Shown: piece by piece, positions 1 through 60,915 of the stretch | How the letters are laid out: every line of letters starts with the position of its first letter | How positions within the stretch are numbered: position 1 is the stretch's first letter | Program-made: the position numbers and the translations under genes | Notes under the pieces: model-generated | Databases searched by the model: none | Told to the model about the DNA's origin: nothing | Seen by the model: the letters and a program-made list of their open reading frames with translations, nothing else | Source: Macrostomum lignano | Taxonomy: Eukaryota | Direction: 5' to 3' | Length of the DNA stretch: 60,915 nt | Assembly (NCBI GenBank): GCA_002269645.1 | Contig: NIVC01004093.1 | Location: forward strand, 1-60,915

Positions 1-280
1 TGTCTCATCCTAGAAATGATTATGACTCATCCTAGAAATGATTTTGTCTCACCCTAGAAATGATTATGTCTCATCCTAGAAATGATTTTGTCTCACCCTA
101 GAATTGATTTTGTCTCACCCTAGAAATGATTTTGTCTCATCCTAGAAATGATTATGACTCATCCTAGAAATGATTTTGTCTCACCTAGAAATGATTATGA
201 CTCATCCTAGAAATGATTTTGTCTCACCCTAGAAATGATTATGACTCATCCTAGAAGTAATTTTGTCCGATCCTAGAAAT
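1..280. repeat. 22-bp minisatellite (ATCCTAGAAATGATTTTGTCTC)
   Basis: Direct tandem units. Confidence 0.9.
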
Positions 281-460
281 GATTTTGGGTCCCCTTGGAC
301 TGATAGTTTTATAGTTAGGGAAATTTTTAGAAGAGAATTATCAAGAGTCAAAAAAGCAACAAGGAGTTCCACTGTAAAAAACAGTGCATCATATTTTACG
401 AGTGTGTTCACTCCGCCTTGCTGCGCGACCCAGCAAGGCCACGCTGTTGCCAAGCCCCAA

Positions 461-3400
461 TTACCATAGACAGCAACGTAACGAGCCAACCAGACAGATT
501 AGGTAAACAATCAAAATCCCCATAGCAACTAATTTGTCGCTAATTGCCACAGTATCTACAGTCAGATTAACGGCTCCCGTAAGCAGATTAGCCAATAGGA
601 AATAAGCCAGACTACACCGGCCAATCAGAGCTAGCACAGGCGAACACGACCGATCGATGGAGCCGAGGCAGAGCAGCCGGCCGATGGTGAGCATCAACAG
701 CACCTGACAGCAGGCGGCTAGGCAGGTGATCAGGAATCCGGCATTGAACAGAAGCCGAGAAGCTCAGTTACGATAGGCGGCAACTTGACAGAGGCCACAG
801 TCAGGGCCCATGGCAGGGCCACGATGGCTAGCAGTAGCAGGGCCACGAGATCAGGCGGTTGGCGTCTGGGATGACGAGAGGATTGAATAATTATTGTAGC
901 GGTTAACTGTTAGTTTATTTCAGAAACTTGTGCTATAGATCACTATAGATCGTATGATATAGACATCCTAATACAAAAATTGATTGTTTATAGACAACAT
1001 TGATCATAGTCTATAGAAACGCTATAGAGATCCCAGTCTATAAACACGTCATATAGATCCTAGAGTATAAAAAACGCCATATATAAATAGATCCCAGTCT
1101 AAACACGCGCTATATATAGATAGATCCCAGTCTATAGATACACTACATAGATCCCAGTCTATAGATACACTACATAGATCCACTACATAGATACACTACA
1201 TAGACGCTATTATTCTGGTGCTTGACTGGGTGCTACGGACTGCTCTGCCTTCCAACGACGACGGCTTCCTGCTGCGGCGACGCGTGGGTCGACGCCAACC
1301 GGAGAGACGGCTCAGCGTGCCTGGCTACGCCGATGACCTCGCCCTGCTGTCCTCGACCGCCGAGGGCGCCCAACGACAGCTGGATAGGCTGGTTGCCGTT
1401 GCGGCGAGCGTCGGCCTGGTGGTCAACACGCAGAAGACCGTCGTGCTATGCGTGCCGGACGACACGAGGTTGCAATCTTCTGCCGAGGCGCTGACGGACA
1501 GGCGAGTGAGCTTCCAAGATGTCAGCAGTTCGTCTACCTCGGCGGTCTGGTTCCCGACGTTCGCGAGGATCTGCGGCGTCGCCGAGGACTTGCCTGGGCT
1601 GCCTTTCGTTCTATAGGTCAGTCCTGCAGTCCGAGGCCCTACCGGACCGCCAGAGGGCGGCGCTGTTCCAGGCGGTGATCGAAACCGTCCTGTTATACAA
1701 CGCCGAGACCTGGACGCTGACAGACTCGCGCTCGAGGCTCAAGTCGACGCGGCGCACGCTGGCCTGCTGCGCGCCGCCTTCAAGATCGGCAACGAGCGAG
1801 TCACCAACATGGCGCTCTACCATCGCGCCGGCCTGGCCCGTCCTAGCGATCTGCTGCGCCGTTGGCGACTCCAGCTGGCAGGCCACGTCATCCGCGCCGA
1901 GGCCTACTGTCCGGAGCCGGTGCAGGAGGCTGCTGCTACTTACGTTGCAGGCACCCTACCGGCGGGGACAAGCGAGGACACGGCGCTACGTCGACTGTCT
2001 GCTGGCTGACGCCGGCGCCCCGGACTCTGCCGGCGGTGCGGCCTTTGTTTGCGCCCAAGCTTCGAAGCGTGCCATCTGACGTTGCTTTTTACGACCCGGC
2101 AGCGTACTCTGTTGTTTTGTTGTATAGATCCCAGTCTATAGATACACTACATAGATCCCAGTCTATAGATACACTACATAGATCCCAGTCTATAGATACA
2201 CTACATAGATCCAGTCTATAGATACACTACATAGATCCCAGTCTATAGATACACTACATAGATCCAGTCTATAGATACACTACATAGATCCCAGTCTATA
2301 GATACACTACATAGATCCCAGTCTATAGACACGCCATATATTGATTCCAGTCTATAGAGTATAGATACACTATATAGATCCCAATCTATAGATATACTAT
2401 ATAGATCCGGGTCTTTAGACACGCTATATAGAGCATGGTCTATAGACACGCTGCGCATAGAGTAAGATCTCAGTCTTACGATGTCGAAAGATCTCAATCT
2501 CTAGACACGCTAGAGATACTAGCCTAGCAATGAAACCCGTCGCACCTGCAGCAGTCGACTCAGTTCCGACGCGCAATCGTCGACCAATAGCGGCGCCGGC
2601 GCAATAGATGGCGCAGTAGGGCGGCAGCGACATCAGGCCCTCCTTGTTGGCCACCAGCGGCCACAACAGGTGCCGATCGCCGCTAGCCAAAAGAAACTCG
2701 GCCCCACCGAACGGCAGCACCAGGAGGCAGTGTCCGGCGGCGAGAACCAGCGACCAGAGCCCCGGCCGGCCGGACAGCGCAGGCCAGACCGCTCGGAGAC
2801 AGGCCAGGGTGATGAAGAAGTTCCAGTGCACTCCATACTCGGTGACGTGCTCCTGCGTGTCGTGGATTGTTTGGTTGGAGGCGGGGTTGTTAGCCTTCAT
2901 CCACAACAACATCCTCGGAATAAAACGCCTCGAATGTATGTAAAATTCCAAACAAGATCATTAGCATAAAAATCCCTAATAGATATACCTGTAGATATCC
3001 CCAAGATGAGAATTCCCCAATAAGATCCCCCAGATGAAAAATCCCCAAAAATATCCCCAAGATGAGAAATCCCCAAATATCTTAAGGATGAGAAATCCCC
3101 AATAAGAAAAAATCTTCCAAAATATCCCTTAAATGGGAAATCCCCAAAATTTCCCTAAGATGGAAATTCCCAAAAATATTCGCAAGATTAGAAATCCAAA
3201 TCTCAAGCAAAAATCCTCGAATAGAAAAATCCCTTTAAAAGATCCCAGGATATTACCTGATAATCCGAAGCCTTCACAGCCAGAGTCCTCGCCAGTCCGA
3301 GCAGCGCCAGCGGCAGACAGGCGCCAACCAGGGATCGGCGCCATCGCGACATTGAAAACGGAGTCGGCGCCGGCGCCAGCAAGCCGCTGGCGAAGGCAAA

Positions 3401-3796
3401 CGCCGGAGCGCCGACGTCCATGAGACCGACGCCGGCGGACTCGGCCTTGGCCAAGCGGCGGGGCATGGCCGGGAAATCCACGGCCAGAATGGCGACGGAT
3501 GTCTGCAGCAGCAGGAGGGCCTGCGGAATGAAGGGTGGGCGGGGACTGTCCGTGTAACCTCTTTTCTTGATGAATCTGTGTGCTTGGGGCGAAGTGTGCG
3601 TCTGTCTGTCCGTCTGTCTATTTGCTTGTCTATCTGTCTGTCTGTCTGTCTGTCTGTGTCTGTCTGTCTATCTGTCTGCCTGTCTGTCTGTCTGTCCCTC
3701 TGTCTGTCTGTGTCTGTCTGTGTCTATCTGTCTGCCTGTCTGTGTCTGTCTGTCTGTCTGTCTGTCTATCTGTCTGCCTGTCTGTCTGTCTGTCTA

Positions 3797-3827
<31 letters not shown>

Positions 3828-3840
3828 GTCTGCCTGTCTG

Positions 3841-3895
<55 letters not shown>

Positions 3896-4130
3896 GTCTG
3901 CCTGTCTGTGTCTGCCTGTCTGTGTCTGCCTGTCTGTTTCTGCCTGTCTGTGTCTGCCTGTCTGTGTCTGCCTGTCTGTGTCTGCCTGTCTGTGTCTGTC
4001 TGTCTGTCTGTCTGTCTGTGTCTGCCTGTCTGTGTCTGCCTGTCTGTGTCTGTCTGTCTGTCTGTCTGTCTATCTGTCTGCCTGTCTGTCTGTCTGTCTA
4101 TCTGTCTGCCTGTCTGTGTCTGTCTGTCTT

Positions 4131-4211
<81 letters not shown>

Positions 4212-4214
4212 TTG

Positions 4215-4257
<43 letters not shown>

Positions 4258-4690
4258 GTGTGTCTGTCTGTCTGTCACGCACCTGGAATTCCTTGAACAG
4301 CGGCCTGGGCTGGGGCGGCTCGACAACAAAGTCAAAGTTGTTCCGCTGAGCGAAGGGCAGCAGCAGCAGCAGGCAGGCGGCAGCGGCGCAGACCAGTTCG
4401 GTCACGTGATCGGCCAGGACTGTCAGCTGCAGCACCGCCGAGCAGCAGAGAAGACCGGCTTCAAGCCAGCCAATCAGACGCAACAGACGACTGTTGCCAT
4501 GGCAACAGCATCGCAGCTGAGCGGTCAGCGCCAGCAGCAGACAGGGCAGGGTGAGATGCAGCCAGATTTCCACCAGACTGCATCCGCCGTGACCCGAGAC
4601 GAACGCTTCGTGCGCGGCTTTTCGAGTCGCCTTGTCGCCATGGTTACTAGGGCTACTACTAATATTAGTTAACGTTGCCATGGAGACCAT
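461..4690 (-). CDS. PIGW: GPI inositol acyltransferase PIG-W/GWT1 (4 exons)
   Basis: Exons ~4690/4641-4283, 3520-3257, 2852-2546 and 865-461, with GT-AG junctions in matching phase. Motifs: HEAFVSG, AILAVDFPAMPRRLAKAE..G.GLMDVG, YQEHVTEYGVHWNFFITL, NKEGLMSL, FLLANLLTGAVNL. The last exon needs frame correction (probable missing bases), and the start codon is ambiguous. Confidence 0.92.
940..2460. repeat. ~27-bp minisatellite (ATAGATCCCAGTCTATAGATACACTAC) split by the LINE
   Basis: Units at ~940-1210 and 2123-2460. Confidence 0.85.
1211..2122 (+). mobile_element. 5'-truncated, frameshifted RTE-like non-LTR retrotransposon in PIGW last intron
   Basis: RT motifs YADDLALL, GLVVNTQKT, FVYLGG and ETVLLYNAETWTL are spread over three frames, with a short (GTT)-rich tail. 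Confidence 0.8.
3595..4276. repeat. (TGTC)n microsatellite, PIGW intron 1
   Basis: Direct reading. Confidence 0.95.
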
Positions 4691-5055
4691 AAATTTCGAA
4701 CGTATTAATCAACAGGTAGCTGGAGAACAGGCAGTAGAGATAGCGGAACCAGACCAGCTGGCTGAGGTGGTGCCGCATGCAGCGCAGCGGCGTCAGGAGG
4801 CGGCTGGGAAGCGTGACGAAGAGGGCCGTCGCCGGCGAGGGGTCGAATGCGACAGAGAATGCTCCAGCAGGGCCGGCAGGATGGCCAGGACACCTGCAAG
4901 GCGTTTGTGAACGAAAAGAGTGGCGCTCGGTTAGGCTACGATGTGTCTGCGTTGTGAGAGCGGCCGCTTGATTGACAGACAGACAGAGAAACACGGACAA
5001 GCATAAAGAATGGACAGCAAGAGAGAAGCAGGCAGACAGACGGAGACATACACTA

Positions 5056-5092
<37 letters not shown>

Positions 5093-5329
5093 CACAAAGA
5101 CAGACAGACAGGCAGACAGACAGAGAGACAGAACAGACAGCCAGACGGACAGACACCAGACAGACAGACAGACAGACAGATAAACAGACAGACCGTCAGA
5201 TAGACATTAAGAGACAGACAGACACACATAACAGACAGACAGACAGACAGACATGAAAAACAGACAGACAGTCAGATAGACATTAAGAGACAGACAGACA
5301 GACAGTCAAACAGACAGACAGACACACAA

Positions 5330-5361
<32 letters not shown>

Positions 5362-6921
5362 GTGACACACAGACAGTCAGCTCACCCGAATACTTCCTAG
5401 CCAGTCCGACAGTCCTCAGCAGCAGCACAGGCACAGGCCTATCCCGACGCAGTCGGTGGCTGGCGCAGCGGCTCAGAGCCCAGCGTTGCAAAGCCCTGTG
5501 ATTGGCGTGGCCGCTCACCCCGCCGCTGTCAAAGGTGGCTAAGCAGTCAATCTGCCACTCGTCAATCAGTCCAGATACGCAATCGTCAATATGAGCCGCC
5601 TGCCAATCAATCGAGTTGCTATCCGGAAGTCTAGAATCGTTCACTATTCGAAGCCTATTGACCGACTGTCCGAACCCTTCGGTCCAAGCGAGTGTCAGCT
5701 CGGACACGCGAATATCGCCAAGTCCGTAATAATTGCCGGTGGATAAGCAGGCCAGATACAGTTCCCAACGATGGTTGCTAGGCGACTCAGACTGGGCGGA
5801 TAGGGCCAACAATAGAGGCGCAAAGAACATGCATTCGTCGTCCGGATGAGCGGTAACCAATAGCAACCGGAGAGGCGACTGTTCAGATGTGGCTGCGCTC
5901 TGTGCGAAAAAGGGTGTCAGACTCTGTTTGAGAATCTGAGAGGGTGTCAGACTCTGTTTAAGAATCTGAGAGGGTGTCAGACTCTGTTTAAGAATCTGAG
6001 AGGGTGTCAGACTCTGTTTGAGAATCTGAGAGGGTGTCAGACTCTGTTTAAGAATCTGAGAGGGTGTCAGACTCTGTTTGAGAGTCTGAGACGGTGTCAG
6101 ACTCTGTTTTAGAATCTGAGAGGTGTCAGACTCTGTTTTAAGAATCTGAGAGGTGTCAGACTCTGTTTGAGAATCTGAGAGGGTGTCAGACTCTGTTTAA
6201 GAATCTGAGAGGTGTCAGACTCTGTTTGAGAATCTGAGAGGGTGTCAGACTCTGTTTTAGAATCTGAGGGTGTCAGACTCTGTTTTAGAATCTGAGAGGG
6301 TGTCAGACTCAGTTTGAGGATGCAAGAGGGTGTCAGACTCTGTTTGATGATCTGAGAGGGTGTCAGACTCTGTTTGATGATCTGAGAGGGTGTCAGACTC
6401 TGTTTTAGAATCTGAGAGGGTGTCAGACTCTGTTTTAGAATCTGAGAGGGTGTCAGACTCTGTTTGAGAATCTGAGAGGGTGTCAGACTCTGTTTTAGAA
6501 TCTGAGAGGGTGTCAGACTCTGTTTGAGAATCTGAGAGGGTGTCAGACTCTGTTTGAGAATCTGAGAGGGTGTCAGACTCTGTTTGAGAATCTGAGAGGG
6601 TGTCAGACTCTGTTTGAGAATCTGAGAGGGTGTCAGACTCTGTTTGAGAATCTGAGAGGGTGTCAGACTCTGTTTGAGAATCTGAGAGGGTGTCAGACTC
6701 TGTTTGAGAATCTGAGAGGGTGACAAACCCTCGAGAACTCTTGCCGACAGAAAAGGCCATATCAGATAAATAAAAAACCTCCTCACCGGGTCTCTCAAGC
6801 CAATTAGCTGGTTGCCAAGTCGCAGCAAGCAATTGTTACTCAAACGACAAGCTATCAGGTAGACTGCAACAATCAGTACTGTGAGAGATATTAACAGAAT
6901 TGACAGCGTCAGATGCGACGG
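4665..6921 (-). CDS. PIGL: N-acetylglucosaminyl-PI de-N-acetylase PIG-L
   Basis: Exons 6921-6787 (hydrophobic anchor LTLSILLISLTVLIVAVYLI), 5899-5386 (AHPDDE, CLSTGNYYGLG, TFDSGGVSGHANH) and 4893-4665 (HLSQLVWFRYLYCLFSSY, stop 4667-4665). One -1 frame slip near 4839-4842. A possible initiator micro-exon ATGTATACC|GTAAGT lies at 8438-8430. Confidence 0.92.
4970..5380. repeat. (ACAG)n microsatellite, PIGL intron
   Basis: Direct reading. Confidence 0.93.
5911..6724. repeat. 30-bp minisatellite (GAGGGTGTCAGACTCTGTTTGAGAATCTGA), PIGL intron
   Basis: Direct tandem units. Confidence 0.95.
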
Positions 6922-7067
6922 CTGAGTGGGGGAATCACCTGCCGAACTTGGTAGCTGGGACTGAAAACGGTGTTTAGCGAGTAGACTGCAGACTTTTTTT
7001 TACCAAATACCTGGGGTAATGCAATACCTATTACAGGATTACAGGCCAATCTAAAACCACTTACAAG

Positions 7068-7885
7068 ACACCTTCAGCCACTTACAAGACACCTTCAGCC
7101 ACTTACAAGACACCTTCAGCCACTTACAAGACACCTACAGCCATTTACAAGACACCTACAGCCACTTACAAGACACCTACAGCCATATACAAGACACCTA
7201 CAGCCATTTACAAGACACCTACAGCCACTTACAAGACACCTACAGCCACTTACAAGACACCTTCAGCCACTTACAAGACACCTTCAGCCACTTACAAGAC
7301 ACCTACAGCCATTTACAAGACACCTACAGCCACTTACAAGACACCTACAGCCATTTACAAGACACCTACAGCCATTTACAAGACACCTACAGCCACTTAC
7401 AAGACACCTACAGCCACTTACAAGACACCCACACTCACTTACAAGACACCTACCACCCACCTACAAGACACCTACACCCACTTACAAGACATCCACACCC
7501 ACTTACAAGACACCCACACCCACTTACAAGACACCTACACCCACTTACAAGACACCCACACCCACTTAAAAGACACCTACATCCACTTACAAGACACCCA
7601 CACCCACTTACAAGACACCTACCACCCACTTACAAGACACCCACACCCACTTACAAGACACCTACCACCCACCTAAAAGACACCTACACCCACTTACAAG
7701 ACACCCACACCCACTTACAAGACACCTACACCCACTTACAAGACACCTACACCCACTTACAAGACATCCACACCCACTTACAAGACACCTACCACCCACC
7801 TAAAAGACACCTACCACCCACCTAAAAGACACCTACACCCACTTACAAGACACCTACACTACCTACAAGACACCTACATCCACTT
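7068..7885. repeat. 21-bp minisatellite (CACTTACAAGACACCTACAGC)
   Basis: Direct tandem units with a variant gradient. Confidence 0.95.
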
Positions 7886-8894
7886 GCACGATACCACCTA
7901 CACTCCTTACCAGATTTCAAAGGCGATTCAGTACAAATTTCAGAAATTGAATAAACAAGAGAGTCGCAAAATCACTTCTAAGACCGTTTAAATTCAACGA
8001 GGTAAAAACGGAATAAATCAGAAGCAAAACATCTCGTTCAACCCTGCTGATAAAGCGATATCTATATTTAAAAAATATATATATATTTACAAACAGAAAT
8101 AGACAGACAGAAACCAACATGAGCTATTATTGAATAAAAACTCAGTTACGTTGTTTTGCAGAAGATGATGCTAACGGACAAACAAACACAGAGGCAAGCA
8201 GAGAAAAATGTGAGAAATCAGATTTTTTAGCACAACAACAAATTAACAGCAAAAGCACACAGCAGGAAAAGTAAGATTATAAAAAACATAATACACATAA
8301 AAATGAGTATTCTAACAACAGGACAACAGCCCTAGTGTCACTTGCTTGAAAGCGTGTTCAGCAAATTGGTCAATATAAGTAGACAGCAAGAAAGGCGATT
8401 GAAAAATAAAGAACCGAGGCAACACTTACGGTATACATACTACTCAGCAGGCAGGCGAGATTAAGTAGTACAGACTGGACGTTAGTTGACAGATTATTTT
8501 TTTCTGCTGGGAAACAAAAAATGAGCTTTTAAATAAACAGAGCTTTGTTAATTTTTCATGCCAAGAACCACACCAACATCGTCACTCATACACACAGCTC
8601 ACACAGGGCGTAAAGCGGCCCTCACCACAGGTGTAAATCGCACAACCAATCCACTTGGTCAATCTGGATGGTAAGAGTCATCAGAGCCTAAAGTGGTTCA
8701 ACTGCACAATCCCCCGAAGAGGGACACTTAAGCTGAGCTAGTCCACATATACTAAAATTTCCAACACTTTGGAGAACAAATTTGTTGCATATTCTAGGAA
8801 CACACATATAATAAATCACAGCTCAGCTGCTGTCACGGTGGAAACAAATTCCCCAAATTTTCCTAGATTCAATAATATACAATGACCGACCGTG

Positions 8895-11718
8895 TTACTG
8901 ACTCAGACGCGGATCTTTGGTTGGTGGACGCTTAGGTGTAGGCGACGGCGACGGAGCAAACGCAATGAAGCCATCGGAGTGCTTGTACTGCTCGGCATTG
9001 TCATAGTTAATCCGATGCAGATGGCCTGAACTGGTTGAATCTGTCCCCATTGACCTCAGACTGTTGAGACGGCCGCCCATGGCTTCTAGGATAGCCTGGC
9101 CAGCGCATAGATCCCATTTTTTTATCGGACCCGCGTGGAGATAGTTGTCAGCTAATCCCTGAATGAACAACCAAGTGGGGATTTTAGTAGTATATTAGTA
9201 TATTTAGATTAATAACCTATGAATATATGAAACACTCTCAAATTTTTAAGACACCGAATGGCTCATGTCGATTACAAGACTACAGATACAATGCAAAATT
9301 CATTCTAAAAAACCGTCAGCGGATGCTGAGATGCTGAATGACTCACATGAAGTTTATAAAATACAAAATGACTTATAGGGAATTGCTATGATTCCAAACG
9401 GCTCATGGGGAATCGTTAGGATGCCAAGTGGCTCATGGGGAATCGCTAGGATGCCAAGTGGCTCATGGGGAATCGCTAGGATGCCAAGTGGCTCATGGGG
9501 AATCGCTGGGATGCCAAGTGGCTCATGGGGAATCGCCCTGATACCAAGTGGCTCATGGGGAATCGCTAGGATGCCAAGTAGCTCATGGGGAATCGCTGGG
9601 ATGCCAAGTGGCTCATGGGGAATCGCTAAGATGCCAAGTGGCTCATGGGGAATCGCCCTGATACCAAGTGGCTCATGGGGAATCGCTAGGATGCCAATTG
9701 GCTCATGGGGAATCGCTAGGATGCAATCGCCAAGTGGCTCATGGAGAATCGCTAGGATGCCAAGTGGCTCATGGGGAATCGCTAGGATTCCAAGTGGCTC
9801 ATGGGGAATCGCTAGGATGCAATCGCCAAGTGGCTCATGGGGAATCGCTAGGATGCAATCGCCAAGTGGCTCATGGGGAATCGCTAGGATGCAATCGCCA
9901 AGTGGCTCATGGAGAATCGCTAGGATGCAATCGCCAAGTGGCTCATGGGGAATCGCTAGGATGCAATCGCCAAGTGGCTCATGGGGAATCGCTAGGATGC
10001 AATCGCCAAGTGGCTCACGGGGAATCGCTGTGATACCAGAGTTTCTAAAGAAGTGTTTAGACACCAAGACTTATAGAAAACGGCTTGTCACGCGGTGCAA
10101 GCCTGAAGTGGTTAAACTGCACAATCCTCCGAAGAGGGACACACACTAGTCTACATATACTACATGTAAAATTTCCAAACTTTTTTCTTACCTTACTAAG
10201 CAGCAGTAGTTTATAACCCGCCCCGGCAGCCGATAACAAGTCGACGGACTCGTTAGGGAACAATTTTCTAGCCGTGCTATTCAATTGAGCGCCCGATGAC
10301 TGCGCGAAATCAGCACCCGCCTTCGTCGGTGACTCTTATCGGCGGCGCCTTTGATGTGTGAGTCCGATTTTAATACGTGCTTATCCAGCACAATAGGTAA
10401 ATTTAATTGCTCTTTTAGACTGTCGGATACGCGAGAATTGCGCCAAGCCCAATAGGTTTTATTAGCGAATGGAAAATGCAGCACGCCTAGCAGGGGTGTG
10501 CCTCGGTAGGCCACGCACACCTGTTTTAGAGGTATTGTTGCTTGCTTATTACTTCATAAGTGCGATTTCTAACTAATTAACTAAATCTCTTTCTCCCCCT
10601 CTAACTCATTGTCTCTATGCTGCATTTCACTGTCTCTCTGCCTCTATCTCACCGTCTCTCGGCCTCTATCTCACCGTCTCTCTGCCTCTATCTTGCTCTC
10701 TCTCTGCCTCTATCTCACTGTCTCTCTGCTTCTATCTCACTATATCTCTGCCTCTATCTCACTGTCTGCCTCTATCTCACTGTCTGCCTCTATCTCACTG
10801 TCTCTCGGCCTCTATCTCACTGTCTCTCTGCCTCTATCTTACTCTCTCTCTGCCTCTATCTCACTGTCTCTGCCTCTATCTCACTGTCTCTCTGCTTCTA
10901 TCTCGCTATATCTCTGCCTCTATCTCACTGTCTCTGCCTCTATCTCACTGTCTCTCTGCCTCTATCTCACTGTCTTTCTGCCTCATCGCAACGTCTATCT
11001 CTGTCTATCTCACGGCATCTGCGTCTAGCTTTTCCTGACATCCCGGTCTCAATAGCTCCTATATTTTACTCACGTATAAGCACATATTAGCAGTTAGATT
11101 TCAAGCCTCTAAGTCAATAAGTTTATTCGTTTTTTTGGCCATCTATTAATAAGTGTTAAGCCGGCTTGGTAATTAAAAACGCACCTGAACAGACACGTAC
11201 TGCAGCAGGTGCTCAGTAAACTCTTGCGTACCATCAAGCGGATCCACCCACACCAGCACATCGTTAGAATTGACAAAGAAGTCGTGTCTCAAAGGCTCCA
11301 AATCTGGATGGCGATGACTGGCCAAAGCCAGGGCCCGATAATCCACTGGGGCCGATTGCGACTCCTCCGACACAACATGTAACCATGGAAACGATTTATG
11401 AAATCCGAATACTAATTCGGCATTCGAAGCTAAATCCGCCTTAGTAACTGGGGGCGCCGAGTCGCTAATCTGAGCACTGGATTTATTAATTTTTGCTGCC
11501 GCTCGATGCCGCAAAATCTGTTGGCCAGCTCGTTCGCACAGCTCAATGCTGACTGACAGCAGCTCCTTGATTGAGACGCCGCGGCCTCTGCCTAGCAGGG
11601 GCATCTCGGTGCGCAGCAGGAACAGCAGTGCCGCTGCACTTATCAGGCAGAAGATGCCCAGCTTGTTTAGCCTGAGACGGCACACCGCCAGCAGTTGGCA
11701 ACGGGTTTGATATTGCTG
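8895..11718 (-). CDS. IMPAD1: Golgi PAP phosphatase, IMPAD1/BPNT2-like (inositol monophosphatase superfamily)
   Basis: Exons ~11718-11185 (N-terminal TM, TKADLASN, VVSEE, WVDPLDGTQEF), 10520-10192 (ISRSH, AGAGYK; one -1 slip near 10290) and 9158-8895 (IKKWDLCAGQAILEAMGG). No in-frame ATG was found at the 5' end. Confidence 0.88.
9375..10030. repeat. 30/36-bp minisatellite, IMPAD1 intron
   Basis: GGATGCCAAGTGGCTCATGGGGAATCGCTA units, some with a 6-bp insertion. Confidence 0.95.
10605..10985. repeat. ~22-bp CT-rich minisatellite, IMPAD1 intron
   Basis: TCTCTGCCTCTATCTCACTG units. Confidence 0.85.
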
Positions 11719-11739
11719 CTTTAGGGTAACTTAGAATTG

Positions 11740-12175
11740 GGGATCTGTGGAGGCCCAGCAACTGAGGACCTGGGAGGCTGGCCCAGCAACTGAGGATCTG
11801 GGAGGCTGGCCCAGCAACTGACACTCTGGGAGGCTGGCCCAGCAACTGACGATCTGGGAGGCTGGCCCAGCAACTGACACTCTGGGAGGCTGGCCCAGCA
11901 ACTGAGGATTTGGGAGGCTGGCCCAGCAACTGAGGATCTGGGAGGCTGGCCCAGCAACTGACACTCTGGGAGGCTGGCCCAGCAACTGACGATCTGGGAG
12001 GCTGGCCCAGCAACTGACACTCTGGGAGGCTGGCCCAGCAACTGAGGATCTGGGAGGCTGGCCCAGCAACTGACGATCTGGGAGGCTGGCCCAGCAACTG
12101 ACACTCTGGGAGGCTGGATCAGAAACTGAAGATCTGGGAGGCTTGCCCAGCAACTGAGGATCTGAGAGGCTGGTG
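11740..12175. repeat. 28-bp minisatellite upstream of IMPAD1
   Basis: CTGGCCCAGCAACTGAGGATCTGGGAGG units. Confidence 0.93.
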
Positions 12176-13586
12176 ATGGCAAGAACAGAATACTAAACCT
12201 AATTAAACAACCCCAAGTAAAGTCAGTGAAAGCTAGTTAACATCATAGAAAACCCAAGTAAATAAAGCAATGCCTGGGATTTTATTTAAGCAACTGTAAA
12301 AATTATTTGTTATTAAATAAGATAAGATATGATTGATTATTACAATAACCAACAGAAAAGTTATATCACAATAAGCTAGACATTCTGTCGCATGATAAAG
12401 GTAGATTATTAATAATAATTGAGGTGGTAAAGATTTCAAATAATACTTATACAATAATAGAGGCTGTCTAAGCCACAGAGTTAGTGGAGTTAGCAATTTT
12501 GGTGGAGAAAAAAGGTAGCTAAGTGTTAGAGAAGGAATGTGCATGAGAATACGAATATGCAGAATTTACACTGGATTTTTTAAGCCATACCGCATACCAA
12601 AAAAGACAAAAAGGCTTAGCTAGATTGAGACAAAAATCCATTTAGCAAGCCATCGACGATACACACTACTTATCAAGCCAGTAGTATAGTTAGTACTATA
12701 CATAGTTAAATAAAAAATAATATCAGCGGCCATTAGGAAATGAGCAAAACAAAGGTTTGTATTTTGCAATATGCCTACTAAAAGTAGGGTGCAGGAGACG
12801 TTTTGGAAAAAAATAGTAGGTACTTTTCTATGCATATCAATGGCTTATTTAATAACAAAACAATGTCAAACAAAAAATGTACTTCCTAGGAAAAAATAGA
12901 AAAAAAACCATTGATTATAGCAACTTGTGCCAGTCGCAGACTGATATAAACTTACAAGCAAAGTCGTATATTTGTATAAATTTCTGACAGATTAACATTG
13001 TAGTGGCAAACTGCTTTGATGCGTAACATACATATTTTTGTTTGTCAACAAATAGAGCTCCAAAGATGGAACAGATTCTAATAAACATTTCAGTTTTAAT
13101 GAGTACTAAAGTAGCTGATTACAATGTAAAACACATGGACTTTTAAATCCGAAAACAACTGGAATGGATGGAAACAGACAACTATAAAGTAGATAATAGA
13201 AAATACAACGTTTGAATGGAAATTATAGTTTAATTTGATTTTCTATTTACCAGCTATTTTTCATTAGTTGAAGGCTTATATTTTGGAAGGTTTTGTATTT
13301 TATTATGGGACAAAAAAGTCCCGCTAAGAAAAAAAGTACATTGGAAGATTTGCTACTTTACGGGATTATCTCATCTAACCAATTTGACTTCATAAAGCAA
13401 ATATAGGCTTTCAAATACGTTTTTTCACTTTAAAACATTAGTATCAATGAGCGTAGTTTACAGTTAGTTAAAAAAGGAAGCAAAACCTACTACTATAATG
13501 CTGCATTATCTGTACACGCGAAACAACATCTTGTCACTTCATCAATCTTCTTTGTTCACCTATTTATAATTGACCCATGTGCAAGT

Positions 13587-14303
13587 TCAAATAACAGACG
13601 ACAAAGATCTGCCAGGCGGTGTGGGCATCATCAATTCGTCAGTTGACTTGCCAGCTGACATAGGGAAAGCGTACTCTCTCTGTATCATCAATTCGCGATC
13701 TAATTTCACCTGCGGCACCATGAAACAGGCGGTGAAAAAGCAGAAGATCACTGATAGCACAGCCAGACCAAAGCTCCAAGATGGCCAGTTGAGCTCAGGA
13801 TTCGGTAGCCAATACGGATCTAAGCACTTTGAGCCGAATACGATGATGCCAACGCCTAGCAGGGTGCCAATAAACAGCATAGCATAGGCCAAGACTTGGC
13901 TCAACAGAGCTCGCCTCTCAGGATTATTAACGCACCTGACAACATAGATGACGCACAGGATCAGAGCGCCAATATGCAGCATCAGGCCGAACGTGATGCA
14001 GAACTGTACAAATCTAAACCAAGGCGGCATCAGGTAGTTTCGAATAGGATAAAATTCTGGAGCAAACGACCACCAACAGCCGAAATAGGAGCGCATCTCG
14101 GGGTCTAGGCGATGCACTAAGCCATCTAGGCAGAATTCCCACAGTCCCAGCCTATCCATAGGCGTGTGCACCCTTGGCCAGCTCTGCAGCCAGAAAGGCG
14201 TCACAAATGACAATAAAACGCATACGAAACTGAACACTGCACAGAATAGCGCCGCTCTTGCATAGCCGGACACCAACTGCTGCTTCTCGGAGTTGATCGA
14301 CAT
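13587..14303 (-). CDS. Invertebrate claudin-like tetraspan protein (PMP22/claudin superfamily, Megatrachea/Kune-like), intronless
   Basis: 238-aa ORF with four hydrophobic helices, a W-x-GLWEFC...C extracellular loop 1 signature, and a C-terminal SSVI PDZ-type motif. Confidence 0.8.
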   Translation of the reverse strand: MSINSEKQQLVSGYARAALFCAVFSFVCVLLSFVTPFWLQSWPRVHTPMDRLGLWEFCLDGLVHRLDPEMRSYFGCWWSFAPEFYPIRNYLMPPWFRFVQFCITFGLMLHIGALILCVIYVVRCVNNPERRALLSQVLAYAMLFIGTLLGVGIIVFGSKCLDPYWLPNPELNWPSWSFGLAVLSVIFCFFTACFMVPQVKLDRELMIQREYAFPMSAGKSTDELMMPTPPGRSLSSVI

Positions 14304-17300
14304 TTCATCAACTGTCTGTTGTTAATTGGATAGTTACAACCTGTGCTTCTGTTTTGATAGTATCTCTAATTACATGCAATAATGAGGCAATTGTTGTGTT
14401 AAATTTTCTTTCAACTATTTATAACCTGAATTGACAAAAGGAAACACGTGATCTGCTAGAGAGAGACAAGATGTGTTCACAATAATAGAAATTTCTTTTG
14501 TAGTTTCTTTTTTGCTAATGTGGCCAAATCTAGCTTATCCCACAGATATTAGAATAACTAGATATGTCACTCGGAATTAAAATTGTGAAAAAGTAGAGCC
14601 TCTACTCTCTTTTCAGCAGTTGTCTGCGCTAATGTAATTTTAATTTGATAGTAGAAGGTAAAATTCCTTTCCTTCCTCAGGGCTTGCGGCCTCAAGAGCA
14701 TATGGGGTTAAGAATGAACAAGCATTTGTTAACTCAATGTACACAAATGAACGCAAGACGGACAAAACTCAGCCTAGGGGGAGGGGGGAGGGCCAAGCTA
14801 GCTCAGCCAATGAGAGAGCAGTAGAGAGATGTCTGGGCGCCAGCACTAATTCGAAAATTTTACATTTTTATAGTTTTCTATAGTCTTAAATCTTAAATTC
14901 ATTTATTTTTGAACTGGTAAAACTCAGCAGACATGCTTATTTAATTAGCCTGCTTGTAGAATAAGGCACATACAAATTTTGCAGCTTTAAAAACTTAAAA
15001 TTTTGTTTAAAAGTAGATAAATTTTAATTTCACTTTTATAAAGGCAAAAAATGCTTATTTTGCTACTGAAAAAAAGAGTAGAGAAACGCATTTTTTGCGA
15101 GTGACAAATCTAGTTATTCTAGTATATGTGGCTTATCCTAAACTTAAAATTGCATTTTTTAATTCCCCTAGGATATATTATTTTCTTGGCATTAAACTCA
15201 GATGTTATATACTTAAATATTCATATAGGAAGAATCAAACAACCCCTCTACAGTTCAATATATCAATTGAAAGTTATAATGTCAAACTTTCATAATGTCA
15301 AATATAAGACTAAAACATCAGTTTGTTAAAAAATTCTTGCAAGGCCTTTTCACAAGACCAAATTATATCATATTACTAAAAAATAAAAATTATGCTATAA
15401 TTTCAAAGGTTGCATATGTATGGCATGGTAACTAAACTACTGCATAGGCTTTTTGGGATAGCTCAAGCATAACTATAACTTTTAAGTCTAACAATTTCCT
15501 AGGATGGGGAAACCAATGCTTTTCCTAACTATTAATGGTAGGGTTCCTAAATCCTGGACATTTTACAATCCTGGGATCTTGGACAAAAATTGACCCAATC
15601 CCGGGATCCCAGGCCAATCCCAGGATTGAACAAACAAATTTACGGGAAGCTTTCCATTGTCCACAAAACAATTTCTCAACCAATTTGAGCATCATTTGGG
15701 TTTCTACTTTCTATTTCTAGCTTGTATGAGAACTGCATTGATAAAATAGTTGAAGTTAGTTGTTAGTTGTACATACATATTAAACTGCTCTCTAAACTTT
15801 GACCATCACATGCACAATAAGCTGAATTAATTGAGAATCAACAACTTCTGTGTCACAAGTTTAACAAGTTCAAAAGATCTAGTTGGTTATTATTTTTTTG
15901 ATGAAAAAAGGCTGCAAAACCCCTTTTTCATATATTTTTTGTGAAATTAATGTACCAACCTTTGACTGTCACACTCGTGGAAATAGCCTATAACTGTTTA
16001 CTATGCATACTGCACTTTCTATAAAAGGTTTGGATATGTCTTAATTTTGACATTATTGGGTCAGATGAATGCTTGAATTAAATTTGCAATCTACAATGAC
16101 TCAGTCAAAACAGGGTAGGAAAGAAACAACTTGGAAGGTGGGTCAGAGATTTATTACCTTAACACTAAAGTCTAGACTAGGCACTGCTAGGGCATAGACA
16201 GGATACTAGACATACCATAATCACAATTAGTGAATCGATCTATATAAATTGATAATAAGCCAATAAACTTATATAGAAAACAAAAGGCAAATCTAATTCT
16301 ACTCCCATTTAACTCCCCCCTTCTCTGTATGTTTGTCACTTTAGCCAACACCTCCTTCTTTCTTCCCAGTCTCTTAATGTTTGCCACTTTAAACCTTCTT
16401 TCTTACTCTCTCTTCTAATGGAGTTTTATGGGTTTGCCTCACCACCTAAACTTGTGAGATCTACTGATCACCCTCCCTTTCATTATTTGACTCTGAACAA
16501 CCAAGTTGGCAACCTCCAAACACCAAAACCAAAAACCTAGTTTTGTGCATAGCTTTATATATTTATATTGATTAAAAATGAATCAAGTTGAAATGCTTGC
16601 CAGGGGCATTCTTGTTGTGCCTGCTTTCAGCTGCTACTGGCAGATTACCAAATAACCATGGCACAGCTTCAAGAGGCTCTGGGCGTTGGGGCCAACCAGG
16701 TGCAGAGCATCCTGCACAAACACCTGCATGTCTAGAAGCTCTGCATCTGATGGGTGCCTCATTTGCTCACATAGCTGCAGAAGGCACCTTGCATACAGTG
16801 GTGCCATCAGATGCTCACTGACTTCAATGGGGGCACTAGTTGTGACATTCTAGACATTGTCACAGCCAATGAGACATGGATCTACCAGGATTCTATCTAG
16901 ATGTCTCCAATTGGGGGGGGGGCAAAGATTGCTAGTCTTTGATGCTATTAGCATCAATTTGCATAGAAAAACCTAGAACTTAACCAATATTTATTTTGCT
17001 ATTGAAGTTTATTCTGTATAAATTTTTATACTTTATGTTGCTTTTTGTCTTTTGTTTTTGTTAAATTTGAATATCAATGCAAATATCAAAGGGAAAATAA
17101 ATGAATATTATAAGCTAGCTGCCTAGCTATTAGACATAATTCATGACAAAAATGAATATCTAAAAAATAAAGCAAAAAATCAAAAATTAGTTCCAATATC
17201 CTTGTTTTATAAAACCTTATTTGGCAATTCACTATTTATATATATATATATACGAGTGGAACTCCTCTTTTGGAGAAGAAAGGGGAAGAAATCCCATCAC

Positions 17301-17409
17301 CGGAATACCATTCCCTGAAAAATCCATCAACTAAAATTCCATGTCTTGAACCCTATCTTCAAAATCGTCTCCAAATTCTTTACAAAACCTTTGAAAGACC
17401 ATAGCTCAA

Positions 17410-18460
17410 AGACTCTCATGTCTCTCATATATCCTCTCTCCTCTCTTCGCTATTATTGTGACTCTCTTCTCTCTCCTCTCTCATCTCATCTCTACCCCTA
17501 CTCCCTTATTTATCTCTTTTCCCTCGTCTTTCGTCTGCACCCTTTCCTGTCTCCTGTCTCCTCTCTTCTCTCATATCTTTCCTCTTCACTTCTGTCTCCT
17601 GTCTCCTCTCTTCTCTCTTATCTCTCTTCTCTCATATGTCATCTCTACTCACTTATCTATCGTCTCTTTTAACCCTCTCTCTCTGTTCTCTTCTCTCTGC
17701 TCTCATTTCTTATATCTCATACGCTCTCACACTCTACTTTCTTGTCTCCCATCTTTCTTTCCCCCTTACCACTATCCCCTCTCTTCTCTTTTCTCTTTTC
17801 TATTCCCTCCATTCTCTCTTCTCTCCTCTCCTTTCTCTTTTCATCTTCTCCCTTCTCTTCTCTAATCTCTAATCTTTTCTCTCCTATGTTCCCACTCATC
17901 TCTTCTCATTGCATTTCTTATCTCTTTTCTCCTCTCCTCACTACTTAACTCTCTTAACTCTCTCATCTCTGATCTTTCATCTCTCTCCTCTCTCCTCGCT
18001 CTCTCTCCTTTCGCTTCTCTCTCCTCTCTCTCCTCTTATCTCTACTACCTTATTTATATCTTCTCCCTGGTCTTTCGTCTCTACTCTCTCCTGTCTCCTT
18101 TCTCCCTTCTTTTCTCCTCTTTCTCTCTCCCCTCCTCTCTCATCTCCCATCTCCCATCCTTCATCTCACTCTTTCTTTCTCCTCTCCTCTCCCCTCTCTT
18201 CTATTTCCTCTATACGCTCTTATCCTTCATCTATTCTCTCTCCTAGCATCTCTCTTGTCTCTCTCTGCTATCTTATATCTCCTATCTCATCTCCTCTCTC
18301 CTTTTCTCTTCTGTCCCCCTCTTCATTCCCGCCTCACTCCCCTCCTGTCCCCCTCTTCATTCCCGCCTCACTCCCCTCCTCTCTCCAATCTGTCATCTCT
18401 CCTCTCTTTTCTATTGTCCCCTCTCTCTTCTATTTCACTCTTCTATCTACTCTCTTATCT
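17410..18460. repeat. Polypyrimidine low-complexity tract
   Basis: Strongly C/T-biased plus strand. Confidence 0.85.
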
Positions 18461-19472
18461 GACTGATGGAAGGTACCGAATTCATTGAACTCCATGAAAC
18501 AAAAATCTATCAAAATTCTCTCCAAAAAACAAATCCTCTCCGTGAAACTAGACTAAATTGAAATTTTCTCTCTAAAAAAACTCAACTCTCAGAATTCATT
18601 GGTTAGGGACCTTAGGGTTAGGTTTAGAGAGCTGCACAGAGCTGCATGTTGAAAGATGCTGATGCCTGATATTAAAAAATTGAACTAATTAAAGCAATAG
18701 ATTGCACAACCAATTTTTCAGTCAGTGTCATGGTCTTAGTTAAAGTTAACAATATCGTTGCGCAACCTAAATCACCCTTCAATACAGAGCGACTGACCCC
18801 CCTCCAATACACAGCGGCAGTTAAAAGTTGAAGTTGAACCCCACAACTTTATCTATTACATCTCCCAAAAATAAGTACAATTTTTGCAGAAAATTAAAAG
18901 CATGAAAACCATTTTCTTAATTCTAAGCTTTCTGTTTCCATATTTAAAGCAAACAACTTATATCCCTGAACTCAGCGTTGCAAGATCTTTCCAGCAATAT
19001 AAGTCTTTCCTTTCAAAGTTTTAAACTCGAGGAACAGTTAGCCTTTGAAATTTACCAATTTCCCAGCTACTTGCTAGAGATAGAGAAGCTCGCAAGTTTA
19101 TTCATTGAATTTCACTGCCAAACTAATACACAGGGCTGCCTATGGAAAAAAGGCGCCCATAATAAAACCAATTGACTCTTGACACAGTCCTATCTATCTG
19201 TTTACACTGTACAACTGCTATGTACACTCAGCCCAAGCTTAACCCCCGTTCTGGGGGAAGCATTAAATTTAACTCAACACGCTGTGGTTTTATTTGCATT
19301 GAATGCAGAACATGCGAACCCACCATCCCTCAACTCACAGCCTGCGGGCGGAGGCTAGGGTGGCTATTTTCTTCAAACTGGCTACAGCCCCAGGCAGAGT
19401 AGCCAAAGAAGGTTATTGAGGTTAAAAAAGCAGTTTTCTGCTTGTTTAGGATGTTAAAATGTGAAAATTAAA

Positions 19473-22067
19473 AATTAAATAGCCTAAAGCCTGCTCTGGA
19501 AAATTTGCAGTTTTCCCATAAGTTTTGATGCTGACTTGGCAGAATTGTAGGAATTCACTTGCAACATACAGACAAACAACACATGAGTTTTAGTATAAAG
19601 ATATTTATGTATAGTATAATATATAAATATATGTATAAAAATATCACTAAGTCCAAAGTAATTGCCAAAATTTCTTGTCACCAAAACAATTATTAATTAA
19701 AGTTTATTACTTTGACTTGACTTCATAGGCAAAGGAAGGTTTCAAAAATGGGAGTCAGGTTAAGTGACAAATTTAGGGGGAGGGGGTGCATAGGGCATCC
19801 CCATCAAGTTAGATTTTATATAGAAAATGCACACTATCATGTATCGATTATTTTCATAATCTATCTTTCAGTAAAGGTCAAATAGGATCCCAATTCCAAT
19901 CTCAAAATCTTGAGATCCTAAGGAAAATTGGATTTCTATAGGACCAAGATCCTGATCCTAAAAAACATGAGAATTAGGAACAGGTCTTTTGATTAAAAAA
20001 TTATAGAATGAGTGATTACCTGAATGTATTTTGTTTTAACTTGTACTCATTCTATATTATTTTGTTGGTTACAAAACTTTGTATTGATTTTGTTAGGGTC
20101 TATGTTATACTTTTTGATCTTGACATTTTTGCTCAATTTTGTTTAACTTGATATGGACCTACAAACTACAATAAACTAAAAGACCTTAATCCCAATTCTT
20201 GAATCCCAATCCAATCCCAAAAAAATTATTCTCAATCTTGATCCTGTCCTACTTAAACTAAGATTATAATCCCATTATTTTATAAAAAATTGTATGTACT
20301 CCTTTTATAAAGCACCACGGGCACTCATTTTGGCACTACAGGCACTCATTTTGGTGCTGCAGCTGCAGGCACTTATTTTGGCATTGCAGACACGTATTTT
20401 GTACTGCAAACACTAGGCCCTATGTTCCGTTGCCTTATACTTATAGTAAAATGCATTTACGCAAAGACAAAATAACAAAAATAAAAAATAATCAAAGTAT
20501 ACATTTTACATTTAAAATGTGGAAGGGCCAGATACTATTAATGCCCCCCCATTTTAAAAAGTGGGAGGCCATGGCCTCACTGTCTCCCCTATTCCTATAT
20601 CTATGTTTGACTTGACATAGTATAATAGGTTAAGGTTACTGCACTGCAGTGAGTAATAGTTAGTCCCAGAGTATCATTGTATCTGTTTTGTATCTGACAT
20701 TGGTGCTTAATGAATATGAGGCCTAGGGAGTTTATTTTTAAACATTACTGATAAATTAAAATAGCCTAAAGCCTGCTCTGGAAAATTTGCAGTTTTCCCA
20801 TAAGTTTTGATGCTGACTTGGCAGAATTGTAGGAATTCACTTGCAACATACAGACAAACAACACATGAGTTTTAGTATAAAGATATATATATATATATAT
20901 ATATATATAAATGTATAGTATAATATATAAATATATGTATAAAAATATCACTAAGTCCAAAGTAATTGCCAAAATTTCTTGTCACCAAAACAATTATTAA
21001 TTAAAGTTTATTACTTTGACTTGACTTCATAGGCAAAGGAAGGTTTCAATAAATGGGAAGTCAGGTTAAGTGACAAATTTAGGGGGAGGGGGTGCATAGG
21101 GCATCCCCATCAAGTTAGATTTTATATAGAAAATGCACACTATCATGTATCGATTATTTTCATAATCTATCTTATCAGTAAAGGTCAAATAGGATCCCAA
21201 TTCCAATCTCAAAATCTTGAGATCCTAAGGAAAATTGGATTTCTATAGGACCAAGATCCTGATCCTAAAAAACATGAGAATTAGGAACAGGTCTTTTGAT
21301 TAAAAAATTATAGAATGAGTGATTACCTGAATGTATTTTGTTTTAACTTGTACTCATTCTATTATTATTTTGTTGGTTACAAAACTTTGTATTGATTTTG
21401 TTAGGGTCTATGTTATACTTTTTGATCTTGACATTTTTGCTCAATTTTGTTTAACTTGATATGGACCTACAAACTACAATAAACTAAAAGACCTTAATCC
21501 CAATTCTTGAATCCCAATCCAATCCCAAAAAAAATTATTCTCAATCTTGATCCTGTCCTACTTAAACTAAGATTATAATCCCATTATTTTATAAAAAATT
21601 GCATGTACTCCTTTTATAAAGCACCACGGGCACTCATTTTGGCACTACAGGCACTCATTTTGGTGCTGCAGCTGCAGGCACTTATTTTGGCATTGCAGAC
21701 ACTTATTTTGTACTGCAAACACTAGGCCCTATGTTCCGTTGCCTTATACTTATAGTAAAATGCATTTACGCAAAGACAAAATAACAAAAATAAAAAATAA
21801 TCAAAGTATACATTTTACATTTAAAATGTGGAAGGGCCAGATACCATTAATGTCCCCCCCCCCATTTTAAAAAGTGGGAGGCCATGGCCTCACTGTCTCC
21901 CCTATTCCTATATCTATGTTTGACTTGACATAGTATAATAGGTTAAGGTTACTAGCACTGCAGTGAGTAATAGTTAGTCCCAGAGTATCATTGTATCTGT
22001 TTTGTATCTGACATTGGTGCTTAATGAATATGAGGCCTAGGGAGTTTATTTTTAAACATTACTGATA
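19473..22067. repeat. ~1.3-kb tandem duplication
   Basis: 19473-20753 and 20754-22067 differ mostly by homopolymer/short indels and (TA)n length. Confidence 0.93.
19724..20605. mobile_element. hAT-like MITE (second copy at 21028-21918 within the tandem duplication)
   Basis: Ends CATAGGCAAAGGAA / TTCCTATATCTATG with an 8-bp TSD CTTGACTT/TTTGACTT. Confidence 0.6.
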
Positions 22068-22641
22068 TTACACTGATAATAACTCATTACATTAGGCCTA
22101 GCTTTAGCTACAAAACTCAAGACTTAAGCCAAGGGGTACCACTTGTACCAGTCATTTGACTCATTTTGTCAAATGACTTAAGTTAGGAATCAGGATGCAA
22201 ATTATGTTATTTTATTTATAAAAATTGATGCTTTCAGTTTCACATTTTCCTGCCAGGGCTGCCCCGCTACTAACACCATTCCAATAGTTCTTTGCAATGT
22301 CAAATGCATGCATAGGGCCTATCATTTGACGCGTCCTTTTATACTTTTTAAGCTGTCTGAGTGGCTGGTGCATAGCAGTATAAAGCTGAAGCTACTGTAC
22401 TGTACAGTACAGTACACTGAGTCTGAGTACAGTCCGGTCCGACTGACTGGACTTCCTTCAAGTTTAAAAAAACAGAATCAAAACAGTTTGCTAGGTTTTA
22501 GCTTTTTTAATAAATTTTATTTAATACAGTGTAATTGTTAATAAAAAATAAAAGATAAATGTGCTTTTACGTATAAAAAGAAAGCAGAAAAAAGTATTTG
22601 TTGTATCGCCTAATAATGTCCAATGTTTTAAATTGGACTGG

Positions 22642-22978
22642 TGTAGCCGCGTATTCTTGAGTTTGAACTGCCGGGACTTCTTTAGTCAGAGAAAAACTTG
22701 ATTTATTTGCGTTCCAGCTTGCTTGATTAAATAGACTGACCGCGATGGGGGAGGGCAGGGTGAAAAACGCAGCTTAGAAAATCCTAACCAATCGGATTTC
22801 GCCGATAGGGTAGGCACTAAGCACTCTATTGGTTGGGGCTCGTTATTCACGCGTTTTCAGCCAATCAGAAACAAAAAGAAATTTCTAGAAAAGGCTATAC
22901 GCAGGGGTGGGGTGACGCAGAAAGAAATACGGAGAAAACACTAGAAGTGCACGCGCACGCAAATTGAGCACTATTACA
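22642..22978 (-). repeat. 3' LTR (337 bp)
   Basis: Direct repeat of 28562-28898; no differences seen by eye. Confidence 0.95.
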
Positions 22979-23234
22979 AAAGCTCCCCTTTCAACAGTTT
23001 AATGTCCTCATTAAACCCAAGGGGTGGAAACGACAGATGAAAGCTACTCCAATAGGGAAGAACAGAACCAGCTGTAGCAAATAGAACAATTCGAGATAAC
23101 CGGGTTTCGAACAATTAAATCTAAATCAGGATTACTAAGCTAATAGATAGACGCTATTAAAAAGTTCTAGACCTACGACCTATAAAGCAAAACTGCTGGC
23201 TACAACCAGTCAGTCAGTCCTCAACGTGCGTTAG

Positions 23235-26200
23235 TCAGTCCTCAGCGTCAACAAGTTGCCCTTCATCGTCACTACTGGCGTCCTGATCAGCACGCTGAGC
23301 AGACTGGGTCCGTTGCAGACACGCTCGCTTCAACTTGTTGACATGCACGACGCGCCCCTTGATCTCCCCGTCCGTGTAATTGATCGGCCGCACCAAGTAG
23401 TTGACAGGTGATGTCTTGCGCATGACTTTAAATGGGCCTGTCCACGGTGATTGATGCTTCGGAGGCAGACAGTTGGTCCTGGACAGCACAGCAGGCGGAA
23501 CGAACAGCCACACTAGATCGCCGGTGCGAAACTTGCGCTTCTGGGCTTTCAGATCGTAGTACCGCTTCTGCCGTCGTTGAGCCGCGCCAGTTGACCTCCG
23601 CACAGCGTCAAAGGCGTCCTGCAGTCGTTGAATGGTCTCTACTGCGTACTGGCCGACGACGGATGGAGGCTCTGGGGACCGATAGACAACGTCCAATGGC
23701 AGAACCACCTCCCGGCCCGTCATCAGGAAATGTGGGGAAAATCCGGTCGTCGCGCTGATGCTGCTTCGATAGGCTAGGAGACAGTACGGCAGGGCGTCCT
23801 CCCAGTCCAGCGGATCGACAGTTTGAAGGTGGCAGCGCAACATCTGATGGAGTGTCCGATGAAATCTCTCCACGAGGCCGTCACATTGAGGATGATAGCC
23901 CGACGTTCGAGTCTTGTCGACCTCCAATAGTGTACAGAGACTGCGAATGATGCGGCCATCGATGCTCTTGCCGCGGTCGGAGTGGAGAATATGCGGAGCA
24001 CCCCACCTGGAGATCCAGTTGTTGAAGAGGGCCTTGGCAATTGTCGTCGCCTTCTCGTCCGGAATCGGCACCAGCTCCGTCCACTTGCTGAAGTAGTCGA
24101 CGATGCTCAGGATCCGATCGTTGCCGTTTCTGGAAGCGCCGACCTTGACAATGTCGAACCCGACACGCTGCATTGGAAACCCTGCAGTGATGGACTGTAG
24201 CGGCGCCCGCTTGATAACCGGAGTCTTTGCCCGCTGGCAAACCTGGCATGACCGAACGGCCAACCGGACGCTCTCCGACATTTTTGGCCAGTAGCAACGC
24301 GTCTTTAGGCTGGCCAGCGTCTTGACTTCGCCCAGGTGGCCGACGTTGTGAATCTCGTCGACAAATTCGCGTTGTCGGCAGCGGGGAATGACGGGTACTG
24401 GCTTTGTGTTGACCAGCCTGTGCAGTGTACCGTTCACGAAACACAAGTCATGCACCTTCTGCGCCAGCACCAGGCTCTCCGGCGGTACTCGGTCGCGTTG
24501 TCGGTCGGTAAACCTAGTCTTGCCGTCGGCCAGCAGTCGGAACACCGGACTGATAACCGGATCCTGCAGCTGAAGCATACGTAGCGTCGGTGGCCTGTTG
24601 TCTGCCGCTGGCGCTGCGGATTCATCTTCGTTGGTGTCGTCCTCGCTGCTGCTGCTTTCTTCGCTGTCGTCCGACCGGGGCTGATGGATTTGCTTGCGCC
24701 TTGATGGCACGGTGCCGACGCAGACATGCACATTGTCGGTCTGAACAGCTTCGTCGGTAGCCGTCGACACTAGCTTGATGGTCGCTGCGTTGATCTGGGC
24801 GGCAGCGGCGGCATCACTGTTGGCGTCGGTCTGGCAGGCAACCGAGGATGTCGTCCTGCTGGTGGTCTCATTTGTTGGTCGACACACCCGACACTGGTTG
24901 GTACAGCGCTGCTGCTGACGGGACAGCGCATCGGCGTTGTTGTGTTGACGGCCCGGCCGATAGAGTACTCTGAAGTCGAACTCGTCTAGCGTCTGCAGCC
25001 ACCGCGCGAGTTGACCTTCGGGCTCCTTGAATGTCAGCAGGTGCGTTAGAGACTGATGATCGACCCGCACGGTGAACTTCCGAGGCAGCAGGTAATTCCG
25101 GAACTTCCTGACATGCTCAACGACGGACAGCAGCTCCCGCCTCGTTACACAGTAGTTGCGCTCGGCTTTTGTTAGTGCTCTGCTGGAGTACGCGATGACT
25201 CGTTCTTCGCCCGCCTGCAGTTGAGAGAGTACCGCACCAATGGCGCAGTCGCTGGCGTCAGTGTCCAGAATGAACTCCGAGCTGGTCGCACTAGTATCCG
25301 GGAAGGCGAGGATTGGAGCAGAGGTCAGTGTTGCCTTCAGTTGGTCGAATGCTTCTTGGGCCTTGGACGTCCACTGAAACCTTTCTGTCGGAACCGTCAG
25401 GCGTCGTAGCGGCTCGGCGATCTTTGAATAATCCCGAATGAACCGTCTATAGTAGGCTGCGAGACCTAGGAAGCTCTTGACCTCCTTGGAAGTTCGGGGT
25501 GTAGGCCAGTCTCGGATCGCAGCAGTCTTTGACTCGTCGACGGTGATACCCGACTTGGAAACTCGATGGCCCAAGACGATCATCGTGGTGTTGGCGAAAT
25601 GGCATTTAGATGGCTTCAAGCGTAGGTTCGCGTCCCGCAGCCGCTCGAACACCGCCCGCAGCCGATAGTTGTGCTCCTCGATAGTCCGGCCCATGACAAT
25701 AACGTCGTCGATGAAGACCAGGCACGCTTGCCAGGTCAGGCCTTGGAGCACCAGCTGCATGAGGCGTTGAAAGGTTGCCGGGGCATTGCGCAGACCAAAC
25801 GGCATGACGTTGAACTCGAAGAGGCCTTGATGGCAGATGAAAGCAGTTTTCTCTTTGTCGCGCTCCTCGACCTCAACCTGCCAGTAGCCACTCTCCAGAT
25901 CGAGTGCCGAGAAGTAGGCGTTGCCTTGCAGCGCATCGAGTGTGTCGTCGATCCTCGGAATTGGAAAAGCGTCCGGCTTGGTGACCTCATTGAGCAGTCG
26001 ATAGTCTAAGCAAAAGCGCGCTGTCCCGTCCTTCTTACGAACAAGCACGATTGGCGAAGCCCAAGGCGATGAAGACGGCCGGATTACTCCTTTGGTCAGC
26101 ATGTCGTCGATCAATTCGGCCTGCTTGTCGATGACTGGACGCGCTGCACGCCGCAAACCCTGCCGGATCGGCCTTGCCCCGCCGGTGTCGATGCGATGCT

Positions 26201-27470
26201 GCAGGACTGCAGTTCGACCAGCATTGCCAGGGGATGCAAAAACGGTGCTGAACTCTAACAGCAAATCCTTGACCGACTGTTGCTCTTCGACGGAGATAGA
26301 GCTTTCGATGTGCACGTCGTTCAGCCAGTTGGTGCGAGGTAAGTCCGTCGCTAAAGCTGTTGTTGATGTAGCCGTGCTGACCGCGACCGTCGCCGCCGTG
26401 CTGCCAGCGGCCGTCGCCGCCGTGCTGCCAGCGGCCGTCGCCGCCGTGCTGCCAGCGGCCGTCGCCGCCGTGCTGCCAGCGGCCGTCGCCGCCGTGCTGC
26501 CAGCGGCCGTCGCCGCCGTGCTGCCAGTGGCCGTCGCCGCCGTGCTGCCAGTGGCCGTCGCCGCCGTGCTGCCAGCGGCCGTCGCCGCCGTGCTGCCAGC
26601 GGCCGTCGCCGCCGTGCTGCCAGTGGCCGTCGCCGCCGTGCTGCCAGTGGCCGTCGCCGCCGTGCTGCCAGCGGCCGTCGCCGCCGTGCTGCCAGCGGCA
26701 CCCGATTGCTGAACGAATGGCTGACTTCCTAGCGGGGAAAAGATGCCAACAATGTCGCCGTCGCTGATGTTGACCGTGTGGTCGTCGACGTTGATGACTG
26801 CTAGGCCCATGCCTCTCTCGACCAGCTTGGCAACACAACGACCCACCAGGAGCCCCTGTGATCTTGTGCCGGTGACGACTCCTGGACACTCCGATCGCGT
26901 CCACGAGGCCGACTTTGCTGGTTTAACGGGGATTATCCAGCGCTCCCCTGGCTGCAGCTGCACGGAGGCCGCTGATACGAGCTTGCAGGTCTGTGCTGCC
27001 TCTTTACTTTTTCGAGCTGGAATCGACACGCCTAGGCTGTTGAAAGTGATGCAACCGGCTTGGAGATGGACCGAGACGTCGTGTTCACTGAGGAAGTCAC
27101 AGCCCAGGATGACGGACGTCGGGTGAAGCTTCTCGAGTACGACGAAACGATGATGGACTTGTACGGTTCCCAGAGTCACTGCCAAAGTAGTCTCGCCCAG
27201 CACAGACTGTAGGTTGCCATCCACGCCTCTTATGATGATGCTGCTGGGCTGCAGCCGCCGCCTAGCTTTCTTACATATGTCATCGCTGATGCAGGACACC
27301 TCTGCCCCGGTGTCGATCAGACAGTGGCGCCGTCGTCTAAGGATGCGCGCTGTGACGAAGCGCACCTGGCCAGGCTGGCAGCTGCTGAGGCGTGGTGTTG
27401 AGGCCGAATGCGTTAGTGCTGAGAGGGCCGGTGCTGGCCTCGTGAACCAGCCCCCTCGGCGTTTGGGCAA
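23235..27470 (-). CDS. pol: Gypsy Pol (protease, RT, RNase H, integrase), -1 frame relative to gag
   Basis: 1411-aa open frame with IDTGA, RFCLDYR, FIDD, TDASD, H..GH/C..C, the DDE core and GPF. Confidence 0.95.
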   Translation of the reverse strand: MPKRRGGWFTRPAPALSALTHSASTPRLSSCQPGQVRFVTARILRRRRHCLIDTGAEVSCISDDICKKARRRLQPSSIIIRGVDGNLQSVLGETTLAVTLGTVQVHHRFVVLEKLHPTSVILGCDFLSEHDVSVHLQAGCITFNSLGVSIPARKSKEAAQTCKLVSAASVQLQPGERWIIPVKPAKSASWTRSECPGVVTGTRSQGLLVGRCVAKLVERGMGLAVINVDDHTVNISDGDIVGIFSPLGSQPFVQQSGAAGSTAATAAGSTAATATGSTAATATGSTAATAAGSTAATAAGSTAATATGSTAATATGSTAATAAGSTAATAAGSTAATAAGSTAATAAGSTAATAAGSTAATVAVSTATSTTALATDLPRTNWLNDVHIESSISVEEQQSVKDLLLEFSTVFASPGNAGRTAVLQHRIDTGGARPIRQGLRRAARPVIDKQAELIDDMLTKGVIRPSSSPWASPIVLVRKKDGTARFCLDYRLLNEVTKPDAFPIPRIDDTLDALQGNAYFSALDLESGYWQVEVEERDKEKTAFICHQGLFEFNVMPFGLRNAPATFQRLMQLVLQGLTWQACLVFIDDVIVMGRTIEEHNYRLRAVFERLRDANLRLKPSKCHFANTTMIVLGHRVSKSGITVDESKTAAIRDWPTPRTSKEVKSFLGLAAYYRRFIRDYSKIAEPLRRLTVPTERFQWTSKAQEAFDQLKATLTSAPILAFPDTSATSSEFILDTDASDCAIGAVLSQLQAGEERVIAYSSRALTKAERNYCVTRRELLSVVEHVRKFRNYLLPRKFTVRVDHQSLTHLLTFKEPEGQLARWLQTLDEFDFRVLYRPGRQHNNADALSRQQQRCTNQCRVCRPTNETTSRTTSSVACQTDANSDAAAAAQINAATIKLVSTATDEAVQTDNVHVCVGTVPSRRKQIHQPRSDDSEESSSSEDDTNEDESAAPAADNRPPTLRMLQLQDPVISPVFRLLADGKTRFTDRQRDRVPPESLVLAQKVHDLCFVNGTLHRLVNTKPVPVIPRCRQREFVDEIHNVGHLGEVKTLASLKTRCYWPKMSESVRLAVRSCQVCQRAKTPVIKRAPLQSITAGFPMQRVGFDIVKVGASRNGNDRILSIVDYFSKWTELVPIPDEKATTIAKALFNNWISRWGAPHILHSDRGKSIDGRIIRSLCTLLEVDKTRTSGYHPQCDGLVERFHRTLHQMLRCHLQTVDPLDWEDALPYCLLAYRSSISATTGFSPHFLMTGREVVLPLDVVYRSPEPPSVVGQYAVETIQRLQDAFDAVRRSTGAAQRRQKRYYDLKAQKRKFRTGDLVWLFVPPAVLSRTNCLPPKHQSPWTGPFKVMRKTSPVNYLVRPINYTDGEIKGRVVHVNKLKRACLQRTQSAQRADQDASSDDEGQLVDAED
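26350..26700 (-). repeat. 24-bp coding tandem repeat within pol (AAGSTAAT)
   Basis: In-frame, between protease and RT. Confidence 0.95.
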
Positions 27471-28537
27471 TTGCGTCGGATGTGGCCCGGCTGACCGCAG
27501 CCGAAACAGTTGGAACTAGCCGGTGATTGCTGTCGTTGCTGTCCTCGACCGCCAGATGAGGCAGGCTGCTGAGGCATTAGTGGTTTCGGTGGCGCTGAAA
27601 GTTGGCTCTGTGGTGGTCTCGGTTGCTGGGGCTGGATTTCGCCACGGCAAGCATCCATGTAGGCCCGGGTTTCTCGAAGCTGCTGGGCTATTCGTAGAAC
27701 CTGCTCCACAGTGCTTGGTGGTGTTGGTTGATTCAGTAGTCGCTCGGTGACGTAGCCGTCATTGAGACCATGCATGAACTGCTCGCTAACTGTCTGTTGG
27801 ACGTAAGCCTGAGCTCTTGGGTCCGGGTATGCCCTTGCAGCTAGCCGTTGAAGCTCCGTCAGGTACGTTTCGAAGCTCTCCTCTGGTCGACGCTGCCGAG
27901 CACGGAACTCGCGGCGAAGTAACGCTGCACTCTTGGCCCCGCCGTGACGAGACCGGAGGTGTTCAACGAGGCCCTCATAGCGGACACCAGGTAGCTGGTC
28001 CAGGGTTGTCCCCGGTGGCAGTCCGACGTAGGCACACTGGATCGCCAGCCAGGTGGTGTACGTTGCAAAAGCCGGTCCGAGGAACGCAGTCAGGGTGTTG
28101 ATCTTGTCGGCGTCTCGAAGGCCTGGGAACCGGCTAATATAGGCGCTGATCCTGATGAGAAAGTCGTCGAAATCCTCCCGACCGTTGTACGGTGCAGGCT
28201 TAGGTACTGGCGGAAGAGCCGGTACTGGATTGTAGTCTGGCAGCGCTGCGTATCCGTGAGCTGGAGGATAGGCGTACTGCTGCATTGCTGAGGCCTGCCC
28301 TGACGCTTGGTCGATGTCTTCAAGGAACGGGTTGGTTGAGACTTCCGCCGAGTGTGCCCTCTGAAGGTCGTTGGCAACGAGGAAGGGATTTGTGGCTTCG
28401 CTGACTGTGGTCATCGACACGAAGGGGTTGGACGCGTTCGTAGACTCTGTAGAAACGGAAGCTGCCTCGTCGCCTGCGTTGCGCCGTCGTCCGACGAGAC
28501 GTCCACGTAGTTCCAGGTAGTCGTCGTTATTCCACAT
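27413..28537 (-). CDS. gag: Gypsy Gag
   Basis: First ATG at 28537. Capsid-like F..RI.AY/RQRRPEESFETY segment and CCHC knuckle CFGCGQPGHIRRNC. Confidence 0.9.
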   Translation of the reverse strand: MWNNDDYLELRGRLVGRRRNAGDEAASVSTESTNASNPFVSMTTVSEATNPFLVANDLQRAHSAEVSTNPFLEDIDQASGQASAMQQYAYPPAHGYAALPDYNPVPALPPVPKPAPYNGREDFDDFLIRISAYISRFPGLRDADKINTLTAFLGPAFATYTTWLAIQCAYVGLPPGTTLDQLPGVRYEGLVEHLRSRHGGAKSAALLRREFRARQRRPEESFETYLTELQRLAARAYPDPRAQAYVQQTVSEQFMHGLNDGYVTERLLNQPTPPSTVEQVLRIAQQLRETRAYMDACRGEIQPQQPRPPQSQLSAPPKPLMPQQPASSGGRGQQRQQSPASSNCFGCGQPGHIRRNCPNAEGAGSRGQHRPSQH

Positions 28538-28561
28538 GTGGAAAACTGGCGTGGTCGCCAA

Positions 28562-28898
28562 TGTAGCCGCGTATTCTTGAGTTTGAACTGCCGGGACTTC
28601 TTTAGTCAGAGAAAAACTTGATTTATTTGCGTTCCAGCTTGCTTGATTAAATAGACTGACCGCGATGGGGGAGGGCAGGGTGAAAAACGCAGCTTAGAAA
28701 ATCCTAACCAATCGGATTTCGCCGATAGGGTAGGCACTAAGCACTCTATTGGTTGGGGCTCGTTATTCACGCGTTTTCAGCCAATCAGAAACAAAAAGAA
28801 ATTTCTAGAAAAGGCTATACGCAGGGGTGGGGTGACGCAGAAAGAAATACGGAGAAAACACTAGAAGTGCACGCGCACGCAAATTGAGCACTATTACA
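28562..28898 (-). repeat. 5' LTR (337 bp)
   Basis: Direct repeat of 22642-22978, followed on the minus strand by the PBS. Confidence 0.95.
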
Positions 28899-29989
28899 CT
28901 GGCATAAAACGCATTTCTACGAAACCACGCAAGCGCATGAATTAAAAATATGTGAAATGTAAAATACTGCCAGATTTCTCTAATCTTTTTTCTGTGCATG
29001 ATCACTAAAATAAGTAAAAAATGCTGTCAAAATTTAAAAACTTCTGTTTTTAAACTTTGCCTTTTCCGTGTAATCTAAAATTACCTGGTGTTGGCCATTG
29101 GGGACAATGGTAGAGAGTAGAGAGTCGAGACTTGTCAGTGTCGGGCAAATATTATAAAATGCAGAGGCAGAGCCAATGCGATGTAATAAACTAATCAAAT
29201 TGTGACCAACCTTTTGTATTAGATTAATTTGAAATTTAAACTAAATTCTCACTTTCATCTGTACTTTTTAGCAGGTTAGGCTAGTAGTAGTAGGTCATGT
29301 AGGTCGTGTAGGCCTAGCTTTGTGTCTCTGTAAGATTTTGAAGAAAATGATAAGCTAGGCTGTGGTTTTTTTAGGTTTACAATATGAGATCTGGTAGAAA
29401 GAAATCTTAAAAAAAGATTGTGTCTTTAGTCCACATTTATTTATAATTATAGTATTGTCAGTTTAATAGGCCTATAGCATATTACTGGAAAATTCTAGAA
29501 GCTTCAATTATTACAAATTTTATTGGGTTCAATGATTACACGTAATGTTACCATATATGAATGCAGTAGGCCTATTCACTTTTACTATACTACTGCAAAT
29601 TATTTGTTAAGGCTATAGAATTGACATTAAAATTAATTATGTTCTAGAAATTTCTAAAATAATTTTTTAGCATTACACTAAAAAATATTTTTCCTCAAGT
29701 TTCTAAAAATATCTAATATATATATACTTTCTAAATATGCATTGCACTATGTCTATACCTTTGTTGCCCCTAGTAAACATTTTTATATGCTTAACTATCT
29801 ATTTTAACTGAGGCCTATTCTAATATTACAAAGCAGGCATACAATACATAAACAAGCAGTAAAAGTTATTTATGGAAAAACAATTTAAAAAGCACATTTT
29901 CCTTAGAATAAATTCTTTCTTTAGTTTTAAAAATCACTATATTCAAGTACATACATGCCTAATACCTGTCTAACCTATTTTAGTATTTA

Positions 29990-32497
29990 AACTGAATGAG
30001 TAAAATGCGTCTGCGTTTCAGCATCTATCATCTTTGCCTTGCTGTTTGCTTTGCCCTCCTGCCTCTTAATCTTGCTGTCTACCTCACCCTCCTACCTCTT
30101 GGTCTTGCTGTCTGCCTTGCCCTCCTGTCTCTTGGTCTTGCTGTCTGCCTCGCCCTCCTGCCTCTCGGTCTTGCTGTCTATCTCACTTTCGAAGACTGGT
30201 TCCAGCTTGCCGTCCTCGCCAACGCATAGCGTACCCTCATTCAGCAACTGCACTAAAGTTGTCACAACTTGCATGAGGTATTCCTCTTGCATTTGTTGAC
30301 TCCTAGAACAATGTTCTGAAGTAGCACACTATGTTCTGGTACAGACAACATTGGATGATCCTCCGGCTTCGCTTTGATAAAAGCAAAGTTGTCTTTCAAT
30401 CTGTAGCATCCAGTGTAGCCCATAAGACCTCTTGCAATTTTGTTATGCTTTAAAACTGACAGCATGTAGAGGGTAATAAGGCACTTGATTAGGCTGAATT
30501 TCCGCTCTGAATTGTAGAGTCGCTTCAGTACATCATTCATTGACTCTGACTGATTCTGCGTGATGCCTGACGTTTCAGAGTATAGGTCTCCTATAAGCCA
30601 GCGGCTAGCAAATCGCCATATAGTAGGCTCTAAAGTGTCGGTGAAGTGGGCCTAGAAGTCCCCATGCCAGTTGGGCCGCCTCAGTTCCAGCTGAGTTTCA
30701 AATTCTTCCTCTGAAATGCATTTTAGAAGGGCTTTGACATTGGCCTTGATGCAGCTGTCAACATTTCTGTTCTTGCTTAGCCATGTTGAGATGTTATTCA
30801 GCAGATGATTCCAGCACCCGAGAATTCGCACTTTTGGCAACACTGTAGCCAGTCCGTTGCACAATGCAATTTCTCTGTCCAGCACACAGACAGTTGAAAC
30901 CAACTTCAATGCTGGTAGATATTCACCAGCCACCTCCCAGAAAATTTGGTGAACATTGCTGATCTTTTGGCCATGCACTAGGAATATCGGAGCGCAGATC
31001 AGCTGGCTCTCAAATATGGCAAGGCGAACAACAAGCGTTGACACCAGTATGCCTTTCACAGAAAATCTGGTATCATAAGATAGCATTAAACCTTCAGGCT
31101 GGTACTCTATGATGCTATTCACAAGATTAAGCAGATCTCGTTGACCAACAACAATGCCTATACCTGGCAATGCAGTGAAATGCAGAATAAACTCTGGTAT
31201 TTTATTGCACAGTGCTGCCACTAATAGGATTTGGTCATGCAGCCAACAATGGGCCGTTTCATACTCCCTAGCATTTGAGGCCTGCTTGGGATTGCAAGGC
31301 ATATAGTCTGGGTTGCCATCCTTCGAGCACCTGGCCATCAGGTGATTATAAATGGCTGTTGGCACCTGATCCTTCATTGCCTTCATTGGGTACAGCACTG
31401 ACGGCATTGTTCAGACATATGGCTTAGCTCCATCCTCACTAAGTTGCCATGCATGAGAGGCTTCACCTGTAGCTGACGCATCACCAAAGTATTCCACCAA
31501 AGTGTACCTGTATGGGATGTTTACATTGTGAGAAATTATTCAGCGACTATCTGGTAAGCACTGGCAACCATAGATAATAAATCTATCTATTCTTTATCTG
31601 TGCTGGCAACCAAACTGTCTCAGTACAATCAGTTATCAAAAACTGAATAAAAGCAGAAAATAGCCCAACACAAGTCAACAGCTGCTTACTTTTCATCAAT
31701 GCTACCATCAGGCCTGATCAAATGGTAGCCATTCCTCCAGAAGTTGACATTCTGCTCCAGCATGTCAATAAATTGAAACTTAAATTTTCTAACCAGCTTC
31801 ACATGTGCTGTCCTGAAAAGAATTTTTGACGCATTAGTTGCATTTGGTTGAGCTTTGTGCTAAATTTAGATATGGTGCATTTAATTTATAAAATTGCTCG
31901 CTTTAAAATTCTTTAATAGATAGCATTAAAAACCTTGTAAATAGTACAAATTTTTTCCCTTGATAAACACACACACCATGCATGTCAATAGATAGTTCCA
32001 CAAAACTTTACTATTGTACATAGCACAGTTTTATTTAATATTGTACTATGCAAGCTTATATTTCCCTATTTATTATTTTTATTTTATCTTATATGGCCAA
32101 GGAATCAGAGATAAATTATTGTAGACGGCACAATTATTCTAAAATTAAAAGTATTCTTGAGTATGGTTTGCATTTGCATTGTAGGGGCAAAATCTATGCC
32201 ATATGCAAGTAATTCAATCACTGCTTACCTTGGCAGCTTGTCACCACCTGCGCATGTCCATTGATATTCATCCACATGCCAGTCCCTCTTCTTATCCATG
32301 GATTCTGCCTCGTAAATGTAAACTAATCCACCCTCAATTGGCATTCTCTTAGGCCTATTTAAAACCTCCACCTCGCATTCACCCTGCGCTTTTCAGGCAA
32401 GAATGTCATGCGCTTGCTGTGCAGAGAGGCCCAGTATTCTAGCCAGTGTTCCACTTGATCTTTTTGTTGTCTGGGATTCATTTCCATTTTGTTCCAT
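29990..32497 (-). pseudogene. Mutator-like (MULE) transposase pseudogene with two introns
   Basis: Exons 32497-32229, 31812-31690 and 31507-~30000 join in phase 2. Motifs: SYDTRF, VLDRE, CWNH, NQSESMN. In-frame stops at 32395, 31413 and 30654. TIRs not identified. Confidence 0.8.
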
Positions 32498-33066
32498 ACT
32501 TCTTAAAGCGAAGTGTAAAAATTTAACAGAAAAATAAATAAAATAAAAAACTAGACCATTCAAATTGAAAAATCTGAACTACTTGCACAAACTAACAGAG
32601 TCTACAGCTGAATTAAATGCAGAAACTAACAATTTTAAGTCGCAATTGTAATGGAAAATAGCTGGCCTAGATTGCCAGTCAAGACTCAATAGCTAGAAGA
32701 CCACAAAGACAGCACAAAACCTGACTAATAGTCATGTGCTCGCACCATATTGAATATTTTATTACCTCAATGTTCATTAGCATTTAAAGACAAATTTCCT
32801 CAGAAATAAATTATAAATATTTCAAAAATACTTTCCGTGTCCAAAACCAGTCTATCCAGTCTACTGTAACTTACACAGTGTAGAAGGAACCATATTTGTT
32901 TAAACGCGCAAACATTCAAAAAAAATCTAGGCTGGATGCAGGCTGACTCCGACCTGGCTTAAAATAAGGGACTCTCCATCTAAAATATGGAAGTGTCACT
33001 CGTCGAACAAATAGTAAGAAAATAAACGTCAACACAAACATAAAAAGTAAACTTTGTTTAATTCTA

Positions 33067-33104
33067 GCCAACGCGTTTCGTCAAACACTAGACATCGTCA
33101 GGGC
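33067..33104 (-). ncRNA. Minimal type I hammerhead ribozyme (Penelope-like element type)
   Basis: Minus strand reads GCC-CUGACGA-U-GUC(uaguguuu)GAC-GAAA-C-GC-GU-U-GGC. This gives both core boxes, 3-bp stems I and II, and a palindromic ACGCGU stem III. Confidence 0.7.
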
Positions 33105-33322
33105 AAATTCACTCAACCTAAGATCATACCACCAATATATTTAAGCAAAAATCACTGTACAATCCAGAGGCGGGTCAAATCAGTCCGGTAGAATTTTTCA
33201 AGTTACTAGACGTCGTCAGGGCAAATTCACTTAACCTAAGATCATACCACCAATATATTTAAGCAAAAATCACTGTACAATCCAGAGGCGGGTCAAATCA
33301 GTCCGGTAGAATTTTTCAAGTT
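33087..33322. repeat. 118-bp tandem duplication (Penelope pseudo-LTR-like)
   Basis: 33087-33204 and 33205-33322 are near identical; the second copy carries only half of the ribozyme. Confidence 0.85.
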
Positions 33323-33483
33323 ACAAGAAACAGTTGATCTTTCTACTCTACTCTACAACATCTGGCAAAAAGTCTCCAGATACAGCTATGTTGCATTTTT
33401 ATGAAAAAAGTCACACTGGCCACTAAACTAACACTGGTGTCCGAGTGCATTTAAGGCTGTAACCTGCCTTATCCAACACATTC

Positions 33484-34734
33484 ATGGAGGGTCCAACAAA
33501 GTCTTCAATCTGCTTTATTTGCACATCAACAGTCGGGCGCTACACATGTCCCAAATGCGGCATAGCCTACTGTTCAGTAGCCTGCTACAGACACGAACGA
33601 CACTCGGCCTGTTCAGAAGCTTTCTATCGCGACTGCTGCTTGGAGTCGCTTCGCGGTGAAACTGTCGGCACCAGCGAGCGTCGGGCTATGGCCGAAGTTC
33701 TTCGACGTCGCCTAGCTCAGGAAGCTGAGGAGAAGCTTATGGTTGATGACGTCATCGAAGACGAGGAGGACGATCTCGCTAGCCGACTCGCTGGCGTCGA
33801 TCTGGACGCCGTCGATATCGACGCCGACGCTCTGTGGCGCCAATTGACGCCTAGCGAACGGCGTCGTTTTGTGCGCAGCCTGGAGACCGGCGAGTGCGCC
33901 GACTGTCTGCCGGAGGTGACACCCTGGTGGCAGGGCCCGGTGCGCGATGCCGAGAAGGAACCGCCGACGCTCTCTGCTCCCGATGCCGCACTGGTAGCAA
34001 GCCTTCGGCCAGACCCAGCTAGTACTACTAGAAGGTTGCCTCCGCCTAGTCCGCTGATGCCTCTAGTGTTGTTAGAGGCTCTGCTAACCTATGCGTACTC
34101 TATGAGGCTCTCCAACTGCGACTTGACCGACTGTCCCGATCAGCTGATCACCTGCTGCCAGCTGCTGTGGCCCTGCGCTCCCGGCTCTAAATCCTCCGCA
34201 CACGCATCCACCCCAACCTCCTCCGCCCACGCACCCACCCCAACCTCCTCCGCCCACGCACCCACCCCAACCTCCTCCGCCCACGCACCCACCCCAACCT
34301 CCTCCGCCCACGCACTCACCCCAAACTCCGCACCAGCCGCTATCGCTCAATGCCCTTCAAACGCTCCTTTGCCAAATTTGGATCTTACTGTTGCCAGATT
34401 CCTGCATCGTCTCCAGTCGAATCCTAGCCAGTTGTGCTATTCGAATTCCCTGTTCTTGGCCTGCCTGCACGATGCCATCCGCCTGCTGGGTCAAGATCGA
34501 TCGCTTCGGTATCCGGAGCGCGCTCTGGCAGATTTGCACTCAGCTCTACAGGTGTTAGCTAATAAAACTCGATACGCTAGGTTGGCTACTAAGCGCCTGG
34601 AGTATCTCTGCGCTTGGCTACTAGCTGAAGAATCTAGCAGATATCAGCAATGCTGTCAGCTTGTGCCGTTGCTAGAGTTGGCTGTGTGCCAGTACGCTAC
34701 TGAATTGATGTCGGAGAAAAATACCATTGACTAG
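33484..34734 (+). CDS. ZNHIT2: Zinc finger HIT domain protein 2, intronless
   Basis: N-terminal zf-HIT CFIC..RYTCPKCGIAYCSVACYRH..H..CSEAFY, plus LWRQLTPSERRRF and PWW motifs. Contains an internal 27-nt repeat (SSAHAPTPT). Confidence 0.85.
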   Translation: MEGPTKSSICFICTSTVGRYTCPKCGIAYCSVACYRHERHSACSEAFYRDCCLESLRGETVGTSERRAMAEVLRRRLAQEAEEKLMVDDVIEDEEDDLASRLAGVDLDAVDIDADALWRQLTPSERRRFVRSLETGECADCLPEVTPWWQGPVRDAEKEPPTLSAPDAALVASLRPDPASTTRRLPPPSPLMPLVLLEALLTYAYSMRLSNCDLTDCPDQLITCCQLLWPCAPGSKSSAHASTPTSSAHAPTPTSSAHAPTPTSSAHAPTPTSSAHALTPNSAPAAIAQCPSNAPLPNLDLTVARFLHRLQSNPSQLCYSNSLFLACLHDAIRLLGQDRSLRYPERALADLHSALQVLANKTRYARLATKRLEYLCAWLLAEESSRYQQCCQLVPLLELAVCQYATELMSEKNTID

Positions 34735-34884
34735 GTGTTTGACTTCAGCTTTGGCTATTTAATGAAATACAGTCATATTCAGCGTGTTGCGATTTTGTAC
34801 TGGCTACTATTTTTTTCAATTTGGAATTAGTTAGTGTAGTTTTTTATTTGTCTTTTATTTTTCCTTGTATGTCCTCCTACCATA

Positions 34885-35520
34885 TTTACAGATCCTTTGG
34901 GTAAGTTTTAAACCTTCATAGATCCTTAAGGTAGCTTTTAGACCCTACCAGATCCTTAAAGTACGTTCTAGACCCTACCGGATCCTTAAAGTACGTTTTA
35001 GATCCTACTGGATCCTTAAAGTACGTTTTAGACCTACCGGATCCTTAAAGTACGTTTTAGACCCTACCGGATCCTTAAAGTACGTTTAGACCTACCGGAT
35101 CCCTAAAGTACGTTTTAGACCCTACCGGATCCTTAAGTACGTTCTAGATCCTACCGGATCCTTAAAGTACGTTTTAGACCTACCGGATCCTTAAAGTACG
35201 TTTTAGACCTACCGGATCCTTAAAGTAGCTTTTAGACCCTATCGGATCCTTAAAGTAGCTTTTAGACCCTACCGGGTCCTTAAAGTACATTTTAGACCCT
35301 CTCAGATGCATAAAGTAACTTTTAAACGCTTCCATATCATTAAACTAGGTTTTAAATCCTCCCAGATCCTTAAAGTAGGTTTTTAACCCTTCCACATCCT
35401 TCAAGCAGGTTTTAAGCCCTCCCAGATCCGTAGGGGGATATTTTAAGCCCTCCCAGCTCCCTAGTGTAGGTTTTAAACCGTCTCCAGATCCCTAGGGCAG
35501 GTTTTAAACCCTCCAAATTC
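34885..35520. repeat. 29-30-bp minisatellite between ZNHIT2 and ZIP11
   Basis: GATCCTTAAAGTACGTTTTAGACCCTACCG units. Confidence 0.9.
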
Positions 35521-35641
35521 GTCAGATATAGATAGATTCCCAATCATCCCTATAGCTTGGTCCTCAACCCTCATGATCATAGATTCAGTTTAATCAATAA
35601 ATCAATCAACAACGTCATAAATGGCCAATTGAAAACTCCCT

Positions 35642-37872
35642 ATGCTGCGATTTGTCACGCCGCTAGCGCAGACGGCGCTGGGCACCCTGTTGACCTGGGG
35701 CCTGACAGCCCTGGGCGCCGGGTTGGTGTTCCTAGTCCCAGCCGGTTATTCTCACGCTCGCCTATTGAATGCTAGTTTAGGTTTCGCAGCCGGCGTGATG
35801 ACGGCCGCATCGTTTTGGTCTCTGCTGGACCCGGCCATAGACATGGCTAGAGGTAGCGGCTCTTACGGTGCCAAAGGCGAATTCGCCTGGCTACCAGTTG
35901 CTATTGGATTCGGGGTTGGCGCCGCTTTTGTTGTCGGAGCCGATCGACTGTTGACGGCGTTAGGCGTTGCTGGGGGAGATGGAGACGATCTGGTTAAGGA
36001 GCTGACTGGCTCTGCTAGTGGCAAGCCTCGGTCGGCTTCTAACAATCTGCTGTTAGATAGCGCCGCTGACTGTAACAGCGTTGGTGTACAACTGCCCGAG
36101 CTGCTCACTGTCAATGCCGCTGCCGCACTTCGAAGACGCGGAGGCGGCGGCGCTAGCAGCGGCCGGGATGGTGGATCAGTCGAATTTGCCGAAGATTGGA
36201 ATGCCGAGGATGAAAGGTGCGGCGCCTTCGCATTTGGAGAGAAATGTTGGGGTGTGGGTTTTTCTAATCCTAACCGTGTGGGTTTTTTTAATCCTGTGGG
36301 TGTGGGTTTTTTCTAATCCTGTGGGTGTGGGTTTTTTCTAATCCTGTGGGTGTGGGGTTTTTCTAATCCTGTGGGTGTGGGTTTTTTCTAATCCTGTGGG
36401 TGTGGGTTTTTTCTAATCCTGTGGGTGTGGGGTTTTTCTAATCCTGTGGGTGTGGGTTTTTTCTAATCCTGTGGGTGTGGGTTTTTTCTAATCCTGTGGG
36501 TGTGGGTTTTTTCTAATCTTGAGGGTGTGGGGTTTTTCTAATCCTGTGGGTGTGGGTTTTTTCTAATCTTGAGGGTGTGGGGTTTTTCTAAACCTGAGGG
36601 TGTGGGGTTTTTCTAATCCTGTGGGTGTGGGTTTTTTCTAATCCTGTGGGTGTGGGTTTTTTCTAATCCTGTGGGTGTGGGTTTTTTCTAATCTTGAGGG
36701 TGTGGGTTTTTTCTAATCCTGTGGGTGTGGGTTTTTTCAAATCCTGTGGGTGTGGGTTTTTTCTAATCTTGAGGTGTGGGGTTTTTCTAAACCTGAGGGT
36801 GTGGAATTTTTCTGGTCCTGAGGGTGTGGAATTTTTCTGGTCCTGAGGGTGTGGAATTTTTCTGGTCCTGAGGGTGTGGAATTTTTCTGGTCCTGGGGTG
36901 AGGAATTTTTCTGGTCCTGGGGGTGAGGAATTTTTCTGGTCCTGGGGGTGAGGAATTTTTCTGGTCCTGGGGGTGTGGAATTTTTCTGGTCCTGAGGGTG
37001 TGGAATTTTTCTGGTCCTGAGGGTGTGGAATTTTTCTGGTCCTGAGGGTGTGGAATTTTTCTGGTCCTGAGGGTGTGGAATTTTTCTGGTCCTGGGGTGA
37101 GGAATTTTTCTGGTCCTGGGGGTGAGGAATTTTTCTGGTCCTGGGGGTGTGGAATTTTTCTGGTCCTGAGGGTGTGGAATTTTTCTGGTCCTGAGGGTGT
37201 GGAATTTTTCTGGTCCTGAGGGTGTGGAATTTTTCTTGTCCTTGGGGTGTGGGTTTTTTATGAGCTCTCAATCAAATGTTATTAGTATTAGTGTTTTGAG
37301 GGACAAATAGTCAAGTCCTAACACCAACCCTATATCCTCAAACTGGCCTTTGCAGTCAGGCAAAGCAGTTCAGACACGGTGGCGGCCCCAGCTGGAGGCG
37401 TGTGCTGCTATTGGTGCTGGCAATCACTGTACACAACATACCGGAAGGCCTGGCAGTCGGTGTAAGCTTCGGAGCCATTGGCGCTGTCAGCAACAACAGT
37501 AGCAGCAGCCAGGAGGACAATAAAGGTCATTTTGAAGCGGCCCGAAACCTGGCTATTGGAATTGGGATCCAGAATTTCCCGGAAGGCCTGGCAGTGTCGC
37601 TGCCGCTGCACGCGTCAGGAATGAGCCCGTTGAAAAGCTTCTGGTGGGGCCAGCTATCTGGCATGGTGGAGCCGATAGCTGGCCTGCTCGGCTGTCTGTT
37701 AGTTTCCATAGCAACGCCTCTGCTACCCTACGCATTGGCATTCGCAGCCGGAGCCATGATCTACGTTGTATTCGATGCGATTGTGCCAGAATCAACCGAT
37801 TCTAAGCTGACTTCGGCTGGGTGCATTGTGGGCTTCATTGTGATGATGGTGCTGGATGTTGGGCTGTCTTGA
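35642..37872 (+). CDS. SLC39A11: Zinc transporter ZIP11 (GufA-like), 2 exons
   Basis: Exons 35642-36216 and 37356-37872 join in phase 2 (AG|GT...AG|T). Motifs: LGTLLTWGLTALGA, GFAAGVMTAASFWSLL, ITVHNIPEGLAVG, IGIQNFPEGLAVSLPL, SGMVEPIAG. Confidence 0.92.
36252..37258. repeat. ~26-bp two-variant minisatellite, ZIP11 intron
   Basis: TCTAATCCTGTGGGTGTGGGTTTT units switch to TCTGGTCCTGAGGGTGTGGAATTTT near 36790. Confidence 0.93.
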
Positions 37873-38091
37873 TAAAACAATCAAAATCTGAGAGACTCTA
37901 TAAGAGCTTTGGACGCAGTCTGTCCCATTGAAAACGATACCGTGACAAGAATAGCTATAGAGTCATTGCAAACTGCTCACTAGTGACTCTAGCGACTGGG
38001 ATGAACCGTAGTTGCAGAACCATAAGAGTCGCTAAACAGTCGTTTGTGTTACCGCTTAACTAGTCTACTAACTCAAGTAGACTAAATAGAG

Positions 38092-38452
38092 GGGGGGCCG
38101 TAGCCCAGCGGTAGCGCAGCTGCTCTGATGTGCCGCGACCCAGGCTCGATTCCAAGTGCAGCCACATTAATTTGGGGCTGAATTGGAATTTCGGCTTGGC
38201 TCGCTTGTGCAATTAACGGCCTCGAGAGCCAACCCCCCAAGGCGCAGTGTAGTGTACATGCCTAACGATAAAATAAAGTTAGGGCCGCTGTACACTCCTG
38301 TGTGAGTGTGTGCCTGCGTAACGTATCCGCGCGCTTGTATGCCTGCTCAGGGGAGTCGGCGGAATGGGCAGTAATGCCTCTCGCCGGTTGTGTGACAATG
38401 TCGCCTAAAGTGCGCCAGGGTGCACACAACCCCCCTGCCTCTAATAAAAAAA
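38092..38452 (+). mobile_element. tRNA-derived SINE
   Basis: A-box TAGCCCAGCGG, B-box GGCTCGATTCC, AATAAA/poly-A tail, and a 13-bp TSD AGACTAAATAGAG (38079-38091 and 38453-38465). Confidence 0.85.
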
Positions 38453-38969
38453 AGACTAAATAGAGTTTTGTTAATGCGAAATGCGATTTAATTCATCAAG
38501 TGACGTAGATGCAGTCCCTTAGAGTCGCAGACAATAAAACGCCTCAAATTGATTCTTAAGCGACTTTTTGTCGACTTGTACACCGTGACATCTCGTACGA
38601 CATCTCGACACCCAGACGGCACCAAATGACTGCGTTTAACTCGCCTTTGCTGACAGAGACTCGTCAACTTCGATTATCTAGATCCTCATTTAGAAAATCT
38701 ATATGAAAGCTATTCTCTATTGATCATCTGCTGCTCATATATTGTTTATTGCATACATTATTGGTATTGACGTTGCGCATTGCTATATAATTATTGGTTT
38801 CTGTGGTTTTGCTGCTATTTTTAAATTCGTTTTGTTAATTTCCTTTTATAGCATACGACTTTTATGGCTCCTCTGGTTCTGTCAATTTCTTTTTTTTTTG
38901 GGTCCTCTGCCTTAATACTTCAGGACCCGATGCCCCCGATTCTTCAGGATCCACTGCCCCCCTTCAGGA

Positions 38970-39265
38970 GTCTTTGGCCCCTGATTCTTCAGGACCTTTT
39001 TTGGCCCCTGATTCTTCAGGACCTTTTTTGGCCCCTGATTCTTCAGGACCTTTTTTGGCCCCTGATTCTTCAGGACCTTTTTTTGGCCCCTGATTCTTCA
39101 GGACCTTTTTTGGCCCCTGATTCTTCAGGACCTTTTTTGGCCCCTGATTCTTCAGGACCTTTTTTGGCCCCTGATTCTTCAGGACCTTTTTTGGCCCCTG
39201 ATTCTTCAGGACCTTTTTTGGCCCCTGATTCTTCAGGACCTTTTTTGGCCCCTGATTCTTCAGGA
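38970..39265. repeat. ~27-bp minisatellite
   Basis: GGCCCCTGATTCTTCAGGACCTTTTTT units. Confidence 0.92.
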
Positions 39266-39970
39266 CCCGCTGCCCACCCATTGTTCAGGATCCGCTGCCC
39301 CCTGCTATTTATTTTATAATATCAGCATCCCTCATCAACTTGATTGTCGGCCGCGAGAATGAGTCTGTATGCTCAGTAACATTGAAGTGGAAGTGGCTCT
39401 CTAAGTTGAATTGAAGTGGTTCGGATGTGACGTCAATGTCTCGCTACGTTATTTTGGTTTTGTTAGTGATTCCATATTTTAAGTCTGATATTATTGCTTA
39501 ATTTTTGTTTGTCTTAAAAATATATAAATAAACACAATGGCTACTGCTAGATCTAGTATATCTAGTGGTACGACATGAGTTGGTGCCTTTTCAATAGTAG
39601 ATGAATAAAACACAAGCCATAGTAAAATTATGCGCTAATTAAATTGCTTCAATCGTTGCGAAAGTTTTTATTGGTTTTTTGTTGTTGATACGACAGACAT
39701 TTGAAAGCTTTTTTAAGGGGAAGATATAAATAGTGTGTAAATACTAACAACTTCTACAAGTTTTGTGGTTGGCAGAAAGCGTTAGTTATAAAAAAAGTTC
39801 AGAGATTTTTAACGAGATTCTGTATGCAAAATTTAAAATAAAGTGCGAAGTAGTAAACGGTTTGTTAAAGTACGTCATTTGTTACGTAGTTCATGGTCAT
39901 AAAAAACTTGTGTAGGGGTTAATAACGTTGACGTGTCTATACTTTTGATGATGAAATATAAATCAATTTC

Positions 39971-42900
39971 TCAGATTAAATCAGCGCCCTGATTGGCATA
40001 ACCGTTCTGTCCAATATGGGAGCTCGGGTCAATTGTTTTGCCATTTACTGTGTCTGGTTGCCAGGCTGGCTTGGAGCTGCAGTGGCTTCGGCTGATCACC
40101 AACTCGGGTCGTACGATTTCAGAGAAGCCTATCTCTGGTATCGCGTTGTCTGTGTGAAAATGGAGTGTACAATTAGTACAGTAATACATACACATTATTA
40201 CCATATTGTGATCTAGGGTGTACTACGATGCCTTACAGTGAGCCTTCAAAGGATGTACATGTAAATTTACAATCTTAGTGACTGTACATGTACATGTACA
40301 TTTTAATCCTAAAAAGTGACTGCACTTTGTATGGGTGCACAATTGTGGAATCTTAATTAGAGTGATTCTATTGGTTGCACATTGTAGAATCGCGGATTGA
40401 CTATGGGTGTACATGCACATGTACATTGTACCATCCTGAGGTGACTGTGCTCATTGTAAAATTCTGGAGTGAGTGCACTGTGTATGGTGCACACACAGCA
40501 GGCAACTCACCTTCCTTCCAGCCGTGTCCGTAAGCAGACAGCGGGTAGGCCATTTCGCCGTGTTTTGGATAGTCCATGCCTTGAAATTCGGGGCAATTTA
40601 ACGTCATGTACATAGTACATTTGCACGTATTACTTTTATACGTATTTTATTGTCACGTACATGTACCTCCTCAGACACCCCACTCCCTCCGACCGCAAAC
40701 CCTCAACGATCCCCTACCCTCAACCCCCACCCACCCCACTCCCTCCGAACGCAAACCCTCAACGATCCCCTACCCTCAACCCCCACCCACCCCACTCCCT
40801 CCGACCGCAAACCCTCAACGATCCCCTACCCTCAACCCCCACCCACCCCACTCCCTCCGAACGCAAACCCTCAACGATCCCCTACCCTCAACCCCCACCC
40901 ACCCCACTCCCTCCGACCGCAAACCCTCAACGATCCCCTACCCTCAACCCCCACCCACCCCACTCCCTCCGAACGCAAACCCTCAACGATCCCCTACCCT
41001 CAACCCCCACCCACCCCACTCCCTCCGACCGCAAACCCTCAACCATCCCTTACCCTCAACCCCCACCCACCCCACTCCCTCCGACCGCAAACTCTCAACT
41101 CTCTGACTCTCAAACCCACCCACCCCACTCCCTCCGACCGCAAACTCTCAACTCTCTGACTCTCAAACCCACCCACCCACCATGTACTCCCTCAGCCGCA
41201 AACCCTTAACTCTCTGACCCTCAACCCCACCCACCCCACTCCCTTCAATCACAAACCTCCAATTAAAATATCTATTAGCCCCAACCCCACTATCTCAAAC
41301 CGCACACTTCCACCCATGTCCTCAAGCAACCCCATTCACCTTTAATCTCCAACTCTGGCGGCACTCGCAGCACCTTCAGCAATCGAAGGGCGCCAAAAAT
41401 GATTAGCGAAGCGACGCCAGACCAGGCGGTGATTGACAGGGCGCCAACCAGCTGCATGGCCAGGTCCAGGCCGCTCTGCGTGTTCCAGTAAAACAGGATG
41501 CCCCGGTCGCGACGAAGGAAAGCGACACCGATGACGCCCCAGATGCCTCCGCCGTAGTGCACCGCGATGGCTTCGACCTTAGCAGTTAGTGCATATATTT
41601 TATTGAATAATGCTTTGAACTGTTGGTTTATTGGGTGGTTTCTTTTCGGTACGTTGGGTATTTTAGTTCTGGTTTCTTAGGTAGTTTAGTTCTGGTTTAT
41701 TGGGTAGTTTCGTTCTGGTTTATTGGGTAGTTTCGTTCTGGTTTATTGGGTAGTTTCGTTCTGGTTTATTGGGTAGTTTAGTTTTAATTTATTGGGTAGT
41801 TTAGTTCTGGTTGATTGGGTTGTTTATTTCTGGTTTATGCTCAGCAAAAACAGCATAATTTCCATACCGGATCGTCAATCCGCATCGCCAGCACCAGTTC
41901 CGACCAGGCCATGTAGGATCCTGCCGCAAAAAATCCCATAACGCAGGCGCCCCAGGGGTAAAGTACATTGCAACCGGCGCAGATGGCCACCATACCGGCC
42001 AGACCGCCTGTAGTGCGCATTTTGTACTTTTATTGATAGAAAAAAACGTAAAAAACTGATTTACATGCATTCCTACTCTTAGTAGCTAAACAAATTAGCA
42101 CAGTTTATATTTATCTTGATCGCTGTAACTACAAGTTAAGCAGATTTGGTTGTGGTTAGTTACACAGAAAGGCTGATTGCGTCACGTGACCCTCTAAGAC
42201 AGCCGAGTGGTTAATTATTCATTCTTAGTTGCGTTGCCCCATTGAGGAATTTTAATTTGATGAGCTGCAAACCTAAGGGGTGTCAATATTTGGTGTCTCT
42301 TGGTGGGTACCCCTGTCTCTTGGTGGGCGCCCCTGTCTCTTGGTGGGTACCCCTGTCTCTTGGTGGGCGCCCCTGTCTCTTGGTGGGCGCCCCTGTCTCT
42401 TTGGTGGGCACCCCTGTCTTTTGATAGGCGCCCCTATCTCTTGGTGGGCGCCCCTGTCTTTTGGTGGGCGCCCCTGTCTCTTAGCCTGGTGGATGCCACG
42501 CCCTATAGGTGGCAAATTTCGAGCTCACGTCATTCATGGTTGTCTCTTTCATTTATGGTTTTTAGAAAGAGCGCAATTATTGCGGGTGGATGAGCGATTT
42601 GGTTTAACTCTGAGCAAGCCACAAAATTACCTGAGCTCAATTTCACCGTATTTTTAGTGTCTCGTGCGCAAAATCTATTGCGCACAAGCAAGATTTTCAT
42701 TTTTAGTATATAAGACTATTTACCACGACTTTTTGACTACTAACAGTAGCTTAGAAAATTGTTTAATACTTTTAATTAAAACGCACCGTTAATTGTTCTT
42801 AGCAGCGACCAGTGGGGCCTGAGTAGGCGAGTCAGCAGCAGGGTGGTGAAGGCTCCCGTGCTGCCGCTCAGCACGGTGTTCACCATAGCGTTGGCCACGA

Positions 42901-45900
42901 CTGCCCCATCATTAGCCTGTTGAATGTGCAACTGGCTGCCGCCGTTGAATGCCAAGAAGCCGAAGAACAGCACGAATCCGCCTAGGGAGACGAGCGGCAC
43001 CGAATGTCCGGGAATGGCTCGGGATTCGCCCGTCTCAGGGTCGAACCGGTTAATCCGCGGGCCCAGCAAGGCTGCAGCGACGAGGGCCGCCGTGCCGCCG
43101 GTGATGTGCACGACGCCGCTACCGGCGAAGTCCTACAAGGCATTTGGGTTTTTTAAACACTAAACCATGTCTTTGTAAAGTTTTAACAATACATATCGGT
43201 AGATGTTAAAATATACGGAATCGCATGCGTAAGCGAAATGGACAACAAGTCTTCTTTGTCTGTGCGAATTTTGTGTCGAGCTGATGAGCTTTCCTGACAC
43301 CCGATCTCCTCTGACACCCACCCCGTCTCCCCTAACATCCACCCCATCTCCCCTGACACCCAAGCCATCTCCCCTGACACCCAAGCCATCTCCCCTGACA
43401 CCCAAGCCATCTCCCCTGACACCCACCTTATCTCCCCTGACACCCACCCCATCTCCCCTGACACCCACCCCATCTCCTCTGACACCCACCCCATCTCCTC
43501 TGACACCCACCCCATCTTCCCTGACACCCACCTTATCTCCCCTAACATCCACCCCATCTCCCCTGACATCCACCCCATCTCCGCTGACACCCACCCCATC
43601 TCCCCTGACACCCCATCTTCCCCGACCGCCTATCTGATCGTAGTGATCGATACGAGCTAGTATGATCGTGGAAGTACTATATAAAGCTGACCTTACGCGC
43701 TCGTATTACACGTTTTTACCTTATAGTGCGACACAAGAGTCCCGTTCTGCGCCGTGAGGCCCACAGCCAGCCAACCGATCGGATTCCAGGCCCAGTGGGA
43801 CACGATGGGATAAACAAAACCTGTGCATTTGGAGGTTGAACGCATTAAAAAAATAGCAGAATTCAGGCCATTTAAACTATTCACTGAAAGCCTAAATCTG
43901 TTCTGGTATCTGATATATCCCTCTGAAATCTGTCCTGGTATCTGATATCCCTCTGAAATCTGTCCTGGTATCTGATATCCCTCTGAAATCAGTTCTGGTA
44001 TCTGATATATCCCTCTGAAATCAGTTCTGGTATCTGATATATCCCTCTGAAATCTGTCCTGGTATCTGATATCCCTCTGAAATCAGTTCTGGTATCTGAT
44101 ATCCCTCTGAAATCAGTTCTGGTATCTGATATCCCTCTGATATCTGTTCTGGTATCTGATATCCCTCTGAAATCTGTTCTGGTATCTGATATCCCTCTGA
44201 TATCTGTCCTGGCACTCTCCTTGATACTAGTTGTTCATACACGAATGCATAATTGTGCTATGGAAAGGCCGACACAGTATTCTCCAATTATTATTTTGAT
44301 TGCATGCAAATTTTCTAATTTATAATAATTGGAACGGATCGAGCGGCTCCAGTCGAACTAAAGCATTATTATGTGACCAAAATATGCGCATGGCAAATTG
44401 TTAGCAATTTCTCCGCAGAGGTTTTTTCGCTCTACGAAAACAAACCCGAACAACTGTTTCCAAGGTCAGAGCAAGGACTATTTAATTTTCGGATTGTGGG
44501 GGGGGGGCTCTGCTTCTATTGTGCTGGTACTTATTTTTCCTGAGTAAACAGATGAGATGAGGGCTTTGTAGATTTCGCAAACACACCGATGAGATGAGCA
44601 AACTGTCGGTTTCTCTTGGGGGTGTGGTCAGCATGCGCAAAACAGAACTCAGAGAAATTGGCATTTGTGTGTCTGGCATCTGTGCGACTGTGCTCTTAAG
44701 AAAATTGGTGTCTTTCACTGAAACACTGCCACACGAGTCTTTTGCTGTTGAGTTTATCTCTGTTTGTCTTTGAGTTGAGTACATTTTCAATTTCTCAACA
44801 ACCTGATTTACCTATAATCTCGGAAGCTAATTCCCCACTAATCTCGGAAACTGATTCCCCAATAATCTCAGAACCTGATTCCCCACTAATCTCACAATGT
44901 CATTCCCCACACTCCCAGAACCTCATTCACTAATCTCAGATTCTCATTCCCCATCACTACTCTCAGAACATGATTCCCCAAACAATAGCAGAACCTGATT
45001 CCCTCCAAACAATAGCAGAACCTGATTCTCCTCAAACAAGGACAGAACCTGATTCCCCAAACAATGGCAGAACCTGATTCCCCCCAAACAATGGCAGAAC
45101 CTGATTCCCCACTAATCTCACAATCTCATTCCCCACACTCCCAGAACCTCATTCACTAATCTCAGAATCTCATTCCCCATCACTACTCTCAGAACATGAT
45201 TCCCCAAACAATAGCAGAACCTGATTCCCTCCAAACAGTAGCAGAACCTGATTCTCCTCAAACAATGGCAGAACCTGATTCCCCCCAAACAATGGCAGAA
45301 CCTGATTCCCCCAAACAATGGCAGAACCTGATTCCCCCAAACAATGGCAGAACCTGATTCCCCCAAACAATGGCAGAACCTGATTCCCCCCAAACAATGG
45401 CAGAACCTGATTCCCCCCAAACAATGGCAGAACCTGATTCCCCCAAACAATGGCAGAACCTGATTCCCCCCAAAAAATGGCAGAACCTGATTCCCCCAAA
45501 CAATGGCAGAACCTGATTCCCCCAAACAATGGCAGAACCTGATTCCCCCCAAACAATGGCAGAACATGATTCCCCAAACAATGGCAGAACCTGATTCCCC
45601 CCAAACAATGGCAGAACCTGATTCCCCAAACAATGGCAGAACCTGATTCCCCCCAAACAATGGCAGAACCTGATTCCCCCAAACAATGGCAGAACCTGAT
45701 TCCCCCCAAACAATGGCAGAACCTGATTCCCCCAAACAATGGCAGAACCTGATTCCCCCCAAACAATGGCAGAACCTGATTCCCCCAAACAATGGCAGAA
45801 CCTGATTCCCCCAAACAATGGCAGAACCCGATTCCCCCAAACAATGGCAGAACCTGATTCCCCAAACAATGGCAGAACCTGATTCCCCCCAAACAATGGC

Positions 45901-46818
45901 AGAACCTGATTCCCCCAAACAATGGCAGAACCTGATTCCCCCCAAACAATGGCAGAACATGATTCCCCAAACAATGGCAGAACCTGATTCCCCCCAAACA
46001 ATGGCAGAACCTGATTCCCCCAAACAATGGCAGAACCTGATTCCCCCCAAACAATGGCAGAACCTGATTCCCCCCAAACAATGGCAGAACCTGATTCCCC
46101 CAAACAATGGCAGAACCTGATTCCCCCAAACAATGGCAGAACCTGATTCCCCCAAACAATGGCAGAACCTGATTCCCCCAAACAATGGCAGAACCTGATT
46201 CCCCCAAACAATGGCAGAACCTGATTCCCCCAAACAATGGCAGAACCTGATTCCCCCAAACAATGGCAGAACCTGATTCCCCCCAAACAATGGCAGAACC
46301 TGATTCCCCCAAACAATGGCAGAACCTGATTCCCCCAACAACATTGTGCACCTTCCTCACTCACCAGTGAGGAGGAACGAGTAGACAACATAAGCGATGA
46401 AGTCGCAGCGCTCGGCCAGCGCCCCGGACACAATGGTGGCCGAAGTGGCGGCGAACACGAACTGAAAGAACCATAGAGGCAGTTTACTGTCGGACAGCTG
46501 AGCCATTGCCCAGAAGCTGTTTCCGCAAAAAGCGTTGCCAGGCTCGCCAAAGGCCAACGCCCAACCGAATATGTAATAAGCAATGCAGCCAATGAACGAG
46601 TCCAGGATATTCTTAATCAATATGTTGGTGGTGTGCTTCGATCTCACTGCTCCAGCTTCAAGGAAAGCGAAGCCGCACTGCATAAAATAGATCACTATAG
46701 CCATTGTGCATAGAAAGAATGCATCAACCGAAGCGTTGGTGGCAGCTACGGACGTTTTTAGACCGTCAAGCTCCTGAGTGATGTTCAGTAATGCTTCGAG
46801 TTCGCCAGGTGTTGCCAT
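39971..46818 (-). CDS. AMT1: Ammonium transporter, Amt1 type (7 exons)
   Basis: Exons 46818-46365, 43820-43720, 43132-42787, 42007-41868, 41577-41340, 40579-40511 and 40149-39971, all GT-AG with consistent phases. Motifs: FMQCGFAFLEAG, FFQFVFAATSATIVSGA, DFAGSGVVH, FNGGS, IDDPVEAIAVH, KHGEMAYP. Both conserved pore histidines are present. Confidence 0.93.
40675..41250. repeat. 56-bp C-rich minisatellite, AMT intron
   Basis: Direct tandem units. Confidence 0.92.
42293..42480. repeat. ~20-bp minisatellite, AMT intron
   Basis: CCCCTGTCTCTTGGTGGGCG units. Confidence 0.88.
43305..43620. repeat. 21-bp minisatellite, AMT intron
   Basis: CCCCTGACACCCACCCCATCT units. Confidence 0.9.
43895..44215. 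repeat. 30-bp minisatellite, AMT intron 1
   Basis: GATATCCCTCTGAAATCTGTTCTGGTATCT units. Confidence 0.9.
44800..46337. repeat. 27-28-bp minisatellite, AMT intron 1
   Basis: AAACAATGGCAGAACCTGATTCCCCC(C) units. Confidence 0.95.
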
Positions 46819-47541
46819 GATATTTTTCCAGGATTTGATCAAACGTGATTGATTGATGCCGTTAAGCAAGCAGTGTGCAGTTCGTACTGCATGCGTTTAT
46901 AGCTGCATGGACTGGGCCCGTGTGACGACAAATTTTTCAGGGCGCTTTGCCATTGGCTGTTGCATAAATTTTAGCTTTATGCTTAGATATTCAAATGTGC
47001 ATTGTATTGAGCAGTGTCAACACAGCTTTCTTTAGCTAGCTAGATAAATATTATATAAGACCCAAGTCAATGTTTGGGGTGCCTCGACTACTATTTGCTC
47101 ACTTTAATTACATTTATATAATACAGCGCAAGGCATTCACTTTGTGTGAATGGGCAAAGGCTTTCTCAGAGAGTCGCCACTGCACTGCACAGAGCTGGCT
47201 GGAGTAACAGTAGAAGTATAGAGTGTACAATCTTCAAACCGGTTCAGTGCTTTGAGTAACGTGTTTTGTAACGACTTGCGCTAGCGCCCGAGCCTGGAAG
47301 CTGCCAGCATGGTTGGCATATGGATTGAGTTAAACAACAAAACAAAATTTAAATAATGATGATGGAGCCCCTAAGGCTATCGTCTATGTATGCACAGATA
47401 GCGTTTCTGTATGCTCTTCATTAAAAAATGCATGGCCACTTGAAAGATGAGTTTATACGATTTCATGCATGGTTTGAAAAACTGACCCTAAAGAGAAAGA
47501 AAAAATGCGTGCCGTTGAAAGAATGTAACGGTGTAGGTATA

Positions 47542-49046
47542 CAGGGGCGTCGCCAACGGGGGGGACAGGGGGGGGCATGTCCCCCCCCCCAGTAAAAGAT
47601 CTGGGGGGACCTGCCAATGCTTTGTCCCCCCACCTTGTGACTCGTTATGGAAATCAATAATTTTGCTGCAGAGCGACAAAACATAGTGCCTGCGGCGCTA
47701 AAATGAGTGCCTGCGGCGCTAAAATGAGTGCCTGCGGCGTTAAAATGAGTGCCTACGGCGCTAAAATGAGGGCCTGTGGCGCTAAAATGAGTGCCTGTGG
47801 CGCTAAAATGAGTGCCTGCGGAGCTAAAATGAGTGCCTGCGGCGCTAAAATGAGTGCCTGCGGCGTTAAAATGAGTGCCTGCGGCGCTAAAATGAGTGCC
47901 TGCGGCGCTAAAATGAGTGCCTGTGGCGCTAAAATGAGTGCCTGGGGAGCTAAAATGAGTGCCTGCGGCGCTAAAATGAGTGCCTGGGGAGCTAAAATGA
48001 GTGCCTGTGGCGCTAAAATGAGTGCCTGCGGAGCTAAAATGAGGGCCTGTGGCGCTAAAATGAGTGCCTGCGGCGTTAAAAAGGGTGTCTGCGGCGCTAA
48101 AATGAGTGCCTGCGGCGTTAAAATGAGTGCCTGCGATGCTAAAATGAGTGCCTGCGATGCTAAAATGAGTGCCTGCGATGCTAAAATGAGTGCCTGCGGC
48201 GCTAAAATGAGTGCCTGCGGCGTTAAAATGAGTGCCTGCGGCGCTAAAATGAGTGCCTGCGGCGCTAAAATGAGTGCCTGTGGCGCTAAAATGAGTGCCT
48301 GGGGAGCTAAAATGAGTGCCTGCGGCGCTAAAATGAGTGCCTGCGGCGCTAAAATGAGTGCCTGTGGCGCTAAAATGAGTGCCTGGGGAGCTAAAATGAG
48401 TGCCTGCGGCGCTAAAATGAGTGCCTGGGGAGCTAAAATGAGTGCCTGTGGCGCTAAAATGAGTGCCTGCGGAGCTAAAATGAGGGCCTGTGGCGCTAAA
48501 ATGAGTGCCTGCGGCGTTAAAAAGGGTGTCTGCGGCGCTAAAATGAGTGCCTGCGGCGTTAAAATGAGTGCCTGCGGCGTTAAAATGAGTGCCTGCGGCG
48601 CTAAAATGAGTGCCTGCGATGCTAAAATGAGTGCCTGCGGCGCTAAAATGAGTGCCTGCGGCGTTAAAATGAGTGCCTGCGGCGCTAAAATGAGTGCCTG
48701 CGGCGTTAAAATGAGTGCCTGCGGCGCTAAAATGAGTGCCTGCGATGCTAAAATGAGTGCCTGCGATGCTAAAATGAGTGCCTGCGATGCTAAAATGAGT
48801 GCCTGCGATGCTAAAATGAGTGCCTGCGGCGCTAAAATGAGTGCCTGCGGCGCTAAAATGAGTGCCTGCGATGCTAAAATGAGTGCCTGCGGCGCTAAAA
48901 TGAGTGCCTGCGGCGCTAAAATGAGCGCTGACAACACCGATTCTGAAAATATTGTACATGTAATAAGAATTTAGTCATGTACAATTGTACGTGTATAATT
49001 ATTGGCTTTGTCCCCCCACCATAAAATCCATGGCGACGCGCCCCTG
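47542..49046. mobile_element. hAT-like MITE carrying an expanded 21-bp minisatellite
   Basis: TIRs CAGGGGCGTCGCCA / TGGCGACG(CG)CCCCTG and an 8-bp TSD TAGGTATA/CAGGTATA; no coding capacity. Confidence 0.75.
47685..48928. repeat. 21-bp minisatellite (GGCGCTAAAATGAGTGCCTGC)
   Basis: Roughly 58-59 units inside the MITE. Confidence 0.96.
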
Positions 49047-49260
49047 CAGGTATACACCAAGGACGACTTAAGTAGAAGGACGGGAAACCTCGTTTCTTGG
49101 AAAATTTTTAAAGGCAGGTTTTTTCCGAAAAAAATACACTACGGAGATAGGAAGTTTTCATTTTTTCAGCACAAAAATTGTTATTGCTTTTGATAGGGAC
49201 GCAGATCCAGTGTTCATCTTTTGATATGTTGTGCCTTTCTCATTGCTTTATCGATTTTAA

Positions 49261-49560
49261 TTAAGCTTTTCATTCAGAAAATTAGGATTCTATGTTTATT
49301 TTTTATTTTACGTACATTCACTGTGCCTAAAAATCATAAAAAATAAATGGCAAAGCTCCAATCATTGGTTTTATGAATTCATTTTATCATCCCTGCTACA
49401 CATATTGCTAGACATTCAGCTAACAATGATAAAAATAGACTCATAAAAGCAAAGTAGCTGAGCTGTGCCATTTTATTAGTTTTTAGGCACAAGACACGTG
49501 CAAATGTACGTAGAATAAAAATTAACATAGAATCCTATTTTTCTGAACGAAAAGCTTTAT
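49261..49560. mobile_element. Foldback/MITE-like element with ~100-bp inverted arms
   Basis: 49261-~49360 is the imperfect reverse complement of ~49460-49560. Confidence 0.6.
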
Positions 49561-50282
49561 GAAAACCTTATACAGTACAGTACAGACTCGGCCGACGGGC
49601 AGGTTGGCACGATGGTCGGTAGGTCACGGCGGCGGCTGCAGTCACGGACGATCATTCCAGACAAAACACGTAAGAAGAGAGTTTAAAATAAAGGGGGAGA
49701 TCAAGAGACAGGGATCAGGTATAGGAAAGAAAGAGGGAGGATAAAATCAAGACGTGTCGGCTCGAGAGCGGGAGTGTGATGAGTCGGGGGCATGCCGGGG
49801 TCTTTTGTGCTCTAGGACCCAAAATGGGCTCTTATTTATAGCCCAGATATCACGCGTCACGCGATCACGAGAGCGTGATGCGTGATATTGAAGGCCGTGA
49901 CTTGTCCTTGACCTCCGTTACCAAGCAACCCCCATGACGTCACCCCGTCGTTAGCCGCGCTGTGATTGGACGAGAAATCGGGGTGGGGCGCGGCGAAGAA
50001 GAATATGATACAATGATAGGGATTACGTAACAGTCAGGAAAGAGCTTAGAGATAGGGCGTCATAAAACTGTCTCACTTGCCACAAGATTTTAAACAATAA
50101 AACGATCGGTGAGGTTGGTGCGCAGGGATTGAGTTGGGCGACAAGCATGAGTCATCGCGAACTTATCAAACAATGAGTGGTGCAATGATGTACGACGAGT
50201 GACACCCATGTGCCTGCTCAACTCGTGGTCATGTTAAGACCAGCAACAGCTCTTATCCATTTACTAGTTTTCGAGTACTATG

Positions 50283-51210
50283 ATTGGAATTTTGCTTGCC
50301 GAAGTTTGCTTGCGGAACTTTGTTTGCAGGAAATTTGCTTGCAGAAATTTTGCTTGCCGAACTTTTCTTGCGGAATTTTGATGTCTGCTTCCTAGAAATT
50401 CGCAATCACAATTGCAAGATTTCAACTTACCGAATTATTTTCTTGTCTGCTTGCTTGTTTTGATTGCTTGTGAAGTTGCAGTCAGTCAATTATTACTACT
50501 ACAGATGCTTTGCAAGTGGATTCTTATCAGCGTCGACGTAAACTGACTTGACACTGAGCTTTCAAACTAGGCTATATAGAGTTTCATTCTAATTAGTTAG
50601 AAATGATGTCATTGCAGGTGTACATAATGTACGTTCATTTCCAAAAAATCTATTCTGTACGTTTTGGTGCCTAAATCATTCGATATGTGCATTGTTCGAA
50701 ATTGTGTCCTACAATTTTTGTTGAAACTGTATTTCCAGTAAAAAACTAAATTATTCCATTTCTGCATTAGGGCTTTTCAAATCCGCCATATCCTCATACA
50801 AAATCATAACACTCTAGGCGACTTCCACGAATCTTAGAAAATAAAAATAAAAATACAAGAGCTCAAAAATAGGTTCTTAGAGGTTCCACAAGAAAACTGT
50901 GGCAAGCAAAATTTCTGCAAGCAAAGTTCGGCAAGCAAGCTCGGCAAGAAAAGTTCAACAGGCAAAATTCCGCAAGCAAAGTTCGGCAAGCAAAACTCCA
51001 CCAGCAAAGCTCGGCAAGCAAAACTCCACCAGCAAAGCTCGGCAAGCAAAGTTCAGCAAGCAAAATTCGGCAAGCAAAGTTCGGCAAGCAAAGTTCGGCA
51101 AGCAGACTTCGGCAAGCAAATTTCCGCAAGCAAAAGTCCCGCAAGCAAACTTCGGCAAGAAAACTTCTCGCAAGCAAACTTCGGCAAGCAAACTTCTCGC
51201 AAGCAAATTT
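50283..51210. repeat. Inverted arrays of a GCAAGCAAAGTTCG-type short repeat (foldback-like)
   Basis: TTGCTTGC units at 50283-50390 face GCAAGCAA units at 50895-51210. Confidence 0.65.
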
Positions 51211-51271
51211 CATAGACCCGATTGCTCATGTTCAAATTCTCCGAATGCCCCGTAATGGCTAGGTAATAGGT

Positions 51272-51554
51272 AATGGCTTGAGTTCCGGCACCGGAACCCG
51301 TTTTCTAACAGCTAGGGATCCGGCAGTGCCGTATAGAAGCGTATAAAGACTGCTAAGAACATATCTAAGAAGTCTGGATATTAGAAGCATCTCGTCCCGA
51401 ATCTTATCATATTGTCTTAAATTTTAATCTAGAACAAAATCTCAATATCAGCCCCATCTAGAAAGAAAAATATAATGTTCCATCTATATTATAATGGCAC
51501 TGCCGGATCCGTAGCCGTTAGAAAATGGGTTCCGGTGCCGGAACTCTAGCCATT
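51272..51554. mobile_element. MITE with ~60-bp TIRs
   Basis: AATGGCTTGAGTTCCGGCACCGGAACCC...GGATCCGGCAGTGCC is inverted at 51495-51554. Confidence 0.75.
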
Positions 51555-52139
51555 GCCGTCTAAAATACAACAAAATTTAAAGGACTTAAAGTTTTAATTT
51601 AAAAACAGTTTACTATACTCAAATTTTTTAGATTAGGCAAGCAGTTTAACATTGCTTTTGCACAAAATTTGAAAAAATATTTATTTGCTGTTAGTAATTC
51701 GTTTGAAATACTCTGGAATTTTTAGTTTATTGAATCGAAACAATTTTTTCCTGGTCGCGTTAAGTGAACTAAAAACTGTTATTATTATGGTGGCTACTAT
51801 TACTACAAATAAAATAAACGACGGTAACAGCGCGGTCGACTAGATCAGCGTAAAGTAATTTCTAAAAAACTTTATAAAATATTTTTGTCACGTTAGTGCA
51901 GGTAAGTGTTATCTTTTTTGGTTTATTTAATGTGAAAATGCAATAAATAACTTTAAACAAGTCTGTCAATGTCTTAAGCTGTAGCCTGTAGGGCCTATAT
52001 ATTCAATGCAAAAGTTATTTGGCTTTGTAGTGTATGTGCCTAGATTCTACACACATGGAGACTATGCCAAAATTTCACTCTATGCCAATTTGTATACCAA
52101 TCTGAATCTGAATCAGCCAATATGGTAATAGTTATGCCA

Positions 52140-52776
52140 GTGCTTATCCCCACAGTCCCATGCCGATAATTCCAATTTTATTCACACGGATCTGTGTTGA
52201 TAATTTCCAGCTTATCCCCATGGCAGCTTATCGGAATAGAGAACCTTGAAATGAATCTATTCAAAACCATATATTTGTTTTCACTGTTTTACAAATCTTC
52301 TAAGTAAACTATTGAATACTGAATTTGGCAAGCAAACTTTGCTTGCCAAAATATCAAGTACTTTGTTAAAACTTTTTTGTCATTAAAAGGGTTTGGCCTT
52401 ATTTTAAATATATTTGCTTATCTGTTGTTGGCTTTGCTTAGATTAGAATGACTAAACAGACCCTAAGATTGAGGCAAATGAGACTTGCAATTTGCAAAAT
52501 TCAAAAGTCTAAAACTCAATAATAATAATGTCAATGAGTAATAATACTAATAATAATAACAATATCAGTTTAACATCCACACAAAAATAAACACAAACAA
52601 TTGCACAAACTTAGCTATGGGGATAAGCTAAAAATTATTGACATGGCCTATAGACTTGAATGGTGGCAGCTATTTCAATAAGCCGCCATGGGGATAAGCT
52701 GGAAATTATTGACACGGATCTATATGGATAAAATTGGAATTATTGACATAAGACCATGGTATAGTGATAAGCACTT
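52140..52776. mobile_element. MITE-like element with ~105-bp imperfect inverted arms
   Basis: GTGCTTATC...ATAATTTCCAGCTTATCCCCATGG at 52140-52245 is inverted at ~52670-52776. Confidence 0.6.
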
Positions 52777-53537
52777 CCGATAGTTAGGCCTATATGGGAT
52801 CTATTTAGCCTAGATTTTGGGCTTAGACAAGACATTATTTTTTTTAAAAATCAATTATAGAATCATAATCACACTCACAAATAAATAAAGACAACACAGA
52901 CAAACTATTTTAATTTTAGTATAGATAGGCCTCTATGCTATAATAGCCTAGGCCTAGTATTTACCTTACAGGGATAGATTTAGGGGGGGGGGGGTAGTAG
53001 GTTTCCCCAAAATAGCTTAACAGAACATATTGCGCTCCCTAAAAACCTAAGTTTGTACCCCTTAAACTATATTTTTTGCTCCCAAACACCTTGGCTTATT
53101 TGTGCCCTTAAGCTTGACTTTTCATCCTACATGCATTTTTTGTATCTCTAAGCTTGATTTTTTGCACTCTCTATATAATTTTTGCACCCCTAGCTTGGTG
53201 CACTTTATACTCATGTTGGCCCCCAAACTTGGACCATTCTCCCCAAAATGAAAATCTTTAAAGAATTACTCTTTTATTCGGCTCTAAAATATCCATGTTT
53301 AGGAAATAAAGATGCTAAATAAATCTTTGAAATAAACTTTTTATAAATAATTTTTTTTGTAATCAGTATTTTCTAAGAAAGCAATAGTAGTACTTATATG
53401 CATTTTTACTTATTGTCTTTAACCTTGCAATTGCTCTTAGTAGATAAGAAGATCAAATAAAATACCTATATTTTTTCATTGTTTTTCTCTTTTTTCTTTA
53501 TAATGCTATTTTTAATACACCTTTTTAATCTATATAA

Positions 53538-56500
53538 TAAGGTGGGGGAAGAGAAAAAAGCACTTTAGGGCAGTGGTTGGCTGATTTTCAAAAAAAAATT
53601 AACCTTTTAATTGCTGCCATCCTTAACTTGGCACTCATAAAGCTGGAAAGTTTCATGGAATTGTTCAGGTGGATTTTCTCTATAGACATTCTATCTGCCA
53701 GGTCCTCAATTCTAAGGGAAGGGTAGTCATAATCACAGTTGAGCAGTCTTTAGCAGGCACAGTCATTTAGATAGTAGATACCAAGGTCTTAACACAGTAA
53801 AATTTTAATTTTTGCCAATTTGCTTAACTGATTACTTTCAGTAAAGTAGCTTTGCCACTGTAATTTTGTATTATGAAACATAGAGATCTCAAAGCTTGTT
53901 TGGAATTGAGATAAATTTGCCTCGTAGGCAAATGACTCAAGATAAACTAATAGGGCTTTGATTATTTAATTTAAATAAATAATGAGTTAGGGTTTATTAG
54001 TTATTAAAGTAAGCCAACCAATATTATTGTTATGACAAACAAGCAAGATTGTTCCAGCTGTGCCAAGGTGCTAAATAAACTAATGGTAATTAAGTAATGG
54101 AGCAAAAAGTAGAAAAGGAGTAGCAAATGAGCAATCAAAAGGAAACAAGAGGACAAGAGGATGCATTTAATGCAGCCAGTCTGGCCATAAGTATTGACAA
54201 CAAAATTAGTGACGTATAGGACAAACAGTGAGGTGGGGAATAGGGCAACCAGCAGGGCAACAGGCAGAGTGGGAGGCTATGAGATAGGTCAATGTAGGTA
54301 CCAATGCAAAAAAGTAAGTAAAACAAAATAAAACATTGAACGGGTCAATAGTGGGGACAGACACAAGAACAAGGAGACCAATGGAATAGACAGACCAAGG
54401 ATAGGCAATGACAACAGATTTGTCAAAGCCCCCCCCCCCCTGATGGCGGCATACATGCGCAACTGCTGGCCGATCTGGCCACTGTAAATTATGGTGGACC
54501 AGGGGTAAATCGCAAAAATGCCATCCCAAAGAATATGGACGTAGTACTAATTAGATGCTGAGGCATTTAGGCCTAATAAGACAGTCATAATTACTTCTAC
54601 TGTTTACCCAAAACCATTGCCTTTTGCAAGCACTTCTAGATAGCACAAGCTTGGCTCAAACAGCTGACTGCCTTGCAGGTCAGGCTGAGCTGCAGCTGGC
54701 TGTTTTGAAGCGGGCTGATTGGCAGGGTCAGCTTTGTTGTCATCACTCAACTCATAGAGCAGCATTGGCCACTCAGTCTAGTGCAGTGGCTCCTGTAGTC
54801 AGTTTGCCATCATCTGCGGCACCTTGATAATGTTTCGATATACCAACATCTTAGCTAGGCATCCTAATTGGGCTATTACAAACTTGATCCAGTATGCCAC
54901 TTTGCCAACTTTCCTCATAACCTTGTATATACTCTTGTATAGCCGGTAGAATTTGGGCAGCTTGCCCAATTCGAGCTTTGGGTTGGCCAGGCAGACTAGG
55001 TCTCTGGGCTGCAGTTCCGCGGGCTTTGGTTGGTTTTCATAGTACTGTTCTCGGTGCTAGATCTCAGCTTGCAGTCACTGTTATACAATTTGCTCAGTCT
55101 TTGCCAGTCTGTGCTGATGTTTGGCAATTTACTCCAGGAGATCAGCCAATATATCTAGGTAGCCTCCATAGACAACATAATGCAGCAAGAATCCAGTAGT
55201 ATGGTTGACAACTGATCTTAGTGCAGTCAGAGCAGCTGGCAGCATCTTGTCCCATTGCTGATAATCTTCAAGGAGAAAAGGGAGCACCTTCTTGATGTTT
55301 TTGTTGTACAACTCGACTTGTCTATTAGCCTAGGGTTAATATAGCAGTGTTATAGTCTGTCAAATGCCGTATACTTTGCAAAAATGTTGGAACTTATGCC
55401 TTGTGAACTGTTTTCCTTGATTGGAATGGATCCATGCAAGGATTCCACTGATTGGAAACACTTGTTTCTGCATTAGAGTTATTATTGTCTTGGCACCCTG
55501 ATTTTTCATGGCAAAGGCAAAGGGATACTTCAATATTGTGTCAACATAGGTCAGGATATACTTGTTGCCTCAGTCTGTTGGATCTCAAGTTGGGCCCAGG
55601 ATATCAATTGTGCATTGCCCATAGATTTCTAGAACTTCTAGAACTTCTAGAACTATTTCTAGATTTATAGATCTCTAGAACTAGAACTGGATAGCATTAG
55701 GAAATTCATTGAACTCATGGCCATGAAGGGGTATAGAGGCAATCATCATAACCGATGGAGCTCCCTTATTGAGATCTGTGGCCATGAAGTACTTGCTCAT
55801 GGCTATGATGTACTCGCTCTCGGCTATGATGTACTCGCTCTTGGCCGTGACTTTTGGCTTCTGTGTGTCAGACTGTGCCTAAGTTTTTCATCAGAAGCCG
55901 ATATTTTTTAAGAAGGGCTGGAAGTGATAGATTAATGTGCATTTAACCTTTATCTTTGAAAATTAAAGAAACTAAATGTAAAAATCTATCTATTCTTAAA
56001 TGTAAACTTAGTTGCACAAGAAAGTAAAAGTAAAAAATTATTGAGTCATTCAAATCGACTTGCTAAAAGTCAGTTTTGCATGAAGCAAGCTGAATTATAA
56101 TTTATTTGGGTTAGAGTACTAAAAAACATACCAGAAAAGGAGATTAAGCCTTCAAAGCATACTTCACTAATCAAGCATACACAGCATTACATTGATAAGA
56201 TCATCAATATGATAAATTGGGATTAAACATTCAATTAAACATGAACAAAATGACATATTTGGAGTTTAAAGAGTTTAAAAAACCTGCTCAATGGTTTAAT
56301 TCAATTCCATTGACTTCTTCAAGATGGTGAACTTACTCTTCCACATATTCACAAACAATGACATAAGATTGTGAATTTTGTCTTGCTCAGCCAATGAGCA
56401 AAAGTGGAGCGAAGGATGACTCTCTACTTAATTCATATAGCTCCTCTTGCTGGGCAGCATGGGATGCCCCGCTGCCTGGCCCATTTGTTTGTAGGTCTTC

Positions 56501-58493
56501 AATGACTTGTCAAAATTGAGCGCCCAATAGTGCAATTTATCAACTGAAGCAATTGTTTATGTTTGGCATACATGTTAAGCATTGTCGAGCAGCCAGCACC
56601 AGATTGTGCAGTATGTCTAAGTGAAGAATCTAGCTTGTTATCATTAGAATTAATAGACTCATCCTCACTTTTTGTCAGAATGATGGTTGTATAGTTGTTG
56701 CCGTAGTCCTCAATATGTTCATTGTCAACACTGGCATCAGCAGTTTTGATAGCTGTGCCAATACCAACATCAACACTTTTGACATCTGTGCCAACACCGG
56801 CATCTACAGCTATGACAGCTATGCCGACACCAACATCAACACTTTTGACATCTATGTCAACCCTGGCATTTACAGCTTTGATGGCTGTGCCAACACCGAC
56901 ATCAACACTTTCGATGGCTGTGCCAACACTAGCATGAACTGTTTCAATGGCTGTGCTGACACTGGCATCAACAATCTGCATTGCTTATCCACAATGATGG
57001 TAGCCTCTTTGTCATTGTCAGGTTGGATTGTGACACTGTTGTTGCTAGAGCTATCATTGCTGCTGCTACTGCTGCTGTCACTGATGTCATTGCTGTGATG
57101 AATGAATGTTAGATTTCTTTAGATTATTAGACTTTTTACATAAACTATCTTCATAAACCACATAAACTATCTTTATAAACAAGGACAGTGAGAAGAATGG
57201 GCAGATAATTAGTAATTTAGTAACTTCTTGTGCAGCCCTGCAACCTTAGTACTTTTATGCCTACACTGATAGCCTGTTTTAGACTGTTTCTAAAACATTA
57301 TATGACAAATATGACCATGAAAAGGTTGGACTTAACAGATCATCTTGCACAGATCATCTTGTCGTAGGTTGGTCTTGTAGCTGAATTGTTGGGGCCTACA
57401 GCATCAGCTGTTGTGTCTGCGGCCATTGAGTTAGTAGTCAAAGCCATTATGTAAATTCTGAAGGACTCGTCAAATGGGTTTTGCCATTTTGTAATCCCAC
57501 TTAGCTGACACCAATGAGGTGGGGCAGAGAAAAGAACACTTTTGGAGCAGTGGTTGACCAATTCTTGTAAAAATTCCACCTTCAAATTGCCGCCATCCCT
57601 AACTTAGCACTTGTAAAGCTAGAAAGTTTCATTGACTTGTTTGGGTTAATTTTCTCCATAGATATTCCATCTGCTGGGTCCTCAATTCCAGGGGAAGGTA
57701 GTCATAATCGCAGTCAAGCAGTCTTTAGCAGGTATAGTCATTTAGATGGTAGACACCAAGGTCTTGACATTGTAAATTTCAATGTTTGCCAATTTGCTTA
57801 ACTGATTACTTTCAGTAAAGTAGTGCTGACACTACTATAATTTTGGATTAAGAAATGTTGATATCTCCGAGCTGAGCTCATTCAGAGTTGAGATTTGGTT
57901 ATTATATGTCCCACAGGCAAATGACTCAAGATAAATGAACAGGGCTTTAATTATTTAATGTGAATAAATAACGAGTTAGGGTTTATTAATTTTTTAAGTA
58001 AGCTAACTGATATTAATAATAGGACAAACAAGCAAGATTGCTCTGGCTGTGCCAAGGGGCTAAATATACTATTGGAAATTAAAAAAATGGTTGTGCACTC
58101 TCAGTGAGGCAAATAAGAAATAACTAAATAAACTAGTAGTAATTAAGTAATGAAGCAAAAAGTAAAAAAGGAGTAGGAAACAAGCAATCAAAAGGAAACA
58201 AGGGGATAAGAGGATGCATGAAATGCGGCCAGTCTAGCCATATCAGTATTGACAACAAAATCACCAATGCGTGGGACAAATGGTTGAGTGAGGAATGGGG
58301 CAACTAGCAGGGCAACAGGCGGAATAGGAGCCCACGGGATGGGTCAACACAAGTACCAATGCAGAAAAGCAAGTAAAACAAAATAAAACATTGGATAGGT
58401 CAACAGTGGAGACAGACATAGGAACAGGGGCAGGACCAGGGAGACCAATGGAAGGGACAGACCAAGGGTGGGCAATGATGACAGATTTTGTCA
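53538..58493 (-). mobile_element. Old decayed, internally deleted Gypsy-like LTR retrotransposon
   Basis: Diverged direct repeats at ~53538-54424 and 57515-58493. A tRNA-Leu-like PBS TGGTGTCAG(CT)AAGTGGGATT lies at 57513-57493 and a G-run PPT at ~54428-54440. A stop-riddled integrase core (IHSNQGKQFT, QVELYNKNIKK, WDKMLP) lies at ~55130-55460. Confidence 0.78.
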
Positions 58494-59749
58494 TTGAAGA
58501 GGGAGGTGTGGGGGGGGGCTTTGTGGAAAAATGTCTTTGGACAATTAAACAGTTCCAAACCTCTTGTGGTAGCCTGCACTACCACAATAACATAATAGAG
58601 TAGAATTTATAGTAGTGTTACTTTTTATCATTTTTGTACCAAATTAGCAGAGGCTAAATAATATTTTCATTTGAATACATTAAATATATTTATTTTACTA
58701 TGAAAAATAAATTGTTAAATTATTTTTGTTATTAATGCATGGAGAAAAACAATTACATATAGGAGTGATTTTATCTCAAATGAAATCAACTTATTTCATA
58801 AGTTAAATCTTAAGCAGTTTAAAACAATAAACCTTGAAACCTTAAAACAATAAGCTTGAAGTTAAAGTGAATTAGTCATTTCCAAAGTTTTTGAAAATAA
58901 TTCAGATATTTATCAAGAGGGGGAATTAAAAGTTATTATAAAAATCCAGAGTTATGCTATGATATTCTAATCCCAGTAGTAGCCAAATTGGGAGAAGTAC
59001 ATGTACTAGTACATATAAATGCATCCTCCCTGATTTATACTGGCTATGCAAATTATTTTTTGACTAAAATGTGCCTTATATATAAAAGAAACCTTAAAGA
59101 GCAAAAATTTATACAATTTTTAGTAAATGGCCAGAGTAACTATAATTTATCTTATTAAAGCTAAATGCCTTATCATCCAATTAGTACTATATATATATAT
59201 TCTTTTGGGCAGGCATTTTTGCAGCTTATTTTCTATCACAATTTACAGTAGCCAGATCAGCCAAGTAGCCAGCAATTGCGCATATATATAATAGTAGTAA
59301 AGACTACTCAGGCCAGAATACTACTAAAATACATTAGAACAATACTAGAATATATCAGAACAATACCATAATGCATCAGAATGCTACCAAAGCATTACTA
59401 GAAATGAGTTATAATCAATCTATATAAATTAAATTAAACTATATATATTATAATTTGCCTATTTCATATTATCAACTTCAATTTTAATGTATTAAATTTT
59501 GATAGATAATAAATTTTGATCTCAGATGTTCAAAATGATGGTATACAACTTTTAACTAAATTGATCTGCTTCAACCAACTTTTTAGCAAAGTTTGAAAAG
59601 TTGACTAACACCAACTGGCAGTGTGAATCTGGAACCATAATTCTGAATAATGCTTTAAAGAAACAAAAATAATACTTTTAAAGGGTGTCATTTTTTGTAA
59701 CCTATAGCTGACCTGCAATGCCCCAATTGCAGGTGCACACGCATCAGCA

Positions 59750-60915
<1,166 letters not shown>

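What the first reader, a model, noticed from the sequence alone, without database searches (positions are those of the whole stretch)
4600..4900. PIGL and PIGW, consecutive GPI-anchor enzymes, are joined with no intergenic space (dicistron, operon or fusion)
Seen: the PIG-L C-terminus (..SSYLLINTFEIYGLHGNVN*) stops at 4667-4665. The PIG-W frame is already open there, with in-frame ATGs at 4690 and 4681 overlapping PIGL by 26 and 17 nt. A Kozak-like ACCATGG at 4641, 23 nt after the PIGL stop, would give MADKATRKAAHEAFVSG if one base is missing, the same error type seen elsewhere in the window. There is no room for a poly(A) signal or promoter. Known: PIG-L de-N-acetylates GlcNAc-PI and PIG-W acylates the product; they are separate, unlinked genes in mammals and yeast. 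Inference: three models fit. (a) A dicistronic mRNA with reinitiation or overlapping ORFs. (b) An SL-resolved operon using TAG acceptors in the spacer. (c) A single bifunctional PIGL-PIGW fusion masked by an indel or a small intron. Any of these would be a pathway-coupled eukaryotic gene unit that I do not know to be described.
Basis: partly seen in the sequence, partly recalled or inferred. Interest (0 to 1): 0.88.

Follow-up and report, generated by a model that had tools for sequence, protein, structure and literature searches.

The report
Overlapping PIGL–PIGW operon junction, Macrostomum
Two GPI-anchor genes of the flatworm Macrostomum lignano really do abut with overlapping stop and start codons, but this is most likely one junction in a spliced-leader operon, a gene arrangement already known to cover about 15% of this animal's genes, and not a new kind of gene unit.

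Summary
On the minus strand PIG-L stops at TAA 4667-4665. The PIG-W frame has ATGs at 4690 and 4681, inside PIG-L, and the Kozak-like ATG at 4641 is out of frame.

The window is Macrostomum lignano contig NIVC01004093.1. The 100 nt around the junction are identical in all four assembled copies, so no base is missing there. The window does carry four private 1-nt deletions elsewhere in these two genes.

M. lignano trans-splices about 30% of its genes to a leader ending in ATG, and about 15% of its genes lie in operons. The RNA-seq-guided annotation puts the upstream IMPAD1-like gene and PIG-W in one transcriptional unit, with PIG-L between them and no CDS called for it.

PIG-L has no genomic ATG. 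A consensus acceptor (TTTTCAG|) sits exactly in frame, so the leader probably supplies its start codon.

The spacer TAG acceptors cannot yield PIG-W. The only consensus acceptor nearby (CTCCAG|, 4720) lies inside PIG-L's last exon.

Fusion models exist in UniProt and depend on a 49-nt "intron". Splice signals, conserved PIG-L C-terminal residues inside that segment, the GenBank CDS start and membrane topology all argue against them.

Verdict: an ordinary operon with an unusual overlapping junction. No RNA reads were available, so the exact mechanism is unresolved.

The parts
8895..9160 (-). Last coding exon of the upstream IMPAD1-like inositol-monophosphatase-family gene (GenBank BOX15_Mlig004071g4); stop codon at 8897-8895
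   Evidence: ORF; PF00459 127 bits on the paralogous protein P0100; gene names
7057..7885 (.). 21-nt tandem repeat array filling much of the IMPAD1-to-PIG-L spacer. The 1933 nt from stop to acceptor falls to about 1100 nt once the array is subtracted.
6961..6966 (-). TTTCAG acceptor (ccgTTTTCAG|) matching the M. lignano SL acceptor motif [T/C]TNCAG. It ends exactly on a PIG-L codon boundary and is the putative trans-splice site that gives PIG-L its AUG.
   Evidence: motif from PMC8629364. Inferred, no reads seen.
6787..6960 (-). PIG-L exon 1 (58 codons, SQLPSS...GLRDP, N-terminal membrane anchor ILLISLTVLIVAVYLIAC). There is no in-frame ATG between the upstream stop and the exon end.
5386..5899 (-). 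PIG-L exon 2 (catalytic core, AHPDDE and GHANH motifs)
4665..4893 (-). PIG-L exon 3 including TAA 4667-4665. A 1-nt deletion private to this window at about 4845 breaks the frame here only.
4720..4725 (-). CTCCAG|, the only [T/C]TNCAG acceptor-like site near the junction. It has 80% pyrimidines in the 20 nt upstream, lies inside PIG-L exon 3, 53 nt before the PIG-L stop codon, and is separated by 29 nt from ATG 4690. It is the candidate SL acceptor for PIG-W mRNA.
   Evidence: Inferred.
4653..4701 (-). 49-nt GT..AG segment (ac|GTTCGA...AGTAGTAG|ccc) removed in UniProt fusion models A0A1I8HSS1, A0A1I8HWW2 and A0A1I8IAQ7. It contains PIG-L's last 11 codons and stop, and both overlapping ATGs.
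4679..4690 (-). The two ATGs (4690-4688, 4681-4679) in the PIG-W frame, inside the PIG-L coding sequence. GenBank starts the PIG-W CDS at 4690.
4631..4664 (-). 34 nt from the base after the PIG-L stop to the AAG at 4633-4631. It holds four TAG acceptors (G at 4659, 4656, 4653, 4647), the out-of-frame Kozak-like ATG 4641-4639, and AAG| at 4633-4631. AAG| is the only AG here where a leader-supplied AUG would be in the PIG-W frame (MATRKAAHEAFVSG).
4283..4690 (-). PIG-W exon 1 as annotated (136 codons). GWT1 homology begins at K24 (KAAHEAFVSG).
3257..3520 (-). PIG-W exon 2
2546..2852 (-). PIG-W exon 3
408..865 (-). PIG-W exon 4, with three private 1-nt deletions (843, 763, 479) that truncate the GenBank protein of this contig to 338 aa

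Best explanation
The junction is a real, error-free intercistronic junction inside a spliced-leader (SL) operon of Macrostomum lignano: IMPAD1-like gene, then PIG-L, then PIG-W, all on one strand and in one annotated transcriptional unit. PIG-L and PIG-W are separate proteins. PIG-L has no genomic start codon. Its first exon begins at a consensus acceptor (TTTTCAG|, 6961) that sits in frame, so the 35-nt leader, which ends in AUG, most likely supplies the initiator codon. PIG-L ends at its own TAA (4665). PIG-W can only be translated in frame from AUG 4690 or 4681, both inside PIG-L's last 26 nt, or from a leader AUG spliced at AAG|4631. My preferred mechanism is that the PIG-W mRNA is made by trans-splicing at the strong acceptor CTCCAG|4720 inside PIG-L's last exon. 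The leader AUG then opens a 5-codon mini-ORF (MLPVD*), and PIG-W starts at AUG 4690 or 4681. The two cistrons therefore overlap, and one precursor RNA can mature into a PIG-L-coding or a PIG-W-coding mRNA but not both. Shown: the sequence, its agreement across copies, gene identities, selection on both ORFs, and membership of one annotated unit. Inferred: every splice and translation step. Confidence is about 0.75 for a co-transcribed SL operon with separate proteins, and about 0.4-0.45 for the specific 4720 acceptor.
For: Organism and locus: the window is NIVC01004093.1 of M. lignano Mlig_3_7. [quoted passage not shown] Transcriptional units were assembled from RNA-seq and cut at SL and poly(A) peaks, and gene names carry the unit's prefix (PMC5730564). 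In three loci the IMPAD1-like gene and PIG-W carry one prefix and consecutive numbers: Mlig004071g4/g3, g8/g9, and Mlig007363g1/g2. The same gene order holds in four copies. The junction is identical in four copies. Both ORFs show pN/pS of 0.15-0.34 among copies. PIG-L has an in-frame TTTTCAG| and no ATG before its membrane anchor in any copy. Use of the SL AUG as initiator is established in flatworms (Cheng et al. 2006, as cited in PMC9851317). Spacer TAG acceptors give M*, M*, MP*, M*. CTCCAG|4720 is the only motif match with a pyrimidine tract as strong as the best real acceptors of these genes, one of six motif hits in 2328 exonic nt. The GenBank PIG-W CDS is complete from ATG 4690, while the same pipeline reports 5'-partial CDSs elsewhere (IMPAD1 starts 'VCRL'). 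The annotated PIG-W transcript therefore begins upstream of the in-frame TGA at 4711-4709. PIG-L's conserved C-terminal pattern N-x-hydrophobic-x-x-hydrophobic (NTFEIY) is read through to the TAA.
Against: I saw no RNA reads, so no SL site or poly(A) site is directly shown here. The consecutive gene numbers mean that only one experimentally supported cut was made between IMPAD1 and PIG-W, whereas my model needs two SL sites (6961 and 4720). One of them was either undetected or does not exist. The CTCCAG motif is partly forced by the conserved peptide F-S-[SR]-Y, so its presence is weak evidence. The N-terminal extension implied by AUG 4690 or 4681 (23-26 residues before HEAFVS, against 6-10 in about 70 homologues) is AT-rich and looks non-coding in composition. 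No poly(A) signal for PIG-L is visible. Adjacency could not be tested in any other flatworm.
Confidence: 0.5

Rival explanations
1. Bifunctional PIG-L-PIG-W fusion: a 49-nt intron (4701-4653) is spliced out, removing PIG-L's last 11 codons and stop and joining ...SSYLLINT to PSNHGDKATRK... in frame.
For: Three UniProt models from the ML2 assembly (A0A1I8HSS1, A0A1I8HWW2, A0A1I8IAQ7) have exactly this junction and carry both PF02585 and PF06423. The segment has GT..AG ends and the right length (49 = 3n+1) to join the two frames. A fusion would explain why neither gene needs its own ATG.
Against: The donor GTTCGA and acceptor TAG do not fit the M. lignano consensus GT[G/A]AG and CAG. Mean intron length is 1.1 kb, and every other intron of these genes is at least about 350 nt. 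The segment encodes F-E-I-Y, which aligns with a conserved hydrophobic pattern at the PIG-L C-terminus; the fusion replaces it with P-S-N-H. The RNA-seq-guided GenBank CDS of PIG-W starts at ATG 4690, inside the 'intron', in all four loci. The GWT1 N-terminus is luminal, while PIG-L acts on the cytoplasmic face with a flip step in between (PMC11502805, PMC7125958), and the 13-residue linker has no membrane span. No other PIG-L-GWT1 fusion appears among the best 120 hits or best 150 hits. The models are partial (no Met, no stop) and may be predictor artefacts.
Confidence: 0.1
2. True bicistronic mature mRNA (SL-PIG-L-PIG-W) with no processing between the cistrons. Ribosomes that terminate at UAA 4665 reinitiate at the AUGs 17 or 26 nt upstream, giving coupled translation.
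For: The annotation has only one numbered gene boundary between IMPAD1 and PIG-W, and PIG-L has no CDS of its own. That is what one would see if PIG-L and PIG-W lie on one processed mRNA and only the longest ORF was kept. Two in-frame AUGs sit within 26 nt of the stop, the geometry used in viral termination-reinitiation (my own knowledge of calicivirus and pneumovirus M2 cases).
Against: Reinitiation after a 305-codon ORF is inefficient in eukaryotes without a dedicated element. The core UGGGA motif of such elements is absent from the 110 nt upstream of the AUGs (read from the sequence). Leaky scanning is excluded by internal AUGs in PIG-L. SL operons offer a simpler route in this species.
Confidence: 0.12
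3. SL trans-splicing at AAG|4631, so that the leader's AUG itself starts PIG-W as MATRKAAHEAFVSG...
For: This is the only AG in the region where the SL AUG is in the PIG-W frame. It puts Met 7 residues before HEAFVS, the modal spacing in about 70 homologues. GC-rich coding composition resumes about here. It is the mechanism inferred for PIG-L. Branch-point-like CTAAT and TTAAC lie 30-40 nt upstream.
Against: AAG preceded by a purine-rich stretch is a poor acceptor and does not fit [T/C]TNCAG. Four TAGs closer to the branch point should be preferred. A cut at this site would have given a 5'-partial GenBank CDS, but the annotated CDS is complete from 4690.
Confidence: 0.12
4. Assembly error: one base is missing after ATG 4641, so PIG-W really starts at the Kozak-like ACCATGG, 23 nt after the PIG-L stop, downstream of spacer TAG acceptors.
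For: ATG 4641 has the best context and lies where homologues start (10 residues before HEAFVS). The TAG acceptors would neatly neutralise the SL AUG with an immediate stop. This contig has 1-nt deletion errors elsewhere.
Against: Four separately assembled copies, including the diverged paralogue, are identical over the junction. Three ML2-assembly models read the same frame. The private errors never coincide between contigs.
Confidence: 0.04

Closest known systems
SL trans-spliced operons of Macrostomum lignano (Wudarski et al. 2017, PMC5730564; Ustyantsev and Berezikov 2021, PMC8629364)
   Same: Same species and same strand. The genes lie in one RNA-seq-assembled transcriptional unit, and both are conserved housekeeping genes. 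[T/C]TNCAG acceptors are present. Two- and three-gene units are the norm.
   Different: The typical repeat-adjusted spacing is about 100 bp. Here the downstream gene's only usable genomic AUGs lie upstream of the upstream gene's stop, so the spacing is negative. The SL sites at this locus were not seen by me.
SL1-type operons of C. elegans and operons of Ciona intestinalis (no intercistronic sequence; summarised in PMC12582326)
   Same: There is essentially no spacer between the cistrons. 3'-end formation of the upstream mRNA and trans-splicing of the downstream mRNA compete on one precursor.
   Different: In those systems the poly(A) site abuts the acceptor outside the coding sequences. Here the best acceptor lies within the upstream coding exon, and no poly(A) site is identifiable. 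[quoted passage not shown]
Flatworm SL 3'-terminal AUG used as initiator methionine (Cheng et al. 2006 J Biol Chem 281:733, as cited in PMC9851317)
   Same: PIG-L, and possibly PIG-W, lacks a genomic start codon and has an acceptor in frame with the leader's terminal AUG.
   Different: That mechanism was shown in Schistosoma mansoni. Here it is inferred from sequence only.
Chimeric gene models produced by annotating polycistronic precursors in flatworms (PMC12582326)
   Same: The UniProt PIG-L-PIG-W 'fusion' models look like this class: two operon genes merged into one model.
   Different: Here the merge needed an invented or rare 49-nt intron. I could not inspect the evidence behind the ML2 models.
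Viral termination-reinitiation (calicivirus, pneumovirus M2-1/M2-2)
   Same: Restart AUGs lie 17 and 26 nt upstream of the stop.
   Different: This is a cellular gene with a long upstream ORF, and no UGGGA-type motif is seen. It is a resemblance only.

Membership tests
PIG-L / GlcNAc-PI de-N-acetylase (PF02585) | Profile match above the curated cut-off | tested here: met
   56.6 bits against a cut-off of 28.2 on P0095, whose PIG-L part is the same as the four-copy consensus PIG-L up to ...LLINT, after which the model switches to PIG-W
PIG-L / GlcNAc-PI de-N-acetylase (PF02585) | Conserved metal-binding and catalytic motifs AHPDDE and H-x-N-H, and the C-terminal H-x-S-Q...WFR motif | tested here: met
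   Invariant columns A75 H76 P77 D78 D79 E80, H189 N191 H192, H272 S274 Q275 in alignment A2
PIG-L / GlcNAc-PI de-N-acetylase (PF02585) | Intact reading frame in this window | tested here: not met
   A private 1-nt deletion at about 4845 shifts the frame. The three other copies are intact. This is a probable consensus error of this contig.
GWT1 / PIG-W inositol acyltransferase (PF06423) | Full-length profile match | tested here: met
   290.6 bits, profile positions 2-432 of 437, on P0002, which is 100% identical to the window over exons 1-3
GWT1 / PIG-W inositol acyltransferase (PF06423) | Short N-terminus (Met 6-10 residues before KEAFVS) | tested here: not met
   The genomic in-frame ATGs give 23 or 26 residues. 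Only a leader AUG at 4631 would give 7.
SL-resolved operon (M. lignano definition, PMC8629364) | Adjacent genes on the same strand with repeat-adjusted distance under 1 kb | tested here: met
   PIG-L to PIG-W: -26 to +23 nt. IMPAD1 to PIG-L: about 1.1 kb after subtracting the 829-nt repeat, which is borderline.
SL-resolved operon (M. lignano definition, PMC8629364) | Downstream gene carries the SL (SL-containing reads at its 5' end) | not testable with these tools
   No read data were available. Only motif evidence exists: TTTTCAG| at 6961 and CTCCAG| at 4720.
SL-resolved operon (M. lignano definition, PMC8629364) | Genes belong to one RNA-seq-assembled transcriptional unit | tested here: met
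   IMPAD1 and PIG-W share the unit prefix and consecutive numbers in three loci. The naming rule is in PMC5730564. This is indirect, through names.
Bifunctional fusion protein | One continuous ORF after removal of a bona fide intron | tested here: inconclusive
   A 49-nt GT..AG segment gives a continuous ORF. Its sites are non-consensus, it encodes conserved PIG-L residues, and it contains the annotated PIG-W ATG.
Bifunctional fusion protein | The same domain fusion found in other organisms | tested here: not met
   Only the M. lignano models combine PF02585 and PF06423 among the hits. None of the best 150 of 1.84 billion representatives extends past the PIG-L part.
Termination-reinitiation dicistron | Restart codon within a few tens of nt of the upstream stop | tested here: met
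   AUGs lie 17 and 26 nt upstream of UAA
Termination-reinitiation dicistron | Upstream 18S-complementary element (UGGGA core) | tested here: not met
   No TGGGA occurs in 4800-4690 on the minus strand (sequence printed)

The most novel reading that the evidence does not exclude
PIG-L and PIG-W are expressed from one mature mRNA. Either they form a true bicistron, with PIG-W translated by termination-coupled reinitiation at the overlapping AUGs, or they form a spliced PIG-L-PIG-W fusion. In either case the cytoplasmic and luminal steps that flank GlcN-PI flipping would be produced in a fixed ratio from one message in an animal.
Probability: 0.2. Interest if true: 0.65.

Novelty: new member of a known kind. 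Interest (0 to 1): 0.3.

Why it matters
If the operon reading holds, this is one more of roughly ten thousand operonic genes in M. lignano, so the general finding is ordinary. Two points have some value.

First, the locus is a clean test case for how flatworm operons work when there is no spacer. The downstream gene's usable start codons lie inside the upstream coding sequence, and the upstream gene has no start codon at all. A single SL-primed RT-PCR would show whether trans-splicing occurs inside a coding exon and whether the leader AUG is used.

Second, it exposes annotation problems that users of this model organism should know. PIG-L has no CDS in the GenBank annotation of any of the four copies. 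UniProt carries partial PIG-L-PIG-W 'fusion' entries. This contig's copies of both genes are broken by single-base deletions.

Pairing of two GPI-pathway genes in one unit may reflect co-regulation. The rough chance expectation that some GPI gene has another as its downstream neighbour is a few per cent (my estimate from about 26 pathway genes among about 20,000). No comparative support could be obtained.

Tried and rejected
- **Gene names in the literature.** I looked for locus-specific statements under Mlig004071, Mlig010665, Mlig007363, PIGL and PIGW, in full text and in the supplements of PMC5816591, PMC5730564, PMC5173321 and PMC12582326. Nothing was found.
- **Wasik et al. 2015.** The ML2 genome paper is not held, so I could not learn how the fusion models were built.
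- **Transcript-derived proteins.** No transcript-derived M. lignano PIG-L or PIG-W proteins exist in the protein collection. The clusters hold only NCBI and UniRef entries, so Logan RNA contigs could not be used.
- **Adjacency in other species.** The profile search returned mostly fish PIG-L. Trichuris suis PIG-L has no GWT1 neighbour. The best Logan hit is a 2.6-kb contig with no GWT1 gene called on it. No flatworm orthologue was reached.
- **Full-length fusion profile.** I considered a PIG-L+PIG-W profile for the exhaustive HMMER search. I used P0095 alone instead.
- **Other splicing routes.** Cis-splicing of the PIG-L exon 2 donor to 4720 gives an immediate stop. The exon 1 donor to 4631 is in frame but would place PIG-W's N-terminus on the wrong side of the membrane. 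SL addition at the PIG-L exon 3 acceptor gives a long uORF followed by a PIG-L-frame AUG. All three were judged unlikely.
- **Displaced start codon.** 'ATG GCGACAAG GCGACTCG' could be an 8-nt duplication that displaced an ancestral start codon. A 5-nt repeat is too weak to claim this.
- **SL in the window.** There is no SL sequence or SL RNA gene in the window.
Full report
**What is in the sequence**

All features lie on the minus strand.
- The PIG-L-like gene has three exons: 6960-6787, 5899-5386 and 4893-4665. It ends ...SSYLLINTFEIYGLHGNVN* with TAA at 4667-4665.
- The PIG-W-like gene has four exons: 4690-4283, 3520-3257, 2852-2546 and 865-408.
- The PIG-W frame is open from TGA 4711-4709 and contains ATGs at 4690 and 4681. 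These overlap PIG-L by 26 and 17 nt.
- ACCATGG, with its ATG at 4641, lies 23 nt after the PIG-L stop and is in a different frame from PIG-W.

Every number in the finding is correct. Pfam confirms the gene identities. PF02585 PIG-L scores 56.6 bits and PF06423 GWT1 scores 290.6 bits over profile positions 2-432 of 437. The PIG-L catalytic motifs are invariant in an alignment with seven homologues.

**Where the window comes from**

A search with a conceptual PIG-L+PIG-W query returned two near-identical hits, both from Macrostomum lignano. Cluster listing and contig look-up show that the window is the whole 60,915-bp contig NIVC01004093.1 of assembly Mlig_3_7, GCA_002269645.1. Three further copies of the locus exist, on NIVC01000827.1, NIVC01005014.1 and NIVC01004692.1.

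The gene order at these loci is Claudin-like, IMPAD1-like (PF00459), [PIG-L], PIG-W. No single locus shows every flanking gene, because the Claudin-like or IMPAD1-like gene is uncalled or out of range at some. A large gene of about 660-1020 aa follows PIG-W at the three other loci, while this contig ends just past PIG-W. GenBank calls no CDS for PIG-L at any of the four loci.

**Is the junction an assembly error?**

No. An alignment of the four copies over 340 nt shows columns 201-300 identical in all of them. These columns cover the PIG-L stop, the spacer and all three ATGs. Substitutions and one indel occur on either side. Three UniProt models built on the older ML2 assembly read the same '..NHGDKATRK..' frame.

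This contig is error-prone elsewhere. It has private 1-nt deletions at about 4845 (PIG-L exon 3) and at 843, 763 and 479 (PIG-W exon 4). NIVC01005014.1 has one at the position matching window 6932. These explain the frameshifts I met when building the gene models, and the 338-aa truncated GenBank protein of this contig.

The four-copy consensus gives a PIG-L ORF of 305 codons plus stop and a PIG-W ORF of 479 codons plus stop. Between copies, pN/pS is 0.26-0.34 for PIG-L and 0.15-0.31 for PIG-W (small counts). Both frames are therefore maintained as read.

**The biological background makes the arrangement ordinary in kind**

- M. lignano adds one 35-nt spliced leader, CGGTCTCTTACTGCGAAGACTCAATTTATTGCATG, to about 30% of its genes.
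- About 15% of genes (10,458) lie in operons, mostly of two or three genes, with a modal repeat-adjusted spacing of about 100 bp.
- The acceptor motif is [T/C]TNCAG. Cis introns use GT[G/A]AG and CAG (PMC8629364).
- The Mlig_3_7 annotation assembled 'transcriptional units' from RNA-seq. It then cut them into genes at SL-read and poly(A)-read peaks, and gene names are the unit's cluster prefix plus .gN (PMC5730564).

In three loci the IMPAD1-like gene and PIG-W carry the same prefix and consecutive numbers: Mlig004071g4/g3 in this window, g8/g9 on NIVC01000827.1, and Mlig007363g1/g2 on NIVC01004692.1. RNA-seq therefore joined IMPAD1 through PIG-W into one unit. PIG-L, which lies physically between them, was not given its own number.

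The same pipeline does report 5'-partial CDSs, since the IMPAD1 proteins begin 'VCRL'. The absence of a PIG-L CDS is thus best explained by PIG-L sharing a processed transcript with a longer ORF.

**PIG-L has no start codon of its own**

In the PIG-L frame there is no ATG between the upstream stop and the catalytic core. The first Met is in AHPDDECMFF. Exon 1 begins right after ccgTTTTCAG|, a perfect [T/C]TNCAG match. This acceptor ends on a codon boundary, and it is present in all four copies, one of which reads ccaTTTTCAG. Adding the leader would give AUG-SQLPSS..., followed by the membrane anchor. Use of the flatworm leader's terminal AUG as initiator is established for Schistosoma (Cheng et al. 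2006, cited in PMC9851317). For this locus it is an inference.

**How could PIG-W be translated?**

I listed every AG from 4762 to 4578, with its upstream pyrimidine content and the ORF that a leader AUG would open.
- The four spacer TAG acceptors (G at 4659, 4656, 4653, 4647) give M*, M*, MP* and M*. The next AUG is 4641, which is out of frame and opens a 38-codon ORF. No later in-frame AUG exists before 'FPAMPRR', which lies in exon 2.
- AAG|4631 is the only AG where the leader AUG is in frame (MATRKAAHEAFVSG). It puts Met 7 residues before HEAFVS, the modal value in about 70 homologues, where the usual range is 6-10. It is a poor acceptor, however, and a cut there would have produced a 5'-partial GenBank CDS.
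- CTCCAG|4720 is the only motif match in the region. It has 80% pyrimidines in the 20 nt upstream, equal to the best genuine acceptors of these genes. It is one of six motif hits in 2328 exonic nt. It lies inside PIG-L's last exon, 53 nt before the PIG-L stop codon. Leader addition there gives AUG-CUA-CCU-GUU-GAU-UAA, then 14 nt, then AUG 4690. This fits the GenBank CDS, which is complete from 4690 and therefore needs a transcript that includes the in-frame TGA at 4711-4709.

I prefer the third route, with two caveats. The motif is partly dictated by the conserved peptide F-S-[SR]-Y. The N-terminal extension it implies is AT-rich.

**The fusion model**

UniProt A0A1I8HSS1, A0A1I8HWW2 and A0A1I8IAQ7 join ...SSYLLINT to PSNHGDKATRK.... 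On the genome this removes 4701-4653, a 49-nt GT..AG segment (and sequence). Several observations argue against it.
- GTTCGA and TAG do not fit the species' consensus. Mean intron length is 1.1 kb.
- The segment encodes T-F-E-I-Y. These residues align with NTFRAV, NTFQAI, NQFTRL, NELVEI, NDLGEV and NQLVLY at the C-termini of homologues.
- The RNA-seq-guided CDS of PIG-W starts inside the segment in all four loci.
- Cryo-EM places the GWT1 N-terminus in the ER lumen (PMC11502805). PIG-L acts on the cytoplasmic side, and a flip step separates the two reactions (PMC7125958). The 13-residue linker contains no membrane span.
- No other protein combines the two domains among the hits. An exhaustive phmmer search of 1.84 billion representatives with the fusion model gave 150 best hits, apart from the M. 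lignano fusion model itself, whose best matches almost all end by about residue 303, close to the end of the PIG-L part at residue 296; three run a little further (311, 315, 328), and none of the 150 has a GWT1 part.
- The models lack both Met and stop.

Chimeric models made from polycistronic precursors are a recognised annotation artefact in flatworms (PMC12582326). I give the fusion about 10%.

**A true bicistron**

A true bicistron remains possible, at about 12%. The single numbered boundary between IMPAD1 and PIG-W is what one would see if the only SL site were at PIG-L. In that case PIG-W would need coupled reinitiation at the overlapping AUGs. No UGGGA-type element is present upstream.

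**Comparison with what is known**

- The locus is a member of the M. lignano SL-operon class by position and by annotated transcriptional unit.
- It resembles the spacer-less SL1-type operons of C. elegans and the operons of Ciona (summarised in PMC12582326). It goes further than they do, because the downstream gene's usable start codons, and the best acceptor, lie inside the upstream coding sequence.
- In S. mansoni, all 45 operon pairs that were examined had an intercistronic distance of at least 5 bp.
- I could not test whether the adjacency is conserved in any other flatworm. Trichuris suis shows no PIG-L/GWT1 linkage.

**Verdict**

I classify the finding as a new member of a known kind with an unusual overlapping junction, of modest interest. 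One SL-primed RT-PCR, or a look at the existing SL and poly(A) read tracks, would settle the mechanism.

Noticed in passing
window 6961-6966 and 6787-6960 (minus): PIG-L has no genomic ATG before its membrane anchor. A consensus TTTTCAG| acceptor lies exactly in frame, so the start codon is probably supplied by the spliced leader. GenBank calls no PIG-L CDS in any of the four assembled copies.
   Followed up: partly
window ~4845, 843, 763, 479: Four single-base deletions private to this contig, relative to three paralogous contigs. All are in G or C runs within PIG-L or PIG-W coding exons, and they truncate the GenBank PIG-W of this contig to 338 aa. They are likely consensus errors, less likely a decaying redundant copy.
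   Followed up: yes
window 4631-4641 (minus): ATG-GCGACAAG-GCGACTCG: deleting the 8 nt GCGACAAG would put the Kozak-like ATG 4641 in the PIG-W frame and give MATRKAAHEAFVSG, the typical N-terminus length. This may be a displaced ancestral start codon, but the 5-nt repeat is weak evidence.
   Followed up: no
window 11685 (minus); L001 3723: The IMPAD1-like gene is annotated 5'-partial (protein starts VCRL) and has no ATG before its membrane anchor, so it may also depend on the leader AUG or on an unseen upstream exon. A UniProt ML2 model starts 'LQAVCRL'. Like the PIG-L model's 'FQSQLP', it begins with two extra codons of which the second is Q (in the PIG-L model the Q is the CAG of the acceptor).
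   Followed up: partly
window 1218-2079 (plus): ORFs on the opposite strand, inside PIG-W intron 3 and flanked by 27-nt tandem repeats, look by eye like a reverse-transcriptase fragment. One of them (1519-2079) had no Pfam hit at E<=0.001.
   Followed up: partly
window 3600-4276, 5029-5380, 5911-6722, 7057-7885, 1-287, 2124-2446: The introns and spacers of this locus are largely filled with tandem repeats: a GTCT/CAGA microsatellite in two introns, and 30-nt, 21-nt, 22-nt and 27-nt arrays. Several create long spurious ORFs.
   Followed up: yes
window 23235-28561 (minus): Apparently intact Ty3/gypsy-type LTR retrotransposon coding region. It comprises a gag ORF (zinc knuckle) and a 1411-aa pol ORF with protease, RT, RNase H and integrase, with an internal 'GSTAATA' repeat.
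   Followed up: partly
window 33484-34734 and 35642-37872 (plus): A single-exon zf-HIT protein gene is followed on the same strand, about 900 nt later, by a ZIP zinc-transporter gene in two exons. This may be another operon pair.
   Followed up: no
window 42776-46869 (minus): Ammonium transporter (PF00909) gene, with exons separated by long tandem-repeat-filled introns.
   Followed up: no
UniProt A0A1I8IAQ7 (P0094): This ML2 model lacks 8 residues (VSGHANHR), including conserved histidines. The gap equals a 24-nt stretch without canonical GT-AG ends, so it is either a real deletion in one copy or an assembly or model artefact.
   Followed up: no
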